DNA from: a virus | Taxonomy: Duplodnaviria > Caudoviricetes | Direction: 5' to 3' (one strand) | DNA length: 57,712 nucleotides | Virus record (IMG/VR): IMGVR_UViG_3300024309_000001 | Coordinates: 1-57,712 of that record | Shown here: in pieces, positions 1 through 57,712 of the stretch | How the letters are laid out: each line of letters begins with the position of its first letter | Position numbering within the stretch: the first letter of the stretch is position 1 | Notes under the pieces: generated by a model | What the model saw: the letters and a program-made list of their open reading frames with translations, nothing else | The model's database searches: none | What the model was told of the DNA's origin: nothing | Translations under genes and position numbers: made by a program

Positions 1-85
1 GGCAACAATCAATTTGGCGCGGCGCGAAACGCCATGCCGGCGCCGCGGGGCGCAAAGATTCCGGGACCGTTGTTGCAAACAAGAC

Positions 86-116
86 AAAAACCGCCGCATC
101 AGGGGATGGCGGCGGT
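86..116 (-). terminator. Intrinsic terminator, probably the host tRNA terminator
   Basis: ACCGCCGC/GCGGCGGT stem followed by T5 on the minus strand, just downstream of the tRNA-like CCA end. Confidence 0.75.
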
Positions 117-134
117 CTGTGGGGGGGGAATTCC

Positions 135-151
135 TGGTAGGCAGTACTGGA
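135..151 (-). other. Prophage att core: displaced tRNA 3' end (Val-like)
   Basis: Minus strand TCCAGT-ACTGCCT-A-CCA = 3' T-stem strand + 7-nt acceptor strand + discriminator + CCA, with no 5' half of the tRNA. Phage-side IHF-like site and arm-like repeats are adjacent. Confidence 0.7.
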
Positions 152-166
152 ACAGGAATTCTCTCG

Positions 167-230
167 GAACCCGTTGATATTGATGCCTTCCCGCATCAGG
201 ACGCCGGCAGTATACCCCACCCATACCCCA
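167..230. promoter_or_regulatory. IHF-like site and integrase arm-type direct repeats
   Basis: TATCAAcgggTTC on the minus strand (~167-179); ATACCCCA at 212-219 and 223-230 (11-bp period). Confidence 0.55.
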
Positions 231-232
231 TC

Positions 233-3200
233 CTACTTCTGGCGCTCCCTCACCTGCTCGTCGGCCATCATCGCCAGGCGGTTGCGCGCCTGGTACAGCT
301 CGTCGAGGCGCGCCCGCTTCTCGTCTGCCGACAGATCACTGCGCTGGATGCGCTTGATGGCCTGGTTGATCTTGCTCAGCTGATTGCCGGCCGACTTGGC
401 GATCCCGTACAGTTTCGCCTCGCTGGACCGCTTCAGATCCTCGGCCCGCTCGACGTCGCCCATGGCGCGGGCTTGGTTGTAGGCGGAATAGACCTGGTTG
501 ACCTCGTTCTGCATGTCGTAGAACCGCTGGATGTACTTGCTGCTGGGCGAGGCCGCGTCCTTCACGAAGTCGCCGACCACGAACCAGTTGTCGATCTTGC
601 CCAGATCGCGGCGGGGATTCTCCGGCAGGTTGGACAGCGGCCGCGCCAGGTAATCGGCGACGTTCAGCGCCTGGGTCCCCAGCCAGCCGAAGTACCCGCG
701 CGCCAGGTGCTCCAACCGCTGAGGCGACATATTGATGGCGCGGCCCAGGGCCACTGCGCCGGCGCTGGTCTGGCCGGTGAAGCGCTCACCAGGCGGCAGC
801 CGTTCCTGGCCCATGCTGTCGATGGGACGCTCCCGGAAGGTGTCGTAATTGAATCCTGTCTCCATGGCTGGTTTCACGGCCTGGGGAATCGGGTTCATGG
901 CCAGTTGATCGCCCAGCACCCCCGCCACAGTCTTGGCAAAGTCGCCCAGCCGGTAGTCGTCACCGCCAAACGCCAGTTCCGTACCGCGCTCGACCACAGT
1001 GCCCAGTGCCCCGATCTCGAAGGGCTTCGGGACGTATACCATCTTGTCAGTGCCCGGCAGCTTCACCACCCAATAGGTATTCCGCACCCAGTCGGGCAGC
1101 GCCTTGTAGTCGTCGTCGTCCTTCATGGACAGGTACAGCAGGGCCGACGCCAGCCCGACCGCACCGGCCACCGCGGCGAACCGCGCCGGATTGTCGCGGA
1201 CGGCACGGCCCAGCTTGTACATGCCCTGGAGGCGCGCATTCATGAAGGGCACCACCTGGGTCAGCAGCCGCACGGCCGCGAAGGACCCGTGGCTGGTGAA
1301 GTCCATCAGATCGCGGGCGAGGTAGCTGGCCTCGAGGTGGGATTTCCCATTTCGGATGGCCGCGTCATAGATGGCCGCCCGGTTCACGGTCTCCGAGCGG
1401 TCGCCCAGATCCTGGTACCAGTCGAAAGCCTTTCGGGCGTAGCGCCGCAGATCCGCAGGCGACGACACCACCTGATCGGCGCTGACCTGCAACTCGTCGA
1501 CCAGGCGCTTCACGTTGCGGGCCTGGCCATCGTTGAAGGATCCGAAGCGCACCGCCCCGCCCCCGGCCAACAGCTTGCGCATCGTGGGCGATTCGCTGCC
1601 GGTGGCCTTCCATCCCTCGACCATGTTGCGCATCGGGTTCAGGCTGATCTCGCTGTCGATGGAGACCGCCTGCAGGCTGTCGCGCAACAGGTTGCGCACG
1701 CGGAACGTCGGCGAGATCGTCACCCCAATGGTCAGGGCGTGCTTCATCTTGCGCATGGCCCGCATGATGGGATCGTTCGATCCCACGTAGTGCAGTGAGG
1801 TCAGGGAATCCAGCACCATGGGGTCATCGACCATGTAGTGCTTCTCCTTGCCATCCACCATGATTCGCACGCTGTCCTTCTGTGCGGCGCCGATCTTCTC
1901 GGCGATGCCCATCTCCACTGCGGACTCCATGGCGCCCTGGGCGGCCAGGTTCTTCATGCTGGCCGAAAGCAGGTGCGACCAGTTGGAGACGGTGTTGGCC
2001 GTCAGGTCCCCGAGCTTTTCCTTGCCGCCCTTCAGCTTCTTGAACGCCCGCTGCCCCACCAAGCCGGCGATCTGCCCGGGGCCCATCGTGCCGGTGGCGT
2101 CGTTCTCCATCTCCCGGTAGAACGGCACGTAGAATTCATGCTCCCACAGCTTGCGGGCCTCGCTGTTGATCAGGCCGGCCTCCTGGGCGACATCGAGGAC
2201 GGACTTCTGCAACACGTTCAGATCCTTCAGCGCGGCCGCGTACACGTCGGCGCGCCGGCGGCCGTCCGGCATCTTGCCCAAGTTCAGGCGCTTGAGTGTC
2301 GCCACGTCGTCGGGCGTGAAGAGGTGTTCGCGCCCCTCGGCCAGCAGGCGCTCTGCCCGGTTTCCGGCGATCCACGCCATGAAGTGGTCGTGCTCCCCGC
2401 GCAGGCCGGCCAGGATGTCTGCCAGGCCCTTGCCGCCGGCGCCGTCGATGGCCCCGTCTGTCAGCTTGACGGCGCCGTGACGCACCAGATACTCGGCCGC
2501 GCCGTCCGTCCCCTTGGACAGACGCGCCTGCATGTAAGCGGTCGGGCTCAAAGCCTTCAAGGACAGGAAGTGGTCGAAGATGCCCTGCACTGCCTTGGCG
2601 CGCCAGCCGTCCTGCAGCTTGGCCAGCCGGTCCTGAATGGAGTCCGGCTTGGCAAAGGCGCCGATCTTCCCCAGGGTCCGGTCGCGCAACAGGCGCTCCG
2701 TCTTCGACAGGCTTTCGCCCGGGCGCACCGTGTTGGAAGCCTCGGGTTGCACGGGCTTGCTGGTGGGGGGCAACGTTGCCGCCCGCGATTCCACGGGCCC
2801 ACTGAAAAGCCCCGCATCTGGCGGGGCTTCGTTGTCATCCTGGTTGGGGCTCAGGCCGCTTTCTTGCCGCCCCAGATCTTCTCCCCGTAAGCCATCGCCT
2901 CGCGCATGTCCTTCCGCAAGGACTCGATCTCGGACGGCGTCAGGCGCTCCATTCCTGGACTCGGCTGAACCAAACTTCCACCCAGCCCTGCCTTCGGCAT
3001 TGACGATTTCTTTGATTTCATCTACGCTAATCGTGGCTCTTGCGCCGCTTTCCATATCCCCGGGTTTGGATCCTGGGTTGATGTTGGGGGTGGTGTCAGG
3101 AGCTTTTTGCTGGCTGATGCCCGACAAGTCATGATCATAAAAGAATTCGCCATTGTTGGCTTCCCTAATCAGTAGCCGCGCCACCCGCAAATCACCGCCA

Positions 3201-6200
3201 ATACGCACCGGAGCATACATTGTGTGCATAGCCCTGGTGCTGGTGTCTGATGCCAGCTTTGCGGGCGCGCTATGGCTCAGGGTTGCATGACGCAGCATGT
3301 CAGGCAGCGCAGCGATCGATTGAACCTTCTCGATGCGGGCGCTGCGCGACAGGGTTTCCTTCAGCCCGCGCCGCCCAACATGAATATCCCAGCCCTGCTC
3401 CGCATTACGGAACTGTTTTCCCTGCAGGTGCTCAGCCCCCCACTCCTTCGCCTGGTTACGCAGGGCAACCACACCATCAGCGGGATTGCCAAACTCTAAC
3501 CCGGAAACATCAGCAGTCGGCACGCCGGCCCTACCGTTGCTTGCCGCCATCGAAGCCGCAGCCATCCGCGTCCCAGAGAATGCCTGGTCCGCCTGCGTGC
3601 GGCGCAGGAACCGGCCAGCGTCGATCACCATCTGGCGCAGGTCGGCCGTCGTCAGCTTCAGATCGAACCCCATAGCCCGCAGCGCCGCCCGCATCTTGGC
3701 GTACAGACCCTGCAGGAAGTACTTACGGCCGCCGGTCTCGGCCATCCTGGCCAGGACCTCCCGTGCCCGGGCTTTTGCGCCGTAGTCCGGATACCGCATG
3801 CCCACCGCCTCCATGGTGGCGTAATTCTTGTCACCGGGCTGCTCGTTGCCGGTGGCGCGCTCCCCGGCCGGCACCCTGGCCAGGCGGCGCACGTCGGCCA
3901 ACACCCCATCGAATCGTTCGCCCAGCAAAGCCTCGACGCCGAAGTGCCCGACGATCTCGTGCGCCAGCACCTGCTGCAGGCGTTCCATCGTCGGCAGGTT
4001 GTCGGCCACCAGGTAGATGCGCCCACCGTCGCCAGCCGGGTAGTAGACGCCCTCGGCCATGTTGGAGGGTCCCTCTGGAATGTCCTTGACCGACTGGACG
4101 ACGGACACCTTCAGCCGTCCCGCCCCGGGCAACTTCTTCATGAAGGCGCCGGCGAACACCCGAGCATCAGCAACAGAAACCCCGGCGCCAGGCCGGGGTT
4201 GTCGGGATTCAAATTGACCGCCAGATCGCGGCACAAGCCGCTGTCCGGTTGGCGCCAGCGGCTTGCCGTCCGCGACGATATCGAGCGCGCGAATGCCGGC
4301 ATCCTCCAACGCCTTGTTCAGGTTCCGGGCCTGGTCAATGTTTCCCTCGGACTGCACAATCGTGATGGCGGACGAAGTATTGGCCTTCTCCACGCCGGCC
4401 ATCAGCTTTTCCAGGCCGCCGGTACCGCGCAGCCGCCCCATTTCGTGCGCCATCATCGGCAGGAACGCAACGGGCCTGTGCAGCGCGTTCAGCAGCATCA
4501 CGCCATCCCTGCCGCCAGAGATCCGCTCAGCCAATCCGGCAACATTCAAGGGATCCACCATATCGCCCAGCGTGCCGCGCTTGACGAACGTGCGCTCCAC
4601 GACAGGGATCTGCTTGGGGCGCGACACGGGCCGCACCTTCCCTCTGGCGATGTCGCCGCGGGCGTCCACATTGGAGAACGCGCCTTGGCCCACAGCCATC
4701 AGTCCCTTGTATTCGATCCGTCCGCCGCGCAGCAGGTCAGCGATCTTCTTGGACATCCTCAGGTCCGCGTTCGACAGCTCCGACACGCCAGACGGGTGGT
4801 TGTGAACCAGCCACATATGCTTGGCCCTCGGCACGCGCGCCGCGTGGCCAATGATGATGTCTGGCTCGATATCTGTGCTGGACTTCCGGCCCAGGCTGTG
4901 CCGCAAGACGCTGATCGGCATGCCGGCCTCATCGGTCAGCAGCATCATCAGATTCTCTTGGGGAGCCTTGCGGATGCTGGCCATGGCGCTGGCCACGGCA
5001 TCAGGGGAAGCGATGACGCCATCTGGAACCCTCAGGTCGAGGGTTTTCTTGGCTTCGACGCGGACGGCGAACTGGCTGCCTTCGGGTTCGATGATGATGG
5101 CGGCCGCCCGGGAACGAAGGCTCGGAAGCCGTACCGCACCGGATCCGGACTCAGTTCGAGTGGAGGCCGCACGCCGACCCCCTCCGCTGGAATTGGATAC
5201 CTCGGGCTCAAGGTCGAACCCTTGCCCGAAGAGGTCTTGCGTGCCATGAGATTCTTCTAGCCGCGTTGCGGCATCGTCGGCATTTGCAGGGCGGGCTCCT
5301 TCGTTTTCGCCCTGTTGCCTGCCTGCAGACCGATCCGAGTCAGCACGTCGGCCGCCTTTGGATCGCTCCACACCGAAGATGTCTTTTTGTCCTGTCGAGG
5401 CTTGTTCTCGGCCATAGCGATTCCTGATCAGGGCTTCGCCCCGGTTGATGATGTCGTCTGCCGACACCTGGGCGCCACCGAACATATCCTGGCTGCCGGC
5501 ACGCGCCTGTTCATTCTGGACGAACAATGCCATATCGCGCAAGGCCTCCGACACCCGACGCGGCGCGCGAATGTTGCCCCACAGCAGCCCGACCATGCGG
5601 TCGACCAGCGGATCACGCCCGAACAGATCCTGTTGGGCCAGGTGCTGATCCATATTTAGGCCCCGGGCCCGAGCATCGCGGATCTGGTGGACCGCCGCCG
5701 CCAGCTGCGGCCGGATGTCCAGAGGTCCAGCGTCCAAGCCCGCGAAGTCTGGTGCAGCCATGGTCAGCGCGTTCAGGATGTTGCGCACGTCCGGATCCGC
5801 GCTCTCGGACGCCATCGAGGTCAGTGCGTCGTCACCATAGGCGCGGTGGAACACGGCCGCCCGGGCGCGGTCCATGAACTGACGGGAGTAGTTGCCCTGG
5901 CCGTCCCGGATCTGGGCGGCATCCTCGCCCTGGTGCTGGACGGCGCGCACGAACGCATCCAGAAACCGGCGATTGGATGCCGAATCGAACGCTCCGGATT
6001 CGCCCATATCCAGCAGATCAACTGGCGTAATCCGCGCATCGTTGGCGGCTTGCTCCGTGGCAGACATGCCCAGGTTACTCTGGGGATTGGACAGCGCGCC
6101 CATGTTGGGGCGCCGGTTCTCGGCGTCCGCGTAGACGCGCACCAGGACCGGCTCGCGCTTGGCGCGAATGGCCTCAGGCGACACGCCGTGGGCCTGGGCG

Positions 6201-8713
6201 TCGTCAATCATGGCTTGGGTATAGGCACCAGCCTTCTTGCGACGGTACGCCTCCTGCAAGCCCGCCATACGGCCATTGTTCAGCGCCCGTACCTCGCCCG
6301 GCTTGGCGTCGGCATAGTAGGCGGCGTTCTCGGTGCCGTCAGCCGCGTGAGAGGCCAGCGCATCGGAGGCCTCGATCACCGCGTAGCGCACCGGGATCTT
6401 GGTGCCGTCGCCCAGGGTCACGCGGTCAGTGCGCCCCATGTCGGATTCCGGGATGCGCGCCGTGTCGCCAGCAACAGACACCATGGGGGCCGCCTCATTG
6501 GGCGATCGGCCGAACCCCAGGCGGTCGTAGTCCGGCGCATTGGCGATCCGGTTCATCTGCTCGATGCTGGCCGGGCGGCTGCGGTCGCGGTTCTGCCGGG
6601 ACAGGTCGGTGCCCGCTTGGTCGCGCTGGGCCACCGGCTTGGTGGTGTCGCCCTTCTTCAGCCACTCCTTGAACGCAGGCATATCCATGGGCGTCACCTT
6701 GCCCATGCCCTTCCACCCGCGCGAATAGCTGCGGCGGTAGGCCGTCTCGGCTTCCTTCTGGCTGCCGTAGCCCACCATGACCTTGTGCTCGTCGAACTTG
6801 CCGGTCTTGGGGTCCATCTGGTCCACCACGAACACGGGGCCGCTGTAGTCCTCGGCCGTGCCCGGCTTCAGGAACACGTCCACCTGGTCGCCGTCGGCGC
6901 CTTCCGTGCGCCGGACATAGCCGTAGTGCCCGGCCATGCGGTTGACCCATGGCTTGCCGCCCGGATCCGTGCCGCGCCGCTCAGACCCTTCCGGGTTCTC
7001 GATTGAGATGTCCAGCCCCGCCACGCGCACGTGGCCCTTGCGGTAGTTCCCGGCCTCTTTCTGGCCGTCCGTGGGCTCAACCGCTGGCGTGCCGACTGGC
7101 GAGGTTTGGGCGGCATGCGCCGCTTCGTCCACCGGCGTCTGAATGGCCTGCGGCCGGCCCGGATGGTTCCGGGCGGCGGTCTCCACATCCCGGGTCAGCC
7201 CCAGGTCGCCAGCCTCCCGCTGCCTGGCCAAGTCCGCCGACCGTTGCTCGGCCGTGCGCGCAGCCCCAGCAGAGTCCACGGTGACGGTCGGGGCAGGCAG
7301 CGCCAGGGTGGGCTCAGCCGCAGGTGCAGCAGGCGGCCGAGGGTTCGCTTCTGGACGGCCCGGGTGGTTGCGCCCTGCCGCCTGGACGTCATCGGTATAG
7401 CCAAGATTGTCCCGGGCCCAACGCTCCAGCTCATCCAGAGCGGCGCTTTCCATGCGCTGGCCGGCAGTTCTCGCCGTGCCGTCCTGGCCGACGGTCACCG
7501 TAGGAGCAGGCAGGGCCAGAGGATCGGCCGGCTCCTGTGCTTCCGCAGCTTCCATGCCGCGCCGGCCCGGATGGTTCCGGGCGGCGGCATCTTCGCGGCT
7601 CATAACCTGCCCATCAGCGTCCACCCTGAACGCATCCTGGCCGCTGGGCGACGGCAGGGCGAGCGGCGCGGCTGGCTCCTCGCCCTCGGCAGCGCGCTCG
7701 GCGGCGACCTTGCCATAGCGGTCCTGTACAGAATCACCAGCAGCCCGACCATGCGACAGCCCACCCACCACCGCGCCCACCGGGCCGCCCTGCGCGGCAC
7801 CCATCGCCGCCATCGCGGCAACGTTCTTGGTCGGGTCGATGCTGGGGTCGATCTTCTGGGCCGCGCGCTGCCCTTCGTACTGGGTCAGGCCTTCCTCGGC
7901 CGCCTCGGTCGCGGCCTCCACGGCGCCAGTTCCCAGGGCCCCGCGCAGGCCGCCCTGCGCCATACGCCCGCCGGCCAGTATCTTCTCGGCTCCGAACGCA
8001 CCGGCGGCCGCGCCAGCCAGGGCCGGCAGCAGACTGGCATCGCGCCCGGCCTCGCGCGCCAGGGTCTCGCGGATTTCCTTGGGCAGATAACCCTGGTCGG
8101 CCAGGGCTTGGGCCGGCTCGCTGGCCATCAGGGTGCGCTCCGGCATGCCCATCACCAGGTCGTAGGCGTTGCCCGCGGCATCACCACCGCTCAACGCAGC
8201 GCCCGTGCCAATGCCAGCAGCCCGGCCAGCCAGCGCCGCTCCGCGCTCTCCCCACCCCAGCAATCCGGCACCGACCCTGGCGCCCTTGATGGCCGCGCCT
8301 GGGACAAGGAAACTGCCGGCGGCCTGCGCGGCCGCCTGCAACGGGCTGTCCACGATATAGTCGCCAACGGCCTTCAGATCGTCGCCCACTCCTTCGGATT
8401 GCTTCAGGGCCTCGTTGAGCTTCGCGCGATCCGCTTTCACGACATCGCTCTGCTTCTCCTGTCCGGCCCTCACAAAATCGTCAGCAGCCCGCGAGAACCG
8501 ATTTCCCGGCACCGCGAAGTCAGCGACAGCGCCCAGGCCACCCACGGCAGCATTCGCCAGCTCGATCATGGTGTCATTGGCGACCGCGAACGGCGTCCGA
8601 GTTGCCGGCTCGGCCGGCTGGCCTGCGGTCGGCGCGCCATACCGCTCCCAAGGCTTCATGCCACCGGCTTCAGCACGGGCTGGCACCCGGTACTTCTCCC
8701 ACGGTCCGGCCAT
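233..8713 (-). CDS. Large polyvalent ejection protein (InPase-like, DdrB/ParB-like, RadC/JAB, zincin MPTase, LPD3/MuF-C-like, LPD38-like)
   Basis: 2826 aa; motifs GNYRKGH..IENPEGSER..HYGY..DGDQVDVF; NRDRSR..NNGR; HNHPSG..S..D; HEIVGH; FFYDHDL; YKALPDW..PKPFEIG. Confidence 0.85.
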   Translation of the reverse strand: MAGPWEKYRVPARAEAGGMKPWERYGAPTAGQPAEPATRTPFAVANDTMIELANAAVGGLGAVADFAVPGNRFSRAADDFVRAGQEKQSDVVKADRAKLNEALKQSEGVGDDLKAVGDYIVDSPLQAAAQAAGSFLVPGAAIKGARVGAGLLGWGERGAALAGRAAGIGTGAALSGGDAAGNAYDLVMGMPERTLMASEPAQALADQGYLPKEIRETLAREAGRDASLLPALAGAAAGAFGAEKILAGGRMAQGGLRGALGTGAVEAATEAAEEGLTQYEGQRAAQKIDPSIDPTKNVAAMAAMGAAQGGPVGAVVGGLSHGRAAGDSVQDRYGKVAAERAAEGEEPAAPLALPSPSGQDAFRVDADGQVMSREDAAARNHPGRRGMEAAEAQEPADPLALPAPTVTVGQDGTARTAGQRMESAALDELERWARDNLGYTDDVQAAGRNHPGRPEANPRPPAAPAAEPTLALPAPTVTVDSAGAARTAEQRSADLARQREAGDLGLTRDVETAARNHPGRPQAIQTPVDEAAHAAQTSPVGTPAVEPTDGQKEAGNYRKGHVRVAGLDISIENPEGSERRGTDPGGKPWVNRMAGHYGYVRRTEGADGDQVDVFLKPGTAEDYSGPVFVVDQMDPKTGKFDEHKVMVGYGSQKEAETAYRRSYSRGWKGMGKVTPMDMPAFKEWLKKGDTTKPVAQRDQAGTDLSRQNRDRSRPASIEQMNRIANAPDYDRLGFGRSPNEAAPMVSVAGDTARIPESDMGRTDRVTLGDGTKIPVRYAVIEASDALASHAADGTENAAYYADAKPGEVRALNNGRMAGLQEAYRRKKAGAYTQAMIDDAQAHGVSPEAIRAKREPVLVRVYADAENRRPNMGALSNPQSNLGMSATEQAANDARITPVDLLDMGESGAFDSASNRRFLDAFVRAVQHQGEDAAQIRDGQGNYSRQFMDRARAAVFHRAYGDDALTSMASESADPDVRNILNALTMAAPDFAGLDAGPLDIRPQLAAAVHQIRDARARGLNMDQHLAQQDLFGRDPLVDRMVGLLWGNIRAPRRVSEALRDMALFVQNEQARAGSQDMFGGAQVSADDIINRGEALIRNRYGREQASTGQKDIFGVERSKGGRRADSDRSAGRQQGENEGARPANADDAATRLEESHGTQDLFGQGFDLEPEVSNSSGGGRRAASTRTESGSGAVRLPSLRSRAAAIIIEPEGSQFAVRVEAKKTLDLRVPDGVIASPDAVASAMASIRKAPQENLMMLLTDEAGMPISVLRHSLGRKSSTDIEPDIIIGHAARVPRAKHMWLVHNHPSGVSELSNADLRMSKKIADLLRGGRIEYKGLMAVGQGAFSNVDARGDIARGKVRPVSRPKQIPVVERTFVKRGTLGDMVDPLNVAGLAERISGGRDGVMLLNALHRPVAFLPMMAHEMGRLRGTGGLEKLMAGVEKANTSSAITIVQSEGNIDQARNLNKALEDAGIRALDIVADGKPLAPTGQRLVPRSGGQFESRQPRPGAGVSVADARVFAGAFMKKLPGAGRLKVSVVQSVKDIPEGPSNMAEGVYYPAGDGGRIYLVADNLPTMERLQQVLAHEIVGHFGVEALLGERFDGVLADVRRLARVPAGERATGNEQPGDKNYATMEAVGMRYPDYGAKARAREVLARMAETGGRKYFLQGLYAKMRAALRAMGFDLKLTTADLRQMVIDAGRFLRRTQADQAFSGTRMAAASMAASNGRAGVPTADVSGLEFGNPADGVVALRNQAKEWGAEHLQGKQFRNAEQGWDIHVGRRGLKETLSRSARIEKVQSIAALPDMLRHATLSHSAPAKLASDTSTRAMHTMYAPVRIGGDLRVARLLIREANNGEFFYDHDLSGISQQKAPDTTPNINPGSKPGDMESGARATISVDEIKEIVNAEGRAGWKFGSAESRNGAPDAVRDRVLAEGHARGDGLRGEDLGRQESGLSPNQDDNEAPPDAGLFSGPVESRAATLPPTSKPVQPEASNTVRPGESLSKTERLLRDRTLGKIGAFAKPDSIQDRLAKLQDGWRAKAVQGIFDHFLSLKALSPTAYMQARLSKGTDGAAEYLVRHGAVKLTDGAIDGAGGKGLADILAGLRGEHDHFMAWIAGNRAERLLAEGREHLFTPDDVATLKRLNLGKMPDGRRRADVYAAALKDLNVLQKSVLDVAQEAGLINSEARKLWEHEFYVPFYREMENDATGTMGPGQIAGLVGQRAFKKLKGGKEKLGDLTANTVSNWSHLLSASMKNLAAQGAMESAVEMGIAEKIGAAQKDSVRIMVDGKEKHYMVDDPMVLDSLTSLHYVGSNDPIMRAMRKMKHALTIGVTISPTFRVRNLLRDSLQAVSIDSEISLNPMRNMVEGWKATGSESPTMRKLLAGGGAVRFGSFNDGQARNVKRLVDELQVSADQVVSSPADLRRYARKAFDWYQDLGDRSETVNRAAIYDAAIRNGKSHLEASYLARDLMDFTSHGSFAAVRLLTQVVPFMNARLQGMYKLGRAVRDNPARFAAVAGAVGLASALLYLSMKDDDDYKALPDWVRNTYWVVKLPGTDKMVYVPKPFEIGALGTVVERGTELAFGGDDYRLGDFAKTVAGVLGDQLAMNPIPQAVKPAMETGFNYDTFRERPIDSMGQERLPPGERFTGQTSAGAVALGRAINMSPQRLEHLARGYFGWLGTQALNVADYLARPLSNLPENPRRDLGKIDNWFVVGDFVKDAASPSSKYIQRFYDMQNEVNQVYSAYNQARAMGDVERAEDLKRSSEAKLYGIAKSAGNQLSKINQAIKRIQRSDLSADEKRARLDELYQARNRLAMMADEQVRERQK

Positions 8714-10095
8714 TACATCTTCTCCCAGTTGCTGGCGTCCGACGGGTCGCCGCCCTTGAACCGATAGCCGTCCTCGACGGCGCCGACCGTCGGGCCAGCG
8801 GTGTCCGCGGCACCACCATCGTTCATGCTGTCGTACAGTTCCAGGCCCTGCTGCAGCGCCTGCCTGGGGGTGAGCTTGTCGCTACCGAAGTCGCCGCGCT
8901 GGTTCGAGAGGATTGACTTCGCCGCATCCAGGGCGAATTCCTGACGCGATTTGGTGCGCGCTCCGCGCACCATGTCCCAGGCCGACGAGGCGTCCTTCGC
9001 CACGCCGTTTTCGATCAGCCATTTGGCGGTTCGCACTTCGGACGGCGCCGCCGCCTTGTTGTCCACCGAACCCTTGGCGGCGTCAGTTTTGCGCTGCTCC
9101 GCGCCTCGCGCCCCGATCTCGCTCAACGCCATACCGTGTTCAGCACCAGCCTTGCGGATACCCTCGTCCGTCTTGAAGCGCTCCTTCTCCTTGAAGGTCT
9201 GCATGTCGTACCAGTGCTTGGCCTGCTCGGCAAACATGGTCCGGTAGCCGCGGCCGTCGCCTATCGTGCTCAGGAACTGGGTGAGCGTCTGCTGGCTGAA
9301 CGGTTGCTGCACCGGCTGGCCGGTTTCGTGGTTGATCCCGTGGGCGATGTACACCGGCTGGCCGCCGGCCGTCTCCGGCCGCTTCTCGATGCTCTGCAAT
9401 TCGATCCCCGTCGGAGCGAACCGGTTCACAAACGGCACGAATGCATTGGGATCGCCGGTGAGGTCAAACCGGCTCATGGCCTCGCCGAACGCCTGATCCC
9501 GGTATTGGCCGATGGTTTTCTCGCGGGCGACCATCAGTTCGATGGCCTTGCCCGGGGCCCCCAGCTCCAGCGCCTTGCGGATGCCACGCGTCAGCGATTC
9601 CGCCATGTCGCCGAATTCACCGCCGCTCAGGAAGCCTTGTGGCGCCGGATTGTCTTTTTTTTTTGCCAAGCCGAGGGATGCGGCCTGCCGGTCCTGCTGC
9701 ACGGCCAAAGCGAGGCCTGGCGCCGCCGGCGCTTGCAGACCTGCGGCTTGGCCGCCGGCCTCCCGCGGCACACCGGCGGACTGGCCTATTGTGGGCTCCG
9801 ACATTTGCACGGGATACGCTTGCGCCTGCTCGGGTTGTTGGGCCATGCCGGGGTGCGCCATGACGGGTTCCGGCGTCTGCACCGGCATGGTTTCGGCTCC
9901 GCTGGGTTGTACACCGGCGGCCAGCATCATCGGCGACGACGTTTCCGGATCCAAGCCCTTGGATTTCATCGCTTCCGCGATTGCCGCATTGACCTCCTGC
10001 TCCTTCTTCTTCTCCTGCCCGCTCTGATAGGCGTTGTACAGCGCCATGCCATTATTCAGCCCCTGGGCCAGGCCCGCCGCAAATCCACTTGCCAT
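8713..10095 (-). CDS. Internal virion/ejection protein
   Basis: Starts MASGFAAGLAQG, helical, ends DGYRFKGGDPSDASNWEKM; TAATG overlap with the next gene. Confidence 0.7.
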   Translation of the reverse strand: MASGFAAGLAQGLNNGMALYNAYQSGQEKKKEQEVNAAIAEAMKSKGLDPETSSPMMLAAGVQPSGAETMPVQTPEPVMAHPGMAQQPEQAQAYPVQMSEPTIGQSAGVPREAGGQAAGLQAPAAPGLALAVQQDRQAASLGLAKKKDNPAPQGFLSGGEFGDMAESLTRGIRKALELGAPGKAIELMVAREKTIGQYRDQAFGEAMSRFDLTGDPNAFVPFVNRFAPTGIELQSIEKRPETAGGQPVYIAHGINHETGQPVQQPFSQQTLTQFLSTIGDGRGYRTMFAEQAKHWYDMQTFKEKERFKTDEGIRKAGAEHGMALSEIGARGAEQRKTDAAKGSVDNKAAAPSEVRTAKWLIENGVAKDASSAWDMVRGARTKSRQEFALDAAKSILSNQRGDFGSDKLTPRQALQQGLELYDSMNDGGAADTAGPTVGAVEDGYRFKGGDPSDASNWEKM

Positions 10096-10096
10096 G

Positions 10097-11350
10097 TCAG
10101 TCTCCCTTGTTGATGACGGTTTCCAGCCCAACGATCCCTGCCGAGATATCACCCTTCAGGGGATCGGGCAGGCTGGACGGCTTTTCACGAAATTCCACAT
10201 CCTCCACATCGGCCAGGCCGGCGGCGCGCCGCTCCAGCCGATCGATGCGCTTCTCCAATTTCTTGCCGCGCTTAGACAGCGCCCGGATGGCCGCGTGGTG
10301 CTTGCCGCTGACGCTGATCAGATCCAGGCCGACGCCGCCCGGCGCAACCTCGTCGCCCATCGCGGCCTGCATATCCTCGGCAATCGGGCCGGTATGCTGG
10401 CCGCCGTCGTCCACGCCGTCCTTGTATTTCCAGTCCTTGACGGCCACCTGCTCGAGCTCGCCGAGCGCCTTTTCATCGTCGGCAGGCCGGATGTCTTCCT
10501 TGAGCTTTTCCGAGGACCACTTCATGATCGCCGCGCCACCCAGCGAGCCCAGCAACGAGCCCAGGCCTGCCTGGCCGGCCGCGTTCTGCTGGTTGACCGC
10601 CATCTGCTGATTGATCATCGAGTTCAGGTTGCTCTGCAGCAGTCCGCCCGCCGATCCGATCTGTCCGGCACCCGCCCCCATCAGGCTGCCGGCCTGCTGG
10701 CCAGCCGCCAGGCCGGCCTGTTGCTGCTGTCCCAGGATGCCTGCGGCGGAATTCCCCCCCTGCAGGGCCGCCGCGGACGCTGCGAGACCGGTCCCCGTTT
10801 GATTACGGCCGAACCTGGCGGCGTTCTCGCGCAGCGACATGCCCAGCAGTTTCGTGTTGTTGCGTTCCTGGTTGACCGCGCCGGCTCGCGCCAGCGCCCG
10901 CGCATTGGCCTGATCGCGCATGCCCTGGGCGCCGAGGCTAGAGGTTGGCGACACGCCCATGCGCGCCATGTCGCGGCCCATCTGGGCGTCGGACGCATCG
11001 AACTGTCGCGCCACCGTGGCCGCCGCCAGCCCTTCGCGCCGGGCGGTTTCCTCTGGGCTGTCGTAGTTCATGGCCTCTTCGGCCATCTGGTTTTCGATGG
11101 GCTGGAACACGTCCTTGTACTGCTGCCACTGGTCGGCCGCCCGCTCCTGGTTGGTCTCCGATTCCGAGATGGCCGTGTTCATCAGCTTCTCGTAGATCGG
11201 GTCCATCCGGTCCGTGCGTTCCTTCTGGTATGTGAATTCGTCGCGGCCCAGTTGGGCCAGCTCTCGGCCGATGGCCGCCTGTTCCAGCGCCGCTTGTCCG
11301 ATCCTGGGATCGTTTTGCACCGTGGTGGTGCTGCCGCCTTTCCCGCCCAT
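10097..11350 (-). CDS. Ejection/pilot protein with C-terminal peptidase S74-like chaperone domain
   Basis: MGGKGG start, G/A/Q-rich body, SSEKLKEDI..WKYK..GPIAED then a coiled coil. Confidence 0.75.
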   Translation of the reverse strand: MGGKGGSTTTVQNDPRIGQAALEQAAIGRELAQLGRDEFTYQKERTDRMDPIYEKLMNTAISESETNQERAADQWQQYKDVFQPIENQMAEEAMNYDSPEETARREGLAAATVARQFDASDAQMGRDMARMGVSPTSSLGAQGMRDQANARALARAGAVNQERNNTKLLGMSLRENAARFGRNQTGTGLAASAAALQGGNSAAGILGQQQQAGLAAGQQAGSLMGAGAGQIGSAGGLLQSNLNSMINQQMAVNQQNAAGQAGLGSLLGSLGGAAIMKWSSEKLKEDIRPADDEKALGELEQVAVKDWKYKDGVDDGGQHTGPIAEDMQAAMGDEVAPGGVGLDLISVSGKHHAAIRALSKRGKKLEKRIDRLERRAAGLADVEDVEFREKPSSLPDPLKGDISAGIVGLETVINKGD

Positions 11351-11354
11351 AGCT

Positions 11355-11795
11355 TTATCCCCGCTTCAAAAATCTCATATCCAGAAACCGGCACTCTGAC
11401 TTCAGCATGCCGAACAAAATGCCGTCGTACCCGCCCGCGAATGCCTGACGCACACGTCCCTCTTCCACGAAGCCGAGGCTTCGATCAAAGCGCAGCGCCT
11501 CCGCGTTGTCCTCGCGCACGATGCCGGTGACGCGCACCAGCCGGTACTGCACGAACGGCACGAAAAAGGTCCAGAACAGCATCTCCCGGCTGATCCAGCG
11601 CCTCGAGTAATCGGAGGCGACATGGATCATGCAATCACGATCCGTGAAGCGGTCGTAGAGCACCACCCCCAGGATCTCGCCGCCATCCGACAGGCTGGAC
11701 AGGCATTTCGTGAGGGGGCCATGCGTGAATGTTTCGCCCAGCACCGAAGAGGCGAACTCGAAGTATTCGGCTCGCTGCTCGTCGGAAACACGCAT
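11355..11795 (-). CDS. GNAT acetyltransferase-fold protein (P22 gp14-like position)
   Basis: VREDNAEALRFDRSLGFVEEGRVR, RimJ/RimL-like motif B. Confidence 0.75.
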   Translation of the reverse strand: MRVSDEQRAEYFEFASSVLGETFTHGPLTKCLSSLSDGGEILGVVLYDRFTDRDCMIHVASDYSRRWISREMLFWTFFVPFVQYRLVRVTGIVREDNAEALRFDRSLGFVEEGRVRQAFAGGYDGILFGMLKSECRFLDMRFLKRG

Positions 11796-11796
11796 G

Positions 11797-11985
11797 TCAG
11801 TTCTTCGGGTACTTGAGCTTTACCTGCTCGCAGGCGTTGACCCACGACAGGACCTGCGCAGGCAGTACGATGCCTTGATCGCTCAGGGCCCGGGCCAGTT
11901 TGAAGACCGCGTCGAGCTGGTCGCCCACCGGCGGGTATTCCCTTTCCCGCAGCGGAGCGTACGGTTCACGGTGTCGGATTTTCAA
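11797..11985 (-). CDS. Small tail-fibre assembly-like protein
   Basis: REYPPVGDQLDA..VKLKYPK motif; TTG start after GGAG. Confidence 0.6.
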   Translation of the reverse strand: MKIRHREPYAPLREREYPPVGDQLDAVFKLARALSDQGIVLPAQVLSWVNACEQVKLKYPKN

Positions 11986-12328
11986 CGTTGAACTCCGCAT
12001 CCAAATAGGGCCACGCAATCACTCGCACCCGATAGGTTCCGGGCTGGTCGAACTCCAGGTCGGCCTCGGTGTCGTCGCAGGCATAGACCGTGTCGTTGAC
12101 GATGATGGTGCACGGCGACGGCAGTTGGGTCAGGCGGCTGCCAGCCAAGGCTGCCGGATTCTGCGGCCGGTCGACAAGCGCGACACCGCGAACGTACTGG
12201 GTCTCGCCGTCTGCCTTGCCTGTCACCAAGCCCATGCTCACCTGGTTCGCCGTGAATGCATCGGGCGACAGGTTAAACACCCCGGTGATCCGGCCATCGG
12301 GATCGTGCGAATAACAGTCGACGTTCAT
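11966..12328 (-). CDS. Tail-associated protein
   Basis: ATGA-coupled to the fibre gene; beta-rich, PGTYRVRVIAWPY. Confidence 0.6.
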   Translation of the reverse strand: MNVDCYSHDPDGRITGVFNLSPDAFTANQVSMGLVTGKADGETQYVRGVALVDRPQNPAALAGSRLTQLPSPCTIIVNDTVYACDDTEADLEFDQPGTYRVRVIAWPYLDAEFNVENPTP

Positions 12329-14106
12329 CGTTTCGTCATGATGTAGGAGACGTTGCACAGGTAATCCATGCTCACCATCGTCGCTTCGTAGTTCTGGCTG
12401 CCGTTGAATAGCTGCGTTCCACCATACGGGGAAATCACATACACATATATCGCGCCGGAGGCGTATGGGCGCAGAGACATCAAACTGTCGCCCACCTTCC
12501 CGGTCAGCGATCCAGAGCCCCCTGCGTAATGGTGGTACGAGTTGGTCGAACTGAACTGTGGTGTACTCAAAGAGTAGAGAAGCACGCCGTCAATCACCAG
12601 ATCGAACCGGAAGGCGTAGTATCTAGGGCCATGGTAGTTCCCATACTCCTGAAAATCGTAGGAGAAGGTGAACACGCCGAGACCGGGGGACTTGTTCCCC
12701 AGCGACCACACCGGCATGGTGACGCCGTAATACCCGGAATATCTGCCAAACGTCCACGTGGCCGATTCCGTAATAGCGCCTGGCTTGATATTCAACGTGT
12801 CGATCACGTCCAACTGGCTGATGCTGAATTTCCCGTCCGTGACATCGAATCCGGGCGCGGAGATATTGCCGTTGGGCAGCACCTCGAAGTAGTGGTTGTC
12901 GGGCTTGTTGCCGATGCGCAGGCCATCCGGGCCGATGTACACGCCGGTTTTCCCGGACGCCGGCCACGCGGAATCCACGAAATCGCCGGTGATGATGTAG
13001 CCGCCCTTCAGGCCGCCACTGAACTCGCCGGTTGCGCCCTCCAGTTTTCCGGAGAAAATGCCGTCCGATGCATAGACGGTTCCGCGGAACACGCCACCAT
13101 TGAATTCTGCTGCCCCCGACGGGCTGATGTGCCACCCGGCCGAGCCCGGATTGTAGGACGCCGAGCTGATGCCGTCGGTGCTGATCAGGTTGCCGCCAAT
13201 CTCCCCGGCCGTGGCGTAAACAGACCCGCGCACGATCACCTGATTGAATTCTGCAACCCCGTCGCCGTTGATTCGGAAGCCCGACAGGCCACTGATGTAG
13301 TTCGCGGACTCGATGTACTGGTCGATCTTCAGCCGCCCGGCCAGCAGCTTGTCCACGCTCATGCTGGAGATCCTGGCGTCATCGACGGCAAGCAGCCCGA
13401 TCTTCGCCTTGCTGATCGACCCATCGGCTACGAACAGGTCGCGGATGTAGACGCCGGGGGCCACCGGGACCCCGTTGATCTCGGTCGGTTCAGTCACCTT
13501 CAACAACAGCGCGCCGGGATCATCCGCGCTCAGCAGGTCCATCACGTAGCCCGGATCCATCGAAACCGCGCCGGCCGCGCCGGCCACCCCGTTGAAAGGC
13601 CCCGTCTTACCTCCGCGCGACACGAACCTGACCCAGTAGAAATACTGGACCGCGGGATCGACATCGATGTCCGAATAGATCCATCCCGTGGTCTGCCCGA
13701 TGTTGACGGCGTCGCTGAGGTTGTCAGCGGTGGCCCGCCAGATCTCCGCGTGTCCGAAGTACGCGAAGTACGTGCGGTCCCACTGCAGGATGATGACGGC
13801 CAGGCCCGGCGTCACGCGTAGCCCGGACGGCGCCGGCGGCAGCCCGTCCGGCACGCGCGCCGGCACAATATCAACGTCCCCCGATACCGGCTTGCCGCCG
13901 GAGGTCTCCAGGGCTGCGAAGCCATGTTCAATCAGATCCGCGAAGGTCACAGCCCGGTCCAGCTTATTGCCGCTCCTGCCGAATCGCACCTCCAGCGTCT
14001 GGCGCATCTGCTCCCAGGCGCGGGTTGTCGCCGCGTCCGGGAACCGGATGCGGTCTATGACCGGCAACTGCGCCGTACGCAGGCCTGTCTTAGTGGAGGT
14101 CGCCAT
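12325..14106 (-). CDS. Tail fibre/host-specificity protein (FN3 + J-like repeats + variable C-terminal domain)
   Basis: AEIWRA..YFYWVRFVSRGGKTGPFN; DGSISKAKI; SGFRINGDGVAEFN repeats. Confidence 0.8.
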   Translation of the reverse strand: MATSTKTGLRTAQLPVIDRIRFPDAATTRAWEQMRQTLEVRFGRSGNKLDRAVTFADLIEHGFAALETSGGKPVSGDVDIVPARVPDGLPPAPSGLRVTPGLAVIILQWDRTYFAYFGHAEIWRATADNLSDAVNIGQTTGWIYSDIDVDPAVQYFYWVRFVSRGGKTGPFNGVAGAAGAVSMDPGYVMDLLSADDPGALLLKVTEPTEINGVPVAPGVYIRDLFVADGSISKAKIGLLAVDDARISSMSVDKLLAGRLKIDQYIESANYISGLSGFRINGDGVAEFNQVIVRGSVYATAGEIGGNLISTDGISSASYNPGSAGWHISPSGAAEFNGGVFRGTVYASDGIFSGKLEGATGEFSGGLKGGYIITGDFVDSAWPASGKTGVYIGPDGLRIGNKPDNHYFEVLPNGNISAPGFDVTDGKFSISQLDVIDTLNIKPGAITESATWTFGRYSGYYGVTMPVWSLGNKSPGLGVFTFSYDFQEYGNYHGPRYYAFRFDLVIDGVLLYSLSTPQFSSTNSYHHYAGGSGSLTGKVGDSLMSLRPYASGAIYVYVISPYGGTQLFNGSQNYEATMVSMDYLCNVSYIMTKR

Positions 14107-15798
14107 TTATACCGCCGTGACGTTTGCCAGGGTGGAGGCGATCGTGACCTCCCTTACTGTCGCCCGGGCCTGGACGCTGTAGCTGTACTCGCGGGCGCGG
14201 TACGAGCCATCCAGGCGCCCCGGGCGGCCGTTGGTGATGGTCTTGGACGTCGTGACCTGGCGTGGCCCGTCGTCGGTCTCGATCACGGCTCGCAGCTCGA
14301 ACTCGACGGGATAGGCATCGGCGACCACCTGCACGGCACCGAGGTTCTGCGGGCGCTCGGCCAGGAAAGTCTTGCTGACATACTGGAATTCGATGGGCGC
14401 GCCGGCGTTCCACTTGTGGACCTTACCGTCGGCAAGCGCGACGAACAGCTCGTCGCGCCGCGAATCAGCGTAGGCCGCAGTCGCATACTGGCGGCTGCGT
14501 GTGAGCGTCACGCCGCCGGCGGCGATTTCCAGGATGAGGCACCCCTGCTCGCTGCCGTTGTCGAACCAGCAAAAATACCGGTTGTCGTGGACGGCTGCAT
14601 GCATGCTCTCCGGCCGATACGCCTGCCACTGGGCCCGCGTCATGATCGCCTCGGTAGCCACCGTCAGGGTCCCGCCGGCGTCGACCAGCACCAAGCCGTC
14701 CGGAGACGCGTAGAGCACGCCACCCTTGAACGCGCGGATCGTGCGCTTGGCCACGCAGGGTTGGGCACCATCCAAGCGCACAGGCGTGAAGGTCACCGGG
14801 TCTGCCTGCGTGGCCATGTAGGTGTCGCCCTTCGTGCAGATCACGGTCGCCTGGCCCAGGATGGCCCCGCCCACGATGTCGTAGGCCACCGGCGAGAAAT
14901 GCGGCCAGCCGTAAGGCTTCAGCGGTTCGGATCGGCACACGCGCTTGCCCGAGAAACCGATCATGAAGCCGCCCGGATGGCTCATCAGACCGAACAGATC
15001 GGCGGGCGGCGGCACCAGCGAGAACTCGGGCAGCGCCTCACCCAGCACGGTCATGTCGAATTCGGCGCTGAATGTGTTCTGCCCGACGGGGATTTCCTGC
15101 CAAAACCGCAGGACCGCTGTCCCAGTCGCATCCGTCACAGCCACGTACAGCCGCTTGTGGGTGATGTTGTATGCCCCGGACGGCGCGCCATCCATGCTGA
15201 TGACGTTCAGTGTGTCTCCGGTGCCGGCGTTGAACGGTTCAGACACGACGGTCGGCGCCCCCTCTTCGCCCCACGCGGACACGAAGGTGTAGGCCAGGTA
15301 GCATTCCTGGCGCTCGAGCTCGGCAGTTCCGGCGCTCTCATCTTCGCCATCGCCCTCTTCTTCCGGTGCCGGCGTCACCGTCACCAAGGCAATTGTCTCG
15401 GGCACCGGGATGCCCAGCAGGTAGGACGCCGACGGCATCAGGCCATCAGCCGTGGCCATGGTGGCGTCCGTCACCCTTGGAGGCTGCCCGGCTTCCGTGT
15501 AGTAGGTGCGCTCGCTGGTGTCGTCGGGAATCGGTCCGCGCGCCACGTCGGTATCGGCCGCCCAGTGGAACCAGAAGCGGGTATCGTCGTCCAGGTCTTT
15601 GCCGAACCGGTAGATCGACAGGATTGGGCCCGTCTTTTCAAGGTCGGCCACATAGGCGGGCGCCTTCAGCGGCGCGATGCTGCCGCGATCGAGCACCACG
15701 TCCACCGCATCGGCGGCCGCGCCGTCCGGCAACAGGTGCGATTCCAGGCGCGGCTGCATGCCGGCGAAGGCCTTGGTGGCAATCCTCATCAATCGCAC
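14107..15798 (-). CDS. Tail tube/stabilisation (nozzle) protein
   Basis: 563 aa, YTFVSAWGEEGAP and beta-propeller-like character; podovirus tail position. Confidence 0.7.
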   Translation of the reverse strand: MRLMRIATKAFAGMQPRLESHLLPDGAAADAVDVVLDRGSIAPLKAPAYVADLEKTGPILSIYRFGKDLDDDTRFWFHWAADTDVARGPIPDDTSERTYYTEAGQPPRVTDATMATADGLMPSASYLLGIPVPETIALVTVTPAPEEEGDGEDESAGTAELERQECYLAYTFVSAWGEEGAPTVVSEPFNAGTGDTLNVISMDGAPSGAYNITHKRLYVAVTDATGTAVLRFWQEIPVGQNTFSAEFDMTVLGEALPEFSLVPPPADLFGLMSHPGGFMIGFSGKRVCRSEPLKPYGWPHFSPVAYDIVGGAILGQATVICTKGDTYMATQADPVTFTPVRLDGAQPCVAKRTIRAFKGGVLYASPDGLVLVDAGGTLTVATEAIMTRAQWQAYRPESMHAAVHDNRYFCWFDNGSEQGCLILEIAAGGVTLTRSRQYATAAYADSRRDELFVALADGKVHKWNAGAPIEFQYVSKTFLAERPQNLGAVQVVADAYPVEFELRAVIETDDGPRQVTTSKTITNGRPGRLDGSYRAREYSYSVQARATVREVTIASTLANVTAV

Positions 15799-16001
15799 CC
15801 CATGCGCACCCAGGTCGCCGCCTCGGTCTCAACGTAGCGAATAACGCGGACCGGGGTCGCATCGATTTCAGCTTCCGAGCGCCACTGGAACGGCCGCTGG
15901 GCGGCGGTGCAGTAGCTACCGCCCACCGGCGCGCATCCGGCGGCGGGCGCGATCACGCACACCAGAATCGTCCAGACGATCGATTTCTGCAGCAGATTCA
16001 T
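15789..16001 (-). CDS. o-spanin-like lipoprotein (Rz1-like)
   Basis: Signal peptide with AAGC lipobox; overlaps the upstream i-spanin. Confidence 0.6.
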   Translation of the reverse strand: MNLLQKSIVWTILVCVIAPAAGCAPVGGSYCTAAQRPFQWRSEAEIDATPVRVIRYVETEAATWVRMGCD

Positions 16002-16161
16002 CTTTCACCTTCCCGGCGGCGATCTGCCGCCTTGCGTCATCGGCTTGCGCAGCCCGGCGCGCCGCCCGGCCGCCGGCGACATAGGCACCGGCCAGCACCA
16101 GCAAGGCGGCGCCCAACATGAGCAGCCAGCCCTGCATGCGGCCCCACAGCGCAGCCAGCAT
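15916..16161 (-). CDS. i-spanin-like protein (Rz-like)
   Basis: N-terminal TM plus charged helix, directly after the endolysin. Confidence 0.65.
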   Translation of the reverse strand: MLAALWGRMQGWLLMLGAALLVLAGAYVAGGRAARRAAQADDARRQIAAGKVKDESAAEIDRLDDSGVRDRARRRMRAGGR

Positions 16162-16838
16162 CACAGAACCCCCGCCTTGTGCTTCGAGACCTGGCTCCAA
16201 GCAATGAACACCGCCAGGCCGACCAGCAGCACGCCCACCACCACGCGGCTGATCTGACCGCTGGTCAGACTGTCCTGGGCGTTCGTGACGGCATCCATGA
16301 CGGCGGGCGCAGCCTCCGCCAACTGGCTGATACCGACGCCGGCCGTCGCCGTGGCGCCCACGGTTTCCTTCGTCACCGGAACCGGCCCGGCAGCACGCTT
16401 GGGCGGCTCGACCCCGGCTAGGGACAAGCCCTTGTCGATGGTCGCGGCGTCGTACCAGGTGTTCGGCGTGGACAGGGGCCCGGCCCCGTTCTCGTGCCGA
16501 ATGATGGCCTCGGTCACGGCGCGCAGGTCGGTGTAGGTTTGCAGGTCAAGCCGGGCATTCGCCTGCCGGCCGGTCTGGGCGGTCACGGCCCGGACGTAGG
16601 CGTTCGTGTCGTTTTCCTTGGGCGGCGCCCACCGGCCGATGATCTGCCGGATGGTCCGCAGACCGTATTTGTCCTGATAGGTGATCAGCGTGCGGGCCAG
16701 CGCCCGAATGCCGTAGGCGGCAGATTTGAATGTGGCGAACGCCGTGTCCGGCTGTTTGTCGGCCAGGCCCTGCCACGGGCTGCCGTGGCGGATGTTGCCG
16801 GGGTTGTGGTTGCGGATGCCGCGAGGTGTTGTGCTCAT
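16161..16838 (-). CDS. Endolysin (lysozyme-like) with hydrophobic C-terminal tail
   Basis: RGIRNHNPGNIR..WAPPKENDT..IIRHENG; C-terminal TM segment. Confidence 0.8.
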   Translation of the reverse strand: MSTTPRGIRNHNPGNIRHGSPWQGLADKQPDTAFATFKSAAYGIRALARTLITYQDKYGLRTIRQIIGRWAPPKENDTNAYVRAVTAQTGRQANARLDLQTYTDLRAVTEAIIRHENGAGPLSTPNTWYDAATIDKGLSLAGVEPPKRAAGPVPVTKETVGATATAGVGISQLAEAAPAVMDAVTNAQDSLTSGQISRVVVGVLLVGLAVFIAWSQVSKHKAGVL

Positions 16839-17131
16839 TTCGTGATCTCCATTTTGAACGCCATCCAGACGGCGTATGCGACCCAGCCCAGCGCGCCGAC
16901 AGCGCCGGCCTGGGCGGCCTTGACCAGGGCTTCGCGGACCATGCGGTTCCGCAGCTCCCGCCATTCGATGATGCTTTCGTGATACCGCCGGTGGCTGTCC
17001 GGATCGCCGCCAGGAAACCCCGCGATAATCGTGTCCTGCCTCGTCTGCATCGCCGCGATCTTCTGCTCGAGATCCGCCGTGGACTCCTTGACGGCGCGGA
17101 TGATCGCGATGGCGTCTTCAGATAGCGGCAT
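16835..17131 (-). CDS. Holin-like membrane protein
   Basis: Small, C-terminal TM, ATGA-coupled upstream of the endolysin. Confidence 0.5.
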   Translation of the reverse strand: MPLSEDAIAIIRAVKESTADLEQKIAAMQTRQDTIIAGFPGGDPDSHRRYHESIIEWRELRNRMVREALVKAAQAGAVGALGWVAYAVWMAFKMEITK

Positions 17132-17148
17132 GGAGCACACTCCAGGGC

Positions 17149-17174
17149 AAAAAAAAGCCCGCAGGATGCGGGCT
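17149..17174 (-). terminator. Intrinsic terminator before the lysis cassette
   Basis: AGCCCGCA/TGCGGGCT followed by a T-run. Confidence 0.8.
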
Positions 17175-17203
17175 GGGCGTTATGTCGAAGGCAAGGCCCA
17201 TGA

Positions 17204-17584
17204 CTACTGGTTCCCGCCCTGTGATGGATCGACGGGCTCCGGTTCGTGGATGGGCTGGATCAGGCCCTTCACGAAACGCTCGTCCTCGACGGTCTCCGGC
17301 GCCAGAACGGCGGCCTGAATCTCGGCCGTGAGTTCCGGCACCTTGGTCGCCACGTAGGCGACGAACTGGGCCACGTCGGCGCGTTTCAGGTCGATGTACT
17401 TGCGCACCTGGGTGTCGCGGATCATCGCTTGCACGTCGTCGTATGGGCAGGCCAGCACCGGGATGCGGGCTGCGCCAAATCGGTCGTAGAACGCGCCTAC
17501 CTCGATCCAGAAGTATTTTGCGGGCGCATATTCCCAGTAAGGCGGCAGCGGCGCGGGGCGCGGAGGTGTCTTAATGATGGTCAT
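17204..17584 (-). CDS. Tail-fibre assembly/hypothetical protein
   Basis: AFYDRF..RKYIDL motif; coupled to the propeller gene. Confidence 0.55.
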   Translation of the reverse strand: MTIIKTPPRPAPLPPYWEYAPAKYFWIEVGAFYDRFGAARIPVLACPYDDVQAMIRDTQVRKYIDLKRADVAQFVAYVATKVPELTAEIQAAVLAPETVEDERFVKGLIQPIHEPEPVDPSQGGNQ

Positions 17585-18711
17585 TTGATCCTCTGGTAGA
17601 GAATGGCGTCACCGTCAGCGGTGGTGTGTTCGTCGGGGATGCCGATGGCGGGGAGCTGGATGCCGGTGGCGGCGATGTCTGAGTAGTAGGCGACCGCAAC
17701 GAAAACTCCGTCGCCATAAGCGACTGAGAACCAGGATTTGCTGGCGGGCATCGTTCGCTGGATCCAAGTAATGCCGTCGGGCGACGTGGCGAACACATCA
17801 GACGCTGCCCCCGCAGAACCTGACACGACGAGAAACACCCCACCGGCGTGGATAACCGACCGCCACTGCCCAAACGCGGGCAGGGTTTGCAGTGTCCAAG
17901 TAGTGCCGTCGGGGCTGGTGGCGGCGGTGGCGGAGTTGCCAGCGACTGCAACGAAAACCCCGTTACCGTAAGCAACTGAATACCAGTTCGTGTTTTGCGG
18001 CATGACGGGCCGCGCCCAGGTAACGCCGTCTGGACTTGTTGCCACAGCCACGCTGCTAGAAACTGCCACGAAAACCCCGTTGCCGTAGGTGACAGATTGC
18101 CAGTTTGCCGAGGAGGGCAGTGTTTGCTGGGTCCAGGTGATTCCGTCGGGGCTGGTAGCTGCGGTGGCGGAGTCGCTAGCGATTGCCACGAAAACCCCGT
18201 TGCCGTAGGTGACAGATTGCCAGTTTGCCGAGGAGGGCAGTGTTTGCTGGGTCCAGGTGATTCCGTCGGGGCTGGTAGCGGCGACAGCATACCCAGAGGC
18301 GACCGCGACGAAGGTTCCGTTGCCGTAGGTGACAGATTGCCAGTTTGCCGAGGAGGGCAGTGTTTGCTGGGTCCAATTAACACCGTCGGCGGAGGTTGCT
18401 GCGGTGGCGGAGTTGCCAGCGACTGCCACAAACAACCCACCACCGTAGGCGACCCCCCGCCAATACGCACTGACGGGCAGTGTTCGTTGGGTAAACACTA
18501 CCTGATCGCTGGGCACCCCAAACTTCCCTGACGCCTCTGGGTAGGTCGATTCTTCATCGACAACCACACGGCCCGAGCGCAGGTAGACCGCACCAGACGG
18601 CGATTCATACAGGGGATCGGCCTGCAACGCGGGGCAGTCTTGGAACCATGCGCTACCGCCAACTGGGGTCGCGCTGCCATAGTTCAGGAGTTTGCGGATA
18701 CTTTGGGTCAT
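17581..18711 (-). CDS. Beta-propeller receptor-binding-like protein B
   Basis: About seven 40-aa repeats W.SVTYGNGVFVAV...ATSPDG.TW. Confidence 0.8.
   Translation of the reverse strand: MTQSIRKLLNYGSATPVGGSAWFQDCPALQADPLYESPSGAVYLRSGRVVVDEESTYPEASGKFGVPSDQVVFTQRTLPVSAYWRGVAYGGGLFVAVAGNSATAATSADGVNWTQQTLPSSANWQSVTYGNGTFVAVASGYAVAATSPDGITWTQQTLPSSANWQSVTYGNGVFVAIASDSATAATSPDGITWTQQTLPSSANWQSVTYGNGVFVAVSSSVAVATSPDGVTWARPVMPQNTNWYSVAYGNGVFVAVAGNSATAATSPDGTTWTLQTLPAFGQWRSVIHAGGVFLVVSGSAGAASDVFATSPDGITWIQRTMPASKSWFSVAYGDGVFVAVAYYSDIAATGIQLPAIGIPDEHTTADGDAILYQRIK
18064..18375. repeat. 120-bp period tandem repeat
   Basis: 18064-18159 identical to 18184-18279; partial third copy 18317-18375. Confidence 0.9.
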
Positions 18712-18712
18712 G

Positions 18713-19807
18713 TCATTTCACCCGCATGTAGAGGGTGCCATAGACCGGGTCGTTGGCGGGGGTGCGAATGCCGATAGCGGGTGGCTGGACACCAGTAGCT
18801 GCAATATCGGATTCGATAGCTGTCGCCACGAAAACTCCGTCGCCGTAGGCGATAGCTTGCCACGTTACATCATGCGACGGCAGTGTTTGCTGGGTCCAGG
18901 TAACGCCATCGGGGGATGTATAGGCGTAGCCGTCTTGAGAGATTGCGACGAAAACCCCGTTGCCGTAGGTGACGGACTGCAAGCTCTCGCCACTATCAAA
19001 TACAAGTTGCTGGGTCCAGGTGACTCCGTCTGGGGAAGTAATGATAGAGTTGTATTCAACCGCCACAAACAACCCGTTGCCATAAGTGATGGACTGCCAA
19101 TCGGCGGCAGCGGGTAGAGTTCGCTGGGTCCAGATGATCCCATCGGGGCTGGTAGCGGCGACAGCATACCCAGAGGCGACCGCGACGAAGGTTCCGTTGC
19201 CGTAGGTGATGGCCTGCCAGTTCGTTCGGGTGGGCATGGCCCACTTGGTCCAGTTAATTCCATCGGGGCTCGTAGCGACGGCATCGGAGCCGCTAGCGAT
19301 TGCCACGAAAACCCCGTTGCCGTAAGTGATGGACTGCCACCAGCCAGCGTTCGGAAGCGTTCGCTGAGTCCAGGTAATGCCGTCTGTGGACGTTGCAGCG
19401 ACATTGGAGTCCCAAGCGACCGCCACAAACAACCCGTTGCCGTAAGTGACTATCCACCCGTCATCGGTTGGTAGAGTCCCTAGAGTCCAGTTGACACCGT
19501 CTGAGCTAACGGCAACTTCGTCAAGAGCACCCGACACCGCGACGAACACCCCGTTGCCGTAGGTGACGGAAAACCAGTTCGCGTCGGCGGGCAGTGTTCG
19601 TTGGGTAAACACTACCTGATCGCTGGGCACCCCAAACTTCCCTGACGCCTCTGGGTAGGTCGCATCCTCGTCCACAATACGGTTGCCCGACTGCAAAAAC
19701 GTCATGCCCCCAACCTCGACCAGGGGTTCAGACTGCGCGGGCAGATAGACGCACTGGCCAATCTCGACTTGACCCGCGCTTGCGAGGATTTTTTTCACGT
19801 TGCTCAC
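18713..19807 (-). CDS. Beta-propeller receptor-binding-like protein A (paralog of B)
   Basis: Same repeat unit; GTG start overlaps the upstream stop. Confidence 0.8.
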   Translation of the reverse strand: MSNVKKILASAGQVEIGQCVYLPAQSEPLVEVGGMTFLQSGNRIVDEDATYPEASGKFGVPSDQVVFTQRTLPADANWFSVTYGNGVFVAVSGALDEVAVSSDGVNWTLGTLPTDDGWIVTYGNGLFVAVAWDSNVAATSTDGITWTQRTLPNAGWWQSITYGNGVFVAIASGSDAVATSPDGINWTKWAMPTRTNWQAITYGNGTFVAVASGYAVAATSPDGIIWTQRTLPAAADWQSITYGNGLFVAVEYNSIITSPDGVTWTQQLVFDSGESLQSVTYGNGVFVAISQDGYAYTSPDGVTWTQQTLPSHDVTWQAIAYGDGVFVATAIESDIAATGVQPPAIGIRTPANDPVYGTLYMRVK

Positions 19808-20430
19808 GACACCACCCACCCACGAGAGCCACCCACGAACACAAGGTCCAGGCGCAGCAGGTTCAGGTCCAGCAGCAGGTCCTCAGCAAGACCCATGATC
19901 GCGCTGCCATTGCGGGCCAGAGTGGGCGGTTTGCTGTCCCACGAACCCGACGCATCCAGCACCGCGAGCTGGTCGCCCACGGTTGGGGACGCGGGCAACG
20001 TCGCGGTGAACGCAGCGGTCGCGGTGTCCAGACCGTAAATCTTGCCCGCTGACAGTGTGGTCGCGGTGGACACCACGGCGAATTCTCCGAGGCCCCCGCC
20101 CTGCTCCCACTGTGCAGCGTCAGCTGCGGTCATGCGCAGGCCCACCACGCAAGGAGCGGTGAACGCCCGAGCCGTCGTGCCTTCCTGCCCACGCATCACG
20201 TTGCTGAACGTATTGCTGCCCGCCGTGTGCGTGCGCACGTAGACGATCTCGATGCCGGCAGTGTCCTGCACAACCAACTTGAACCAATCGGCGTCCTTGC
20301 TGATAGCCGCCGTGCCGGTGTTCGCTGTTGGGAACAGGGAGCCGCCGGCCACAATCACCAGCGATGTCGACGCTGCTGTGATGCTGGTCGCCAGTTCCGC
20401 CCGGGCGCCGTCCGCGAATTTCTGGGCCAT
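19804..20430 (-). CDS. Tail fibre proximal protein
   Basis: MAQKFADGA..RGQEGTTARAF..FTATLPASPTVGD. Confidence 0.7.
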   Translation of the reverse strand: MAQKFADGARAELATSITAASTSLVIVAGGSLFPTANTGTAAISKDADWFKLVVQDTAGIEIVYVRTHTAGSNTFSNVMRGQEGTTARAFTAPCVVGLRMTAADAAQWEQGGGLGEFAVVSTATTLSAGKIYGLDTATAAFTATLPASPTVGDQLAVLDASGSWDSKPPTLARNGSAIMGLAEDLLLDLNLLRLDLVFVGGSRGWVVS

Positions 20431-20732
20431 CAGTAATCCTTGATCTTGAAAACCAGTTCGGACTCGTCGAGCCGGCCGCCCACGGTCCTGACCTGGACCG
20501 TTACCTTGTATCGCTGCCCGTCGGTCCCCCCCGACATCCACAGTTTGCAGGTGGTCGCCGTCAGCGCCGACTCCAGGCACACCAGGGATGTGTCGGCAGG
20601 GTCGGTGATGCACTCGACCACGACGTCCTCTATCTCGTCCAGGCTGTCGTCCATCGGCAGCAGCCAGGGCGCGTAGTCGATGTCGTAGTCCTTTTCCTCG
20701 CCGGGCTGCTTCGTACGGGTCGCCAGGATCAT
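20430..20732 (-). CDS. Fibre adaptor protein
   Basis: KQPGEEKDYDIDY..WMSGGTDGQRYKVT. Confidence 0.65.
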   Translation of the reverse strand: MILATRTKQPGEEKDYDIDYAPWLLPMDDSLDEIEDVVVECITDPADTSLVCLESALTATTCKLWMSGGTDGQRYKVTVQVRTVGGRLDESELVFKIKDY

Positions 20733-21820
20733 TGCGATTTCTCCACGGATCGAATCTCCGCCGGGCGCTCCGCGCTGCGGGCCTCAGCAGGGCGCTGCAC
20801 GGTCGCAAACGCGGGCGGCATAGATGCCAGTATCTGGTGGCCCTTGCGCCACGCTGCGCCAGACGTGCCGGCGGCGGACAGGTGTCCATGCACCACCGTG
20901 TTGCCGGTCCCGCTGAGGCGGCCCACGCCGAGCGCGGCCAGGGTGGCGGCGTTGTATCGCAGCGGCAAGGTCTCGACGGTGACCGCGGCGGACCCGGCGG
21001 CGGCCAGAGACGCATACCGGCGCGTCACGTAGGCTGTCGCATATGCCGCCTCAGCGGACCCGGCGGCGGCAAACGCGCCGCTCGCCCGGGCCTGTGCCAG
21101 CAAGTCCACTGCAGCCACACCAGCAGACGCCAAGCCACTATGCGCCAGCGCCTGCGCCGGCCACAGGGCAGCGCAGGCGCTCCGTGCCGATAGCGCGGAC
21201 TGACCGTAGGACTGCCCCACCAAATTAGTGAACGTCCAGCCAGTAGCCTCCAGATTGCCCCAGGCGTCCGCTTGTCCGGCGGCCTTGAACTGAGCAGCAG
21301 AACTGGTAGTGAAATCCACATTCACCGTGGCGCCGGTCGCCCACGACACCGTCGAAAACCCTTTGATCCGATACTGCGGTTCGTTCAGGTACTCGAACGA
21401 CGCCTCAGCGGACCCGGCGGCGTGCAACTCGACAGATATGCCCCGGCCAGCGGCCCACGCATTGGCACTGGCACCGTACATGGCGCTGTCCGCATACGCG
21501 AACGCAGCGGACCTCAGCGCCGAGGTAGATGCGCCTGCGGCACCAAGATCGGCGCCGGCAAAGTAGGATGCCAGCAAGGCCGACTCAGCTCGGCCAGCAG
21601 ATGACAGCCTGCCGTGCGCCAGCGCACCGCCACGGCCGGCGAACGCTCCGGCCCCAGAAGAGGTCAGGGCGCCTGAGGACACGAGCGTCGACGAGCCAGC
21701 AGGGGCAGCGGTCGCCGTGCCATGGGCGGCAAGATCCGCTGGGACGGCGTAGGCGCGAGATTCCTTCGCAAGCTCGAAGGTTGCGAACTCGCCCAGCGCG
21801 AACTCAGCCTGGGCCAGCAT
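20729..21820 (-). CDS. Ala/Gly/Ser-rich filament/fibre protein
   Basis: Low-complexity periodic AAG motifs between structural genes. Confidence 0.6.
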   Translation of the reverse strand: MLAQAEFALGEFATFELAKESRAYAVPADLAAHGTATAAPAGSSTLVSSGALTSSGAGAFAGRGGALAHGRLSSAGRAESALLASYFAGADLGAAGASTSALRSAAFAYADSAMYGASANAWAAGRGISVELHAAGSAEASFEYLNEPQYRIKGFSTVSWATGATVNVDFTTSSAAQFKAAGQADAWGNLEATGWTFTNLVGQSYGQSALSARSACAALWPAQALAHSGLASAGVAAVDLLAQARASGAFAAAGSAEAAYATAYVTRRYASLAAAGSAAVTVETLPLRYNAATLAALGVGRLSGTGNTVVHGHLSAAGTSGAAWRKGHQILASMPPAFATVQRPAEARSAERPAEIRSVEKSQ

Positions 21821-21823
21821 CCC

Positions 21824-22255
21824 TTAGTCCTCGGTGATCGCGCTAGTTGTGCGCAGTCGCGGCACCACCCCGATGTTGTACGGGATCGTAGGATTCAGAG
21901 CTCCCCTGTACAAGATTTTCCCAGCACCGCTCGCGGCCGTGCCGACAGAGGCGTAAGTCGCCGTTCCCGGGGTGCCGGCAGTCATCTCGCCGAACTCAAT
22001 CGGGGCGACAGGACTGACCGAGTTGCCCGTCACTGCCCAACCAGACGACGTGCGATCCACGGCCACGCGAGCGTAGCCGGTGTAATTCACCTCGGAGGTG
22101 GACTGATTGCCGGCCTCGCCCGGGTCGCCGGTATGCAGCGCCAGGTACAGTTTGGTCAACGGGCCAGACGCCGCGTTATCAGCGAGGTTGGCGATGGCGA
22201 CGCCGTTGAAGATCAGTTTCAAGAGGTCGGTTTCAAAAGCATCGGACTTGGACAT
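21824..22255 (-). CDS. Virion fibre/filament subunit
   Basis: LYLALHTGDPGE..EVNYTGYARVAV. Confidence 0.7.
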   Translation of the reverse strand: MSKSDAFETDLLKLIFNGVAIANLADNAASGPLTKLYLALHTGDPGEAGNQSTSEVNYTGYARVAVDRTSSGWAVTGNSVSPVAPIEFGEMTAGTPGTATYASVGTAASGAGKILYRGALNPTIPYNIGVVPRLRTTSAITED

Positions 22256-22274
22256 GGACGGTTCCTCGTGAGGG

Positions 22275-22898
22275 TTAGCTTTGGTTGGGACTGGTGGTGG
22301 TGCCGGTCAGGGCGCTTTGGAATGCCGCGTAGTGCTGGGCGGCCCGGGCCTGAAAGGCCGGGACCGTATCGGCTTCTTTGAGGAAGGCCCGGTACAGGAT
22401 GAAGTCGACGAGCTCCGCGGCGTGCTCGCCTTCCTCGGCGAGCTCGACTTCGCTGTCGGAGGTCTCGATGGCCTCGGGCGGAGCTGCGTAGCTGATCCGG
22501 ACCTGGACGCCGGCGCGTGCCGGCGGGTAGACCTCGTAGACGCCGCCACGCAGCGCGTTGTAGAGGTAGTGGATGATCTCAGCCGACCTCGAGCCGCTGC
22601 GCCATGCGGGCCGGCTCGCCGACAGGGCGCCGTCATCGACAACAGTGATGCGCCGCTGCTTGGGGTGCGAGACGTTCTGGCTGACATCGAACAGTCGGCG
22701 GGACCCGTCGGGCAGCTCCTGCAGGGGGCCATCCACCAGCGTCACGGCCGCCGCCTTCTCGTAGAGGTCGGGCCGCAGCCGGTAGGCGTCCATGCGCCCG
22801 TCGGTCAGCCACTTGGGCAGTTCGTCGTCCGTCCAGTAGTTGGCGTCGGCGTCCTGCAGGATGATCCGCGCGCGCTCGATGACGTCCTTGGCTTGCAT
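22275..22898 (-). CDS. Head-tail adaptor-like protein
   Basis: ARIILQD..WTDDEL..LVDFILYRAFLKE. Confidence 0.65.
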   Translation of the reverse strand: MQAKDVIERARIILQDADANYWTDDELPKWLTDGRMDAYRLRPDLYEKAAAVTLVDGPLQELPDGSRRLFDVSQNVSHPKQRRITVVDDGALSASRPAWRSGSRSAEIIHYLYNALRGGVYEVYPPARAGVQVRISYAAPPEAIETSDSEVELAEEGEHAAELVDFILYRAFLKEADTVPAFQARAAQHYAAFQSALTGTTTSPNQS

Positions 22899-22900
22899 GG

Positions 22901-23128
22901 TCAGCCCTCAATCTCGCGCAGCGCGCCGTATTCGGCGGCGCCGATGTGTTCCAGCCACTCAGCCACGACAACGCGCAGGATGGCGTCCCGGTCATCCAGT
23001 GAATCAATGGACTGGACGCCTTTGGCCACATCCACGAAGTACGCGACCGGAACGACGTGGGCGTTTCCGTCCAGCGTGGTGATGGTGATGTGCGGACGGC
23101 GATCATCCAGATTGGTGACGGTGCCCAT
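22901..23128 (-). CDS. Hypothetical protein
   Basis: 75 aa, tightly coupled to both neighbours. Confidence 0.55.
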   Translation of the reverse strand: MGTVTNLDDRRPHITITTLDGNAHVVPVAYFVDVAKGVQSIDSLDDRDAILRVVVAEWLEHIGAAEYGALREIEG

Positions 23129-23772
23129 CAGAATTCATCCCGGCCGGTACGCAGCGGCTGATGGGCAAACCCATGCTGCGAGTCGTCGGCAAGCATTGCG
23201 CAGTGGTGGTCGAAGAGCTGGCCGTACAGCACGGCGCGTTGCGGATCCGCGTACGGCGCCGCCTGCTGGTGCAGGCGCGCCAGCGCGCCGTCGCGGATCT
23301 GCTCGGCATACCGGGACAGCAGGATGTCAGGGAGTGCGGTTGCATCCCGCGTCGGCGCGACGGCAATCTCCAGGCGCAGGGGCACGGCGACGGTCAGCGC
23401 CGGCACCAGCCGGATGACGCTCGGCACGCGGCAGTAGTACCGCTGAACCTCGGCCGCCGATCCCGCGGTCAGGTCGGCCCAGCCCGCCGGGTACACGGCA
23501 TCCAGATCGGGGCGCGTCGCCGGATCGACCTGCCGGCCAGGCAACCACGCCGCCAAGACCTCGACCACCTGCGAGTCGCCGTCCGGCGCGTCGATCTCCA
23601 TCTCCGGCACGCCGGGTTGGGTCATGATCGTGTCGGCGAAGTCGCGCGCCGCCCGGGTCTTGGTGCAGAACTCGATGGCGGCGTCCAGCACCGCATCATG
23701 GACGGCAGGCATAGGCGCGCCCACACAGAACGGCAACACGAACCGCTCGAAGTCCGCCAAGGCCGCGGTCAT
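23128..23772 (-). CDS. Head-tail adaptor-like protein
   Basis: AAIEFCTKT..IRDGALARL..DPQRA. Confidence 0.65.
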   Translation of the reverse strand: MTAALADFERFVLPFCVGAPMPAVHDAVLDAAIEFCTKTRAARDFADTIMTQPGVPEMEIDAPDGDSQVVEVLAAWLPGRQVDPATRPDLDAVYPAGWADLTAGSAAEVQRYYCRVPSVIRLVPALTVAVPLRLEIAVAPTRDATALPDILLSRYAEQIRDGALARLHQQAAPYADPQRAVLYGQLFDHHCAMLADDSQHGFAHQPLRTGRDEF

Positions 23773-23773
23773 A

Positions 23774-24253
23774 CTACTGCGCGCCCGCCAGACCGCTGTT
23801 GGCCAGGGACACGATCTGCTGGATCATGTCCTCCTTCTTCATGCTGGCGTCGAGCTGATGGTTGAACTGGCTGGCAGAGTAGGTCTGCAGGTCAGCCTTC
23901 GTCATACCCTGAAGGTTCGGCAGATCGAAGGTCTTCTCTTCGCCCTCGCCCTTGGGCGGCTGGCCGGCAGGCGCGGTCGGCTTGCTGCCCGCCAGACCGC
24001 TGTTGGCCGCGCTCAGATCGGTGACGACCATCCCCACGCTTGAGGGATCGTCATCCACCGTGCCCGGGTCCACCTCGCGCCAGATGTCCGCGAAGCGCGC
24101 CAGCTTCTGCGCGACGAGCGGCGGCACGATGTGCACCTGCCCCGGCGTCCACGTCAGTCCCGTGCCCGCCACGTTGTCGGTCTTCTGGGCCTTCTTGCCG
24201 ACGTACTGAATCGGCACCCCGCCCAGCGACACCAACCCTTGTTGACTGTCCAT
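23774..24253 (-). CDS. Virion-associated protein with C-terminal small helical domain
   Basis: YVGKK..DNVAGTGLTW; MTKADL..KKEDMI. Confidence 0.6.
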   Translation of the reverse strand: MDSQQGLVSLGGVPIQYVGKKAQKTDNVAGTGLTWTPGQVHIVPPLVAQKLARFADIWREVDPGTVDDDPSSVGMVVTDLSAANSGLAGSKPTAPAGQPPKGEGEEKTFDLPNLQGMTKADLQTYSASQFNHQLDASMKKEDMIQQIVSLANSGLAGAQ

Positions 24254-24334
24254 ATCGCTTCCTTGAAAAAAGATGGGGCCGAGCATCAGCCCGGCCCCGA
24301 GTAGGCCGCTTGCGCAGCCTTGAGGAGACACCGA

Positions 24335-24754
24335 TTACGGCGCGCCGACCGTCTTGCCAACCACGACGACCTCGTAGGTGCCGGAGGCGTGATCAGCACC
24401 GCCAGCGGTCAGGACCAGCTTGACGGGACGGTTGAAGGTGACGGCCGCGGCGCTGGATCGCTCGACACCGGCGGCCGCCACAGACGTGGTGGCGGCGAGC
24501 CAGTAATCGTCATCGGCTGTCGGATCGTCGCCGTCGAAGGGCTCGAAGCCGAGCTTGGCCGTGGCGCTGGCGCCGGCCGCACCGTGCTTGAGACGGACTT
24601 CGTAGACGCGGACCCCTGCGGGGATGACGCCCAGGTAGAACTTGTCGCCGTTTTCGGGGGCGGCGGTCGCCGAGTAGTCTTCGGACCAGGCATTGCCGGC
24701 CGCGGCCATATGCAACAGCTTGGTATTGAAGTCGGGTGCGTAGAGGCTTCCCAT
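24335..24754 (-). CDS. Head decoration-like protein
   Basis: 139-aa beta-rich protein directly after the capsid gene. Confidence 0.6.
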   Translation of the reverse strand: MGSLYAPDFNTKLLHMAAAGNAWSEDYSATAAPENGDKFYLGVIPAGVRVYEVRLKHGAAGASATAKLGFEPFDGDDPTADDDYWLAATTSVAAAGVERSSAAAVTFNRPVKLVLTAGGADHASGTYEVVVVGKTVGAP

Positions 24755-24816
24755 GGAGAACTCCTTGATGTGATGACGGAAGTTGAGAAAGGCCCACCGT
24801 CAGGCGGGCCCCTACA

Positions 24817-26124
24817 TCAGCTGCCGTTGTTGAGGTTGACGGCCGTGTCCAGCACGACCACGCCGTGATCCGTGGGGATCTTGCTGCCGTGGCTGTCGGG
24901 CACATCGAAACGCAGCTTGGCCTTGCCGCCCATCACTTCGCCGGCGACCTCCAGGTTGCGCTCGAAGTTGTAGCGACGCTCCATCCAGTTGGCGTAGGTG
25001 TCGCTGCCCTGGTTCTTGCCGTACACGTGGGCCAGGGCCTGGGCGCCCAGCAGCATGGCGCGGTCGATCTGATAGCCCGCCGACAGGCTGTTGACCGTGA
25101 CGGAGGATTCCGCCGCCGTGGACTGGCCTGCCTCGGTGCAGTACTTGACGGAATCGCCCGCGGCGAACCGGATGGCCCGGTCGGTCTTGCGCACCAGGAT
25201 GTTGTGCCAGACACCGGCCTCGCCCGTGAACAGCGGGTGGCGCTTGCCGCCCTCGAACGAGGTCGCACGGTTCCAGGCGTTTTGCAGGAACGTGCGCCAG
25301 GTCAGCGAGCCATTGCCGCCGGCGTTGGTCAGCACCGACTGCCACTGGCGGTTGGTGACCAGCAGCAGGTACAGCGGCGAGTCGTCGGCAGCCTGGTCGC
25401 CCGGCAGCTTGATCGGCTGCAGCTTGAACTCCATGTCGTCGATGATGGCGCCCAGGATGTCGATGTGCTCGAGCTTGAAGATGTCCGTGCTGTCGATCGA
25501 TGCCAGGGCCTGGCCGCCTTGAACCAGGGACGAGCCGTCGGCCACGTAGTGGCGGTTGTAGGTCGGCGCCTTGACCGTGTTGACCATGATCTCGCCGTAG
25601 TCGGGATCGCTGGGCAGGGGCACCACCCAGTCGGTGCCGACCTGGTTGCCGCGCGCACCGGCCAGATGCACGATGCTCGACTGGTCATGGAACCGCTTGA
25701 ACCAGCCCTGCAGGTTCGCCATGGCCAGGCCGCGCAGGCCGTGGACCGTGCGCTGCTGGGTCATCTTGCCGCCGGCGTCCACCACCTTGGTGGTCAGGTC
25801 GATGCGAATGTCCATGGACGACATGTCCAGGCGTTCGCCCTTGCCCTCGGCCATCCGGTCACCCATGATGGGTTTACCGCCGGTCTGGTTGATCAGGTCG
25901 ACCGAGACCATGTCGCCCTGCGACTTGGACAGGTCGGTGACCCGCACGATGGGCATGTCCGGCGAGGTCTGGCCTTTCAGCTTGGCTTCGGCGCCGGATT
26001 GCTTCGGCGCGGGGCCGGTGAGATTGTTGGACAGCGACGGTTGCCGCTGGGTGTTGGCGAACAGTGCGGCGCCGAAGACCTTGCGGGCCAGGGTCGAGCC
26101 GACCGGGATTTGCGTACCAGCCAT
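24817..26124 (-). CDS. Major capsid protein (N4-gp56/DUF4043-like)
   Basis: PIVRVTDLSKSQGD..GGKMTQQRT..HPLFTGE..DHGVVVLDT. Confidence 0.85.
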   Translation of the reverse strand: MAGTQIPVGSTLARKVFGAALFANTQRQPSLSNNLTGPAPKQSGAEAKLKGQTSPDMPIVRVTDLSKSQGDMVSVDLINQTGGKPIMGDRMAEGKGERLDMSSMDIRIDLTTKVVDAGGKMTQQRTVHGLRGLAMANLQGWFKRFHDQSSIVHLAGARGNQVGTDWVVPLPSDPDYGEIMVNTVKAPTYNRHYVADGSSLVQGGQALASIDSTDIFKLEHIDILGAIIDDMEFKLQPIKLPGDQAADDSPLYLLLVTNRQWQSVLTNAGGNGSLTWRTFLQNAWNRATSFEGGKRHPLFTGEAGVWHNILVRKTDRAIRFAAGDSVKYCTEAGQSTAAESSVTVNSLSAGYQIDRAMLLGAQALAHVYGKNQGSDTYANWMERRYNFERNLEVAGEVMGGKAKLRFDVPDSHGSKIPTDHGVVVLDTAVNLNNGS

Positions 26125-26142
26125 GGGGTGTTACCTCCGTAA

Positions 26143-27255
26143 TTACGAGAGGCGTGCCAGCTCCGCCTCGATCTGCTCGGGCGACATGGTCATGAACCGC
26201 TCGGTGAGGGCGGTCGAGGACAACGACGTCAGAGCGTCCTGAAGGGATTCAGCGGCCGGCTGGCCGCCAGGGATATCGGAAAGCGTGGAGGGACCGCTGG
26301 AAGCGGCGTCGGCTTTCGCCAGGGCCGCCTTCACGCGCGCGTCGGTATCGGCTGACAGCTGCTGGGCGGGCGGTTCGGTTTTCGCCTTTTGCCCGGGCAG
26401 CTCGATATCGCCGTTCGCGGCCTCGTACATGCGCACCGCGGCCTCGAAGCGATCGGACAGCGGCCGGTCCTTCCAGGTGGCCATCTTTCCGAGGGTCGTG
26501 TCGAGCGCGGCGATCGCCATGAACGTGTCGGGGTCAGTGGCACGAACGTGCGCGAGCTTGGGGACGGCATTGATCGCGTCTTCGACGGATATAACCGCCT
26601 GGACACGGGTCTCGCGCTCGGTATCAGCCGTGGCCGCATGCGCGGATTGCGCCTGCTCGGCCAGTTGCTGGTTGCGCTCGATCAGCTTGTCGATGACGCC
26701 CGCGATCTCTGGGGATTCCTCCCGCAGGGTCGCCAGCGCCGATTCGTCCACGATGTCCGCGATGTCACGCGTCTTGCTGGCATTGCCGGTCTGGATCTCG
26801 TTGGTCAGCGCTTCGAGTTTCCCCGTCAGCTCCTGCACCATGATTTCCGCCCGGGCCGCCCGTTCACGCGTAGCCCGCAGTTCCTCGTAGGGAATGACGT
26901 GCTTGCCATCCTTGCTTGCGACCCCGGCCGGCTGCTGCTCCTGCTGCTGTCCTTCGGCGGTGGCGGGTTTTGCGCCCTCGCCTTCGGCCGCAGCGGCGGC
27001 ATCCTTCCCCTTGTCCTGCTCCGTCGTCTCCGTGCCGGTGCCGGGCGCATCACCGTGCTTCTCGCCCTGTTCATTCGCGGTGGCTTCGGTTCCCTGTTCG
27101 CCTTCGATCTGCTGCTCGGGCTGGGCGGCCTGCGACGTGTCGCCGGCGGCCAGCGCCTCCAGATCAGCGCCCGCGGGTGCGGGTGCGTTCAGGGGGTCCT
27201 TCAGGTACGCATCCATGTCGAATGCGGGGGTGTCCGTGGTCTGTTCCGTGCTCAT
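26143..27255 (-). CDS. Scaffolding protein
   Basis: Acidic, coiled-coil, between portal and capsid; KDGKHVIPY. Confidence 0.75.
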   Translation of the reverse strand: MSTEQTTDTPAFDMDAYLKDPLNAPAPAGADLEALAAGDTSQAAQPEQQIEGEQGTEATANEQGEKHGDAPGTGTETTEQDKGKDAAAAAEGEGAKPATAEGQQQEQQPAGVASKDGKHVIPYEELRATRERAARAEIMVQELTGKLEALTNEIQTGNASKTRDIADIVDESALATLREESPEIAGVIDKLIERNQQLAEQAQSAHAATADTERETRVQAVISVEDAINAVPKLAHVRATDPDTFMAIAALDTTLGKMATWKDRPLSDRFEAAVRMYEAANGDIELPGQKAKTEPPAQQLSADTDARVKAALAKADAASSGPSTLSDIPGGQPAAESLQDALTSLSSTALTERFMTMSPEQIEAELARLS

Positions 27256-27292
27256 TTCCTCGTGCTCCTAGTTGTCGGATAGGTCCGAATGC

Positions 27293-27324
27293 AAAAAAGC
27301 CCCGGGCGATTGCTCACTCGGGGC
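27293..27324 (-). terminator. Intrinsic terminator after portal
   Basis: GCCCCG..CGGGGC followed by a T-run. Confidence 0.75.
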
Positions 27325-27361
27325 GCGTGGTGGCCGTATCCCTGGCCTGGGAAAATCGGTG

Positions 27362-29584
27362 CTATGTGGCTGGCGCGCCCTGCGGCGCGGCCGGCCTGGC
27401 CTGCAGGCGCATCAACGTGCGCTCGGTCTCGGCGTTCTCGTGCATGGCGGTCTGCTGCAGGCGCGCGCGGTTGTCGGCGTCACGGCTGGCCAGCTGCTGC
27501 TGCAGGCGTTGGACCTGCTCGAGCAGATGCTGGACTTCCTGCTTAGCGGTATCAGCCTGCGGGTCGGCTGCGGGCGCGCCGGCCTCGGCCTGAATCTGGG
27601 AAGTTTCGGCACGAGTCTTCTCGGTCTTGGCCACGCGCTCGTCGATCTTGGACTTCGCGTCGGCCATCTGCAGCTCGTTCGCAACGGCCTGGGTTTGTTT
27701 GGCCTGCTGCTCGGCCTGCTGCGCCTCGGGGCTATTCGGGTCGGCCTGGATGCCCAGTTGCTTGCGCAGAAACTCAGCCATCTCCTTGCGCTTGCTGAAG
27801 TCCGACATCTCCAGCGCGAAGGGCACCAGCAGCGCCTGGTACTGCGGCGGCATGGATTTCAGGATCTCGGCGAACTGGCCGAACTGCTGCTGGCGATAGG
27901 ATGGCGTGCTGGGGACGTCGGCCAGGGCCACCTTGACGGGCGCCACCTGGACGTCGTTCTCGCGGTACTCCTGGCCGGTGGCATCGCTACGCGCCGGGAT
28001 GTTCACCATCACCCGCCGCTTCACCGTGCCGTTATCGATCATGATCTCCTGCTGGCCAGTCAGGTCTTCTTTGACAAGCTCCAGCAGGGCCTGGCCGACC
28101 AGGCGGCGCGATTCGCGGTAGTTGTCGTTGATCTCGGCTAGGGTTGTGACGCCCTGCTCTACCAGGGACTGGATCGCCGTGCCGCTGGATGCGTTGCTGT
28201 TCTGACCCATCAACGCCGAATACACGCCCGCCGCTTCCTGGATCGCCTGCTTGCGCTCCTGCATGACGCTGAACTGCTGCGCCGACAGCGCCATGTTGTC
28301 ATCGACCCGGATGGCGTTGGCGCCGCCCGTGCGGCTGGGGTTGGTGACGATGAACGCGTCGGCCCGCGCGACTTCGCGGCTCACGTCCGAAAGCGTGTTG
28401 TACTGCGCGTCCACGGCGTCTCGGTCGATGAAAACCCGCCGTGAATTGAGCAACCACATCATCTTGGCCGTGCGGGCGTTGACCTCGTCCTGCGGGCTCA
28501 GCATCGTGCGGATCAGGCCGTACGGCACGCCGGTCAGGTCCTCGCGGTAGCCAAAGAACGGGATATACGGGAACCGGCGCTTGTTCGTCGCGCGGTCCAG
28601 CAGCCGGATCGGGCCGCAGTAGAACGCCACGCGCAGCTTGTCGTAGACCGCCACGCGCGGCTGCACAGCGCCGGAGGCCACGACGGCCCGATGGTACGGG
28701 TTGCTCTCGCAGAACTCGAGCACGCGGCCGCCGGGCAAACTCATGACCAGGCCGCGCACCCACACTCGGTACCAGACCTCGAAGCACGTCACCTGCTGGC
28801 GTGTGGTGTCGCGCCATTCCAAATCGTCCCAGGATGTCCGGATGCCCTGCTCGATGGAGTGCCGCAGATCGGCGCTCATCCGGTTATCGAGCGTCAGATA
28901 GTCCGACCAGTCCGTCCAGTTGCCGGCCGCCCGGATCGCATCGGCATGCTGCGGGAACCAGGCGGCTAGGTGATCGGCGTCATAGCGCTTACGGCGCACC
29001 ACATAGCGGGCGTCCGACCAGTCCGGCTTGCGGCTGCGCCAGTCCCAGAACATCTCGGATCGGTGGATCGCTTCCACACGGTACGGATATTCGAAGGGGT
29101 TGTTGTTGCGCGAAACCTCGACCGCAGCAAAACCGCTCTTGATCGTGCCCGCGTAGGCGTCGGAGTTGGCCCTATCCGCGTGGCTCTCGCGTTCGGCCTC
29201 GTGGAGCTTTGCGCCCAGGGCGTCGGCGACGTCGCCCCACCGGTCATCGTCAGCCGATACCGTCCAGTCGGTCCTTGTCTTGGCTTCCATGCCCAGCACG
29301 GCATTGACCGTGGGCGCGATCAGGTTGGTGATCAGCGGGCCCAGGCCCTTGTCGCTCAGGCGCTGCAGCGTGTCGGGGTCGAGTTGGTTGCCGTCGTAGT
29401 AGTCGGCGCACTTGTCCGCCTCGCGGCGCCAGGCCGGCTGGTCACGGATCTCCGACAGCCAGCGCTCCAACTGTGTGACGGTCAGCATGCCGGGCTCGGG
29501 GTGCGCCTTGTCGTGGGCATGCGAGACCGTATCGGCGCGCTCGTCTCCGAGCAGGTCGAATCCAGTCACTGCAGTAGTCATCAT
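27362..29584 (-). CDS. Portal protein (P22/933W-like)
   Basis: DYYDGNQL..NLIAPTVNAVLG..FPYIPF..PYGLIR..QDEVN..SGTAI, plus helical barrel. Confidence 0.9.
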   Translation of the reverse strand: MMTTAVTGFDLLGDERADTVSHAHDKAHPEPGMLTVTQLERWLSEIRDQPAWRREADKCADYYDGNQLDPDTLQRLSDKGLGPLITNLIAPTVNAVLGMEAKTRTDWTVSADDDRWGDVADALGAKLHEAERESHADRANSDAYAGTIKSGFAAVEVSRNNNPFEYPYRVEAIHRSEMFWDWRSRKPDWSDARYVVRRKRYDADHLAAWFPQHADAIRAAGNWTDWSDYLTLDNRMSADLRHSIEQGIRTSWDDLEWRDTTRQQVTCFEVWYRVWVRGLVMSLPGGRVLEFCESNPYHRAVVASGAVQPRVAVYDKLRVAFYCGPIRLLDRATNKRRFPYIPFFGYREDLTGVPYGLIRTMLSPQDEVNARTAKMMWLLNSRRVFIDRDAVDAQYNTLSDVSREVARADAFIVTNPSRTGGANAIRVDDNMALSAQQFSVMQERKQAIQEAAGVYSALMGQNSNASSGTAIQSLVEQGVTTLAEINDNYRESRRLVGQALLELVKEDLTGQQEIMIDNGTVKRRVMVNIPARSDATGQEYRENDVQVAPVKVALADVPSTPSYRQQQFGQFAEILKSMPPQYQALLVPFALEMSDFSKRKEMAEFLRKQLGIQADPNSPEAQQAEQQAKQTQAVANELQMADAKSKIDERVAKTEKTRAETSQIQAEAGAPAADPQADTAKQEVQHLLEQVQRLQQQLASRDADNRARLQQTAMHENAETERTLMRLQARPAAPQGAPAT

Positions 29585-32082
29585 CCGCGCCAATTTTCCC
29601 GATAGGGTTTGAACTCGCCGACCGTCGGCACCTGTGCGAACCGCAGGCTCATCACGCCGTACCGCGTCGCATCCATCGCGTCGTCCATCAGTTTCACGAC
29701 GACGCCATCTTTCCGGTGGTAGACCCGGTACTCAGCGAACCAGTCTTCCAGGCCCTCGAATACCTTGAACCGGCCCGTCTGCATCCGGGCCAGGATGATC
29801 TGCAGGCCCGGCTCAACGCCCACGCTGCCGTCCTCGAACTGGGCTCGTTCCGACAGCATGTTCACGCCCTCGCGCCGGTATTCGTCGCGCATGGGCTTGC
29901 CGCTGTCCTTCTGGGTCTGCAGCGCGTCCGAGGGCCAGGCCATCGGGATCCACGCTCCCCGGGCCTTGATTGCGCTGGCGTGCACGGCCGGGACTTGCTT
30001 CGAGCGCTTGTACACGTCGTACACGTACACGACGTCGGTGTCCCGGTTGTGTGCCATCCAGACCGCCGCGGTGGGGTGGTCCCAACCCAGGTCCATACCG
30101 GCAATGCGCGGCCACGAGTCCGGGATGCTAAACCCCGGGATCGTGATGTCCGACTCCTTGACTGGATACACCGCGCCGCTGCCCAGCACCGGCTTGCCGA
30201 AGGCGCGGGCCTCGCGTTCGTGTTCCGGGTAGCTGGCGACGATCGCGTCGGCCTGCTCCCGGGTGTAGTGCCCGGCGTCGTAGACGCCCATGAACACCAC
30301 TGTGGTCCCATCGTGCTTGTCGATGAGGAACCGCATGACCGTCTCGCTCATGCCCATCAGCGGCGTGAACGTCATGTAGACGGGGCCGAGCGTCGTGTTG
30401 GTGCGGGTCAACGCCTCCATGTAGATCTCGTGCGGCGGCTCCTCGTCAAGCCACACGAAGTCCAGGGTCTCGACCTGAAATTTTGACCGGCCCTGCTCGT
30501 AGTTCCGAAAGCCTAGGACCGATTCCCCGGCCTGCACGTCGCCGCCACCGCCGTGACGGATCACGGCCAGCGCGTAGGCGTTCGCAACGCCCGACAGCGG
30601 CGACAGTTCCTTGATCGCGTCACGCGGGATCGCTGCCGTGCCCAGTTCCGAGTCAATGCCGGGTCGGCCGAACAGCAGCCGCTGCACACCGTCGCGCGTC
30701 GACGCCGCCGATACCGATGCCGCCCATCCCGCTGTGGGCCGGTCGAACGTCTTGCCTTCCCACCAGTCCGGATAGCGGCCAGTCAGGTGCATCGCCGTCT
30801 CGAACGAACCCGCCCAGGTGTTATGCGTGACGATGAAATGGTCCGTCACGTAGGTCCGGCTCGGGTGCGCCACCGATATGCACGTGCACTCGCCGTCGCC
30901 GACTGCCTCGATGGTCCGCAGCACGTGGTGCCGGGTATTGCCGGCGGGAACCACGCGATCCTGCTTGCGCCGCATCCTGAACAGCGGGAAACCCGGTGCC
31001 CGCACGTGCACACGCCACGACGGCCGGCCTGTCCGGCGCTCCCCGTTGTGTGTGTATCCGGTCACCCGGCGCACGGCACGCGCCTTCACACCCAAACTGC
31101 GCAGCAGGAACAGCACGTCATCGCACAACCGCTCCGAGGTCGTGCTGTATTCGATGGTGCCATTGCGGTCTGCACTGCCGTCGGTATCGAACAGCCCCTG
31201 CAACACCGCCAGCCGCGTCGCGGCGTCGTTCAGCAGATAGGCGGCCGGGACAAACCGTTCATGCGACTTCAGCCCGGCCAGGCCCATTTCACGAAGAGCA
31301 TCCAGGACGGGGTTGATGCTGCCCGGCATCCCGTCAGGGCGCCGGCCAGGTTCGCCGACGATCCGATGAGTGATGCCCGCGCTGTGCAGATGCGCGCCAG
31401 CCGGCAGGGCTTGCTCGACCATGGCGCGCAGGTCTGCGTCGGGTTTGCTGTACGAGACACCGCCCTCGGCCAGGCAGCCGTCGCCGATCAACACACCAAC
31501 CAGGTAGCCGTCCAACGGCACCCGGGCGGCGTCAAACCGTACGGGATCAACGGCCGGCGTCAGAACCCTGCGGCGCGGCCGCGGATTCCCGCCGTCGATC
31601 GCCAGGATCTCGCTGGTATCACCGACCGACCATGCCCCAAAGCGCGGATTGCCTTGCGCCTGACCATGGCTATGGCGAGTCGGATACCGCGCCGCCGGGT
31701 GCTGATACATCCAAAGATGCTCGCCGCAGCACTCGATGGTCTCGCCGTAGTCGAACGTCAGCCGGTAAAGTGCCTTCACGCCCTGCGGAAAGACACCCGT
31801 CACGGTCGTGATCGAGCCGTCGCCAGCGATGACCTGGTCACCGATGCGCAGCGCCTCGATTGGCACCCAGCCGCTGGGCGTCAGAACCGGCGTGCCGTTG
31901 CGCAGCGCCTTGCCCAGCTGGTTGCCCGCCGAGAACAACCGCTCCCGGAAGGACTTGCCCGCCGCGTGGAATTCGCGCTGCTTCTCGTAGGGCCGGTAAT
32001 ACTTCAGCCGGTTCTGACGTGCCCGGCGCGCACGCTCCATCAGCGCCTGGGCGAGAACCAGGCGGGGATTCTGGACAAGCAT
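29581..32082 (-). CDS. terL: Terminase large subunit, intein-interrupted
   Basis: GNQLGK|T Walker A, VWLDEEP Walker B, TFTP, GMDLGWDHPTA, DDAMDATRY. Confidence 0.93.
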   Translation of the reverse strand: MLVQNPRLVLAQALMERARRARQNRLKYYRPYEKQREFHAAGKSFRERLFSAGNQLGKALRNGTPVLTPSGWVPIEALRIGDQVIAGDGSITTVTGVFPQGVKALYRLTFDYGETIECCGEHLWMYQHPAARYPTRHSHGQAQGNPRFGAWSVGDTSEILAIDGGNPRPRRRVLTPAVDPVRFDAARVPLDGYLVGVLIGDGCLAEGGVSYSKPDADLRAMVEQALPAGAHLHSAGITHRIVGEPGRRPDGMPGSINPVLDALREMGLAGLKSHERFVPAAYLLNDAATRLAVLQGLFDTDGSADRNGTIEYSTTSERLCDDVLFLLRSLGVKARAVRRVTGYTHNGERRTGRPSWRVHVRAPGFPLFRMRRKQDRVVPAGNTRHHVLRTIEAVGDGECTCISVAHPSRTYVTDHFIVTHNTWAGSFETAMHLTGRYPDWWEGKTFDRPTAGWAASVSAASTRDGVQRLLFGRPGIDSELGTAAIPRDAIKELSPLSGVANAYALAVIRHGGGGDVQAGESVLGFRNYEQGRSKFQVETLDFVWLDEEPPHEIYMEALTRTNTTLGPVYMTFTPLMGMSETVMRFLIDKHDGTTVVFMGVYDAGHYTREQADAIVASYPEHEREARAFGKPVLGSGAVYPVKESDITIPGFSIPDSWPRIAGMDLGWDHPTAAVWMAHNRDTDVVYVYDVYKRSKQVPAVHASAIKARGAWIPMAWPSDALQTQKDSGKPMRDEYRREGVNMLSERAQFEDGSVGVEPGLQIILARMQTGRFKVFEGLEDWFAEYRVYHRKDGVVVKLMDDAMDATRYGVMSLRFAQVPTVGEFKPYRENWRG
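30820..31908 (-). mobile_element. 363-aa class-3 intein with LAGLIDADG endonuclease
   Basis: ALRNGTPVLT...IVTHN|T; LVGVLIGDG and LQGLFDTDG motifs; W (HLW), C (CTCISV), T (VTHN). Confidence 0.9.
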
Positions 32083-32091
32083 GACGGCGCG

Positions 32092-32823
32092 TCAGTGTAC
32101 CGTACTGCTGGCGGCGTCCTGTACTTGCTGCAACACCGTCTCGACGGGCACGCCTTCAAGTTCCGCCACCTGCTGGGCGGCCGCAAGCGTCTTCTGGGCC
32201 AACTCGGCATCGCTTGCGCGTTCGAGTTCGCCCATCCGGATTTCCTTGCGGTCGATGAACATGCCCAGGTGCTTGCCAATGTCCACCAGCGCCGCCCGCT
32301 TGTCGGCCCACTTCACCTTCGTGGTGAAGCCGGCCAGGCGTTTGCGGCCATACTGGCGCCGCAGTTCACCGCCATGGGGCTGGGCTTCAGCAACTTCGTC
32401 CGGATCTTCACGCTCGAATTCCTCGCGGACCTCGAACTGCGCCAGAGCCGCCGCCGATCGATCATCCAGTTCCTGGGGGTGCTTCAGCGTGCCATCCTCA
32501 CGGAAGAATGCACGTGGATCGCTGAATGCCAACTTGGCCAGCTCTTCCAACACCATGTCCTGGGTAATCTTCGTGCGCTGCGAGCGCGCCGCCATCCCAG
32601 CGGAAATCGCCGAATGGATGTTGACGCGCGTTAACAGCCTCGACGCAGCAGCGGCCGCTCCTTTCTCGCTGTATCCAGCCCTGATTGCAGCTCTGGCGCC
32701 ATTCAAATCGACCAGATATTCCTCCACAAACCGACGCTCCAAGGCGCTCAGCGGACGCGACACGTTGCGCGCAGGTGCTGACGCCTTCTTGCTGGCGGCT
32801 GGTTGAGGTTTCTTCGTGGCCAT
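32092..32823 (-). CDS. terS: Terminase small subunit
   Basis: RFVEEYLVDLNGARAAIRAGYS..LGMF. Confidence 0.9.
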   Translation of the reverse strand: MATKKPQPAASKKASAPARNVSRPLSALERRFVEEYLVDLNGARAAIRAGYSEKGAAAAASRLLTRVNIHSAISAGMAARSQRTKITQDMVLEELAKLAFSDPRAFFREDGTLKHPQELDDRSAAALAQFEVREEFEREDPDEVAEAQPHGGELRRQYGRKRLAGFTTKVKWADKRAALVDIGKHLGMFIDRKEIRMGELERASDAELAQKTLAAAQQVAELEGVPVETVLQQVQDAASSTVH

Positions 32824-32827
32824 GATC

Positions 32828-33337
32828 CTACGCCTGCACCTCGGCGACCATCGCCTTGTCCAGATCCAGCAGCAGGATCAGACGAGGCTCGCCGGTGCGG
32901 TTGTGGGCGCTATGCCGCAGCGTGTCATCGAACATGAGCACGCGCCCGGTCTCCCACTTGCAGGTCTGACCGTCGATGACGATAGCGCAGTCGCCCTCCG
33001 GGACCGATAGACCCAGGTGCATGCGCAGTACCCGGTCGGTGTAGCCGACATGAGGGGCAATCTCCGCGCCGGGCTCCATCAGAGAGTACCCGCAGTTCAC
33101 GATCATCGGGCAGATGGCCGCCAGCCGGCCCGCGCTGTGGCGGTCCCAGCCGTCGAGCATCTTGCCCTGCCACTTCAGGCCATGCACGCTCCAGCCGCCG
33201 AGGTTGATGGGTTCCGGCCATGCCGAATACCCGCCAGATTTCAGCGGCGCCAGTGCGTCCTGCAGGATCGTCCTGTGCCGAGACATGAGCTCGAGTGCCA
33301 GGGCGGCGCCTGCCGGATAGTCTGAGATGTTGATCAT
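32828..33337 (-). CDS. Aspartyl/asparaginyl beta-hydroxylase-like 2OG-Fe(II) oxygenase
   Basis: PGAEIAPHVG..LRMHLGL..WETGRVLMFDDTLRHSAHNRTGEPRLILLLD. Confidence 0.85.
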   Translation of the reverse strand: MINISDYPAGAALALELMSRHRTILQDALAPLKSGGYSAWPEPINLGGWSVHGLKWQGKMLDGWDRHSAGRLAAICPMIVNCGYSLMEPGAEIAPHVGYTDRVLRMHLGLSVPEGDCAIVIDGQTCKWETGRVLMFDDTLRHSAHNRTGEPRLILLLDLDKAMVAEVQA

Positions 33338-33382
33338 GGGGAGATGGGAGTCGGTTTCAATCCACGCGCACGTGCAGGAAGC

Positions 33383-33457
33383 GAAAAGGCCCCGGCGCGT
33401 CTCCGCAACCGGGGCCCATCAAATGTCCAACAAAAAGCCCCGAACGGTGTCGGGGCT
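33383..33457 (-). terminator. Tandem tR'-like terminators
   Basis: AGCCCCGA..TCGGGGCT-TTTT and GGCCCCGG..CCGGGGCC-TTTT downstream of pR'. Confidence 0.7.
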
Positions 33458-33497
33458 CTGTCTGGACGCAACATCCACCAGTAAGTGAATGAGGCAG

Positions 33498-33526
33498 ATT
33501 TTCCGCAAATCTGGAGGAAAAGTCAA
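33498..33526 (-). promoter_or_regulatory. Late promoter pR'-like
   Basis: TTGACT-17-GAAAAT, followed by terminators, downstream of the Q-like gene. Confidence 0.65.
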
Positions 33527-33918
33527 GTTTCGGCGTCCTTTTTAGCCTCCGCCAGCCAGCCTTCGGCGGTAGCGTCCGATGCTCCGCCGTGCCTGCGATG
33601 CTCACCGTACCAGCCTGTGATCAGCTCGACCACGTTATCCACTGGACCGCCCTTGAGGACATCAACCGAAAGGCCGCTTGCCTCACAGATGCGCTCGATA
33701 GGCGCCCAATCGAAACTCACGGCGCCATCGGCGTTGCGCACCAGATGGAGATCAGCGAAATCCACATCGTCAGGCACCAAAATCCGTGCCAGTTGCTGCG
33801 ACATCTGCGCTTCTACGGCGTGGACTATCCAGTCTGTGAGTCGCATGCCTGCGGACTGGCTGGCACGAACCCAACGAGCCTTTGTCGCCGCGGTTATGTA
33901 TAAATGCACGGATTTCAT
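33523..33918 (-). CDS. RHH-like DNA-binding protein
   Basis: VHLYITAATKARWVRASQSAGMRLTDWIV. Confidence 0.6.
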   Translation of the reverse strand: MKSVHLYITAATKARWVRASQSAGMRLTDWIVHAVEAQMSQQLARILVPDDVDFADLHLVRNADGAVSFDWAPIERICEASGLSVDVLKGGPVDNVVELITGWYGEHRRHGGASDATAEGWLAEAKKDAET

Positions 33919-34090
33919 GATTTTGACATCAAGCCGAATACAACGGCGGACACCATCAGACCGCAGGCAAAGGCGAACAAGCGCACAGCAAGAACACGCC
34001 GCCCCGATGTCCGCGCCCACGATGAGACACCCAGCATAACAATCGAAAACACCAAGAACATCACGGCCGTAGCCCAAAGTGTCGCGTGGT

Positions 34091-34669
34091 TCATATGGCC
34101 TCATCCCTGAGCACCGCCTCGGCAGCATCCAAAGCACGCTGCTCTTCACCCATCGCCCCCTCCTTCACCAGATCGCCGCCCCGAACCTTTGCCCGAGTCC
34201 CGCGCAGCCATTTTACGATCATGCTGTTGTGGCTGCTGGCCGTGTCCCGGTTCACGCCCGCTTTGGCCGCCAACTCCTGCAGGTGGATCTTCTGGCCGAA
34301 ATAGCGCGCCACCAGCCCGTCGCGCAGCACCCGGGCCGTCAGGTGCCCGGTCAGCGCACTGGCCACGGCCGCATCCGAAATCACGCGGATCGACGCCATC
34401 CACTCGTCGCGCATGCGCGGGTGGTTGCAGCACGGGCACGGCTCTTCCCGAGGCGCGAAGCGCGCATACAAGATCGCCTGATGCAGCCCGGACAACCGCT
34501 CCTTGATCGGCTGCAGGATCAGGCCGGCCTGGGCGGCGCCGTCGTTGCCAGCCAAGCCCCGGCCGGTCGGCCGGTATTTGTCCGCCATCCTGGAGGTCAG
34601 CGGCCGATCTACCGTGCCCGCCGAGAAGTTGAAGGCGAACATCAGCGCCTGGTGAGCCGTTTGAAACAT
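34091..34669 (-). CDS. Q-like late antiterminator
   Basis: CPCC plus C-terminal HTH; last regulator before pR'. Confidence 0.6.
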   Translation of the reverse strand: MFQTAHQALMFAFNFSAGTVDRPLTSRMADKYRPTGRGLAGNDGAAQAGLILQPIKERLSGLHQAILYARFAPREEPCPCCNHPRMRDEWMASIRVISDAAVASALTGHLTARVLRDGLVARYFGQKIHLQELAAKAGVNRDTASSHNSMIVKWLRGTRAKVRGGDLVKEGAMGEEQRALDAAEAVLRDEAI

Positions 34670-34698
34670 GGCGTCTTCTCCTATCAGACGATCTTGCA

Positions 34699-34902
34699 TC
34701 ACCACCCCCGCCAGAAGTCTTGGCGGCCTTCGGCGCCGATTTTGCCGGTCATCGAGATCGGCGCGGGCAGACGGTCCAGTTCCGCTTGCCGCAGGTGCGG
34801 CCGCGGTTTCCACTCCGCCGTGTACCTGTCGAACGTCGGCGCCGGCACCAGGTGTGCTTGATGGGCGGCGCGGCCGCCTTTGATCATTGTGTTAGCTGCC
34901 AT
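34699..34902 (-). CDS. Hypothetical protein
   Basis: Coupled small ORF. Confidence 0.45.
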   Translation of the reverse strand: MAANTMIKGGRAAHQAHLVPAPTFDRYTAEWKPRPHLRQAELDRLPAPISMTGKIGAEGRQDFWRGW

Positions 34903-35131
34903 TGGTTCCCTCGATAGCCTGATTAAATTTTTCCTGCTTCGCCGCCAGCCACTGCCGGCGGCGCTGTTCGATGTCCGTGTCGGTGGCGCGGAACTGAGCG
35001 CAGTACCGCGGAAACGTCGCGCTCTCGAAGGTGGACCTGCGCTCGAATGCGCAGTTGCCATAACCCTGACTGTCCAGGCCCTCCGCTTTGCGCAGGTCGA
35101 AATGCCGGCACGCGATGCACTGGACGGTCAT
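34892..35131 (-). CDS. Small Cys-containing protein
   Basis: CIAC..GNC..C; ATGA coupling. Confidence 0.6.
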   Translation of the reverse strand: MTVQCIACRHFDLRKAEGLDSQGYGNCAFERRSTFESATFPRYCAQFRATDTDIEQRRRQWLAAKQEKFNQAIEGTNGS

Positions 35132-35373
35132 GTCGCTTCTCGGTGGGCATCGGCAAAATCAGCCAGGCCGTCATAACGGCGGTGAGCCGTGACGGTGCCG
35201 CGCTCGTCAATTCGCAGCACCAGGAAAACCCCATCACGCAGCACGCTGACCTTGATGCGGCGCCCGTCGTCTTGCATGAAGGTGATCCGCGTAACGCGGC
35301 CCCCGGCCACTGCGGCTGCGCTGAAAGCCGCGCCCACGGCCTGCGCTTGCACATAGGTGAGGATCTGGTTCAT
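35128..35373 (-). CDS. Hypothetical protein
   Basis: GAGG RBS, ATGA coupling. Confidence 0.55.
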   Translation of the reverse strand: MNQILTYVQAQAVGAAFSAAAVAGGRVTRITFMQDDGRRIKVSVLRDGVFLVLRIDERGTVTAHRRYDGLADFADAHREAT

Positions 35374-36065
35374 GCAACCTCCTCGGCATCGATGCCCGCT
35401 GCCCGGCGCGCCATGTCGACTACAGCCTGAGGGCGGCGCCGCCCGCCCGGGCGGGATTGATCCTTGAGGATCTGCCTGGCCCATTCGCGCTGGTTGCCCT
35501 GGGGACCCCTGGTCATGCGATCGGCCAACAGCTGCGCCTGCTGCACGCCCTCCTGCTTCGTCGTGATCGTGCTGCCGGGCGCAGGCAGGGGCTCGGCGGG
35601 CGCCGGGATCGGCTCCCAGGATGGGCGCGCCAACTGGGCGCGGTACGCGACTTCCCAGCGACCGCGCATCGCCTGCCAGCCCTGCGACAGCAGATCACCA
35701 CCGATGCCGGCGGCCGCCCAATAGACGGCCGGGTGCGGCCAGGCGCCCATGTTCCCCTTGCGGCGCGCGGCCAGGCCGGCCACGGCCGCCTGGTAGGCGA
35801 TCTCCGGATCCAGCCACGGCCGGCACAGCCGCAGGAATTCCGGCAGCGTTGGCGGCCATTCCCGCGTCAAGCAGGCCACCAGGGCTTGGCGTACCTCCGG
35901 CTCGGTCAAGCCAGCCAGCTTCTGGTCCCAGGCATCGCGCAACTGCCGCGGCGACACCCCCTCCCACTGCTGGGCGAATTTCGAGCCGTACATCAGCCGC
36001 ATTTCCGCCACCACCATGGCGCCCAGCGACGAGGCCGGCGCCGGCCTATCAACTGCCTGAGACAT
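35370..36065 (-). CDS. Replication protein P-like (helicase loader)
   Basis: YGSKFAQQW..WPPTLPEFLRLCRP..WPHPAVYWA. Confidence 0.7.
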   Translation of the reverse strand: MSQAVDRPAPASSLGAMVVAEMRLMYGSKFAQQWEGVSPRQLRDAWDQKLAGLTEPEVRQALVACLTREWPPTLPEFLRLCRPWLDPEIAYQAAVAGLAARRKGNMGAWPHPAVYWAAAGIGGDLLSQGWQAMRGRWEVAYRAQLARPSWEPIPAPAEPLPAPGSTITTKQEGVQQAQLLADRMTRGPQGNQREWARQILKDQSRPGGRRRPQAVVDMARRAAGIDAEEVA

Positions 36066-37002
36066 CGATCACCCCCATGTCCTTTTCGGCCCGGCCGCCT
36101 GCAGGCTCAGCCAGCACCTCGTTCAACTCCGCGTTCCATGCGGCACGATCGTCGGCACGCGACCCTTTCCGACGCACAGGCCCGGCCCGCGCGGCGATCC
36201 GCTCGTTCAAGGCCTTCGACAGCCACGCGGCCGGCTCTATCGCGCCCTGGCGGATGCACTCCGACGCAAGTTCCCAGGCGCCGGCCGCCCCGAGTTGCTT
36301 CACCGCGCCGCCCAGCAGAGACCGGGCGCTGCGGTCCGGCACACCTCTGGCGACAAGCCAGGGCACGGCAACTTGAAAAATCGCCTCCTGCGGCTCCAGC
36401 CCAGGCGGCGGGGCGGCTTTCGGCGGGTCATCAGCAGGACCAGCTGACGGCACGTCAGTGCCCGTACCTACGCCAGTAGGTACGGAATTAATACTGGTTC
36501 CGGTTCTGGTGTCGTCTCTCCCGCCGGAGTCCCCTGGCAGTCCCGCGCCTGTCCCATGGGACATATCAGGACTTCCGTGGGACTGATCTGGATATCCTTG
36601 GGACGGCTTTGCCTTTCCAGAGGCATTCCGCGCCCGGTATCCGGCCTTCCGGACGCGCTCCTTTTCCTTCTTCGCCAGCATGTCCTGAACGCGCTCGGTC
36701 AAGACGCGGTGGTACAGCCGGCCGTCGTCGGCACGCCACCACCCGCGCAGCAGCCGGTGCTTGCTGGCCTGAAACATCTCCAACGGCATGCCAATGCGAA
36801 CGGCGATCAACTCGTCGTCATCTGGCAGGCTGCCGCACGGAACCTGCTTCCAGGCCGTCATCCACAACATCAGCAACCAAGGCCGAATCTCCGGTGCCGC
36901 CAGCGCCCACGTGTCTGACCGCTCGACTTGCTCATAATCGAGTTCGAAGCGCCAGCCCTTGGCGTCGGTGTCCGGTGGATACGGAGCGGCCTGGTCAGCC
37001 AT
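36049..37002 (-). CDS. Replication initiator (O-like)
   Basis: LWMTAWKQVPCGSLPDDD..DGRLYHRVL; internal iterons. Confidence 0.75.
   Translation of the reverse strand: MADQAAPYPPDTDAKGWRFELDYEQVERSDTWALAAPEIRPWLLMLWMTAWKQVPCGSLPDDDELIAVRIGMPLEMFQASKHRLLRGWWRADDGRLYHRVLTERVQDMLAKKEKERVRKAGYRARNASGKAKPSQGYPDQSHGSPDMSHGTGAGLPGDSGGRDDTRTGTSINSVPTGVGTGTDVPSAGPADDPPKAAPPPGLEPQEAIFQVAVPWLVARGVPDRSARSLLGGAVKQLGAAGAWELASECIRQGAIEPAAWLSKALNERIAARAGPVRRKGSRADDRAAWNAELNEVLAEPAGGRAEKDMGVIDVSGS
36481..36604. repeat. Replication origin iterons
   Basis: Minus-strand GTCCCA(A/C/T)GG starting at 36604, 36583, 36562 (21-bp period), further GTCCC half-sites and an AT patch GGAATTAATAC. Confidence 0.65.
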
Positions 37003-37603
37003 AGCTGGCCTCCTGTCGCGCGCGCAGCGCATCGACCGTCTTGTAGGCGTCCCACATGCGCAGGCTGGCCAGACGGGCGATATGGATGGCGGCGGCTGGC
37101 GACAGATTGTCGGCGTCACGACATGGCTTCGCGGGGCGTCTGCACGTGATCTTCAGGGTCTTGTCGTCGCCAGACAGCAGCAACACGCCGGACGCCTCAG
37201 AACCCAGGCTGGGCAGCAGGTCGTCCGTCCAGATTTCAGCGGGCAGTGCGTAGTAATGCTTCCAGACCCGGCGCGGCCATTCCAGATGCGTGCTCTTGAA
37301 GCGGCCCCTCTGATAGGCGCGCTTCATGATCAAATTGCCGGAGATTCGGCTGCGGTCCCATTCATGCACCATGGGCCACTGACCAACGCGCTCCCGATGC
37401 CACCATTTGTCCTTGCGGGCGTCGGCCTTCAGGTCGGACCTGCTGATCTTGATCTCGACGTCGATCAGCCGCAGGTTTTCGGTGACCGCCAGGATGTCGG
37501 CTTCGTAGCCCGTCCAGTTGCAGTTGGGGACCACCACCAGGTATTTCCGGTTGAAGGTCTGCTGCGCCAGGGCGCGGGCGATGGTGCGTTCGGACCACTT
37601 CAT
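36995..37603 (-). CDS. PD-(D/E)xK nuclease, MmcB-like
   Basis: EADILAV..IDVEIKISRSDLKAD. Confidence 0.65.
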   Translation of the reverse strand: MKWSERTIARALAQQTFNRKYLVVVPNCNWTGYEADILAVTENLRLIDVEIKISRSDLKADARKDKWWHRERVGQWPMVHEWDRSRISGNLIMKRAYQRGRFKSTHLEWPRRVWKHYYALPAEIWTDDLLPSLGSEASGVLLLSGDDKTLKITCRRPAKPCRDADNLSPAAAIHIARLASLRMWDAYKTVDALRARQEASYG

Positions 37604-37950
37604 GCAACCATCCCCTTCGGCGGCATCACCAGCACCTCGTCCGTCGGCCGCCACATGTGCAGGCAGTACGGGTGCAGGTTCACGTATTCGGACTCGCGCG
37701 GGTGGAACTGCACCACGCAGTCCTCGGGCTCCCAGAACAACGCCTTCACCTGGCACATCTCTTCCCAAGTCGGGCACCGGTCCTGGCGCGAAACGCTGAC
37801 GTGCTCCCAGCCGCCATCATCCGACGCGACGACCTGGACGCGCTGGCCATGCTTCAGTCGCACGAGAAACGCGCCGTTGTTGCCCGAGGCGTCATCAGAG
37901 GCGAAGAACCCTGATCGGACGCGGTACTGGTTCGGAACGCGGAAGCTCAT
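37600..37950 (-). CDS. Conserved phage protein
   Basis: WEHVSVS..PTWEEMC..YVNLHPYCLHMW. Confidence 0.7.
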   Translation of the reverse strand: MSFRVPNQYRVRSGFFASDDASGNNGAFLVRLKHGQRVQVVASDDGGWEHVSVSRQDRCPTWEEMCQVKALFWEPEDCVVQFHPRESEYVNLHPYCLHMWRPTDEVLVMPPKGMVA

Positions 37951-38927
37951 ACCGCATCCCCCTCGAAAGGGAGTTCTTCGCTCCCAACATCAAACCGGAG
38001 CCCTTTGGCGGCCGCTTCGGTGTTGCGCACCATCTGGCGGTAGTAACTGGGCTTCAGTTCGATCCCAATGGCACGCCGACCTGCGGTGACGGCGCCATAA
38101 ACCTCAGAGCCGACGCCCGCGAACGGGGTCAAAACTGTTTCACCCGGGTTGCTGCGCAGAACGATGGCACGATCGATCACGTCAAGTTGCAGAGGATGAA
38201 CGTGCTTCTCGTCGTCTGGATCGCGCGCCTCCTTGTAGGGCAACACGCGATTGAGTCGGATGTCATCCCACATACAGTCGGCATACTGGCGCCAAATCCA
38301 GTGCGAGAATCGGTTCTCGGTCTGTTTCTTGGTCCAGCCCCGGTACTTCATCACCTCGGCCGGCGGACGGCGCTCCCCGGCATACTCCATCAAACCTGCC
38401 GGGTGCTGCACCGGAATCGGATTCTTGCCGCTGCGCCGAAACATCAGCAGGTTGTCGGCAGAGGCCACGCCGCAATCGATGGAATCCGCAACCACCGTGG
38501 CGTGCGCCAAGTTCTTTTGCATCGTGCGCAGGCGCACAGCAAGCGGCTCCTTCCAGATCACATGGCGGCCGGCATATTCCCAGCCCAGGCGCTCATGCAG
38601 GCGGATGATGTCGCCCGGAAAGTCGATCAGCGAGTCCGTGCCGCTGTTGCTGCGCGGCACCTCCATGCAATGCACCGCAGTCATGCGGCCCGGCACCGTC
38701 AGGCGATGCAATTCCTGCACCACATACCCGTAGTGCTCGAAAAAATCTTCGTAGCTGCGGCAGTTGGACAGATCCCGCTCTGAGCTGCTGTAGTGGTACA
38801 GGCCACTAAAGGGCGGCGAGTAGACCGACAGGTGAATGCTTTCCGCCGGCAGGCCGCACATGACCTCGATGCAGTCCCCGTTATAAATGGCGTACTGATC
38901 GGCAATGACTTGATCAATCACACCCAT
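37947..38927 (-). CDS. N4-C/N6-A DNA methyltransferase (beta class)
   Basis: YSPPF before LTPFAGVGS. Confidence 0.85.
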   Translation of the reverse strand: MGVIDQVIADQYAIYNGDCIEVMCGLPAESIHLSVYSPPFSGLYHYSSSERDLSNCRSYEDFFEHYGYVVQELHRLTVPGRMTAVHCMEVPRSNSGTDSLIDFPGDIIRLHERLGWEYAGRHVIWKEPLAVRLRTMQKNLAHATVVADSIDCGVASADNLLMFRRSGKNPIPVQHPAGLMEYAGERRPPAEVMKYRGWTKKQTENRFSHWIWRQYADCMWDDIRLNRVLPYKEARDPDDEKHVHPLQLDVIDRAIVLRSNPGETVLTPFAGVGSEVYGAVTAGRRAIGIELKPSYYRQMVRNTEAAAKGLRFDVGSEELPFEGDAV

Positions 38928-40288
38928 GCCGGGACCTCCATTTCTTTGCTCATGGCGCGGACGCGATCAATCGTCATGGCCGTATTCATTTCCGCCACCA
39001 AGTTGGTGAACATGCGATCCGCCGCCTGCGCTTTGCTTTGCAGGTTCTTGAGCACCCCCTGGCCGCCCTCGGTGGTCACGATGTCCACGCGCACGGGCCG
39101 GCGCTGACCGAAGCGCCAGCAGCGGCGGATGCCTTGGTAGTGCTGCTCAAACGAGTGCGACGGGAAGGTGACAATGTGATTGCAATGCTGGAAGTTCAGC
39201 CCCCAGGCGCCGATCTTCGGCTTGGTCACCAGGACGCGGGATTTTCCTTCCGCAAAGGACAACAAGCGGTCTTCCTTTTCGTCGTCTGACTGTTTTCCGC
39301 TGACCTGAATGGCATCCGGAATCATTCGTTCCAGAAGATCGCCCTCGGCGTTCAAGTGACACCAGACCAGCGCGGGCTGACCAGTTTCATTGACCAGGTT
39401 GGCCACGGCCTGGCAGCGTTCCTCAATCGTCCGGTGTTGCTCTTCACGCTGCTCCTGTAGACCGGCAGCCGGGAGGTCGAATAGCATCCCGGCGGCGCGC
39501 GTGTTCGCGCTCACCAGGTGCTCGACTTCCTCAAGAGGCGGAAGCGCGAACCCATCGTCCCGGAAGCCGATATCGGACGGTCTGCGCACGGCTCGCGCCC
39601 AGGAGCAAACCCAGCGCCAGAACGGCTGTTCGGCATGCCCCTTGAAACGCCATTGGTTTTGCTTGCCCATGAACCCACGGCCTACGCTGCTGTTGCCCAA
39701 ATCGTTCTTGAAGAACCGATTGAGCATGTCCACGTAGCCCAGATAGCCCAGCGCCTCCGACGACGTGCCCAGTTCGATGTAATCGTTGGGCGCGGCCGTC
39801 GCGGTGGCCAGCAGGCGATACCGCATGCCGCGCGAAAAGTCAGTCACCAAGGCCCGGGTCTTTCCGTTGAAATTCTTCAGGATGCTGGACTCATCGCCTA
39901 CGTGCCCAACAAAATCGTTCGGGTCGAACAGGTGCAGGCGCTCGTAATTCACGACGTTGATGCCGCGCCGTACCTTGCCGTCGCGGGCAACATGGACCTC
40001 GACGCCGAATTTTTCAGCCTCGCGGGCCATCTGTTGGCTTACCGCCAGTGGCGTGTTGATCAGTACGTTGCCATTGGTGTGCTGTACGACGTTCTGCGCC
40101 CAGACAAGCTCCTGCACGGTCTTGCCCATGCCGCAATCCTCGAACAAGGCCGACCGCCCCATGCGCACCGCCCAGTCGGTCAGGTGTGCCTGGAAATCGA
40201 ACAGAATGTCTGGCATCCAAACAGGCGTGAACCCTGTTGCGTCGTCGGCCTGCCCCTTGTGCAGCAAAAAGTCCTCATAGGGCCTCAT
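38918..40288 (-). CDS. SF2 (SNF2-like) helicase
   Basis: DCGMGKT, DESS, TATAAPN, QGIRRCWRFGQ. Confidence 0.85.
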   Translation of the reverse strand: MRPYEDFLLHKGQADDATGFTPVWMPDILFDFQAHLTDWAVRMGRSALFEDCGMGKTVQELVWAQNVVQHTNGNVLINTPLAVSQQMAREAEKFGVEVHVARDGKVRRGINVVNYERLHLFDPNDFVGHVGDESSILKNFNGKTRALVTDFSRGMRYRLLATATAAPNDYIELGTSSEALGYLGYVDMLNRFFKNDLGNSSVGRGFMGKQNQWRFKGHAEQPFWRWVCSWARAVRRPSDIGFRDDGFALPPLEEVEHLVSANTRAAGMLFDLPAAGLQEQREEQHRTIEERCQAVANLVNETGQPALVWCHLNAEGDLLERMIPDAIQVSGKQSDDEKEDRLLSFAEGKSRVLVTKPKIGAWGLNFQHCNHIVTFPSHSFEQHYQGIRRCWRFGQRRPVRVDIVTTEGGQGVLKNLQSKAQAADRMFTNLVAEMNTAMTIDRVRAMSKEMEVPAWV

Positions 40289-40755
40289 GCAACACCACCC
40301 TGGCGCGCCCGCGCCTTCTCGCTTACAATTTCCACGTTCCTCATCAATTCATCCCCATGAATATGTTGAACACCGCCCGAGCCGACCTCCACAGTCGCCT
40401 CGGGCTTTTCCATTCCGGCCGCGAGCAACGCCCCGTCGGGCACGTCGTGGCCGCGGTCCAGCAGAATCTGAATGCATTCGCGCAGCAGCTCGAGCTGGGT
40501 CCCATACCGGGCCTCGAACCGCGCCTTCCACGGATGCACAGCAACGCGGCCCGGCGCGCCGGTGCCGTCCTGGTGGTTGCCGGCCGACAGCGGCAGCACC
40601 AGCCAATGCGCGTCCGGCTTCGTGCGCCCGTCGATGTGATGGATGCTGACGCGCGGCTCCCAGAAACCGTCCTTGCGGCTGGCGATGCAGCCGATCTCGC
40701 GCGCCAGCAGATCCCAGAAGCGGCGCTGCTCGGCCGTCGGTGTCCTGCCCTTCAT
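40285..40755 (-). CDS. Ref-like HNH nuclease
   Basis: GCIA..VSIHHIDGRTKPDAHWLVLPL..H. Confidence 0.7.
   Translation of the reverse strand: MKGRTPTAEQRRFWDLLAREIGCIASRKDGFWEPRVSIHHIDGRTKPDAHWLVLPLSAGNHQDGTGAPGRVAVHPWKARFEARYGTQLELLRECIQILLDRGHDVPDGALLAAGMEKPEATVEVGSGGVQHIHGDELMRNVEIVSEKARARQGGVA
40336..40410 (+). ncRNA. Candidate ~75-nt antisense/trans-acting sRNA
   Basis: TACAAT at 40324-40329, GCCCGAG..CTCGGGC-TTTT terminator, seed complementary to two RBS regions; weak -35. Confidence 0.5.
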
Positions 40756-41543
40756 GCCGACTCCTGGCCAAGCACCCAGCGCAGGGCGTCGGCATAGGGC
40801 CCAGACGCATCCGCCAGGGCCGTCTCGATCTGCTTGCGAGTCCGCATGCGGGGCTTGTCCTCGCCCAGGACGGCGCGCTGGCGCCGGGCGCGTTCATGCG
40901 GTTTGACGCCAGCACCGGCCTGCACCAAAGCGTCAACCTTCGCGCGCTGCTCGGCCGGAGGCATGCGCCCCAGTGCCTTGGCCTGCGTGGCGTTGATCTG
41001 TCCGGCCTCCACCGCCTGCTGCACGGATTGCGTGCACTCGAGCAGGGAGAGGGTCCCGCCGACGGTAGCCGGCGAGCAGCCGAAGATGATGGCCAGATCG
41101 GCTTCCGTGTATCCCAAGCCGACCAGCTGCTGCATCATCCGGGCGCGCCCCATGGGCGTGTCGTCTTTGCGGATGGCGTTCTCGCTGGCCATCAACGCGG
41201 CGGCGGTCCGGCGATCCAGCCCCTTGCGAGTGAACCCGGGCACCGTGATCGGCTTGCGCCCCTTGGCTGCCAGCCTGCGGTTGGCCTCCCGGGCATTCTT
41301 CACGCGCTGCCGGCCGAAAACCACCTGCACCTCGCCGGTTTCCGTGTCCTTGAGAACCATGATCGGCTCGGCCACGCCGGACATCATGATGCTGTCGACC
41401 ATTGCCTCGTCGATCGGCAGGTGCACGCGCTCGTCGTACAGCGGATGGGCCGGGTCCGTCACCAGGGTCAACTGCTCGGGGTCGAAGAACAGCAGATTGG
41501 TCTTGCCGGCCGCGCCGTACGCCTCGATGGAATTTTTTGCCAC
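40752..41543 (-). CDS. ParB-like protein
   Basis: GVAEPIMV..VVFGRQRV..ENAIR plus HTH. Confidence 0.75.
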   Translation of the reverse strand: MAKNSIEAYGAAGKTNLLFFDPEQLTLVTDPAHPLYDERVHLPIDEAMVDSIMMSGVAEPIMVLKDTETGEVQVVFGRQRVKNAREANRRLAAKGRKPITVPGFTRKGLDRRTAAALMASENAIRKDDTPMGRARMMQQLVGLGYTEADLAIIFGCSPATVGGTLSLLECTQSVQQAVEAGQINATQAKALGRMPPAEQRAKVDALVQAGAGVKPHERARRQRAVLGEDKPRMRTRKQIETALADASGPYADALRWVLGQESA

Positions 41544-41558
41544 AGTGATGTCTCCGCT

Positions 41559-42080
41559 TTATTCGCCGAAATCGGCCAGGATGGTTTCGATCATTTCGGC
41601 CGCCGCCATGGGCGACAGGTGCGGCCACAGGATCTTCTGGGCATGCTCGGTGCGCAGGAACTGCACGGCATCGGCGTGAAAGGCCTCCATCGCGCCCTGT
41701 TCCATGCTGCTGTACCGGATCGACTTCACGACCGGGATCACGCCGCCCTTGGGGCCTGGGTACCAGTCCACCAGGCCGGCTCCGGTCTTGAGCCAGTCAC
41801 GGAACGGCCGGAACGCCTCAAACCGATCCTGGGCCTGGAAAATCGCCTGCTCCAACGCCATGTGCTTGCGGTGGTACCAGCCCAGGCGCTCCTGATTGGT
41901 ACTGATGTCCATCGCCTCGCCGGGCTCCAGCTTCCATATCCGGTTCCACAGGCGGCGCCATGCCTTCTGGTTGCGTTCGCCCAGACCGTCGACCATCTCG
42001 AAAACGGCCTTGCGCGCAACCGCCAGCTCCTGGTCGGTCAGGCTGATGTCGTGTCGGCGGACCAGGGTGATCTCGGCCAT
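41559..42080 (-). CDS. DUF1367-like phage protein
   Basis: FRDWLKTGAG..KSIRYSSMEQ. Confidence 0.6.
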   Translation of the reverse strand: MAEITLVRRHDISLTDQELAVARKAVFEMVDGLGERNQKAWRRLWNRIWKLEPGEAMDISTNQERLGWYHRKHMALEQAIFQAQDRFEAFRPFRDWLKTGAGLVDWYPGPKGGVIPVVKSIRYSSMEQGAMEAFHADAVQFLRTEHAQKILWPHLSPMAAAEMIETILADFGE

Positions 42081-42082
42081 GG

Positions 42083-42499
42083 TTACTGCCCCAGGCGCGC
42101 CCGGCTGTAGGCCAGAGCCCCCATCAGGTGCTGATCCAGCACCCAGCGGATGTAGTCGGCCTTGGGCCGGCCCGCCAGCCCGGCCAGCGCCACCACCGCG
42201 TCGTACAGTTCCTCGGTGACAGGCAGGTCCAGGCGATGCGTGCATTTGTCGCCGCCGCCCTGCCCGCCCATGCGCGATTCGGACGCATCATGGTCGTCAG
42301 CGCCCCCCCCCGACTGGCTGACCGCCAGCGCGCCCAGCGCGTGGATTTCCAGGACGCGGCGGGCGTACGCTGTCTTCGTGACATCGCACAGGCTGGCCAG
42401 CATCGTGATCTGGTCGTAGACCTGCTCCGACACCGGCACATCGAGCCGTAGTGTGTGGCGCGCACCCTCGGCGCGCTGCTGACGAGAATTGAAGAACAT
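42083..42499 (-). CDS. Tandem RHH-like regulator at the cII-like position
   Basis: Two copies of RLD.PV.E..YD....LA......K..Y.R.VL..H..GALA.S. Confidence 0.65.
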   Translation of the reverse strand: MFFNSRQQRAEGARHTLRLDVPVSEQVYDQITMLASLCDVTKTAYARRVLEIHALGALAVSQSGGGADDHDASESRMGGQGGGDKCTHRLDLPVTEELYDAVVALAGLAGRPKADYIRWVLDQHLMGALAYSRARLGQ

Positions 42500-42564
42500 G
42501 GGTTATCCGATAATGATCTGGTTCACCACCGGCCCGCCCTGCGGCAGACTGGCAGTATGGAAAA

Positions 42565-42933
42565 TCAGTCCTTTTTCTCGCCCTGTTCCAGCGCCTTGTT
42601 AGCAGCCAACGCAGCCGCTATCACTTCTTCGGCGGCGCTCTTCGGGGAGCATGCGGTTCGCCTTGCGACGTCGGCGGCAGCAGCGAGTGCCGCATCGAAA
42701 GCGCGTTGCCGATCTTGTGCGGCACGGATGACGGCGCTGAGAGCCAACTTCCGCACCATCGCGCCATCGCCCGCGCCGGTCGTTCCGCCCTCGGCGGCAC
42801 CGCTGACTCCCCCGGTAGCGCTAGATCCGAACGGGTATCCGTCCACCTTCACCGGCACGCCGAACAGCTTGGCCACGAGGTGGACCGGCCACAGCCGCCA
42901 CGCCGGGTATTGCGTCAATTCCTGGTTGATCAC
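42565..42933 (-). CDS. Hypothetical protein
   Basis: AGGAG RBS with GTG start. Confidence 0.55.
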   Translation of the reverse strand: MINQELTQYPAWRLWPVHLVAKLFGVPVKVDGYPFGSSATGGVSGAAEGGTTGAGDGAMVRKLALSAVIRAAQDRQRAFDAALAAAADVARRTACSPKSAAEEVIAAALAANKALEQGEKKD

Positions 42934-43054
42934 GGTTTTCTCCTGTCAGATGTCGGTAGGCCCGATGGGGATTTTTTTGTCCCGTTCCGGGCTGCGGTCC
43001 GGACTGTCACCCGTATGATCGACAGCACCCAAACCCCCACAGAGGAAGGCGCCG

Positions 43055-43339
43055 ATGACCGTCCCCACCATTTCTGTCGAAGCACTGCATGGACGCCTCA
43101 TCGCATGCGCCTCCCTAGTGAATTCCCTAGTGCGCGTGCTGCCCATCGAACAGCTGCGCGAACTGGAGCAAGAATTGACGGACGACTCGGAATACGGACG
43201 CGGCTTTCTGCTGACGCAGCCCTGTCCGGATCGGACAATCGACGCCTACGACGCCTACGCGCAAGCGCACTTGAGGGTCGTACGCCACGCGATTCAGGCC
43301 CGGCAAGAGCCTCCCACGCCCGGCGACGATCCTCTGTAG
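43055..43339 (+). CDS. Counter-oriented hypothetical protein
   Basis: GAGGAAGG RBS; TATGAT -10 at 43014. Confidence 0.55.
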   Translation: MTVPTISVEALHGRLIACASLVNSLVRVLPIEQLRELEQELTDDSEYGRGFLLTQPCPDRTIDAYDAYAQAHLRVVRHAIQARQEPPTPGDDPL

Positions 43340-43356
43340 AAACCAGCCGCCGCGGA

Positions 43357-43623
43357 TCACGCATGCTCAGCCTCCCGCGGGAGATTCGCAGCGGCTTTCC
43401 CATTGGTCGCCAATTCAGGCCAGATCAGGTGCCAGTCGTCCGGCCGCAGGTCGCGGCGGGTTACGGCACCATCGGTGGCGACCTCGATGGCGGCGCAACG
43501 ATCGGCAGGAATTTTCCTTCGTCCATCCCTCCAGAAGCACACCGCCTGTGGGGTGACGTGGATGGCTCGGGCCAGCGCTGATGCGCTGCCCATCTTCCGG
43601 ATGGCGGTTTGGATAGGGTTCAT
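43357..43623 (-). CDS. cro: Cro/YdaS-like repressor
   Basis: SALARAIHVTPQAVCFW..IEVATDGAVTRRDLRPD. Confidence 0.85.
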   Translation of the reverse strand: MNPIQTAIRKMGSASALARAIHVTPQAVCFWRDGRRKIPADRCAAIEVATDGAVTRRDLRPDDWHLIWPELATNGKAAANLPREAEHA

Positions 43624-43631
43624 ACGTCGCA

Positions 43632-43698
43632 ATTCTACACTTGTAGATATTTATCATCAACAACTGTATTTGATGGCACTTCTACACCTGTTTAAAGT
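43632..43698. promoter_or_regulatory. OR region: divergent promoters and three operators
   Basis: TCTACA-nn-TGTAGA at 43634, variants at 43657 and 43681; TTGATG-17-TAGAAT (-), TTGATG-17-TAAAGT (+). Confidence 0.8.
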
Positions 43699-43705
43699 GT
43701 GGGCC

Positions 43706-44182
43706 ATGGCACTAGGCAAGCAAATTAAGTTCTATCGCGAAAAGCTGAATCTCACTCTGGAGCAACTGGAGGAGATATCGGGTGTAGGCACAGGCACGAT
43801 CAACGCCCTGGAAGTGAGGGATAGCGTGCGCTCCAAGTTTGCGCCCGCTCTTGCCGCTGCCTTCAGGCTATCTGTTGAGCAACTTCTGGATGAGTCACGT
43901 GATTGGCTCTCCGAAGCGGCACACCAACAATCGACAACTGGTAGCGGCAAGAAGGTTGCCGCGCTTTCGGATCTGGCTGCTGTTGAACTATGGACACGCT
44001 ATCAGCGCGCCAACCGTGCGGCACAATTGGTGGTTGATCTCGCGCTTGGCCGCCGGGTCCAACCCCAGGATGAAGCACTAAAGCATTCAGTACAGGCAGC
44101 GATATCGGTCGCAGCCGCCTCTTTTCCAAAAGAAAAACACACGAAATCCGCCAAAAAGCGGGAAAGTTCTGCTGTTTCCTAA
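43706..44182 (+). CDS. cI: CI-like XRE repressor without S24 domain
   Basis: LGKQIKFYREKLNLTLEQLEEISGVGTGTINALE; divergent from cro. Confidence 0.8.
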   Translation: MALGKQIKFYREKLNLTLEQLEEISGVGTGTINALEVRDSVRSKFAPALAAAFRLSVEQLLDESRDWLSEAAHQQSTTGSGKKVAALSDLAAVELWTRYQRANRAAQLVVDLALGRRVQPQDEALKHSVQAAISVAAASFPKEKHTKSAKKRESSAVS

Positions 44183-44206
44183 AATTTTTGATCCTGACAT
44201 TTCAAA

Positions 44207-44449
44207 ATGAAAAAATGACAACTGAATATATTTTTCAGGTACATAGTCTACGGACTCGCCAGCATCTCCATACTACTGGCTGTTGGCGGCCTGTCGTCTT
44301 GGACAACTGCCAAGCGGCCCGAGTTATTGCTGTCTTCGCTTGTTTCTATCGGTTTTTCTGTGGTGACCATAGTGAAAATCACGTGGCGGCCATTGATGGC
44401 AGGTTTCCTGCTGAATCGGACTATTCAGCTCATGGAGAGAAAATCATGA
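44207..44449 (+). pseudogene. Membrane-protein gene with broken 5' end
   Basis: MKK*QLNIFFRYIVYGLASISILLAVGG..LLLSSLVSIGFSVVTIV..; stop overlaps the next ATG. Confidence 0.55.
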
Positions 44450-44727
44450 AGCCATCCCTCATTACCTCGGCTTTGATCATTTGCGCCGCTCTGTCTGGAT
44501 GCGCATCGGTCAGTGAGGTCTCTCAGTTGGACAAAAACACATACTTCCTCACCGTAGATACCGGAAACCAACAATTCACCACCGGCGACTTGCTGAGCAA
44601 GGCTTCCGTCAAGGCAACTGAGTTTTGTGGCAAGCGGGGTCGCTCAATGTCCGCTATCGGGTCAGACCTGGATCATCGGGGCTTTGGCAATCGAGATCTG
44701 ACGCTTCGGTTTCGGTGCGTAGAGTGA
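44446..44727 (+). CDS. Lipoprotein (superinfection-exclusion candidate)
   Basis: LSGC lipobox, GGAGA RBS, two further Cys. Confidence 0.75.
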   Translation: MKPSLITSALIICAALSGCASVSEVSQLDKNTYFLTVDTGNQQFTTGDLLSKASVKATEFCGKRGRSMSAIGSDLDHRGFGNRDLTLRFRCVE

Positions 44728-45092
44728 TGGAGGGTAAATTCTTGCTCGCCGTGCCAGCCCTCGCAATTGGTGCTGTGCTTGGCTATTATGGTTCTGGCTT
44801 GTTTGATGTGGCGGACATGACGCCTTATCAGCGATGCGTGGATGACGCATCCCGCAGGCCGACCAATAACGGGGTAAGAGCGGCATTCGAGTTGTGCCGG
44901 ACTAGGTTCTCACCGCCATCAGGGCTGGAAAGCACCGCTGAGCCTGTCGCAAAGCATGGCCCGTGGAATAAATACGCGGAAAAACGCGATGACCTTTGTC
45001 TAGCACTGAAAAACGCTAAATCTACCGGTGCGACTGACGACGCTCGACGTCTTGAGGAATTCATAAACTCAAACAGCCTCGAATGTGAATAA
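44727..45092 (+). CDS. Membrane-anchored protein with ejection-protein-like motifs
   Basis: N-terminal TM, Cys pair, GPWNKY, LCLALKNAKSTGATDDARRL. Confidence 0.7.
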   Translation: MEGKFLLAVPALAIGAVLGYYGSGLFDVADMTPYQRCVDDASRRPTNNGVRAAFELCRTRFSPPSGLESTAEPVAKHGPWNKYAEKRDDLCLALKNAKSTGATDDARRLEEFINSNSLECE

Positions 45093-45240
45093 CACCGCCT
45101 CACATTAGCCAAATAAGGCATCCTTCAACCCCGCATCCGGATGCGGCCACATCGCTGCCGCCGCCACGCCAAGACGCTCTGCCCTCCTTCACTTGATGGT
45201 TCTTTTTTAGCCATCTCGATGGCGGCGCTTTTCCTAGAAT

Positions 45241-45315
45241 TCTACACTTGTTGACAGAAATAAATCTACATGTGTAGAATTCATCCCAAGCCCTCACGGG
45301 CGCGTTCTTTCACAA
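45241..45315 (+). promoter_or_regulatory. PL/OL with boxA-like site
   Basis: TTGACA-18-TAGAAT; operators at 45241 and 45265; GTTCTTTCACAA resembles boxA. Confidence 0.8.
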
Positions 45316-45396
45316 CTTGGGATTCAGAGGAGAGGCGCAGGAATGCGCGCCTTTCGGTCAGGATTACGCAGGGCAGCGTCAACTGCCCCGCGCTTC

Positions 45397-45498
45397 CTAG
45401 GTCACGGCGATCAGGATGATGGCGGCAACAGCCCGTAAGACTGCGGCCACATCAACAATCACGTCCACCTTCACAGACACTTTCCGGCTCATTTGCAT
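45397..45498 (-). CDS. 31-33 aa hydrophobic peptide (type I toxin-like)
   Basis: (MQ)MSRKVSVKVDVIVDVAAVLRAVAAIILIAVT*, followed by GC-rich hairpins. Confidence 0.5.
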   Translation of the reverse strand: MQMSRKVSVKVDVIVDVAAVLRAVAAIILIAVT

Positions 45499-45867
45499 GT
45501 CCAAGAAAGCCTGTGGCCACAGGCGTTAAGCCTGGTGTATTTGTATACCGCCCCTGCTCGGCGGTTGCGGGTCGCGTACCTAGGATGCTCCCCGCCCCCC
45601 AGTGCCAAGCCAAGGATTGCTTAGCTCGCTGGGAGCGGCTTGCGTCACCTAAGGCTTTCGTCGCAGCCGCCGTCTGTCGCGTTTCGCCGGTCACTTGGTC
45701 GGAATGCGAACAGTGCGACTGTCGTTTTGCCTTGGCGACGCGCACCTGTTAGCGGCTCGTGAGGCCGCAACCGAGGTTCACGGCCTCGGCTGGAAAAGCA
45801 TAGCACTACTCCCCCTCCCCTGAATCCCCGGTTTTGAAAGCTTTCATGGGGATGAAAGGAGGAAGTC

Positions 45868-46095
45868 ATGGGTGTCTTTGAATACTCGATCTTGTGGATC
45901 AACCTGCTGGCGATCGCGGCGACGTGCGACAGCATTTGGGTCAGTCACATCCGGCCGATTCTGGCGCGGAAATATGGCTGGCCGGATCTGGATCCCGACG
46001 AGCTGATCCCGGCACAAGCCTGGATCGGCGCGCTGGCCGTCATTGCGATCCTGTTCATCGCGGTGCCGGTCATCGGCAACGCGGCGGGGTTCTGA
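45868..46095 (+). CDS. Small two-TM membrane protein
   Basis: AAGGAGG RBS; two hydrophobic segments. Confidence 0.7.
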   Translation: MGVFEYSILWINLLAIAATCDSIWVSHIRPILARKYGWPDLDPDELIPAQAWIGALAVIAILFIAVPVIGNAAGF

Positions 46096-46096
46096 T

Positions 46097-46429
46097 ATGG
46101 CCACGATCAAAGCAACAGTGGGCGCCTGGCTGAGCAGCGATTACGCCCAACAACGGTTCGTTGAGGGCCGACAGAGCGGAGACCCCGCCCGCACGCTGGC
46201 CGCAATTGCCCTCAACCACCAAGACATGACCGACTGTGGCTGGACGCGCATTGGGGAAGCGACTGTCACGCTCGAAGTCGCGGAAGACAGCCAGATCCGT
46301 CAGAACATGGTCAGCGCCCTGCAGGAGCAGAAGAGGTCCGTACTGGCGAAAGCCCAACGCGAGGCCATGCAAATCGAAGAACGGATCCAGAACCTGCTGG
46401 CGATCAGCTTCGACGGGAGCGTGTCATGA
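46097..46429 (+). CDS. Hypothetical protein
   Basis: GWTRIGEATVT plus coiled coil ending IQNLLAI. Confidence 0.7.
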   Translation: MATIKATVGAWLSSDYAQQRFVEGRQSGDPARTLAAIALNHQDMTDCGWTRIGEATVTLEVAEDSQIRQNMVSALQEQKRSVLAKAQREAMQIEERIQNLLAISFDGSVS

Positions 46430-46614
46430 GTTCCTGGCCCTATATCGGCGGCCCCTGCGTGGAGCCGCCAGACGACGAGCTCGACGACATCCAAAAACGT
46501 CAGCACGAGGAAGATGCGGCCGAGGATGCGTACTTTGAAACGCGGGCGTGCCGGGATGAACTCGCCGATGCCGCCGAGGACATCTGGCTGCGGTCAAGGG
46601 GGCTCGAGGCATGA
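46426..46614 (+). CDS. Small acidic protein
   Basis: ATGA overlaps on both sides. Confidence 0.6.
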   Translation: MSSWPYIGGPCVEPPDDELDDIQKRQHEEDAAEDAYFETRACRDELADAAEDIWLRSRGLEA

Positions 46615-47417
46615 GCGACATCGTCAAAGTCCGCGCCTCCAGCTGGGCCAGCCTGTTCGACTGCGCCCACCGCTGGGAGGGCGAACATCTGCTAGGCATC
46701 CGCAAGCCGGCCGGCATGCGGGCGCTGCTGGGCACGGCAGTCCACGCCGGGACTGCGGCGTACGACCGCGGCCGCATGTACGGCTCCGGTGTCACGGCCG
46801 ACGAGGCGGCCGGCGTGGTCGTGGATACGCTGCATGACCCGCAATTCGAGGTGGACCGCAGCCAAGACGACCTGAGCTTGCGCGAGACCGAGCGCATCGC
46901 GCTGACCGCCCACAGCCTGTACTGCGCCGAGGTCAGCCCACAGTTCCAGTTCGTCGGGGTGGAGAACACGCTGGACCCGCTGGACATCGATTGCGGCAAT
47001 GGCGTGACGATCCGGCTGACCGGCACGATGGACCGGGCGCGGGCCGCGCAGACCGAGGCCGGGCCGGTCATCGCCGACGTGAAGACCGGCACTCGCGTGA
47101 TCGAGCAAGGCCGCGCAAGCACGCGTGGCCGCGCCGCCCAGACCGGCACCTACCAGCTTATGTACGAGCACACCGAGCGCGTCAGCACCGCCGGCAGCCA
47201 GATCCTTGCGCTGTCCACCACCAGCACGCCGGCCGCGGCCGTCAGCCCGGTATTCGACGCCCGCCGCGTGATGGTGGGCGCCGAAGGCCAGCCCGGTCTG
47301 ATCGAACACGCGGCCGCGATGTTCAAGTCCGGCCTGTTCCCCCCGAATCCATCCAGCCCGCTGTGCAGCCCGAAGTACTGCCCGCGCTGGGAAACCTGCC
47401 TGTTCCGCGAACGCTGA
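46611..47417 (+). CDS. Cas4/RecB-like PD-(D/E)xK exonuclease
   Basis: DC..GTAVH..GTMD..ADVKTG..Q..Y..CSPKYC..C. Confidence 0.8.
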   Translation: MSDIVKVRASSWASLFDCAHRWEGEHLLGIRKPAGMRALLGTAVHAGTAAYDRGRMYGSGVTADEAAGVVVDTLHDPQFEVDRSQDDLSLRETERIALTAHSLYCAEVSPQFQFVGVENTLDPLDIDCGNGVTIRLTGTMDRARAAQTEAGPVIADVKTGTRVIEQGRASTRGRAAQTGTYQLMYEHTERVSTAGSQILALSTTSTPAAAVSPVFDARRVMVGAEGQPGLIEHAAAMFKSGLFPPNPSSPLCSPKYCPRWETCLFRER

Positions 47418-47446
47418 ACCACAGAAAAATACTGAGGAGAATCACC

Positions 47447-48658
47447 ATGGCAACCAACCTCGCCAGCCTGCGGCAAGACGCCGACGCCGAAAAGCCGGCG
47501 GCCAGGACGATCATGCAGTACCTGAAAGACGATTCCCGCGTCAATAAAGGCATCGCTGCGGTCGCCGGAAAATATTTCACGGCGGAACGCTTCCTGCACC
47601 TGGCCGTGAATGCTGTGCGGAAAGCCCCGTTGCTGGCGCAGTGCGATCCGCAATCGGTGCTGGGCGCCTTCATGTCATCCGCTGCCCTGGGCCTGGAGCC
47701 GAACACCGTGCAGCAGCAGGCGTTCTTGATCCCCTACAAAAAGCGGGCCAGGGTCTACAACAACGACACCGACAAATGGGAATGGATCGACGCCTACGAC
47801 TGCCAATTTCAGATTGGCTATCGGGGTTTCATCACCCTCGCACACCGCAGCCCGCACATCAAGAGCATCCAGGCCGAAGCGATCCATGAGAGCGATAAGT
47901 TCGAGCACATGATCGGGTCAGATTCCTTCCTGAAATACCAGAAGACTCTGCGTGATCGCGGCGAACTGATCGGCGCGTTTTCCTACGTCAAACTTGAAAG
48001 CAACACGGAAACGTCCGTGGTGCTGACGCTGGATGACATCCTGAACATCCGCTCCAAGTCCGAAACCTACAACACGCTCGTCCGCAACGTCGAGCAGGCG
48101 GAGAACGATCAAGAGCGCGCCAAAGCACAGCGCAAACTGGACGAAACCCCGTGGGTGCGGTGGCCCGATGAAATGTCCTCGAAGTCGGCGATCAAGCGCC
48201 ATTCCAAGCAACTGCCCCTGAACCCCGGGGATGCACTGTCGGCAGCTGCGGTCATCGACAACCAGGCCGAGGCCAACGTGATCGACATGGCCGCCATGGC
48301 CGATCCGGATGTCGCTCGCGGCGTCGTGCAAGACGGCTACGAACCGCCCGTCTTGGAAGACGACCCCAGCCCCACGATCCCGGCCATGGACATTCCGCAG
48401 CGGGAAGCCGAGCCGCTGGTGGTCAATACCGGCCGCCAGGCCCGGAAGGAGGCCGCCCAGCAGGACGTAGCCTTGGACCCGTCCATCGTCCTGACGGCGA
48501 TCCGGACAGCCAAGGACCAGGGCGCGCTGGAAAGCGCCGGTATGGGCATTCAGGACTGCCCGCCGGTATCGCAAGCCATGCTGGGCGAGGCCTACCGCAA
48601 GCGCATGAACGAACTCGCCGACAGCGCCGCCGCCGGCAACTCTCTGAGCCTGGAGTAA
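47447..48658 (+). CDS. recT: RecT-family recombinase
   Basis: CDPQSVLGA..LGLEPN..FQIGYRG..PWVRWPDEMSSKSAIKR. Confidence 0.9.
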   Translation: MATNLASLRQDADAEKPAARTIMQYLKDDSRVNKGIAAVAGKYFTAERFLHLAVNAVRKAPLLAQCDPQSVLGAFMSSAALGLEPNTVQQQAFLIPYKKRARVYNNDTDKWEWIDAYDCQFQIGYRGFITLAHRSPHIKSIQAEAIHESDKFEHMIGSDSFLKYQKTLRDRGELIGAFSYVKLESNTETSVVLTLDDILNIRSKSETYNTLVRNVEQAENDQERAKAQRKLDETPWVRWPDEMSSKSAIKRHSKQLPLNPGDALSAAAVIDNQAEANVIDMAAMADPDVARGVVQDGYEPPVLEDDPSPTIPAMDIPQREAEPLVVNTGRQARKEAAQQDVALDPSIVLTAIRTAKDQGALESAGMGIQDCPPVSQAMLGEAYRKRMNELADSAAAGNSLSLE

Positions 48659-48660
48659 CC

Positions 48661-50415
48661 ATGAAGATCCAAAGCATCGACATCCAGAACGTCCTGGGCG
48701 CGCGCCGCGTGCAACTCGATCTGCCGTACGCCGTCACGCTGTTCGCAGGCAAGAACGGCGCCGGCAAGTCGAGCACGGCCGAGGCCGTGCGCATGGCGCT
48801 TGGCGACGATCCGGTCCGGGTAGCGCTGAAAAAGGACTACAGCGCCCTGGTCGCCGACGGCCATAAAAAGGGCCGCGTCATCGTGACCACCGACGCTACG
48901 GAATACGCCATCACGCTGCCGGACGGCAAACGCAACTGGAGTGGCGAACAGGATCTCGCCATGCCGTTCCTGCTGGATCCCGGCCGGTTCGCGGCGCTGT
49001 CGGCCGATGACCGCCGGAACTTCCTGTTCGCGCTGATGGGATGCGAGGTCTCGACCTCAAAGGTGCGCACCCTGATGCTCAAGCGTGGCTGCGACGAGGG
49101 CCTGACCGAAAAGGTTCTGCCCATCATCAAGTCGGGGTTCCCTGAGGCGTGCGATTTCGCCAAGGGATTGGCGCGCGACGAGAAGGCCGCGTGGAAGGCT
49201 GTCACCGGCGAGACCTACGGCGAGAAGAAGGCCGAGGATTGGCGCGCGAACGTGCCTGAATTCGACGCCCGCCGCCTGGAGGCAGTGGGCATTGAACTGA
49301 CCGCCGTCCAGCAGCAGATCGAGGCGGCCGCCCAGCACTGTGGCTCCCTGCGCGAAAAAGCCCAGACGCACGCGAACTGGAGCGCAGCGGCAGCGGCGCG
49401 CCAGAACGACGCGGGCCGCCTGCCCAGCCTGCGCACGAAGCTGGAATTTGACAGCAGCGAACTGGCAAAGTGGGAAGCCGAGGTCCAGCGCTTGCAGGGC
49501 GCGGCTGGCACAGGCCCGCGCGTAGGACTGGTGCATGACCTGGCACAGGCTCTGCACGCAGTATTGGCAACCGTTGCAGATGGCGATCCCTACTACGGCG
49601 ATCAACGCGCCGTGCTGGCCGCGTACGAAGCGCAATACGGCGCCCTGGACGCCCAGGCCGACCCGGACGCGGCCGCGCAGTTGCCCAAAGCCATTGAGGC
49701 CCGCGACCTGATGGCGCGTGCCGTCGAGAACACGCGGCGCGACATCGCCCGGATCGAAGCGATCGGCCAAGCCGAGCAGGAACCCGAGCACGTTTCCGAC
49801 GAAGCGATCAGCCGGGCCGAACAGGAACTGTCGCGCCTGCGCGCCAGCCGCCAGGACCTGGACGCCGAGCGCCAGCGCCTGGGTACCGCGTCGCACGCGT
49901 CGAAGGTCGCAGCCCAAACGACGGAGAAGGCTGCGACACACCACCGGAGCGTGCTGGCATGGCTGCAGATCGCCGACGCCCTGGCGCCCGATGGCATCCC
50001 CAGCGAGTTGCTGGCGCGCGCCCTGACGCCCATCAATGACCGCCTGCGCCAGACGGCCACGAAAACCGGCTGGATGCAGGTCGCCATCGGGGCAGACATC
50101 AACATCACCGCAGCCGGGCGCCCTTACCCCCTGCTGTCGGCGTCGGAGCAGTGGCGCACGGACGCGATGCTGGCCGAGGCAATCTCGCACCTGTCCGGCT
50201 CGCGTTTCCTGATGCTGGATGCAATGGAGATCCTGGAAGTGCCTGCCCGCGGGACCCTGCTGATGTGGCTCGATGGTCTGGCCAGGGTTGGCGAACTGGA
50301 CACCGCCCTGGTGTTCGCCACCCTCAAGTCTGCACCTGTCGGACTGCCCGAATCCATCGCCGCCCACTGGATCGAAAACGGCATCGTCGAAACCCTGGAG
50401 ACGGCAGCCGCCTGA
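48661..50415 (+). CDS. SbcC/SMC-like ABC ATPase
   Basis: GKNGAGKSS, coiled coil, LSASE signature, FLMLD. Confidence 0.8.
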   Translation: MKIQSIDIQNVLGARRVQLDLPYAVTLFAGKNGAGKSSTAEAVRMALGDDPVRVALKKDYSALVADGHKKGRVIVTTDATEYAITLPDGKRNWSGEQDLAMPFLLDPGRFAALSADDRRNFLFALMGCEVSTSKVRTLMLKRGCDEGLTEKVLPIIKSGFPEACDFAKGLARDEKAAWKAVTGETYGEKKAEDWRANVPEFDARRLEAVGIELTAVQQQIEAAAQHCGSLREKAQTHANWSAAAAARQNDAGRLPSLRTKLEFDSSELAKWEAEVQRLQGAAGTGPRVGLVHDLAQALHAVLATVADGDPYYGDQRAVLAAYEAQYGALDAQADPDAAAQLPKAIEARDLMARAVENTRRDIARIEAIGQAEQEPEHVSDEAISRAEQELSRLRASRQDLDAERQRLGTASHASKVAAQTTEKAATHHRSVLAWLQIADALAPDGIPSELLARALTPINDRLRQTATKTGWMQVAIGADINITAAGRPYPLLSASEQWRTDAMLAEAISHLSGSRFLMLDAMEILEVPARGTLLMWLDGLARVGELDTALVFATLKSAPVGLPESIAAHWIENGIVETLETAAA

Positions 50416-50431
50416 TCCATCAAACCGGAAA

Positions 50432-50776
50432 ATGAACATGGAATACAGCCAATACAGCCGCGTGGACATCACCCTCAACGGCCAAGCAGAGATCGACACC
50501 TTCAAGACCCTTGTGTCCCTGGCGGTGCGCCAGCTCCAGCGCAGCCCGGTGAGGACCACGCACGGCACGCCGCTCAAGTCCCAGGCCGGCATCAAGGGCG
50601 TGGATCTGATCAACCTGAAGAAGATGCTGGAACGCCTCGCCGCGCAGTTCGGCTGGGATGCGCCTCGGCTCGAGCCGGCGCCGGACATCGAAGAAATGCC
50701 GCAGGAGGTGGCCGAGTTGATGAAGATCCTGCGCGGTGCCGGGCTGGACATTTCGGTCACCAAGCTCTCGCTGTAA
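50432..50776 (+). CDS. Hypothetical protein
   Basis: Operon position and phage-like codon usage. Confidence 0.6.
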   Translation: MNMEYSQYSRVDITLNGQAEIDTFKTLVSLAVRQLQRSPVRTTHGTPLKSQAGIKGVDLINLKKMLERLAAQFGWDAPRLEPAPDIEEMPQEVAELMKILRGAGLDISVTKLSL

Positions 50777-50878
50777 CGATCAACGGGCACGAAGGGCCGG
50801 CGGCGGCTCCCCCCCCCTTCTTCCTCACACCGTCGCCGTGCCTGCCCACCTTTTCCACACCAACCACAAGAGGTTGTC

Positions 50879-51280
50879 ATGGCAGTGAAACGCATTACCG
50901 AAACGCTGGAGCGCCTACGCGGCGGCCAGATGCTGGACGAAGCCAGCGAGCTGCTGGCCAAGGTCGTCCAGGGTGTCGATACCACCGGCAAAGCGGGCGA
51001 AATCACCATCAAGTTGCAGGTGAAAAAGCTCAGCCGCTCCGGCGCCCTTGAGGTCATCGACAAGGTGACCGGGAAGGTGCCCGAGGAAACCCCGATCACC
51101 ACGATGATGTACCCGACCCCAGAAGGGAACCTCATCACCGAAGACCCCCGCCAGCAGAAACTGGACCTGGAGGTTCCGAAAATCGCCGGCGCCAACGATG
51201 TCACGTTGAAGAGCGTGAAGCTCTCGGACGGTGCCGACTCCCTGCTGATCAAAAACAAAGGAGTAGCACAACATGCTTGA
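50879..51280 (+). CDS. YfdP-like protein
   Basis: TGKAGEITIKL..TPEGNLITEDPRQQKL; upstream of DUF2303. Confidence 0.65.
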   Translation: MAVKRITETLERLRGGQMLDEASELLAKVVQGVDTTGKAGEITIKLQVKKLSRSGALEVIDKVTGKVPEETPITTMMYPTPEGNLITEDPRQQKLDLEVPKIAGANDVTLKSVKLSDGADSLLIKNKGVAQHA

Positions 51281-52145
51281 GCAACAAGAAAACTACGCGC
51301 AGACGATCGCCAAGGAAGCGCGTCGACCCGTGCAGATGGGAAGCCTGGGAGGCCGTGGCGCGGTGATAGCGCTGCCCGAGGGCTGGGCCCTGAAAACCGA
51401 CTCCAGCCTGGAAGCCCTGGCCGATCATCCGTACCGCAAAAAGGGCACGGTTCGCTTCAAGGTACAGGAATCCTTCGTTGAATACGTCAACAAGCACAAG
51501 CTGCCCGAAAGCGTGATCTACGCGACCGTCAATAAGGGCGAACGAGATGCACCGCTGAAGGTTACTGCCGTGTTCAACGATCACGATGAAGAACGACGTC
51601 CACCGGCAGATAGCCCGGTCAACGCCGGTTGGCAGGACTTCCGCGCCATCCTCGCGCCCGAGGCATCTCACGAGTGGCGCACCTGGACAGCCAGCTCCGG
51701 CAAGGCGATGAGCCAGTTCGAGTTCGCCCAGTTCATCGACGACAACATCAAGGACATTAGCAGCAGTCAGGAGGGTTACCCGACCGGCACCGAGATGCTG
51801 CAGATGGCTCTTGCCTTCGAATTGTCGCAGGACAAGCGCATCAAGTCGGCAATCCGCATCCAGAGCGGCGGCACCAACATCGAGTACGTCGAAGACGATG
51901 ATGCCGCCACCGTCGCGCGCATGCAGGCCTTCGATAAGTTCATGCTGGGCATTCCCGTCTTCTGGCGCGGCCAGGCCTACGCGGTGGAAGCCAAGTTGCG
52001 CTACCGCGTGCGCGAGGGTGCCCTCACCCTCTGGTACGACCTGGTGCGCACCGATGTGGTGGTCGACGACGCCGTGGAGCAGATCCTGCAGGCGGTTGGC
52101 ACGGGCACAGAATCCTCGATTCTGTACGGCGAAATCGTCAAGTGA
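51273..52145 (+). CDS. DUF2303/YfdQ-like protein
   Basis: SFVEYVNKH..AVFNDH..MSQFEFAQFIDDN..LRYRV. Confidence 0.75.
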   Translation: MLEQQENYAQTIAKEARRPVQMGSLGGRGAVIALPEGWALKTDSSLEALADHPYRKKGTVRFKVQESFVEYVNKHKLPESVIYATVNKGERDAPLKVTAVFNDHDEERRPPADSPVNAGWQDFRAILAPEASHEWRTWTASSGKAMSQFEFAQFIDDNIKDISSSQEGYPTGTEMLQMALAFELSQDKRIKSAIRIQSGGTNIEYVEDDDAATVARMQAFDKFMLGIPVFWRGQAYAVEAKLRYRVREGALTLWYDLVRTDVVVDDAVEQILQAVGTGTESSILYGEIVK

Positions 52146-52152
52146 GGCTGGG

Positions 52153-52776
52153 ATGAACACCGCTCTCTTCTACGACACCGAGACCACCGGCCTCCCCCTC
52201 TTTTCCGAGCCGTCCGAGGATCCGCGCCAGCCGCACATCGTCCAGCTCGCAGCCGTGCTGGTGGACCTGGACACGCGCGAGATCGTCAGCAGCATGGATG
52301 TGATCGTGCGCCCTGACGGCTGGGAAATCCCGCAGGAAGTCGCTGCGATTCACGGTATCACGACAGAAACCGCATTGGAGTTTGGGATCGCGGAAGGCCA
52401 GGCAGTGGCACTGTTCACGTCCTTATGGAATGAACGCACTCGAATTGGTCACAACGAGGCGTTCGACGCTCGCGTCATCCGCATCGCCCAGATGCGTACC
52501 CGGTGCTATGGGATTTCGGAGCTGGCAGCTTGGAAGGGAGGCTCGGCCGAATGCACAGCCAAGCTCTCCACACCCATCGTGAAGTGCCCCCCCACGGCCA
52601 AGATGAAGGCCGCCGGGCGCTTCCACTACAAGACGCCGACCCTGGCCGAAGCCCACCAGCATTTCCTGGGCTGTCCGCTGGAGAACGCCCACAGCGCCAT
52701 GGCCGATGTGCTGGGCTGCATGCGGGTCTACTTCGCCATCCAGGACCAGAAGGTCCCGGAGGCAGCCACCGCCTGA
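52153..52776 (+). CDS. DEDDh 3'-5' exonuclease
   Basis: YDTETTG, IHGIT, GHNEAFD, AHSAMADV. Confidence 0.85.
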   Translation: MNTALFYDTETTGLPLFSEPSEDPRQPHIVQLAAVLVDLDTREIVSSMDVIVRPDGWEIPQEVAAIHGITTETALEFGIAEGQAVALFTSLWNERTRIGHNEAFDARVIRIAQMRTRCYGISELAAWKGGSAECTAKLSTPIVKCPPTAKMKAAGRFHYKTPTLAEAHQHFLGCPLENAHSAMADVLGCMRVYFAIQDQKVPEAATA

Positions 52777-53101
52777 AAGAACGCACCCCGGAAGGGCCGC
52801 GCCGCAGAGCATCGCGGCAATCCATGCGCCGGTCGAGGACTGGGCGGCGCGCGGTAGGCCCGCACTGAGAGGATCCGCGCCGAGTCTCCGGCGCCGGTCT
52901 TGACGGTCGGCCGATCCGACCGCACCCGCTGCAAAAGTGGCCCGCCGCAGGGCCATGACGCAGCCTCCGGGACGAGGGTAACCCGGAACCTACGCCGATG
53001 GGCACTCGGCCGCCGCCTGCGTATGGCCGCCAGCCTGAGCGCGCACAGGTCCATGGGGGGACATGGTGATAGCCCCATCCGAACAATTCATGGGGATGAA
53101 G

Positions 53102-53371
53102 ATGGACAGCAAAATTGAAATCGCGGATCTGGTGAAGCCGAAATTCGAGCCGAGGGACATGGTGTACCAGGTGGTGCGTGACAACAACCGGCGGGTCAAC
53201 AGCGTGCGGCGCGTCATGATCGAACAAGTCAGGTTCACCGTGACATTTGGCAGCGTGAACGGCCGTGAGAAGACGCGCAGGACGGAGCTGGTGTACGACC
53301 TGCTGAACAACGGACAGGCGCACGAAGAAAGCCTGTTCGCCACGCTGGGCGAAATCAAGGAGCTGGCATGA
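53102..53371 (+). CDS. Hypothetical protein
   Basis: GGGGA RBS, ATGA-coupled to the next gene. Confidence 0.6.
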   Translation: MDSKIEIADLVKPKFEPRDMVYQVVRDNNRRVNSVRRVMIEQVRFTVTFGSVNGREKTRRTELVYDLLNNGQAHEESLFATLGEIKELA

Positions 53372-53811
53372 GGCGCACGAAAAAAACCCGTGCCGTGGCG
53401 CCGCCGGCTGAATTCTGGGATGGCGAGCGCGCCATCTGCACCTACTGCAACGCGCCAGCGAGCCTGGCGCAGCATGGCGACGACCTGTACCCCTACCGTC
53501 GCGACTTCGGCCCGCTGTGGGCTTGCCAATGCGGCGCGTACGTCGGCTGCCATCCTCGGACCACCATCCCGCTGGGCCGGCTGGCCGACAACGATCTGCG
53601 CGCCGCCAAGAAACTCGCCCATGCCGTGTTCGACCCGCTCTGGCAGGTTGCCATCAAAGGCAACTTCAAAGCCAGGCAGGCCCGCAGCGAAGGCTACGCC
53701 TGGCTGGCACAGGAGCTGGGCATCAGCGTGGACCAGTGCCATATCGGGTGGTTCGATCTGGCGCAGTGCCAACGCGTCATCGACATCTGCACGCACAAGG
53801 TGCCGGCATGA
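53368..53811 (+). CDS. Zinc-finger protein (DUF3268-like)
   Basis: CTYC..CQCGAYVGCH..PLGRLA..CHIGWF. Confidence 0.75.
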   Translation: MRRTKKTRAVAPPAEFWDGERAICTYCNAPASLAQHGDDLYPYRRDFGPLWACQCGAYVGCHPRTTIPLGRLADNDLRAAKKLAHAVFDPLWQVAIKGNFKARQARSEGYAWLAQELGISVDQCHIGWFDLAQCQRVIDICTHKVPA

Positions 53812-53879
53812 GCAAGCGCGCAAAAGAACGCCGACGCAAGCCCGGCCGCGACTACCCCTACCCCGGAGACGACCAGTGA
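53808..53879 (+). CDS. 23-aa basic micropeptide
   Basis: MSKRAKERRRKPGRDYPYPGDDQ; coupled at both ends; paralog at 55185. Confidence 0.55.
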   Translation: MSKRAKERRRKPGRDYPYPGDDQ

Positions 53880-54358
53880 ACCGCCAGCAACGACGCGCGG
53901 CCGAACGCATGCAGGCCCGCCAGCGCCATCAACGGCAGATCGTACGGAAGCCCCGTCCCATGCCGATGATCTTGAAGATGAACACGGTCCTGTCGCCTGT
54001 GGAGGCCATCCTGGACCAACTGGACCGCGACGGCACCGTCCACGTCGACGAGCGCGGCACCCCGATCTTTCCGGCCGGCCCACGGAATTCCTGGTTCGCC
54101 ATGGTGCCCGCTCTGCTGGGCGTGGTGGATCTGTTCAGCATGTGGGCCACGCGTCACGGTAAGGCGTTCGACCTGTCCGCCTTGGAGCGGCTGGCGCACA
54201 AGCTGGAATACGGCATGCCGGTGGCCGAGCAGGACACCGCCGCCGTGCGGGCCCTGCTGCCCTATATGCAGCGGGTGGCGTGCACGCTGTCGCACGACGA
54301 GGCCGACGATTTGATCATGCAGGCCCGGATCAAGGACGAGCTGGAGGCCCTGGCATGA
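53876..54358 (+). CDS. Hypothetical protein
   Basis: GTG start after GGAG; NRQQRRA N-terminus. Confidence 0.6.
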   Translation: MNRQQRRAAERMQARQRHQRQIVRKPRPMPMILKMNTVLSPVEAILDQLDRDGTVHVDERGTPIFPAGPRNSWFAMVPALLGVVDLFSMWATRHGKAFDLSALERLAHKLEYGMPVAEQDTAAVRALLPYMQRVACTLSHDEADDLIMQARIKDELEALA

Positions 54359-54678
54359 AGCGCGATCTGCAAACCCTCGACCTCGGCTTCCCTGATGAAC
54401 TGATCATCGACAACTTCGCCGGCGGCGGCCCCTATGCGCTGCTGTCGGGCCTGAAGCTGGTGGCGCTCGACGAGTTCGGGATCCTGGATCTGGCCAGCCG
54501 CACCGATTGCATTGCCGGGCTGGATGCCCTGGCCGAGGCCGGAAAGATCGACACGGCCCTGGTGTTCGGGACGTTCAAGAAGCTGCCGAACTTTACGTCT
54601 TTCCACCACGTGACGGGTTGGTGGGTCGAGGGCGGCCGGATCACTGAAACCACGGCTGTCGAGGCGGCAGCGGCATAG
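54355..54678 (+). CDS. Chimeric MTase-N/ATPase-C remnant ORF
   Basis: LIIDNFAGGG followed by PYALLSG..VALD..DTALVF.. Confidence 0.6.
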   Translation: MKRDLQTLDLGFPDELIIDNFAGGGPYALLSGLKLVALDEFGILDLASRTDCIAGLDALAEAGKIDTALVFGTFKKLPNFTSFHHVTGWWVEGGRITETTAVEAAAA

Positions 54679-54761
54679 ATCAATGGGCGAAAAAGGCGCG
54701 GCGGCACCGGTCTCCTCCTCCCAACTCGCTGTCGCGCCCGCCCACCTATTTGGAGCAAGAC

Positions 54762-54959
54762 ATGGACATCACCGACCAACAGCAAGACGATCGCATCCGC
54801 GCAGCCCTGCGCAATGCGGACAAACAAGGAAAACTCGACGTGGTGGCGGCGGTCACCGGATTTCCTGGCGGAGAAACCGGACTGCGTCGAATCATGAACA
54901 GCAGCGACGCCCTTCCGATCATGGATCGCGGGATGCTGGCAATCCATCTTGGAGGCTGA
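54762..54959 (+). CDS. Hypothetical protein
   Basis: GGAG RBS. Confidence 0.55.
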   Translation: MDITDQQQDDRIRAALRNADKQGKLDVVAAVTGFPGGETGLRRIMNSSDALPIMDRGMLAIHLGG

Positions 54960-54960
54960 C

Positions 54961-55185
54961 ATGAGCGAACGAAACGACGGCGGCCCGGCATATCCGGTAT
55001 GGGAATTGAACGGCAGCGGCCAGCCCGAAATGACGTGCTTCGGCATGAGCTTGCGCGATTACTTCGCCGGTCAGGCGGTGCAGGGGTGGTCGGCAAATCC
55101 GCTGCCGAACGCCTCGTCGATTCACGATGTCGCTGCGCGGGCCTATCGCCTGGCCGACGCCATGCTTGCAGCCAGGGAGGCGTGA
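54961..55185 (+). CDS. Conserved small phage protein (GMSLRDYFA..AY..ADAML family)
   Basis: GGPAYP..GMSLRDYFAGQA..AYRLADAMLAAR; GGAGG RBS. Confidence 0.75.
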   Translation: MSERNDGGPAYPVWELNGSGQPEMTCFGMSLRDYFAGQAVQGWSANPLPNASSIHDVAARAYRLADAMLAAREA

Positions 55186-55253
55186 TGAGCAAGCGCAGCA
55201 AGCAAAAGCGCCAGCGCCCTGGAAGGGATTTTCCGGGGCCGTGGGAGGAATGA
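55185..55253 (+). CDS. 22-aa basic micropeptide
   Basis: MSKRSKQKRQRPGRDFPGPWEE; GGAGG RBS. Confidence 0.55.
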   Translation: MSKRSKQKRQRPGRDFPGPWEE

Positions 55254-55465
55254 TGGCAATCGTCGCATATACCGGGCATCCGGACAGCCGCCTGTTCACC
55301 CGCATCGAATTTTCGAGCTGGGATCAGGCGCGCATGGCGACGTGGAACGACGGTGCCATTTTTGGACTGCATGACACGGACAGTGAGACGACTCACTGGG
55401 ACAAGACCTGGGATGCTATGGCGCCACATGCAGAGGCAGGACAAATGGAGTTATTCGCATGCTGA
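55253..55465 (+). CDS. Hypothetical protein
   Basis: GGAGG RBS; ends GQMELFAC. Confidence 0.55.
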   Translation: MAIVAYTGHPDSRLFTRIEFSSWDQARMATWNDGAIFGLHDTDSETTHWDKTWDAMAPHAEAGQMELFAC

Positions 55466-56859
55466 CACCGCAACTACGGCTCACCGGCCTGGACAAGAAG
55501 ATCATCGTGGATCTGTTCGCCGGCGGTGGTGGCATGTCCGTCGCCATGGAGATGGCCTGGGGCCGCAGCCCCGACATCGCCATCAACCACAATGAGGACG
55601 CGCTGAGCCTGCACCAGGCCAATCATCCGCAAACCGAGCATTACGTCACGGACGTGTTCGAGGTTGATCCCCGCACAGCAACCCATGGCCGCCCGGTCGG
55701 CTGGCTGCACCTATCGCCAGACTGCACCCATTTCAGCCAGGCCAAAGGCGGCCAGCCGCGCAGCTCGAAGATCCGGGCGCTGGCCTGGGTCGGCATCCGC
55801 TGGGCCGGCCAAGTGCGGCCCGACTGGATCAGCCTGGAGAATGTCAAGCAGTTCACGAAGTGGGGCCCGCTGATCGCCAAGCGCGACCCCAAGACCCGCC
55901 GCGTCGTGAAACTGGACGGCAGCGTTGCCGCCCCGGGCGAGCGCGTGCCGGTCGAACAGCAATTCCTGGTGCCGGACCCCAAGCGCGAAGGACAGACCTA
56001 CCGCCGCTGGTGCGCAATCCTGCGCAGCATGGGCTATGTCCTGGAGAGCCGCAACATCATCGCTGCCGACATGGGCGGGCACACTACGCGCGAACGGCAT
56101 TTCGAGGTCGGCAATTGCATCGGGGAGACCATCCGCTGGCCGGAGCCTACGCACCACAAGAAGCCCGTGCGCGGGCAGCACAAATGGAAGCCGGCTGCTG
56201 ACTGCATCGACTGGTCCATTCCCTGCCCGTCCATTTTCGAGCGCAAGCGGCCTCTGGCCGATGCCACCCTGCGGCGGATTGCGCGAGGCATCCAGCGGTA
56301 CGTGCTGGAGACGGGCGACCCGTTCATCGTGCCGATCTCCGACTGGTCCCGCGATGGATCGAAGCCTGTATCGGATCCGCTCAGCACGATCACGGCATGG
56401 CCGCGTGGCGGAAAGCATGCCCTGGTCGCGCCGACGCTGATTCAGGCTGGCTATGGAGAGCGCCAGGGCCAGGATCCGCGATGCCTGGATATCGGTCAGC
56501 CGCTGGGCGTAGTGGTCGCTGGCGGCATCAAGCACGCCCTGTCATGCGCCTATCTGATGCAGGCCAACGGAGGATTCAACGCCACGCCAGGTCACGACAT
56601 GGGAAATCCCATGTCCACCGTGACGAACACCGGCAGCCAGCAGCAGCTGGTGACGGCCCATCTGGCCCACCTGCGCGGCAACTGTGATGCGCGGGATGTT
56701 CAGGAGCCCCTGCGCACCATATCCGCCGGCGGTGAGCACCACGGCATCGTGGCATGCACGCTGTCTGCAGATCAGGCAGAGGGCGCGGAGCGTGTCGCGG
56801 CCTTTCTTCTGCGCTACTACGGCGAAGGCGGCCAGTGGTCTGATCTGCGCGACCCATGA
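55459..56859 (+). CDS. C5-cytosine methyltransferase, N-terminal part (motifs I-VIII)
   Basis: DLFAGGGG, SPDC, ENV, TTRER. Confidence 0.85.
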   Translation: MLTPQLRLTGLDKKIIVDLFAGGGGMSVAMEMAWGRSPDIAINHNEDALSLHQANHPQTEHYVTDVFEVDPRTATHGRPVGWLHLSPDCTHFSQAKGGQPRSSKIRALAWVGIRWAGQVRPDWISLENVKQFTKWGPLIAKRDPKTRRVVKLDGSVAAPGERVPVEQQFLVPDPKREGQTYRRWCAILRSMGYVLESRNIIAADMGGHTTRERHFEVGNCIGETIRWPEPTHHKKPVRGQHKWKPAADCIDWSIPCPSIFERKRPLADATLRRIARGIQRYVLETGDPFIVPISDWSRDGSKPVSDPLSTITAWPRGGKHALVAPTLIQAGYGERQGQDPRCLDIGQPLGVVVAGGIKHALSCAYLMQANGGFNATPGHDMGNPMSTVTNTGSQQQLVTAHLAHLRGNCDARDVQEPLRTISAGGEHHGIVACTLSADQAEGAERVAAFLLRYYGEGGQWSDLRDP

Positions 56860-57140
56860 CCACGATCACGACCAAGGACCGCATGGCCCTTGTCACGGTC
56901 ACGATCAAGGGCACGCCCTACGTCATCGTGGATATCGGCCTGCGCATGCTGGAACCCCGCGAGCTTTTCCGCGCCCAGGACTTCCCGGACAGCTACATCA
57001 TCGACCGGGGCCACGACGGGCGCACATTCTCAAAATCCACCCAGGTCCGCATGGTGGGAAACAGCGTCGATCCGATGATGGCCGTCGGCTTCCTGCTGCT
57101 GAATGCCCCGCAGCTGGCCGTGCATAGGAAAGTCGCATGA
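56856..57140 (+). CDS. C5 methyltransferase C-terminal part (motifs IX-X)
   Basis: RMLEPRELFRAQDFP..QVRMVGNSV; ATGA overlap with the upstream part. Confidence 0.8.
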   Translation: MTTITTKDRMALVTVTIKGTPYVIVDIGLRMLEPRELFRAQDFPDSYIIDRGHDGRTFSKSTQVRMVGNSVDPMMAVGFLLLNAPQLAVHRKVA

Positions 57141-57409
57141 TCGACGCCCACACCCTCCTGCTGGCCGCCCAAACGCACGGCGAGCGCGGCGACATCGCCA
57201 CATCCAAATTGCTGCGCGACTCCGCACTCACGATCAGCAGCCTGCGCACCGGCTTGCGTCTCGCCCGGGCGCAGATCGCCGCCGAGCGTGACGCGCTGAT
57301 CCTGACTCATGGCATTGACGGCGTGATCCCGGACACCGACCGCGAGGGGCTGTCCGGCCTGGCCGACCTGGATGCCGTGCTGGCCCAAATTGACGAGGCT
57401 TTGAAATGA
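57137..57409 (+). CDS. Hypothetical protein
   Basis: ATGA-coupled. Confidence 0.6.
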   Translation: MIDAHTLLLAAQTHGERGDIATSKLLRDSALTISSLRTGLRLARAQIAAERDALILTHGIDGVIPDTDREGLSGLADLDAVLAQIDEALK

Positions 57410-57712
57410 CGATCGACACACAACACCTGCGCGACCTGATCCGCCAGGCCTGCCCGCTGCCCTGGACGCTGGCAACCAGCAATTCCTGGCGGCGAATCGT
57501 GGACCCCTACCATGTGCCGGTGGTCTCGCCCTGCAACCAGCGCGACGGCCATCCTGATCTGTGCTTTCCGGCTGGCCCCGAAGGCCCCACGGCACGCCTG
57601 CTGATCGAGGGCATCAATGCCCTTCCGGAGTTGCTCGACATCATCGATGCCGCAAATGGGCAGGTCGCGGAATACGCCCGAATTGCCGAGCGGACCCGTG
57701 CAGAATCCGAGG
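57406..57712 (+). CDS. Ead/Ea22-like protein (truncated by window edge)
   Basis: ACPLPW..ARLLIEGINALPELLD. Confidence 0.5.
   Translation, partial: MTIDTQHLRDLIRQACPLPWTLATSNSWRRIVDPYHVPVVSPCNQRDGHPDLCFPAGPEGPTARLLIEGINALPELLDIIDAANGQVAEYARIAERTRAESE

Follow-up and report, generated by a model that had tools for sequence, protein, structure and literature searches.

Contacts between internal virion proteins have been described for several podophages. For T7, the available text of two reports presents the N-terminus of gp16 as a "molecular tape" on the C-terminal domain of gp15, which also stabilizes gp15–gp15 interfaces (PMC8954989; PMC13128918). For the schitoviruses, the accessible portions of the literature give the giant protein an N-terminal membrane-binding region, cargo domains and a C-terminal encapsidation region, with the N-terminal domain (NTD) associating with the tunnel protein and following it out (PMC13434306; PMC10925440; PMC5512222); the NTD of N4 gp50 associates with gp51, and DEV gp72 associates with gp71 (PMC13434306; PMC10925440). 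P22 gp20 without its last 33 residues yields non-functional virions, according to the part of the report available (PMC10461980), and receptor-binding proteins of Klebsiella podophages are described in the accessible text as using a branching domain and a conserved docking peptide (PMC13352976). The contacts known from T7, N4 and DEV come from single structures, without a sequence signature. PKS/NRPS docking domains, in turn, are short, mostly helical, complementary elements that couple the C-terminus of a protein with the N-terminus of its successor and so order a multi-protein chain.

Here we analyzed a 57,712-base stretch of viral DNA (hereafter the window), in which a 460-aa protein, a putative tunnel protein, ends in a 27-residue module (the tail) and the giant protein encoded immediately downstream begins with two short peptides (the heads). 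From the sequence comparisons below, we consider it probable that module and peptide are a docking pair, joining the C-terminus of the upstream protein to the N-terminus of the next ejection protein through putative binding. As in T7, the C-terminal part of a tunnel protein would be held by the N-terminal part of a larger, immediately downstream-encoded ejection protein, and the bridging of gp15 interfaces by gp16 resembles the proposed holding of two tails by a two-peptide head. However, the T7 contact, as far as the available text describes it, involves larger domains rather than a 27-residue module and a hexapeptide, and that text describes no swap of the elements between partners; a query with the 40-residue tail matched 28 phage records, none of them T7-like. 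The giant proteins of N4 and DEV are comparable in build to that of the window, which matches the N4-type NTD family (phrog_2206), but the accessible text of the N4 and DEV papers defines no contact residues, and the cargo consists of polyvalent effector domains in the window's giant protein versus RNA polymerase in N4. The P22 gp20/gp16 pair has the same gene order and one-base overlap at the junction, and some tail-bearing upstream proteins fall in the gp20 family (PF16928), but it carries neither the module nor PW peptides. In the Klebsiella case, too, a domain of one phage structural protein is joined to a conserved terminal peptide of another, although in the available description the proteins are external tail fibres rather than internal ejection proteins, with unrelated sequences as far as seen. 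An earlier, sequence-only reading of this DNA had likened the junction to PKS docking domains; the likeness holds as an analogy of logic but not for fold or ancestry, as those domains have other folds, serve other biology and have no known ancestry in common with this pair.

The putative ejection-gene block and its junction

Three consecutive genes on the minus strand encode proteins of 417, 460 and 2826 aa, rising from small through medium to large (Table 1). They lie downstream of terminase, portal, major head and tail genes, which fits the podophage ejection-operon layout (T7 gp14/15/16, P22 gp7/20/16). The first protein, P0003, matches phrog_8003 (9e-71) and, over residues 279–335, PF13884 (7e-12); it occupies the slot of the small outer-membrane ejection protein of other podophages, and its sequence contains neither tail module nor head peptide. 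The second, P0006, likely starts at the ATG at 10095 within an ORF spanning 8713–10152. Most of the protein is helical, apart from a disordered stretch rich in Ala, Pro and Gln, and by gene position it would correspond to a tunnel protein of the gp15/gp20 type; it had no match in Pfam, PHROG, NCBIfam or PDB sequences, and Foldseek with the full-length model returned nothing at E 0.001 or better. The tail is present at the C-terminus of 15 of 18 P0006 homologues and is all that this family has in common with 190 other tail-bearing proteins: no similarity of the P0006 body was detected to these (BLAST and family profile) or to P22 gp20 (profile).

The third protein is very large, phage-encoded and combines several unrelated effector domains with LPD domains, which places it among the polyvalent proteins, the reference class described by Iyer, Burroughs and Aravind (2017; PMC5512222, available part). 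Its body is homologous to those of other head-bearing giant proteins (L171, L127, L157, L084). The family matched by its residues 97–353, phrog_2206, is the N-terminal region of N4-type virion RNA polymerases, described as membrane-binding in the accessible text of PMC13434306; tblastn of the first 400 residues against named phages gave no match. An HExxH motif is also visible in the giant protein sequence.

Read on the minus strand, the upstream ORF ends in AGPTVGAVEDGYRFKGGDPSDASNWEKM directly before its stop, and the giant ORF begins with MAGPWEKYRVPARAEAGGMKPWERYG, that is, MAGPWEKY...KPWERY. The upstream TAA (8713–8715) overlaps the giant-protein ATG (8711–8713), and such a stop/start overlap is an arrangement typical of translational coupling. 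The tail end, the overlap and the twofold motif at the giant protein's start, all described in the sequence-only reading, were confirmed. When the whole window was translated in six frames, G[YFW]x[FYW]xGG[DN]P occurred once, and WE[KR][YMFWL] occurred four times, three of them within about 30 codons at the junction.

Table 1. Features of the three-gene block and of the junction between its second and third genes.
Feature	Position	Strand	Remark
First gene of block (P0003, 417 aa)	10097..11350	-	virion structural protein, Peptidase_S74 intramolecular-chaperone domain
Upstream protein (P0006, 460 aa)	8713..10095	-	ORF open from GTG at 10152
Tail module GPTVGAVEDGYRFKGGDPSDASNWEKM	8716..8796	-	last 27 aa of upstream 460-aa protein
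TAATG stop/start overlap	8711..8715	-	one base common to both genes
Head peptide 1, GPWEKY	8690..8707	-	residues 3–8 of giant protein
Head peptide 2, KPWERY	8639..8656	-	residues 20–25 of giant protein
Gly/Ala-rich N-terminal region of giant protein	7655..8425	-	residues 97–353; phrog_2206 at 3e-8
Giant polyvalent virion protein (2826 aa)	233..8713	-	InPase, ddrB-ParB, RadC/JAB, LPD3, LPD38 domains

Linkage of tail and head across viral loci

Sets of loci were seeded on canonical motif patterns, so divergent forms are under-sampled, and counts refer to loci among the matches listed. A tail-seeded scan of viral contigs gave at least 120 loci, with the motif at the C-terminus of an ORF in 114 and a downstream ORF in 112. 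For 109 of these 112 among the matches listed, PWx(2-3)[YFW] occurred within the first 25 residues of the downstream ORF, compared with 18 of 4547 among the remaining ORFs of 100 aa or more. In the reverse direction (MAGPWEKY seed), the upstream protein carried the tail module at every locus among the matches listed (119/119), at most 14 residues from the C-terminus in 113, followed by a 27-aa extension in three, and internal, before an extra C-terminal domain, in three. Two head peptides, spaced 8–36 residues apart, were present at 170 of 184 junctions among the matches listed. Co-occurrence was the check suggested in the sequence-only reading, with independent assortment as the outcome that would speak against docking; tail and head proved to be associated in both seeding directions and assorted independently in neither, and since the two genes are syntenic, this co-occurrence partly reflects vertical inheritance. 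In its sequence layout this corresponds to a putative terminal docking pair, with complementary elements on one protein's C-terminus and its successor's N-terminus that are inherited together.

There were some exceptions. One locus has the tail followed by PYEQY (L014), two have a tail and no recognizable head gene (L032, L035), and two have peptides without the final aromatic (L003, L470). Both motifs are absent together in Achromobacter phage CF418P1, whose upstream and giant proteins are homologues, and in P22, a more distant gp20/gp16 pair; as both phages do without either motif, the pair is one solution rather than a requirement.

Upstream proteins of related loci match the P22 gp20 family (PF16928 at 2e-19; phrog_2534 and phrog_917), with PF16928 found in one and phrog_2534 in three of the 29 tail-bearing proteins scanned, and some carry SLT or M15 domains. 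Their downstream partners match PHROGs annotated as "DNA ejection protein", "DNA transfer protein" or "internal virion protein". Together with the N4-type match of the window's giant protein, these family matches fit the initial description of the two products as consecutive ejection proteins.

A swapped layout of the two elements

Among the matches listed, 24 loci have a downstream protein that begins with one or two GYRFKGGDP..W modules; the upstream ORF is in view in 22 (L489 was scored after frame correction). In all of these 22, that ORF ends in a PWE(K/R)Y-type peptide lying within its last 25 residues, whereas a C-terminal PWx peptide was found in only 27 of 10,406 control ORFs. Module never met module among the 134 junctions scored in both layouts (112 + 22). 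The order along the DNA is reversed, peptide then modules instead of module then peptides, and therefore could not be produced by a shifted stop codon. Some swapped pairs are clearly homologous to normal ones: the upstream proteins of L374 (swapped) and L111 (normal) are 38% identical over 533 aa and their downstream proteins 43% over 932 aa, the corresponding values for L416 (swapped) and L072 (normal) are 37% and 36%, and phrog_5880 is matched by downstream proteins of both layouts. Three of the swapped loci (L491, L505, L506) are near-identical. The first tandem-module pattern was unspecific (4 true matches among 120), and two tighter patterns were then used; with one of these, 21 of 54 loci were chance matches in unrelated proteins. 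A related-locus search seeded with two swapped-layout proteins found none.

Conservation and predicted fold

Each end was measured in a set of 45 sequences that had not been seeded on that end. Mean pairwise identity was 0.56 in the tail versus 0.18 in the body, and 0.62 in the first nine columns of the head versus 0.19. Both proteins diverge fast except at these ends, where conservation is highest. All synonymous codons occur at the conserved residues, and tail and head are constrained at the protein level. The module consensus, xPxVGxVxDGYRFKGGDPxxxxNWEK, has one invariant Trp. In head peptide 1, P and W are each at 100%, E at 91%, K at 70% and Y at 91%, percentages that are inflated because the pooled tail-seeded and head-seeded logo contains head-seeded rows. 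The two elements also covary: PWxxx[YW], with an extra residue before the aromatic, goes with an Asn after the module's invariant Pro, in 7/9 versus 0/96 cases in the normal layout (kinship ignored) and 6/7 versus 0/6 in the swapped layout (kinship ignored, and with some loci near-identical).

AF2 on the isolated 48-aa tail gave a pLDDT of 85–90 for residues 21–48, with strands at 28–29, 32–34 and 45–47, and the tail segment scored about 82 in the full-length upstream-protein model. The 27-residue tail is thus predicted to be a small autonomous three-stranded mini beta-sheet, as suits the C-terminal mini-domain postulated from sequence alone. Complex prediction with the 48-residue tail, a 60-residue head and 141-row alignments scored 0.12 and 0.09 against a mark of 0.32, and counts neither for nor against binding. 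The tail model, a very small one, had no structural match with Foldseek or VIA-align; the 141 tails had no Pfam family in common, NCBIfam matched neither tail nor head, and ESM Atlas returned only unnamed viral clusters, at or below 0.90, for the tail.

Two candidate relationships were set aside. First, the WW domain resembles the predicted tail fold in being a three-stranded sheet of about 30 residues with a conserved Trp near its end, and it binds Pro/Tyr peptides, comparable to the short Pro- and Tyr-containing ligand proposed for the tail. WW domains have two conserved Trp about 20 residues apart; the tail has a single invariant one, and none of the 141 tails gave a match to a WW model, even with E allowed up to 10. 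Second, the tail hairpin looked weakly like the N-terminus of P22 gp16 and that of the giant protein of CF418P1; this likeness, noted by eye, was dropped as unsupported.

Proposed docking and alternative explanations

In the reading we favor, the last 27 upstream residues would fold into a tiny three-stranded module, and the first 25 residues of the giant protein would present GPWEKY and KPWERY. Binding of peptide by module would fasten the C-terminus of one ejection protein to the N-terminus of its successor. The putatively membrane-binding N-terminal region of the giant protein would thereby be attached to the trans-periplasmic tunnel protein at its far end, by the inner membrane. Through this joint the giant protein would leave the capsid behind the tunnel protein, N-terminus first, and with two peptides, one downstream chain could hold two upstream subunits. 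By analogy with the published work on T7, N4 and DEV, the pair may act in ordered ejection or packaging. The docking originally put forward gains support from the linkage, the joint absence, the exchange of sides (22/22) and the predicted tail fold, with binding itself putative.

It is possible, though we judge it unlikely, that both elements are instead incorporation or exit signals recognized by the same third partner (the portal, the tail channel, a scaffold or another internal protein), without contacting each other. The tail (NWEK) and the heads (PWEKY) have a W-x-K core in common, the module also occurs in other protein contexts, and the DEV tunnel protein rings the portal inside the virion, according to the available text of PMC10925440. 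But independent signals would need neither adjoining termini nor lasting complementarity, whereas all 22 swapped loci with the upstream ORF in view keep one element of each kind, with no module-module junction among the 134 scored, and peptide spacing covaries with a module residue; moreover, P0003 of the same block has neither element.

We regard as improbable that these Trp/Tyr/Lys-rich elements are membrane or peptidoglycan interface anchors, marking where the tunnel meets the inner membrane without specific mutual recognition. Interfacial anchors typically combine aromatic with basic residues. The Gly/Ala-rich region related to the membrane-binding N4 vRNAP NTD follows closely on the heads, and in three loci an extra C-terminal domain, cell-wall hydrolase-like by eye, directly follows the tail. 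Such anchoring leaves the strict complementarity, swap and covariation unexplained, however, and what is predicted for the tail is not an amphipathic segment but a compact, soluble mini-fold whose Gly-Gly-Asp-Pro turns are conserved.

Less probable still is that the two do not interact and that a two-gene cassette, passed on vertically, just evolves most slowly at these ends, for instance because each protein needs its own for folding or stability. The genes are always adjacent, and most bodies (139/190 upstream, 132/180 downstream) fall into one BLAST single-linkage cluster each, but an element swap between homologous pairs is unexpected under separate constraints, the window's upstream family has only the tail in common with the others, and both elements are missing together in the homologous CF418P1 pair.

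Very improbable is a role of the conservation in translation (coupling, re-initiation, frameshift or read-through fusion at the overlap). In its favor, a one-base TAATG/TGATG overlap occurs at 140 of 184 non-identical junctions among the matches listed (4-base overlap in 12, no gap in 16), and stop and start are adjacent and in frame in two swapped loci (L468 and L488). Against it, the genes are spaced variably, with anything between a 19-base overlap and a 14-base gap, codon choice is free at the conserved residues, and the motif appears to work in both orders and as far as about 150 residues away from the stop.

Wider occurrence and significance

No paper or family model describing the module/peptide pair was found: the motif strings were absent from the main texts searched, and the papers matched by words on docking in ejection proteins contained nothing about this pair. 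If docking is right, it bears on the mutual recognition of podophage ejection proteins and on the order of their exit from the capsid. The motif pair would mark the tunnel-to-inner-membrane joint in thousands of uncharacterized phage and prophage genomes (a profile search with the module matched 7774 protein clusters at E 0.001 or better), permit annotation of ejection-protein pairs that lack a family assignment, and open the idea of an ejection order to tests with simple mutants and peptides. Host or prophage systems against DNA entry could plausibly target the pair as well. In the accessible text of the respective reports, P22 mutations escaping SieA lie in the C-terminal regions of gp20 and gp16 (PMC10461980), and T7 mutations escaping HXS lie in gp15 and gp16 (PMC13128918).

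Among the best 150 of the 7774 profile matches, a single module lies at the C-terminus in 90, and 44 carry theirs at the N-terminus. Two proteins (P0056, P0057) carry a module at both ends, and small P0030, which looks membrane-anchored, has two at its C-terminus; given these settings, the partner may not always be a head peptide. Because the pair sits on either partner, could serve at either end of a middle protein for three-member chains (P0056, P0057) and is common to families without other detectable similarity, we tentatively raise the idea, doubtful as it is, that the 27-residue module and PWxKY peptide are a portable plug-and-socket code chaining internal virion proteins in set order. 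As it appears functional in either orientation, the pair would be a very small natural module-peptide tag pair. If the code were portable, P0030-type proteins could be decoys for incoming ejection proteins; capturing the peptides of these would amount to a form of superinfection exclusion. A gene junction with both motifs is also present in Pseudomonas phage H66, where the available part of the gp60 record reads "verified by mass spectrometry as part ...".

The junction in its gene context

The window is a complete virus record (57.7 kb, G+C 64%) with a podophage-like structural cassette on its minus strand, which is closed by three co-oriented genes (listed first in the table below). At the junction of the last two, the observation made in the sequence-only reading was exact: the 460-aa upstream protein ends in GPTVGAVEDGYRFKGGDPSDASNWEKM, the stop and start codons overlap in TAATG, and the 2826-aa giant protein begins with MAGPWEKYRVPARAEAGGMKPWERY. 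In a six-frame translation of the whole window, three of the four matches to WE[KR][YMFWL] lie at this junction. A one-base overlap like this one was found in 140 of 184 non-identical junctions, and 170 of the 184 carry two PW peptides in the N-terminal element ("head") of the downstream protein.

Features of the structural cassette in the window
Feature	Position	Strand
417-aa virion protein, Peptidase_S74 chaperone domain	10097-11350	minus
460-aa upstream protein	8713-10095	minus
2826-aa polyvalent protein (InPase, ddrB-ParB, RadC/JAB, LPD3 and LPD38 domains)	233-8713	minus
InPase domain (giant-protein residues 516-694)	6650-7168	minus
Acyl-CoA N-acyltransferase-like gene (phrog_4470, 8.5e-35)	11355-11795	
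Portal	27362-29593	minus
Terminase small and large subunit genes		minus
Major head protein, tail and internal-virion genes		minus

The upstream protein had no family match. With 190 other proteins that carry the 27-residue C-terminal element ("tail" or module) it shares this element only, its body showing no similarity to theirs. The giant protein has a match to the N-terminal part of the virion RNA polymerases of the N4 type (phrog_2206, 3e-8), and its InPase domain resembles the C-terminal portion of a portal protein of solved structure (9b41_L, 2.8e-29). The latter resemblance is probably why the homologue in Achromobacter phage CF418P1, the sole named relative found for the window, is annotated as 'putative portal'; the window's actual portal is a separate gene. 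Peptidase_S74 intramolecular-chaperone domains are usually found in tail fibres and spikes; here, one sits in the protein at the small-ejection-protein position. The acyl-CoA N-acyltransferase-like gene lies within the structural gene block, directly upstream of the three-gene set.

Tail and head co-occur across phages

The sequence-only reading had supposed that the C-terminal element binds the PWE(K/R)Y-type peptide of the next protein, and had suggested a co-occurrence scan, which linked the two in both directions. Using a degenerate DNA pattern for GGDPxxxxNWE, we obtained at least 120 loci on viral contigs. Six were chance or internal matches and were left out; the motif ends an ORF in 114, with a downstream ORF in view in 112 (L020 and L035 lacked a usable one and were excluded). 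Among the matches listed, 109/112 of these downstream ORFs have PWx(2-3)[YFW] within their first 25 residues, as compared with 18/4547 other ORFs. The three misses were L003 (a PWEENL variant), L014 (PYEQY) and L032 (no head). The reverse scan, seeded with MAGPWEKY, gave 119 loci among the matches listed. The tail forms the very end of the upstream ORF in 113 of them; a 27-residue extension follows it in three more, and in the other three it lies 100–160 codons before the stop, ahead of an extra domain. All 119 upstream proteins thus carry the module.

On three viral contigs (L129, L150 and L197), the upstream module precedes an extra C-terminal domain of 100–150 residues that looks cell-wall hydrolase-like by eye, and the downstream proteins are short (222–335 aa where complete) with a single PW peptide. 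The tail DNA pattern also matches an unrelated cellular family with an internal ...L[KT][YF][KL]GGDPLxxxNWEK... (L224, L225, L230, L237, L251, L272 and others), which occurs on genome contigs of Clostridia and Eubacteriales and in which the motif is non-terminal and has no PW partner.

The two elements also occur with sides exchanged

Searching 1.84 billion representative proteins with a profile built from 141 tails (alignment A2) yielded 7774 matches at E ≤0.001 and 1468 at ≤1e-10. Among the best 150 of the 7774, 90 have a single C-terminal module and 44, proteins of up to 3820 aa, carry one or two modules N-terminally. We found 24 loci, among the matches listed, where the downstream protein starts with one (13) or two (11) modules. 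In the 22 of these where an upstream ORF could be seen, this ORF always ends with a PW peptide (L489 after frame correction), such as RPWERY, KPWERNYR, RPWEKYKK, APWERTW or SPWDDF, as compared with 27/10,406 control ORFs. The linear order in this swapped layout is peptide, stop, modules, versus module, stop, peptides in the normal one, and because the order is reversed, a moved stop codon cannot account for the swap.

Judging by sequence similarity, the protein bodies are homologous across the two layouts. L374 (swapped) and L111 (normal) share 38% identity over 533 aa upstream and 43% over 932 aa downstream, while L416 and L072 share 37% and 36%, respectively. Overall, 7/14 upstream and 9/16 downstream swapped bodies match normal-layout bodies at E <1e-5, and phrog_5880 is common to downstream proteins of both layouts. 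No junction with module facing module was seen among those scored in either layout. A third swapped-layout pattern had a chance match to an unrelated P-loop protein (...FGYAF[ML]GGNPQRRI[IV]F[IL]QGGTSTGKT...; L493, L494, L499, L509 and others, on viral contigs of ~67 kb).

Conservation, covariation and joint absence

Mean pairwise identity is 0.56 in the tail versus 0.18 in the rest of the protein, and 0.62 in the first nine columns of the head versus 0.19 (45 sequences each), with each end measured in a set not seeded on it. All synonymous codons are used at the conserved residues, so selection acts on the proteins. A peptide variant in which an additional residue precedes the aromatic, PWxxx[YW], accompanies Asn after the module's invariant Pro, at 7/9 versus 0/96 others in the normal layout and 6/7 versus 0/6 others in the swapped layout (counts that ignore relatedness). 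In the homologous pairs L111/L374 and L120/L461, peptide spacing and the post-Pro residue differ together. Tail and head are also absent together: in CF418P1, the homologous upstream protein has no tail and the giant protein no peptides. P22 gp20/gp16 share the window's gene order and one-base overlap, but unlike the window have neither tail module nor PW peptides.

AlphaFold2, given 141 sequences, modelled the 48-residue tail with pLDDT 85–90 over its last 28 residues and predicted three short strands; the same segment in the full-length upstream model agrees (pLDDT ~82). Fold searches with the tail model, a module too small for them, returned no match, and a Pfam scan of 141 tails gave no model that covers the module.

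Proteins and phages carrying the pair

The upstream protein of one locus (L142) matches the P22 gp20 family (PF16928, 2e-19), 3 of 29 scanned upstream proteins match phrog_2534, and SLT or M15 hydrolase domains are present in some. The downstream proteins either have matches to PHROGs named 'DNA ejection protein', 'DNA transfer protein' or 'internal virion protein', or are polyvalent giants. The pair is found in named phages such as Pseudomonas phages F116 and H66, EBPR podovirus 2 and Bradyrhizobium phage ppBeUSDA76-2, and at least 21 prophage junctions occur in bacterial genomes, mostly of Alpha-, Beta- and Gammaproteobacteria. A note in the database record of the H66 giant protein gives mass spectrometry verification. 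F116 (L214; NC_006552, 7085-7300) has one G fewer than H66 (L338) just past the second PW peptide, so the head-bearing frame runs for 37 codons before it meets a stop, and p59 is annotated from a start upstream in another frame; the difference reflects either an error in sequencing or a genuine frameshift within the gene of the giant virion protein.

A putative joint between ejection proteins

Because of published contacts and mutants in T7, DEV and P22, we read the pair, by analogy, as the sequence signature of an ejection-protein joint in a large phage group. Passages in the T7 papers describe the N-terminus of gp16 as 'molecular tape' on the C-terminal domain of gp15, stabilising gp15–gp15 interfaces (PMC8954989; PMC13128918), and passages on DEV suggest that the disordered C-terminal part of gp72 binds gp71 (PMC13434306; PMC10925440). 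For P22, virions are reported to be dead when gp20 is cut short by 33 residues at its C-terminus (PMC10461980). In this reading, the module would grip the peptide carried by the partner protein, and the large ejection protein would be tethered by its membrane-binding N-terminus to the tunnel protein's far end. With two peptides per head, we infer, one large protein could hold two tunnel subunits, a stoichiometry that the ratio of about 30 gp20 to 12 gp16 stated for the P22 virion in part of one account (PMC8402733) would fit in spirit.

That consecutive ejection proteins make contact is a principle already known. The motif strings appear in no paper found by a literature search covering articles apart from their supplementary files, and no family library (Pfam, PHROG, NCBIfam) models the tail; as far as these searches reach, the compact, swappable module–peptide pair is new. 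The tail profile also matched P0056, P0057, P0024, P0030 and P0040. Two of these proteins (P0056 and P0057) have the module at both ends, and P0030, only 85 residues long, has a hydrophobic stretch in its N-terminal part and two modules at its C-terminus. Proteins of these types might serve as intermediate links in longer chains, or as decoys.

Follow-up and report, generated by a model that had tools for sequence, protein, structure and literature searches.

A dispersed 14-base repeat and a candidate antisense RNA gene in the early region of a temperate phage

Introduction

The sequence TTCATCCCCATGAA is found at 40348-40361 on the (+) strand of the phage genome described here, and its exact complement occurs at 45843-45856 and at 53087-53100. 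This raises the question of what connects three identical 14-mers (copies A, B and C) in two oppositely transcribed gene blocks. An original prediction, made from the letters of the DNA, had assigned copy A to a small RNA of the OOP or C4 type acting in trans on two distant early genes, with a protein operator as the alternative.

Several known systems can be compared with this arrangement. Identical short inverted repeats dispersed over a replicon are found in the KorB-OB and ParB-parS systems together with a ParB-type HTH protein, and the CI RNA of P4 is a phage antisense RNA whose loops pair with multiple complements at ribosome sites. According to PMC12197685, lambda OOP is a small RNA with its own promoter that runs against an early operon and ends at a hairpin terminator, its duplex being cleaved by RNase III, while the c4 RNA of P1/P7 carries loop sequences that pair with more than one short site at or near early-operon ribosome sites. 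For plasmid R1, PMC12361487 describes the CopA-CopT pair, in which the antisense RNA covers the ribosome site of the tap leader that is coupled to repA.

Results

Gene blocks, promoters and immunity operators

The window, i.e. the whole stretch of DNA analyzed, is a complete virus record of 57,712 bp with 64% G+C. The gene blocks were delimited by a map of G+C by codon position together with PHROG and Pfam scans. A single leftward block extends from about 43623 down to 233. It begins with a Cro/YdaS-like gene, several small genes, a ParB-like gene, a Ref-like nuclease gene, an SNF2-type helicase gene and a methyltransferase gene, and continues with O/P-like replication genes and the genes for terminase, portal, capsid, tail and a 2826-residue virion protein. 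The rightward block, also single, runs from 45868 to the end of the record and encodes a small membrane protein, an exonuclease, RecT-like, SbcC-like and DUF2303 proteins, a DnaQ-type exonuclease, the product of gene C and methyltransferases. The interval between the blocks contains an HTH_3 repressor-like gene (43706-44182) and accessory genes of low G+C.

Two strong outward promoters were identified, a leftward one at 43660-43632 (-) with TTGATG-N17-TAGAAT and an early rightward one at 45251-45280 (+) with TTGACA-N18-TAGAAT, which would make the transcript carrying copies B and C. Both are overlapped by the immunity operators, four TCTACA-N2-TGTAGA sites with 0, 2, 1 and 0 mismatches. Since these constitute the immunity operators, a role of the 14-mer as CI/Cro operator was ruled out. 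The capsid protein shows 81.5% identity to the capsid of Achromobacter phage CF418P1, from which Alcaligenaceae are likely hosts; the phage itself is temperate. Four sequencing runs were examined in the form of contigs, which are blind to strand, ends and level; one of them, from an RNA library, contains the whole stretch at flat depth.

The 14-base repeat

A scan of the window for TTCATCCCCATGAA at up to two mismatches returned three matches, every one of them exact and at the positions originally given, compared to a mean of 0.31 in shuffled controls, of which none out of 100 reached three. When three mismatches were permitted, only two more matches appeared, both with three mismatches, against an expected 3.16, so that a degenerate family of the 14-mer does not exist. 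Outside the tandem repeats at 17.6-19.7 kb, which were left out of the count, three 14-mers are present at least three times in the 57.7-kb genome. Two of these are overlapping words of a local repeat at 20988/21054/21408, and the TTCATCCCCATGAA motif is the sole dispersed exact 14-mer with three copies. Similarity of the flanks beyond the 14-mer was not significant, as shuffled flanks scored as high in 127, 22 and 151 trials out of 300. The repeat unit is therefore the 14-mer itself.

Copy A belongs to the leftward block, copies B and C to the rightward one, and in the direction of the local genes each of them consequently reads TTCATGGGGATGAA. This shared polarity relative to local transcription had gone unnoticed in the original prediction. 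Since it is the same at all copies, orientation does not separate a model with an antisense RNA from one with a sense RNA.

The sense strand at site A

Copy A is located in the 3' tail of the gene for a Ref-like RecA-dependent nuclease (40285-40755, (-); Pfam RecA_dep_nuc over residues 6-98), 59 nt before the gene for an SNF2-type DNA helicase (38918-40288, (-); PHROG 62, E 2e-50; 80 related loci). The Ref-like tail past about residue 120, which carries the element, has a low third-position G+C by our own count; among the loci of Ref relatives, 34 of the 35 viral ones and all 14 from metagenomes lack this tail. Upstream of copy A, at a distance of 391 bp, lies a gene for a ParB-like protein (40752-41543; Pfam HTH_ParB, E 9.6e-14; ParB-like PHROGs).

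The in-frame end of the Ref-like frame forms a leader frame of 19 codons, MRNVEIVSEKARARQGGVA (40285-40344, (-)), whose stop overlaps the ATG of the helicase gene as ATGA. In the sense direction the motif provides GGGGA seven bases before the in-frame ATG at 40344 of this frame. The overlap of copy A with the ribosome site of a conserved short leader frame was likewise missed before. Via coupling to the leader frame, the helicase gene is likely the target in cis.

Read on the sense strand, TACAAT corresponds to the rare codons ATT and GTA, which account for 14.8% of Ile and 4.6% of Val codons in the window and for 28% and 7%, respectively, in the provirus L282 described below. That both phages kept these codons suggests that the nucleotide sequence itself is constrained. 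Inspection by eye of the surroundings of TTCAAC revealed no promoter on the sense strand.

A candidate antisense RNA gene on the (+) strand

The promoter-like and terminator-like elements that the original prediction had placed around the 14-mer are present on the (+) strand. The candidate -10 box TACAAT (40324-40329) belongs to the block AAATTGTAAG, which is identical in the window and L282. The candidate -35 hexamer TGGCGC (40301-40306), 17 nt upstream of it, matches TTGACA at 2 of 6 positions and recurs at an equal spacing of 17 nt on the L282 antisense strand. This conservation is ambiguous, since the bases of TGGCGC also lie in the leader frame and near the ribosome site of the helicase gene. 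Downstream, hairpin 1 (40336-40371) comprises a base of GUUC/GAAC, an apical stem of AUUCAU/AUGAAU and the loop CCCC (40353-40356), so that the 14-mer makes up its apical stem and loop. Hairpin 2 (40375-40405) followed by UUUU (40406-40409) represents a candidate intrinsic terminator pointing rightward inside the leftward operon.

The antisense strand of the window folds with -28.1 kcal/mol (z -6.6 to -6.8). In a regression on G+C, the 79-nt window containing the fold lies at -1.9 SD, and 523 of 16,468 windows are at least as stable; the fold of site A is no genome-wide outlier. A simple sigma-70 promoter scan of 39000-42000 called no site, TACAAT included, and a terminator scan requiring five T made no call at hairpin 2, whose U-run comprises four. 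Rfam gave no match at the gathering score over the entire window, and a more permissive search of 40000-46200 (E up to 1) was equally empty.

Homology to an element of a distant provirus

When four records were scanned with one mismatch allowed, TCCATGAGGATGAA was found in L282, a complete provirus of 56.9 kb, where it precedes the helicase gene by 56 nt. A second record, L338, represents the same DNA and is identical across the aligned element. The segment L282:6776-6905 is homologous to the window at 40416-40286, and the alignment of the RNA region (L282:6776-6880, an element of about 105 nt) shows 83% identity, compared to 75% for the Ref cores and 60% for the 5' ends of the helicase genes. 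While the element lies inside a frame in the window, it is intergenic in L282, where it follows an unrelated gene of 80 codons. The conserved block GGAATGRAAAAGCCCG is coding in the window and forms a stop codon and spacer in L282. Further blocks kept in both are GGCGGTGTTCAACA, the motif, the -10 block and GCGCCAGGG. The leader frame has a free-standing counterpart of 17 codons in L282, MNEKIVSEAAQMRQGSA, which likewise ends in an ATGA overlap and has GAGGA as its ribosome site. The two short frames share 11 residues, of which four show synonymous changes. A part of the conservation could be explained by the sense-strand frame and its ribosome site.

Read on the antisense strand, the two phages show the same order of TGGCGC-N17-TACAAT, six bases, the hairpin base, two hairpins and CUUUU(U), the U-run after hairpin 2 being five in L282 versus four in the window. 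The antisense strand of L282 adopts the same shape (-29.9 kcal/mol, z -5.0), whereas its sense strand folds no better than shuffles (z -0.66). One of the conserved blocks is a hairpin whose inner stem differs between the two phages. The RNAalifold consensus contains 21 pairs, of which four show double compensatory changes, two show single changes to wobble pairs and none is broken. In hairpin 1, a U-A pair became U-G in L282, which is a pair on the antisense strand only. Among the 10 pairs of hairpin 2, three double changes are compensatory and one A-U became G-U. On the sense strand both wobble pairs correspond to mismatches, C-A in hairpin 1 and A-C in hairpin 2, and the consensus sense fold loses the motif hairpin. 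All 42 of 42 cells of the consensus pairs are compatible with pairing, compared to 22-39% when the partners were slid. The covariation, which had been proposed as a check in related phages, is that between the window and L282, two sequences for which 29 of 500 shuffles reached the observed values. Altogether, the assignment of site A as an sRNA gene is moderately supported by this one covarying relative. Of the small RNA circuit proposed originally, a conserved and covarying antisense element stands, while the simple promoter and terminator scans did not call its signals.

Searches for further copies of the element

Most relatives of the Ref-like gene, at 35 viral and 14 metagenome loci, stop short of the tail that bears the element, and only L282 and, weakly, L317 are informative among them. 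L317 shows a weaker hairpin 2 with UUUUU, antisense at the 3' end of its Ref homologue, for which the covariance model R1 gave 18.3 bits, with E 0.15 in a set of 80 loci and 0.0011 when searched alone. This terminator hairpin is possibly a third instance of the element. Beyond L317, model R1 found nothing new over 164 sources, and in the G009 family it matched one of 151 genomes, namely the centre genome itself, and none of the other 150. A degenerate pattern of 26 columns matched only the L282 record in viral_contigs, and in genome_contigs it matched L338 and two unrelated records by chance. BLAST of the element gave matches in 3 of 401 genomes, two of them short, partial and at most 8.4 bits with R1, and none in 50,697 phage records.

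Searches with the motif gave a similar picture. None of the 80 helicase loci in viral_contigs carries it, and their neighbouring genes differ. Among relatives of the exonuclease encoded at 46611-47417, five records out of 31 loci contained no motif at up to one mismatch, and one record had one match with two mismatches. The exact 14-mer occurs in at least 115 stretches of viral_contigs, with a single match in every one listed. As none of the loci from this motif scan resembles the window by BLAST, these matches are read as chance.

Copies B and C

The original prediction had placed copies B and C just before start codons, and the measured distances are 11 nt and 1 nt. Copy B, TTCATGGGGATGAA at 45843-45856 (+), lies at the end of a leader of 581 nt, counted from the promoter at 45251-45280, before the ATG at 45868. 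It forms the local hairpin CUUUCAU-GGGG-AUGAAAG with -6.8 kcal/mol (z -4.3). Gene B (45868-46095, (+)), the first gene of the rightward operon and a putative target in trans, encodes a hydrophobic protein of 75 residues for which no Pfam or PHROGs family and no relative in viral_contigs was found; in the atlas it gave weak leads to membrane proteins only. In one run, present as contigs, a relative with 95-99% identity covers B with few differences, and not A or C; it is too close to be informative.

Copy C, at 53087-53100 (+), ends 1 nt before the ATG at 53102, and its GGGGA is likely the ribosome site of gene C (53102-53371, (+)), the second putative target in trans. Its 89-residue protein belongs to PHROG 35429, whose profile begins at the Met of ATG 53102, i.e. 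at residue 14 of a longer frame. Three distant relatives were found in viral_contigs, and a lead to ProQ-C-like proteins stayed below threshold. The local hairpin of copy C is weak (-2.7 to -3.9 kcal/mol, z -0.3).

Both targets had been described as ending long structured spacers. For B this holds true, since its 581-nt leader folds with z -3.78 and none of 100 shuffles was as good. The spacer before C measures 325 nt and not about 900, because 52153-52776 is the gene for the DnaQ-type exonuclease, and it does not stand out by its fold (z -1.56), which 8 of 100 shuffles equalled. The conserved segment 52165-52763 was rejected as spacer for being part of this exonuclease gene.

Cofolding reproduced the pairing that had been suggested beyond the 14-mer, with UUCCUC pairing to GAGGAA at B, and CAUC and UGUU pairing around the AUG of C. 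The difference between cofold and separate folds amounts to -18.6 kcal/mol for C and -11.5 for B. Ranked among 58 gene starts, C was first and B third (median -1.35, SD 3.4). At C the predicted duplex takes in the AUG, and at B it takes in GGAGGAA. In the candidate RNA as well as in the targets, the 14-mer is enclosed in a hairpin. The small hairpins that the complements at B and C adopt have a GGGG loop, so that a start by loop-loop contact is plausible. A trans action on B and C is plausible, as it fits the predicted pairing and the positions. L282 contains its own variant of the motif once, the seven further matches each having three mismatches, and no homologue of gene B or gene C was found in it.

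Discussion

Proposed model

The reading that we favour, albeit tentatively and at somewhat less than even chances, is an antisense RNA from site A that acts in cis and, by predicted pairing, in trans on B and C. The sequences show directly the repeats with their positions, the element common to two phages and its covarying antisense fold, and from these we infer the production of this RNA, its end positions and its effects in cis and in trans. The candidate would comprise about 74 nt (approximately 40336-40409, (+)), started from TGGCGC-N17-TACAAT and ended by a hairpin and U-run inside the leftward early operon; its counterpart in L282 would run from about 6857 down to 6783 on the antisense strand. 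Its hairpin 1 would display a C-rich loop (CCCC) on an AU-rich stem. In cis, the RNA would be fully complementary to the Ref-helicase junction of the leftward mRNA. As the leader frame, whose stop lies on the helicase start, would be covered at its ribosome site and its start, expression of the helicase should drop, either by blockade of the leader, by cleavage with RNase III or by both. This cis part looks ancestral, since it is common to the distant provirus. In trans, the same RNA could pair at the ribosome sites of genes B and C, with the CCCC and GGGG loops meeting first, and block translation.

Alternative explanations

The same three copies could instead be DNA sites for a dimeric protein with the arms TTCAT and ATGAA, for which the ParB-like protein would be the candidate and which could serve as a roadblock or loading site. 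The repeat resembles ParB-parS and KorB-OB in its dispersed identical inverted repeats (5+5 arms, three exact copies) and in the ParB-type HTH protein encoded next to copy A (40752-41543), and as the immunity operators belong to another family, the second DNA-binding specificity that would be needed is also available. Unlike in those systems, however, the conserved 4-bp core GGGG lacks palindromic symmetry and is oriented alike with respect to transcription in all three copies, two copies adjoin start codons and not promoters, and no ParA-type family was found among the scanned proteins. Copy B lies about 560 nt past its promoter, and no promoter-like site was found in 52100-53400. Degenerate copies, which characterize the true operator family of this phage, were not found either. 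Comparison with other phages points in the same direction. The palindrome is broken in L282 (TCCAT..ATGAA), where the element persists although no ParB homologue was found in this complete provirus, i.e. the co-occurrence of site and protein fails. The sequence TTCAT-N4-ATGAA has one match with one mismatch in phi1026b, which carries a related ParB-like gene, 1-3 scattered 1-mismatch matches in each of three other records chosen via their Ref genes, and no match in Achromobacter phage CF418P1. The operator alternative of the original prediction is thus weakened and is considered unlikely.

Two further readings accept a role of RNA but not the action in trans by an antisense molecule. If an antisense RNA acted only in cis at the Ref-helicase junction, in the manner of OOP or CopA, copies B and C would have another cause and could represent a ribosome-site cassette spread by recombination or the sites of another factor. 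All comparative signals indeed concern site A, L282 carries the element and no second copy, and at A, at C and in L282 the motif includes a GGGGA or GAGGA that serves an ATG as ribosome site. Yet three exact 14-mers without similar flanks are unlike a recombination footprint or a simple ribosome site, the ordinary ribosome sites of this genome do not share 14 nt, and an abundant RNA with exact complementarity over 14 nt plus extensions would be expected to bind both ribosome sites, which makes a restriction to cis rather improbable. A sense mRNA hairpin, UUCAU-GGGG-AUGAA, serving as translational operator for an RNA-binding protein of phage or host would require no antisense RNA. It would account for the common sense polarity, for the ATG found 1-11 nt after each copy, for the extension of the stem by complementary pairs at A (6 bp) and B (7 bp) and for its formation in the fold of the whole leader at B. 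It is broken by a C-A mismatch in L282, where the antisense hairpin keeps U-G, is weak at C with the values given above, and leaves the conserved antisense U-run and the rare codons at TACAAT unexplained. No RNA-binding protein family was found besides the ProQ-C-like lead for gene C, which is below threshold. We regard such a sense-strand operator as improbable.

Comparison with known antisense RNAs

Compared to known systems, the proposed antisense RNA combines several features. Lambda OOP overlaps cII and is located between cII and O. Like OOP, the candidate would run against the 3' end of an early gene and precede genes of the replication type, and in position the label "OOP-like" is apt. 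Candidate signals for a transcript of this kind, a -10 box and a terminator, are conserved in two phages, and simple scans made no call. Unlike in lambda, the overlapped gene encodes a Ref-like nuclease and not cII, the downstream gene encodes an SNF2-type helicase, the candidate also spans a leader frame coupled to that gene, and OOP is not known to have exact targets in trans in the opposite early arm.

With CopA the candidate shares two stem-loops, a covered ribosome site of a leader frame and a frame stop on the downstream start. The leader of the CopA/tap type is represented by the predicted frames of 19 codons in the window and 17 codons in L282. In such a layout a blockade of the leader would shut off the downstream gene. 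This gene is, however, a phage SNF2-type helicase and not a plasmid initiator that sets copy number, and unlike tap of R1 the leader frame in the window continues the reading frame of the upstream Ref gene. The loop of CopA is larger than the 4-nt loop of the candidate.

As in c4 and CI, an apical stem-loop is complementary over 14 nt to two ribosome sites, a likeness in complementarity only. While c4 and CI are excised from the transcript that bears their targets, the candidate would have its own promoter and terminator and is separated from its putative targets by 5.4 and 12.7 kb, being located in the arm of opposite transcription. Furthermore, nothing ties it to immunity, since a protein repressor with its own operators is present. 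The Rfam models revealed no homology in sequence or structure to lambda OOP or R1 CopA, and as Rfam presumably includes a c4 model, the lack of a match bears on c4 as well. Since the defining positional or homology features of OOP, CopA and c4 are not found, the candidate is not a member of those families. By analogy, it may work like OOP in position and size, like CopA/tap in the use of a leader and like c4 in having multiple ribosome-site targets.

Implications

A cross-operon timer would be a speculative extension of the proposed model, and we consider it doubtful. In a lysogen or in early infection, the RNA would keep genes B and C untranslated, and the leftward mRNA would act as its sponge. 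If this were true, transcription of the leftward operon would destroy the RNA and license translation in the rightward arm, the cis target mRNA being the sponge. If, on the other hand, the operator reading were true, the sites would define the DNA specificity of an orphan ParB-like protein of the phage.

Few regulatory RNAs encoded by phages are known outside the model phages of E. coli, and the candidate matches no Rfam family. If real, the 74-nt RNA would unite an OOP-like position, CopA-like control of a leader and c4-like multiple targets, and would couple the two divergent early operons of a temperate phage. It would also offer a compact case for a cis-antisense RNA that gains trans targets, with a relative showing the cis arrangement only and this phage having two additional exact copies.

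Gene C and a possible counterpart of the candidate antisense RNA

The original prediction had placed a long spacer in front of gene C, a putative trans target of the candidate antisense RNA. Most of this apparent spacer proved to be a DnaQ/RNase T-type exonuclease gene (52153-52776), which numerous related proviruses (L202-L213 and others) carry with approximately 70% DNA identity. What is left as spacer comprises 52777-53101. For gene C itself (53102-53371), a Pfam search with E values up to 0.01 gave no match, and the atlas model showed a weak likeness to clusters, with a match below the bar of the tool. Among the members of these clusters, 24% carry a phage ProQ C-terminal-like domain. Based on this model, an affinity of gene C to ProQ C-terminal-like domains can be regarded only as a lead.

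Immediately upstream of the helicase start, the candidate -35 box and the candidate -10 box have a GC-rich palindrome, GGCGCGCCCGCGCC (40302-40315), between them. It is not kept in L282, the distant provirus with a homologous element before its helicase gene.

A similar arrangement was noted at 3333-3429 of L317, which belongs to a 283-kb metagenome contig. Here, too, a Ref homologue has AAAAAG and a GC-rich hairpin at its end, and on the antisense strand this hairpin carries a UUUUU tail. Next come a GGAGG ribosome site and a frame of 13 codons overlapping the start of a replication-type gene. This region may represent a third, more diverged case of this design that lacks the motif hairpin.

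Virion genes

The virion protein encoded at 233-8713 comprises 2826 residues, with endolysin-like and DarB-like stretches; over a long C-terminal part it matches PHROG 18222, a family of unknown function. At 17600-19700, about 13 repeats of a 120-nt (40-codon) unit span two neighbouring frames on the - strand (17581-18711 and 18713-19819), which probably encode a tail-fibre or spike protein of repetitive sequence.

Immunity region and early operons

The immunity region (43357-45280) contains a Cro/YdaS-like gene (43357-43623, - strand) and an HTH_3 repressor-like gene (43706-44182, + strand). Four TCTACA-N2-TGTAGA operators (43634, 43681, 45241 and 45265) overlap two outward early promoters. 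Since the cro-like ATG follows the end of the leftward -10 box by 8 nt, the leftward cro-like mRNA may be leaderless or almost leaderless.

The rightward operon has a leader of 581 nt (45287-45867), in which no convincing gene was found. This leader folds far more stably than shuffled sequences do (z -3.78; 0 of 100 shuffles fold as well), and a 95-99% relative in sequencing run X8 is without 224 nt of it (45353-45576). Possibly the leader acts in antitermination or in processing.

The repressor gene is followed downstream by a low-G+C cluster (44200-45092), in which one frame starts with MKPSLITSALIICAALSGCAS; this start looks like a lipoprotein signal. The genes of the cluster are probably accessory (moron) genes, which would be on in the lysogen.

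Follow-up and report, generated by a model that had tools for sequence, protein, structure and literature searches.

A predicted periplasmic protein encoded beside a phage repressor carries a peptide matching an ejection-protein motif and might act in superinfection exclusion

P22 SieA and a small number of other proteins are known to exclude superinfecting phages at the stage of DNA entry. To our knowledge, how the proteins involved recognise their targets is largely open, and the Ltp protein is said to target the tape measure protein. P22 SieA, which is located in the inner membrane, blocks DNA injection of related podophages via the gp20/gp16 conduit, with escape mutations in gp16 and gp20 (PMC10883804). 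Ltp-type lipoproteins, represented by that of S. thermophilus phage TP-J34, are presented in PMC3952083 as prophage-encoded, surface-exposed exclusion proteins. For the HXS system, PMC13128918 describes a periplasmic effector, HxsA, that arrests phage DNA entry. The locus described here encodes a protein, P0002, that in the prophage state may exclude superinfecting phages at DNA entry from the periplasm, by mimicking the docking peptide of their ejection proteins. This proposal is drawn from sequence comparison, and we rate it as plausible though a little short of an even chance.

The window, i.e. the whole stretch of DNA analysed, is a complete virus record of 57,712 bp. In DNA comparison, Achromobacter phage CF418P1 is the cultured phage nearest to it, and a related prophage (G024) sits in an Alcaligenaceae genome. 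On the + strand, a cI-like HTH gene is followed by a small frame with two transmembrane (TM) helices, the lipoprotein gene P0003 and, as last gene, P0002 (Table 1); the latter three are joined by stop/start overlaps. The sequence confirmed an earlier description of P0002 as the last gene of a cI-lipoprotein cluster, encoding an anchor, a Cys pair, a linker and the hexapeptide GPWNKY. The GC content of the cluster is 0.52 compared to 0.64 for the whole window, and the cluster therefore resembles acquired cargo. A simple scan of the + strand from the repressor gene to the end of P0002 found no terminator-like sites, and the cluster is presumably co-transcribed. An RNA-labelled (metatranscriptomic) run contained window positions 30000-49999 whole, as identical contigs of even depth with late genes included, and is uninformative on lysogenic expression. 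Two DNA runs contained scattered short pieces of the same interval only.

The repressor shows weak similarity to that of the G024 prophage (E 1e-5), and the two-TM frame shares 69% identity over 71 aa with L036:1194-1409. ATG, GTG and TTG are absent from this frame ahead of the first TM helix, which reflects either gene decay or the use of an unusual start codon, CTG and ATA both occurring near the 5' end. P0003 has no family matches above cut-offs. In L036, a signal-peptide remnant alone remains of the window's lipoprotein gene.

Table 1. Positions of the features discussed, in the window unless an accession is given.
Feature	Position	Strand	Remarks
cI-like HTH repressor	43706..44182	+	first gene of rightward cluster; Pfam HTH_3, E 3.1e-6
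Small two-TM ORF, 76 codons stop to stop	44219..44449	+	stop overlaps lipoprotein start
Lipoprotein P0003, 93 aa	44446..44727	+	lipobox LSGC; stop overlaps P0002 ATG
P0002, 121 aa	44727..45092	+	signal anchor/signal peptide, hairpin 1 (C37-C57), disordered linker, hairpin 2 (C92-C120)
GPWNKY hexapeptide of P0002	44958..44975	+	copy of ejection-protein N-terminal motif
Y, 2826-aa polyvalent virion protein	233..8713	-	gp16-like position; InPase, ddrB-ParB, RadC, LPD3, LPD38 domains
Tandem N-terminal motif of Y	8639..8707	-	GPWEKY 8690-8707, KPWERY 8639-8656
X, 479 aa	8713..10152	-	upstream of Y; stop overlaps Y start
X C-terminal tag GAVEDGYRFKGGDPSDASNWEKM	8716..8784	-	core kept in viral, bacterial and phiC725A loci
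F116-like four-cysteine ORF, 116 aa	LT603684.1 45089-45436 (= L046:1707-2057)	-	unannotated, between gene 0052 and X

P0002 has a hydrophobic N-terminus (residues 5-24), a first cysteine pair (C37/C57), a linker, GPWNKY at residues 78-83 and then LCLALKNAKSTGATDDARRLEEFINSNSLECE, which contains C92/C120. The AF2 model (mean pLDDT 66) places helices at residues 33-41, 47-60, 84-100 and 103-115, such that each cysteine pair flanks a predicted helix pair. Residues 61-83, between the two helical hairpins, are of low confidence, and this stretch ends at GPWNKY. No L-x-x-C lipobox is present at the P0002 N-terminus, whereas the neighbouring P0003 has one. Searches of P0002 against PHROG, Pfam, NCBIfam and PADLOC gave zero matches at E<=1, and a fold search of the model against the PDB and BFVD returned nothing significant (best E 0.7).

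The P0002 family is defined here as P0002, P0004, P0005 and the protein encoded at L054:1474-1683 (the G024 protein), the fourth member, found in the related Alcaligenaceae prophage. The family is small. Scoring of 1.84 billion representatives yielded two true relatives and one spurious repeat protein. In word-index searches, P0002 retrieved itself alone and profile A1 the three known members alone, while tblastn of P0002 against 50,697 phage records gave noise alone (E of at least 2). Profile A1 found no related loci in viral contigs, none in genome contigs and one in metagenome contigs. With HMMER, P0004 matched at E 6e-14, P0005 at E 6e-7 and the G024 protein at E 1e-23. Profile A4, applied to 29-30 related records, returned the G024 protein and two marginal matches, one of which was noise and the other of which had an internal stop. 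Only sub-threshold matches (E 0.02-0.25) were obtained for P0004 and P0005 in Pfam, NCBIfam and PADLOC.

All four members have an export signal followed by C-x2-DAS-x-RPT-x2-GVR-x-A-x3-C-x2-R-[FY], with 16 invariant columns (alignment A4), and protein identity within the family is 34-45%. Beyond this core the members differ in layout. P0002 (121 aa; anchor or signal) and P0004 (117 aa; signal peptide) both consist of hairpin 1, linker and hairpin 2, P0002 with GPWNKY and P0004 with no PW motif. P0005 (167 aa) has a polytopic N-terminus and ends after hairpin 1 in TEDGPWNRYK, i.e. with the hexapeptide GPWNRY. The G024 protein (69 aa; signal) ends after hairpin 1 without a PW motif, and the DNA downstream of its short gene contains no linker or motif remnant. 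The gene lies downstream of a prophage repressor and beside a lipoprotein gene in all three known contexts (the window, L036 and G024). Comparison of P0002 with P0005 shows no conservation of the linker, yet both proteins retain the hexapeptide (GPWNKY/GPWNRY), which argues for selection on the peptide. However, as two of the four members (P0004 and the G024 protein) are without the motif, the conserved core of the family is hairpin domain 1 rather than the peptide. The Y protein of the G024 prophage itself carries MAGPWEKY...GPWQRY, although its P0002-family member lacks the motif. Hence, the expectation that homologs would keep the motif held for P0005 and failed for half of the family, including the prophage with the closest ejection protein.

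The periplasmic location of the family is suggested by the cleavable-looking signal peptide of P0004, the paired cysteines and the polytopic anchor of P0005. For P0002, sequence features support a C-terminal part that faces the periplasm, with the N-terminus either anchored or cleaved; the earlier proposal of a repressor-linked envelope protein was thus borne out at the level of prediction. A different outcome was obtained for the segment following GPWNKY, which the sequence-only reading had taken for a second ejection motif (L..AL.NA) stacked on the first. This segment belongs to a folded hairpin: LCLALKNAKSTGATDDARRLEEFI is the best-predicted part of the P0002 model (pLDDT ~90). The domain is also conserved in P0004 (ICVAAEGARAAGNTDDVRRLEEFI), where the L..AL.NA pattern is missing. 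The pattern occurs in none of the ejection-protein loci examined, its sole other match being out-of-frame. We therefore rejected L..AL.NA as a displayed peptide, and read LCLALKNAKSTGATDDARRLEEFI in the model as a fold element instead.

The proteins that GPWNKY resembles are encoded at the other end of the window. Y contains InPase, ddrB-ParB, RadC, LPD3 and LPD38 domains, which we take to be the domain set of polyvalent virion proteins (Pfam LPD families), and is therefore assigned to this class. Its gene is the last of a late operon in which terminase, portal, internal virion protein, transglycosylase and fibre are also encoded. Y starts MAGPWEKYRVPARAEAGGMKPWERY (MAGPWEKY...KPWERY), and the upstream protein X ends in a tag of the form G.VEDGYRFKGGDP.....NWEK. 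The tag core was present in 34/34 viral loci, 6/6 bacterial loci and phage phiC725A, i.e. in all 41 loci examined, which derive from phages of Alpha-, Beta- and Gammaproteobacteria. X proteins are overall merely 15-21% identical, and Y is also highly divergent outside the junction motif. Throughout, there is an overlap of the X stop with the start of Y, which opens with MAGPWEKY...[GKP]PW.[KR][YF], with KPWEEF as the phiC725A variant (window 8639-8784(-), L002-L035, L048-L053 and L046).

The 34 viral loci were found with a MAGPWEKY seed, so that the first motif copy is present by construction, while the second is not. A second.PW.. copy was found 9-30 residues downstream in 31/31 distinct N-termini, with 30 of these 31 second copies ending in Y or F, and the tandem pattern is also seen in all six bacterial prophage loci. 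This supports the claim that GPWEKY is a hallmark of ejection-protein N-termini. The motif-bearing Y-type proteins are otherwise heterogeneous (383-1093 aa). Five of the ten scanned matched PHROGs, including DNA transfer, DNA ejection and internal virion protein with endolysin domain, and four of ten scanned X proteins have a CHAP, SLT, phage-lysozyme or P22 Inj_translocase domain in Pfam. X and Y are therefore considered ejection proteins of the P22-injectosome kind. A string search of a paper library for GPWEKY/GYRFKGG-type junction strings found none.

Both junction motifs are absent from CF418P1. Its giant polyvalent-protein gene (L047, OQ817832.1 8822-16876) is annotated 'putative portal' and matches the C-terminal part of the window's Y at 75% DNA identity; the window's real portal is at 27362-29593. 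The CF418P1 Y begins with GIEFKDN/GIEFVDFP elements, akin to the P22 gp16 start. In P22, the X/Y junction motifs are absent, with no PW motif at the ends of gp16 and gp20. P22 genes 20 and 16 also overlap stop/start (L060, P22 11484 junction). The gp16 start, MKVTANGKTFNFPDG, loosely resembles the DGYRFKGGDP tag, but lies on the other side of the junction.

The pattern PW.[KR][YF] occurs at three sites in the six frames of the window, two of which are in the Y N-terminus and one in P0002. A 6-column matrix was built from the second motif copies of 31 other phages, and is hence independent of the window. It scores the first Y copy at 26.8 bits, the second at 22.4 bits and GPWNKY of P0002 at 19.4 bits, with the next best site at 13.1 bits. 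As the third-best site in the window, GPWNKY thus does match the GPWEKY start of the giant ejection protein, as had been noticed from the sequence. A score of 19.4 bits was reached by 7 of 200,000 shuffles of P0002, and such a site was found in 0/20 shuffles of the 80,374-residue six-frame set. For the window as a whole, the chance of a match of this grade is estimated at ~0.02, which is notable but alone not decisive because the match was picked after the fact.

P0002 carries a single internal copy, outside the virion module, and resembles the motif without being a tandem-motif virion protein; that the ejection proteins have two copies argues against mimicry. A search for additional PW.KY copies inside genes was negative in all 23 other motif-bearing viral records. 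PW.KY sites in these records number 43; 42 of them mark the start of Y, and the remaining one lies antisense to a terminase-like gene. The R and F variant patterns occur at control level in related records, and G027 has a GPWHKY site that lies antisense to a TolB-like gene, hence not an in-gene copy. Across IMG/VR, GPWNKY[ADEGV] was found in eight stretches, six of them in frames of at most 68 codons and two in unrelated ORFs. Comparison of the motif codons of P0002 with the Y DNA revealed no shared stretch beyond the motif, and capture of a Y fragment is therefore not indicated.

A second lineage with a matching peptide is provided by the F116-like Pseudomonas phage phiC725A. Its X tag is GYRFKGGNPSDQNNWEKV (GYRFKGGNP..NWEKV), and its Y (3787 aa) starts MADTSKPWEEF...EKPWEEF. 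Whether PWEE[YF] occurs elsewhere in the 64-kb genome was a question set before looking. The pattern was found at the two Y N-terminal sites and at exactly one more, where base composition gives an expected chance count of ~0.007 (an estimate) and a reversed control pattern had 0 matches. The additional site lies in a four-cysteine ORF (Table 1) encoding a signal peptide, two C-x20-C-x3-Y units and the tail YDEEKKPWEEYQNLQKDNQP, which ends KKPWEEY. The ORF has a GC content of 0.44 compared to 0.64 for its flanks, and is conserved at 88-99% in 10 Hollowayvirus records; in one draft record the reading frame of the tail is lost behind a run of A. In LKA5, the annotation of the corresponding region consists solely of predicted promoters and terminators, and in Atpa001 it consists of three short opposite-strand CDS. 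A term search of the phiC725A paper found no passage on the 116-aa ORF. The covariation proposed between such peptides and each phage's own motif is therefore seen in this lineage, in which the injected protein has KPWEEF twice and the product of a secreted moron has KPWEEY. In both lineages with a known Y, the tail peptide matches the phage's own Y variant.

The F116-like ORF and its relatives P0009 and P0010 carry Pfam PF28034 (VF_A0006-like four-cysteine protein), clusters of which have 53-99 members and are listed mostly as Bacteria. P0009 is 54% identical to the F116-like ORF and ends EDGPWLKYK, while the tail of P0010 is without PW. An ejection-type protein in L072 likewise has DGPWLKYK, as its second motif. 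The AF2 model of P0007 (pLDDT 78, pTM 0.71) contains two hairpins like those of P0002 and a moderately confident tail helix (tail pLDDT 58-67); its cysteines are spaced by 20 and 20 residues, compared to 19 and 27 in P0002. Fold searches with P0007 gave nothing significant (PDB by Foldseek, best E 2.9; VIA wide, best Z 4.0). Comparison of the P0002 and four-cysteine families by hhalign gave E 0.11, and E 0.011 at a probability of 3.9%. Profile A5 had zero matches in the window at E<=0.1 and none on 29-30 related records. Should the two families be unrelated, they would have arrived at the same peptide by convergence, and a functional reading would be favoured.

Among 401 sampled Pseudomonadota genomes, 10 have proteins of this hairpin type. 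Seven chromosomal two-hairpin proteins (L075, L077-L082; 162-220 aa) have two Cys-stapled VF_A0006-type hairpins, and six of them have the tail [ED]G[DE].F.[PA]L.PWQ[GA]GQ; L082, the seventh, terminates in PAKAGR. A [KR/E][YF] finish, as in the ejection motif, is confined to phage-borne members, the chromosomal PW tails ending PWQ[GA]GQ. Because chromosomal proteins with the same hairpins end in a PWQGGQ-type tail, a PW tail may be intrinsic to the hairpin fold family, as a wider habit.

In the mechanism that we propose, P0002 would be expressed in the lysogen from the moron cluster reading out from the repressor, and its N-terminus, anchored or cleaved, would take it across the inner membrane. 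The two disulfide-stapled hairpins and the flexible linker would then reside in the periplasm, the linker displaying GPWNKY as a copy of the tandem [GKP]PW.[KR][YF] head of gp16-like ejection proteins. This peptide could compete with incoming ejection proteins for the docking partner of their N-termini, putatively the C-terminal tag of the gp20-like X or a host envelope factor. The DNA conduit across the envelope would then fail to assemble, leading to superinfection exclusion by peptide mimicry. We infer prophage expression, binding, the identity of the partner and exclusion itself. By position, the X tag is the obvious candidate partner, but it is invariant to the Y variant in F116-like phages; since their X tag is ordinary although the Y motif differs (KPWEEF), X is not favoured in this role. 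Complex prediction for X residues 420-479 with P0002 residues 28-121 (28-row alignment) scored 0.10 against a mark of 0.32 and gives no answer either way.

A broader formulation, held more tentatively, is that in temperate podophages with P22-type injectosomes X tag and Y head constitute a docking code, and that at least two lineages have independently placed a copy of their own variant on secreted, disulfide-stapled mini-proteins, thereby jamming the conduit of their relatives. The code would consist of the X tag G.VEDGYRFKGGDP.....NWEK beside the Y tandem GPW.KY, with copies PW[EN]KY here and KPWEE[FY] in F116-like phages. Exclusion specificity would be set by the swappable tail peptide, a form of short-linear-motif mimicry.

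The observations on which this decoy interpretation was to be judged point in both directions. Envelope location, the motif itself, its fit to the matrix and the covariation in F116-like phages stand in its favour, while the loss of the second motif, the two motif-less members out of four and the absence of extra copies in 23 records weaken it. The latter two, together with the PW-less tail of P0010, are what one would expect if P0002 had another envelope role (e.g. lysogenic conversion, stress or cell-surface change) and its PW peptide were unrelated to ejection proteins, arising by coincidence or loose convergence. Further points for such a role are that the F116-like ORF belongs to PF28034, with its mostly bacterial clusters of 53-99 members, and that the chromosomal two-hairpin proteins of the 401-genome sample show PW tails without the [KR][YF] finish. 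We nevertheless consider it rather unlikely, as both the close fit to the ejection motif (19.4 bits; the DGPWLKYK identity) and the tracking of the phage's own Y variant in two lineages are left unexplained. It is highly improbable that the ORF is silent or decaying and matches the motif by chance. An orphan-like gene with four members among billions of proteins, adjoining a 2-TM ORF without a canonical start, might suggest as much. However, the 34-45% identity with an invariant core (C..DAS.RPT..GVR.A...C..R), the stop/start overlaps with the upstream genes and the shuffle statistics argue against it.

Exclusion at DNA entry could also be achieved with the roles reversed: the Cys-stapled hairpin would bind PW peptides and capture the N-terminus of the incoming Y, the protein's own peptide being a pseudo-ligand that serves autoinhibition or head-to-tail self-association rather than a decoy. 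Such a receptor would account for hairpin domain 1 being the only part common to all four members, with the motif-less members keeping their immunity-region position, and for the recurrence, in three sequence groups, of hairpin domains combined with a PW tail at the C-terminus. It equally predicts a tail variant identical to the own Y variant, as seen in both lineages with known Y, and thus shares this observation with the decoy. We judge both the receptor and the assignment of the own peptide to autoinhibition or self-association improbable: the P0007 tail has a pLDDT of just 58-67, the P0002 motif lies in a low-confidence stretch, any hairpin-peptide contact is purely hypothetical, and homology between the P0002 and four-cysteine families is unproven.

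If mimicry by P0002 is true, target recognition at DNA entry would consist of a copied six-residue peptide, providing a readable specificity code that links a prophage exclusion gene to the ejection proteins it blocks. A function would also be assigned to the hyperconserved X-tail/Y-head junction motif. As the same architecture is present in cultured F116-like phages that infect a laboratory host, the idea is directly testable.

Y has the domains of polyvalent virion proteins, while its N-terminal tandem PW motif and the X tag were not found by string search of a paper library. PF28034 proteins are small and secreted, with two C-x20-C-x3-[YF] helical hairpins, and P0002 domain 1 has a similar appearance (C-x19-C-x3-F, in a predicted helical hairpin). 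P0002 differs from the Ltp proteins in having no lipobox, a Gram-negative host, another fold and another proposed logic. HXS, as described in PMC13128918, comprises four bacterial genes, involves rSAM maturation and is proposed to capture DNA electrostatically; in contrast to P0002, it is not a moron and involves no mimic peptide. P0002 has no sequence relation to SieA (no PHROG or Pfam matches at E<=1), and ejection-peptide mimicry goes unmentioned for SieA in the abstract of PMC10883804. The genes are also placed differently, sieA lying just after gene 16 in the P22 record and P0002 beside the repressor. By analogy, P22 SieA would still be the nearest functional precedent: it is a prophage-expressed envelope protein according to the same source (PMC10883804), and P0002 is proposed to be one that likewise excludes.

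Follow-up and report, generated by a model that had tools for sequence, protein, structure and literature searches.

Two kinds of described systems come closest to the locus analyzed here. One is the type I toxin-antitoxin locus of the hok/sok type, represented by hok, tisB, zorO, dinQ, shoB and aapA1 and carried by a prophage in the case of hokW-sokW. The other is the antitermination leader of lambdoid nutL regions and of rRNA operons, with boxA, boxB and an RNase III stem, in which the boxA motif recruits Nus factors and, in the rRNA operons, the flanks enclose the 16S rRNA in a long-range stem. The features expected of a type I toxin, namely a hydrophobic, membrane-targeted peptide of fewer than 60 residues, an mRNA fold that blocks translation initiation and an antitoxin RNA with its own promoter, were drawn from the abstracts of PMC8309996 and PMC8167048, with PMC8621323 as a further source on such loci.

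Here, we describe a locus that shares features with both systems. It was found in a stretch of 57,712 nucleotides (referred to as the window), which is the complete 57.7-kb viral record of a temperate phage. Positions 45304-45828 form a self-contained conserved cassette in an untranslated leader, between an early ('PL') promoter and the first early gene. The minus strand of this cassette carries a conserved, structured and coding unit that is antisense to the PL leader. With moderate confidence, we propose that the cassette holds a gene for a membrane peptide that resembles a type I toxin and whose translation is locked.

Like the hok/sok-type loci, the cassette is predicted to combine a peptide of about 30 residues with a single hydrophobic helix and a messenger of 400-450 nt that far exceeds the ORF, a start codon hidden by alternative pairings, a possible long-range contact with the 3' region and a location on a mobile element. 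Unlike them, it showed neither a dedicated antisense sRNA promoter nor an overlapping mok-like frame, it lies antisense inside a phage early leader, and its 5' domain contains a kissing-loop pair. In addition, its peptide matches none of the type I toxin families that bear a name (Hok, Ldr, TisB, Ibs, ShoB, Fst and others in Pfam and NCBIfam). The plus strand resembles the lambdoid nutL and rrn leaders in having a boxA, then a hairpin with a GNRA loop and a stem of terminal inverted repeats (TIRs) that encloses an insert. It differs from them in the gap of about 20 nt between boxA and hairpin, which holds a TIR, in that no N-like protein was identified, and in being the strand opposite to the peptide gene.

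Phage setting and early promoter

The recombination exonuclease of the phage is 70% identical to its counterpart in Achromobacter phage CF418P1 and 82% identical to that of a Parapusillimonas prophage. The positions of the features discussed here are shown in Table 1. The motif of the two operator palindromes that flank the early promoter matched four times in the window, against 0.36 matches expected by chance, and the other two matches were located at the cro/repressor promoter (43634-43694); this recurrence justifies calling 45251-45280 a repressor-controlled early (PL) promoter. No credible plus-strand gene is present in the 580 nt (45288-45867) between this promoter and the first early gene, which starts at 45868. 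Promoter and operators lie outside the conserved cassette and are present without it in three related loci (L030, L033 and L034).

A first-pass annotation of this DNA, made from the letters and their reading frames alone, had placed an antisense unit in the PL leader, and this was borne out: the leader carries on its minus strand a candidate promoter, a structured leader of about 300 nt and a small peptide gene. The elements that it had listed, which were TTCAGG (45824-45819), a 16-nt spacer, TG-n-TATGCT, the stems, the palindrome and the ORF, were all recovered in place.

Table 1 Features of the early region and of the antisense cassette (positions in the window)
Feature	Position	Strand	Remarks
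Cro/YdaS-like gene	43360-43632	minus	
HTH repressor gene	43703-44179	plus	
Two small membrane/lipoprotein genes	44446-45089	plus	
Two operator palindromes	45241-45254 and 45265-45278		flank the PL promoter
Early (PL) promoter, TTGACA-18-TAGAAT	45251-45280	plus	promoter scan score 11/12
boxA-like 12-mer, rrn type	45304-45315	plus	left edge of the conserved module
TIR-L, left terminal inverted repeat	45319-45335	plus	2 motif matches in the window, 0.06 expected
Hairpin after boxA	45334-45351	plus	mostly GNRA loop; boxB-like or weak attenuator
T1, GC-rich 3' hairpin	45367-45392	minus	terminator-like, poor U tract
31-residue ORF	45397-45492	minus	ATG 45492, TAG 45399-45397; upstream candidate starts 45504 and 45498
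Four-segment switch	45472-45535	minus	segment 1 45535-45530, segment 2 45524-45517, segment 3 45516-45504, segment 4 45485-45472 (codons 3-7)
Palindrome	45524-45509	minus	
Py hairpin	45565-45547	minus	A/U-rich single strand next to it
Px hairpin	45595-45567	minus	loop carries invariant AUCCUAGGU (45586-45578)
Pv hairpin	45633-45598	minus	sequence almost wholly different between copies
Variable 5' UTR spacer	45634-45751	minus	length and sequence not conserved in the alignments
P2 hairpin	45768-45752	minus	
P1 hairpin	45790-45770	minus	
Kissing (loop-loop) helix P1/P2	45782-45778 with 45762-45758	minus	covarying
Extended -10 promoter, TG-n-TATGCT	45797-45805 (hexamer 45802-45797)	minus	position conserved in all alignments
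TIR-R, right terminal inverted repeat	45806-45828 (motif 45812-45828)	minus	upstream of the -10; overlaps the '-35' of the first-pass annotation

Occurrence of the cassette

A DNA search of 401 genomes, representing the family of the Parapusillimonas genome, gave matches in 14 of them. Full copies were found in five, aligned to 45303-45633 and 45738-45828 with 74-84% identity over the aligned segments, and partial matches included the right part only (one genome), promoter and operators only (three) or boxA and inverted repeats only (one). The single match in an order-level sample of 401 genomes (L047) was a false one in a coding sequence and was dropped. Motif scans, two on viral contigs and one on metagenome contigs, brought the total to 23 distinct copies after removal of 5 chance matches and 3 duplicates; these copies are found in prophages of one Burkholderiales family, viral contigs and metagenome contigs. 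The pattern matches L049, L052, L054 and L058 proved to be coding DNA unrelated to the cassette and were left out. Outside the cassette, the loci that bear it match the window nowhere, so the conserved stretch is a cassette. An S24 repressor, HTH proteins and phage genes are located upstream of the cassette in the relatives. Cassettes occur once per genome or record.

Three other searches gave no further relatives. A blastn search of the leader against 50,697 phage records returned no match, the 75- and 110-residue proteins encoded downstream had no relatives among viral contigs, species genomes and phage records, and a search based on the exonuclease yielded 17 prophage loci and Achromobacter phage CF418P1, none of which has a homologous leader.

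Predicted minus-strand promoter and layout of the messenger

The candidate promoter on the minus strand varies among the 23 copies: TATGCT with TG occurs in 13, TATACT without TG in 5, TATGCT without TG in 3 and TATTCT with TG in 1, and the remaining copy could not be parsed. Across copies, the TG and the quality of the hexamer appear to compensate for each other. TTCAGG, previously read as the -35 box, had to be given up as a conserved -35 element: it is part of the inverted repeat, and in relatives it lies 4-5 bases further from the -10, out of -35 spacing. Given that this motif is displaced and the -10 keeps its register, we read the element as an extended -10 promoter. Such a promoter needs no -35 and would therefore presumably be active in the lysogen while PL is repressed. 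On the basis of its sequence it is predicted to direct transcription from a start site near 45790. The predicted mRNA of about 424 nt would then consist of a folded 5' UTR of about 298 nt, the 31-codon ORF and the GC-rich 3' hairpin T1, whose stem showed 74 Watson-Crick and 7 G-U cells and no A-C cell in nine copies.

The stretch was also present in five metatranscriptome runs, always as contigs, and three of these runs were inspected along with one DNA run. In X6, a 507-nt contig of a relative spans 45309-45830 at a depth of 17, compared with 5-6 for neighbouring contigs, and in X7 a contig ends at 45827 at a depth of 39, compared with 5. X6 and X7 come from one study, and they are contigs without strand, ends or level, whose ends may be assembly breaks at the cassette borders; they were given no weight. 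In run X4 the whole region was inside one 11-kb contig, which was uninformative.

Structure of the 5' untranslated region

The minus strand folds at z = -5.8 (45330-45800) and the plus strand at z = -4.2 (45288-45867), values that none of 100 shuffles reached in either case. As background, 32 other 470-nt windows of the phage (up to base 34970) had a mean z of -0.94 with a standard deviation of 1.07 and a minimum of -3.1. RNAalifold recovered only part of the structure from the full alignment, in which the two peptide classes described below misalign, and the helices were then defined by hand on sub-alignments. Over the first 55 nt of 17 sequences, P1, P2 and the kissing helix were 95.5% paired and contained 31 double-change cells, and Px and Py were 90.4% paired with 13 double-change cells; no shuffle out of 500 reached either result. 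Slid controls for the 5' hairpins were 32-56% paired, and over both helix tests the range was 28-56%. Thus, covariation on homologs, which the first-pass annotation had named as a check, came out in its favor, with P1, P2, Px and Py beating 500 of 500 shuffles and a G-U bias toward the minus strand that is detailed below.

The loops of P1 and P2 change together. Pair counts in the kissing helix were A-U 10, G-C 6 and G-U 1 at one position, U-A 11 and C-G 6 at another, and G-C 7, C-G 5 and U-A 5 at a third; two further loop pairs are present in L062 and L065, and at least seven complementary variants of the loops were observed in all. Both 5' hairpins are replaced in L061 by unrelated ones whose loops are not complementary, and L063 has no P1, which indicates that this domain is dispensable. 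Pv has a different kind of conservation: the local fold of all 22 copies contains a terminal hairpin with a closing stem of at least 5 bp, built from unrelated sequences.

None of these elements corresponds to an Rfam family. With Rfam 15 at the gathering threshold there were no matches in the window and none on the cassette in 20 related loci, and the best sub-threshold matches (gabT, STnc40 and PtaRNA1, E 1.3-3.7) were single hairpins. The match to PtaRNA1 (RF01811) at 45362-45428 on the minus strand was rejected as chance (19.3 bits compared with a gathering threshold of 47, E 1.3). PtaRNA1 is a type I antitoxin RNA of Beta- and Gammaproteobacteria and should be antisense, whereas the match here is the 3' hairpin on the strand of the ORF. 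Of the earlier suggestion of a new ncRNA class, the novelty could be kept, and the class could not, as the RNA is the leader of an mRNA and not a stand-alone ncRNA. If our reading is right, this would be a structured RNA family of about 300 nt that is absent from Rfam.

The peptide family

The start codon kept in the relatives is the ATG at 45492, which gives a peptide of 31 residues. Charged and valine residues alternate in its N-terminal half, and the C-terminal half is a hydrophobic helix; AlphaFold2, run on 23 sequences, places the helix at residues 15-30 (mean pLDDT 76), and in 37 distinct peptides the mean hydropathy of the last 16 residues is 2.25. Of the 23 distinct copies, 21 have an intact ORF, without indels within subfamilies. 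The two exceptions are L057, a copy decayed by deletion, from which it follows that the gene can be lost, and L032, where the ORF is in another frame and is cut by the contig end, and which hints that the leader may also be followed by other cargo. Among six gapless 31-codon copies, dN/dS was 0.23-0.58 in 14 of 15 pairs, and the closest pair gave 1.37 on 7 changes. Hence the basic-then-hydrophobic ORF of the first reading is conserved and under purifying selection. Values up to 0.58 point to moderate constraint only, and the RNA pairing of segment 4 accounts for part of the conservation of the ORF.

The stop codon is TAG in 21 of 22 rows. Two classes of peptide (classes A and B below) are encoded at the same position, one of 30-34 and one of 27 residues, and are linked by an intermediate in L062. 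A profile built from 11 peptides retrieved 27 clusters at E<=1e-3 among 1.84 billion representative proteins, mostly of 29-34 residues with some longer mis-called forms; in the 10 clusters that were looked up, the source names read only 'hypothetical protein'. No family was found at E<=1 for the peptide in Pfam or for 12 and 10 peptides in NCBIfam and PADLOC, respectively, and none at E<=0.01 in PHROGs. Comparison of the peptide with a protein atlas gave a best score of 0.82, which was uninformative.

None of the models in Rfam, Pfam, NCBIfam, PHROGs and PADLOC covers the unit. Standard genome annotation misses the peptide gene, the RNA and the cassette, and if our reading is true, the 27 clusters would be a new and unannotated family of membrane peptides of about 30 residues.

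Predicted start-codon switch and possible loop-to-stop contact

The region around the start codon can be divided into four segments with two alternative arrangements. Pairing of segment 1 with 2 and of 3 with 4 buries the AUG, and the alternative pairing of 2 with 3 is the palindrome, which is followed by a U-rich run. Both alternatives are supported by the alignment: helix 2:3 had 51 Watson-Crick and 4 G-U cells and no A-C cell, helix 1:2 had 44 Watson-Crick and 3 G-U among 55 cells, and in L031 the two have been kept through coordinated changes. Helix 3:4, in which segment 3, made up of the 3' half of the palindrome and the U-rich run, pairs with codons 3-7 and encloses the AUG, was part of the local minimum free energy structure in 8 of 11 class A copies, and an analogous AUG-burying hairpin of different sequence was found in all four class B copies. 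Taken together, at least one base of the AUG was paired with high probability in the computed folds of 18 of 19 copies. On paper, this agrees with the idea, put forward earlier, of a structured leader that gates the ORF.

The palindrome with its U-rich tail was flagged as terminator-like in the window, and class A has the hairpin, the U-rich run and the competing helix 1:2. Since the U tract after helix 2:3 is absent in class B, attenuation would not be general.

A further contact may connect the leader with the end of the ORF. Of 16 class-A-like rows (duplicate L061 included), 15 have an 8-mer in the Px loop that is complementary, at 7-8 of its 8 positions, to the 8-mer around the stop codon. 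Neither side varies, and hence this contact is outside the reach of covariation. Pairing of the invariant CCUAGG loop with the stop-codon region would account for the fixed TAG.

The mRNA looks as if it were built against translation, with a weak Shine-Dalgarno sequence in front of the ORF, the AUG in the hairpin of segment 3 and codons 3-7, and an invariant loop able to reach the stop-codon region. Pairing of segment 3 with segment 2 would form the palindromic hairpin and its U-rich run; the outcome would be either termination of transcription ahead of the ORF or release of the AUG. If true, kissing loops, a four-segment start-codon switch and a loop-to-stop contact would make this a compact RNA model.

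Comparison with type I toxins

Of the type I toxin-like module proposed in the first-pass annotation, the small hydrophobic peptide and a predicted locked mRNA could be recognized: the 31-residue peptide, with its helix modelled at positions 15-30, is small, hydrophobic and membrane-targeted as type I toxins are, and the fold that would block translation initiation is seen in computational folds. A dedicated antitoxin promoter and a named toxin family, which would also belong to such a module, could not be assigned. In 13 of 14 copies there was no plus-strand promoter of the sigma-70-like or extended -10 type inside the cassette, and the single match was not conserved, in a scan that would miss weak or non-sigma-70 promoters. 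As no conserved internal antisense promoter exists, only the early (PL) transcript can serve as antisense RNA. With an antitoxin promoter lacking and no named family, we liken the unit to a type I toxin messenger without assigning it to the class.

Type I toxin messengers work by such locking, and by analogy the peptide is most likely membrane-active and toxin-like and would be produced only after refolding or processing of the mRNA. Firing of PL would bring about convergent transcription and duplex formation, and these should alter the fate of the peptide mRNA, in a direction that could be either silencing or activation. If this is true, the cassette would be a variant of type I control in which the antisense partner is the phage's own early transcript and not a dedicated sRNA, and peptide production would be tied to the lysis-lysogeny switch.

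A possible, though less probable, explanation is that the peptide is a harmless membrane protein of the lysogen, for example a superinfection-exclusion or lysogenic-conversion factor, and that the leader only tunes its level. The surroundings would suit such a product, as the gene is in an immunity/moron region next to the small membrane/lipoprotein genes at 44446-45089 and has a promoter of its own like morons; in addition, no antitoxin was found and the decayed copy in L057 is tolerated. However, a benign product would not usually have so much devoted to keeping its translation low, namely about 300 nt of covarying structure, a weak Shine-Dalgarno sequence and an AUG inside a hairpin, and the size and layout of the peptide match those of type I toxins.

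The toxin-like reading can be extended to a specific mode of action, which we consider speculative and on the whole unlikely. The cassette would be an antitoxin-less toxin module that reads out the state of the early promoter, with a boxA-modified PL antisense transcript pairing with the locked mRNA. A stable, locked peptide mRNA would accumulate in the lysogen, and PL would fire on induction or loss of the repressor. RNase III would then cut the duplex or the TIR stem, so that the mRNA is destroyed or the AUG is freed; a freed AUG would give the membrane-active peptide at a set time of the lytic cycle or in cells that are losing immunity. The hypervariable but covarying kissing loops might serve as specificity tags against cross-talk of related cassettes.

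We also searched the literature on type I toxins, prophages, kissing loops, boxA, Burkholderiales-2 and Achromobacter, Bordetella and Burkholderia, and no paper on such a unit was found.

Terminal repeats and possible mobility of the cassette

TIR-L and TIR-R co-vary over 20-23 nt in 15 copies, with 304 identical cells and a balanced number of G-U cells (13 minus-only and 13 plus-only). TIR-R lies upstream of the minus-strand -10, so the two repeats are able to pair only in the PL transcript. The same insertion site is filled in L027, L028 and L064 and empty in L068, and in L035 the same TIRs surround a different interior of 350 nt.

Such features raise the question whether the cassette is a selfish insertion of the MITE type, which moves from one phage leader to another and keeps its interior as an addiction module for itself and not for the phage. 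We regard this as improbable, and it is compatible with the toxin-like reading, not opposed to it. The length of the TIRs, the alternation of filled and empty states at one site and the unrelated flanks are what such an element would show. On the other hand, comparison of the empty L068 with the filled L027 and L028 revealed no target-site duplication, each genome or record has just one copy, no transposase is present and the boxA travels along with the cassette.

Strand assignment of the RNA

A G-U pair on one strand is an A-C mismatch on the other, and the distribution of such cells was used to assign each helix to a strand. In P1 and P2, 20 cells pair on the minus strand only and 1 on the plus strand only, and for P1, P2 and Px together there were 26 minus-only G-U cells and 2 plus-only ones. 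The palindrome (helix 2:3) had 4 minus-only cells against 0, and T1 had 7 against 0. The outermost hairpin, at 45334-45351, behaved in the opposite way: among 91 cells in 13 copies, 67 were Watson-Crick, 22 paired on the plus strand only, 1 on the minus strand only and 1 was a gap. This asymmetry places the RNA between 45790 and about 45367 on the minus strand, whereas the outermost hairpin belongs to the PL transcript. The terminal hairpins ascribed to the antisense unit were thus confirmed in part, T1 (45392-45367) being a minus-strand structure and 45334-45351 a plus-strand one, which would show 22 A-C cells and 1 G-U if read on the minus strand. Whole-molecule folding energy was ambiguous as a test of strand, as only 8 of 14 copies fold more stably on the minus strand.

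The same counts bear on the possibility that the RNA with a function is the early leader of the plus strand. In this case boxA and the TIR stem would surround a processed or antitermination RNA, as rRNA operons have it, and the promoter and ORF of the minus strand would be mere by-products. Such an arrangement would explain why the boxA and the GNRA hairpin are plus-strand features, why the TIRs pair in the PL transcript only and are shared by the different interior of L035, and why the relative's metatranscriptome contigs, which have no strand, end at the TIR borders (45309 and 45827-45830). However, 37 interior G-U cells in P1, P2, Px, helix 2:3 and T1 would be A-C on the plus strand, compared with 2 in the opposite direction, and a conserved ORF frame, TAG stop and -10 would be meaningless for a plus-strand RNA, which makes this explanation very doubtful. 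Chance is already refuted by the comparative data: the locus is GC-rich (58-63%), and short Ala/Val-rich ORFs are common there in all frames, but hairpins and a short ORF arising by chance in non-coding DNA would not account for a z of -5.8 against a background of -0.94, covariation above all shuffles and 23 copies with a conserved frame.

boxA and the plus-strand leader

The boxA-like 12-mer is identical at 11 of 12 bases to a 12-mer located about 210 nt upstream of the 16S rRNA in a genome of the host family (G001). In 19 of 23 copies it lies downstream of the early promoter, and it is also present in the cassette-free leaders of L030, L034 and L068. By analogy with E. coli and lambda, 45304-45315 would function as a boxA. 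A PL transcript with an rrn-like boxA and a GNRA hairpin would presumably read through the 500 nt of hairpins that follow. It appears that early leaders of Burkholderiales phages mimic the boxA leader of rrn operons and may act as landing sites for antisense cassettes. A weak match to an sRNA-terminator-like Rfam entry was seen at 45288-45357 (E 2.8).

Another structured RNA occurs in the same surroundings. This window has no match to the Rfam family Burkholderiales-2 (RF02917), which stays clear of the cassette in related loci, and no paper in the library searched names it. Nine of 20 related loci carry it about 40 nt outside the right end of the cassette, on the strand of the minus-strand unit, and at the empty site of L068 it directly follows the boxA. 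Its placement beside the cassette and after boxA suggests that it is a further component of phage early leaders of this kind.

Exchangeable parts of the cassette

The same boxA and inverted-repeat pair was found at the related locus L035 (L035:1500-1920) around another interior of ~350 nt, in which neither the TATGCT -10 hexamer nor a small hydrophobic ORF was noticed. This arrangement suggests that early leaders host a family of repeat-bounded inserts. At L032 (1526-1929), the promoter and the leader as far as Px/Py were the same, and the reading frame downstream of them was another one, not hydrophobic and extending past the contig end. The leader may be a module that can be combined with other cargo. 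At L061 (6100-6160; identical to L066), two other hairpins with non-complementary loops occupied the place of P1 and P2, while the remaining leader and the ORF matched those of the related locus L046, and the kissing domain (P1-P2) is thus exchangeable. Finally, a decayed cassette was identified at L057 (10387-10746). Its flanks and P1-P2 matched L060, but the central part of the leader had been replaced, as had the 5' half of the class B ORF, so that this copy of the peptide gene is naturally inactivated.

Operators and early leader

The coordinates of operators and known RNA families are listed in the table below. A single 14-bp operator palindrome was present in four copies, arranged as two pairs, and defines immunity specificity, which was common to the window phage and prophages L030, L033 and L034. 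With regard to boxA, the likeness between the rrn leader of genome G001 (L072:1270-1320) and the phage early leader at L068 (1495-1530) exceeded the boxA 12-mer, as the next dozen bases 3' of it were also similar. Thus, these phage early leaders appear to be copies of the host rRNA antitermination leader.

Operators and Rfam-family RNAs at the window and related loci
Feature	Position	Context	Source
Operator pair	window 43634-43694	at divergent cro/repressor promoters	
Operator pair	window 45241-45278	at early-left promoter	
Burkholderiales-2 RNA (RF02917)	L068:1501-1594	antisense to early promoter	Rfam
DUF3800-VII RNA (RF02967)	L045:10395-10480	~3.8 kb upstream of cassette	
DUF3800-VII RNA (RF02967)	L057:8526-8610	~1.8 kb upstream of cassette	

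Genes and RNAs beside the cassette

Burkholderiales-2, which according to Rfam runs antisense to the early promoter, was detected in 9 of 20 related loci (L027, L028, L044, L046, L051, L057, L060, L061 and L064; 85-93 bits), ~40 nt beyond the cassette's right inverted repeat. It was also present at L068, a cassette-free (empty) site, where it lies 6 nt past boxA. The Rfam search did not find this RNA in the window, and our literature search found no paper naming it.

The repressor is separated from the early promoter by two small genes of low GC content (43-56%; window 44446-45089), whose products have N-termini resembling those of secreted proteins or lipoproteins; they had no family match and look like morons. 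The first early gene encodes a membrane protein of 75 aa and the second a protein of 110 aa (window 45868-46426); no relatives of either were found among viral contigs, species genomes and phage records, except for a weak PHROG match of the 110-aa protein (phrog_2479). In addition, two related prophage loci contained DUF3800-VII RNA.
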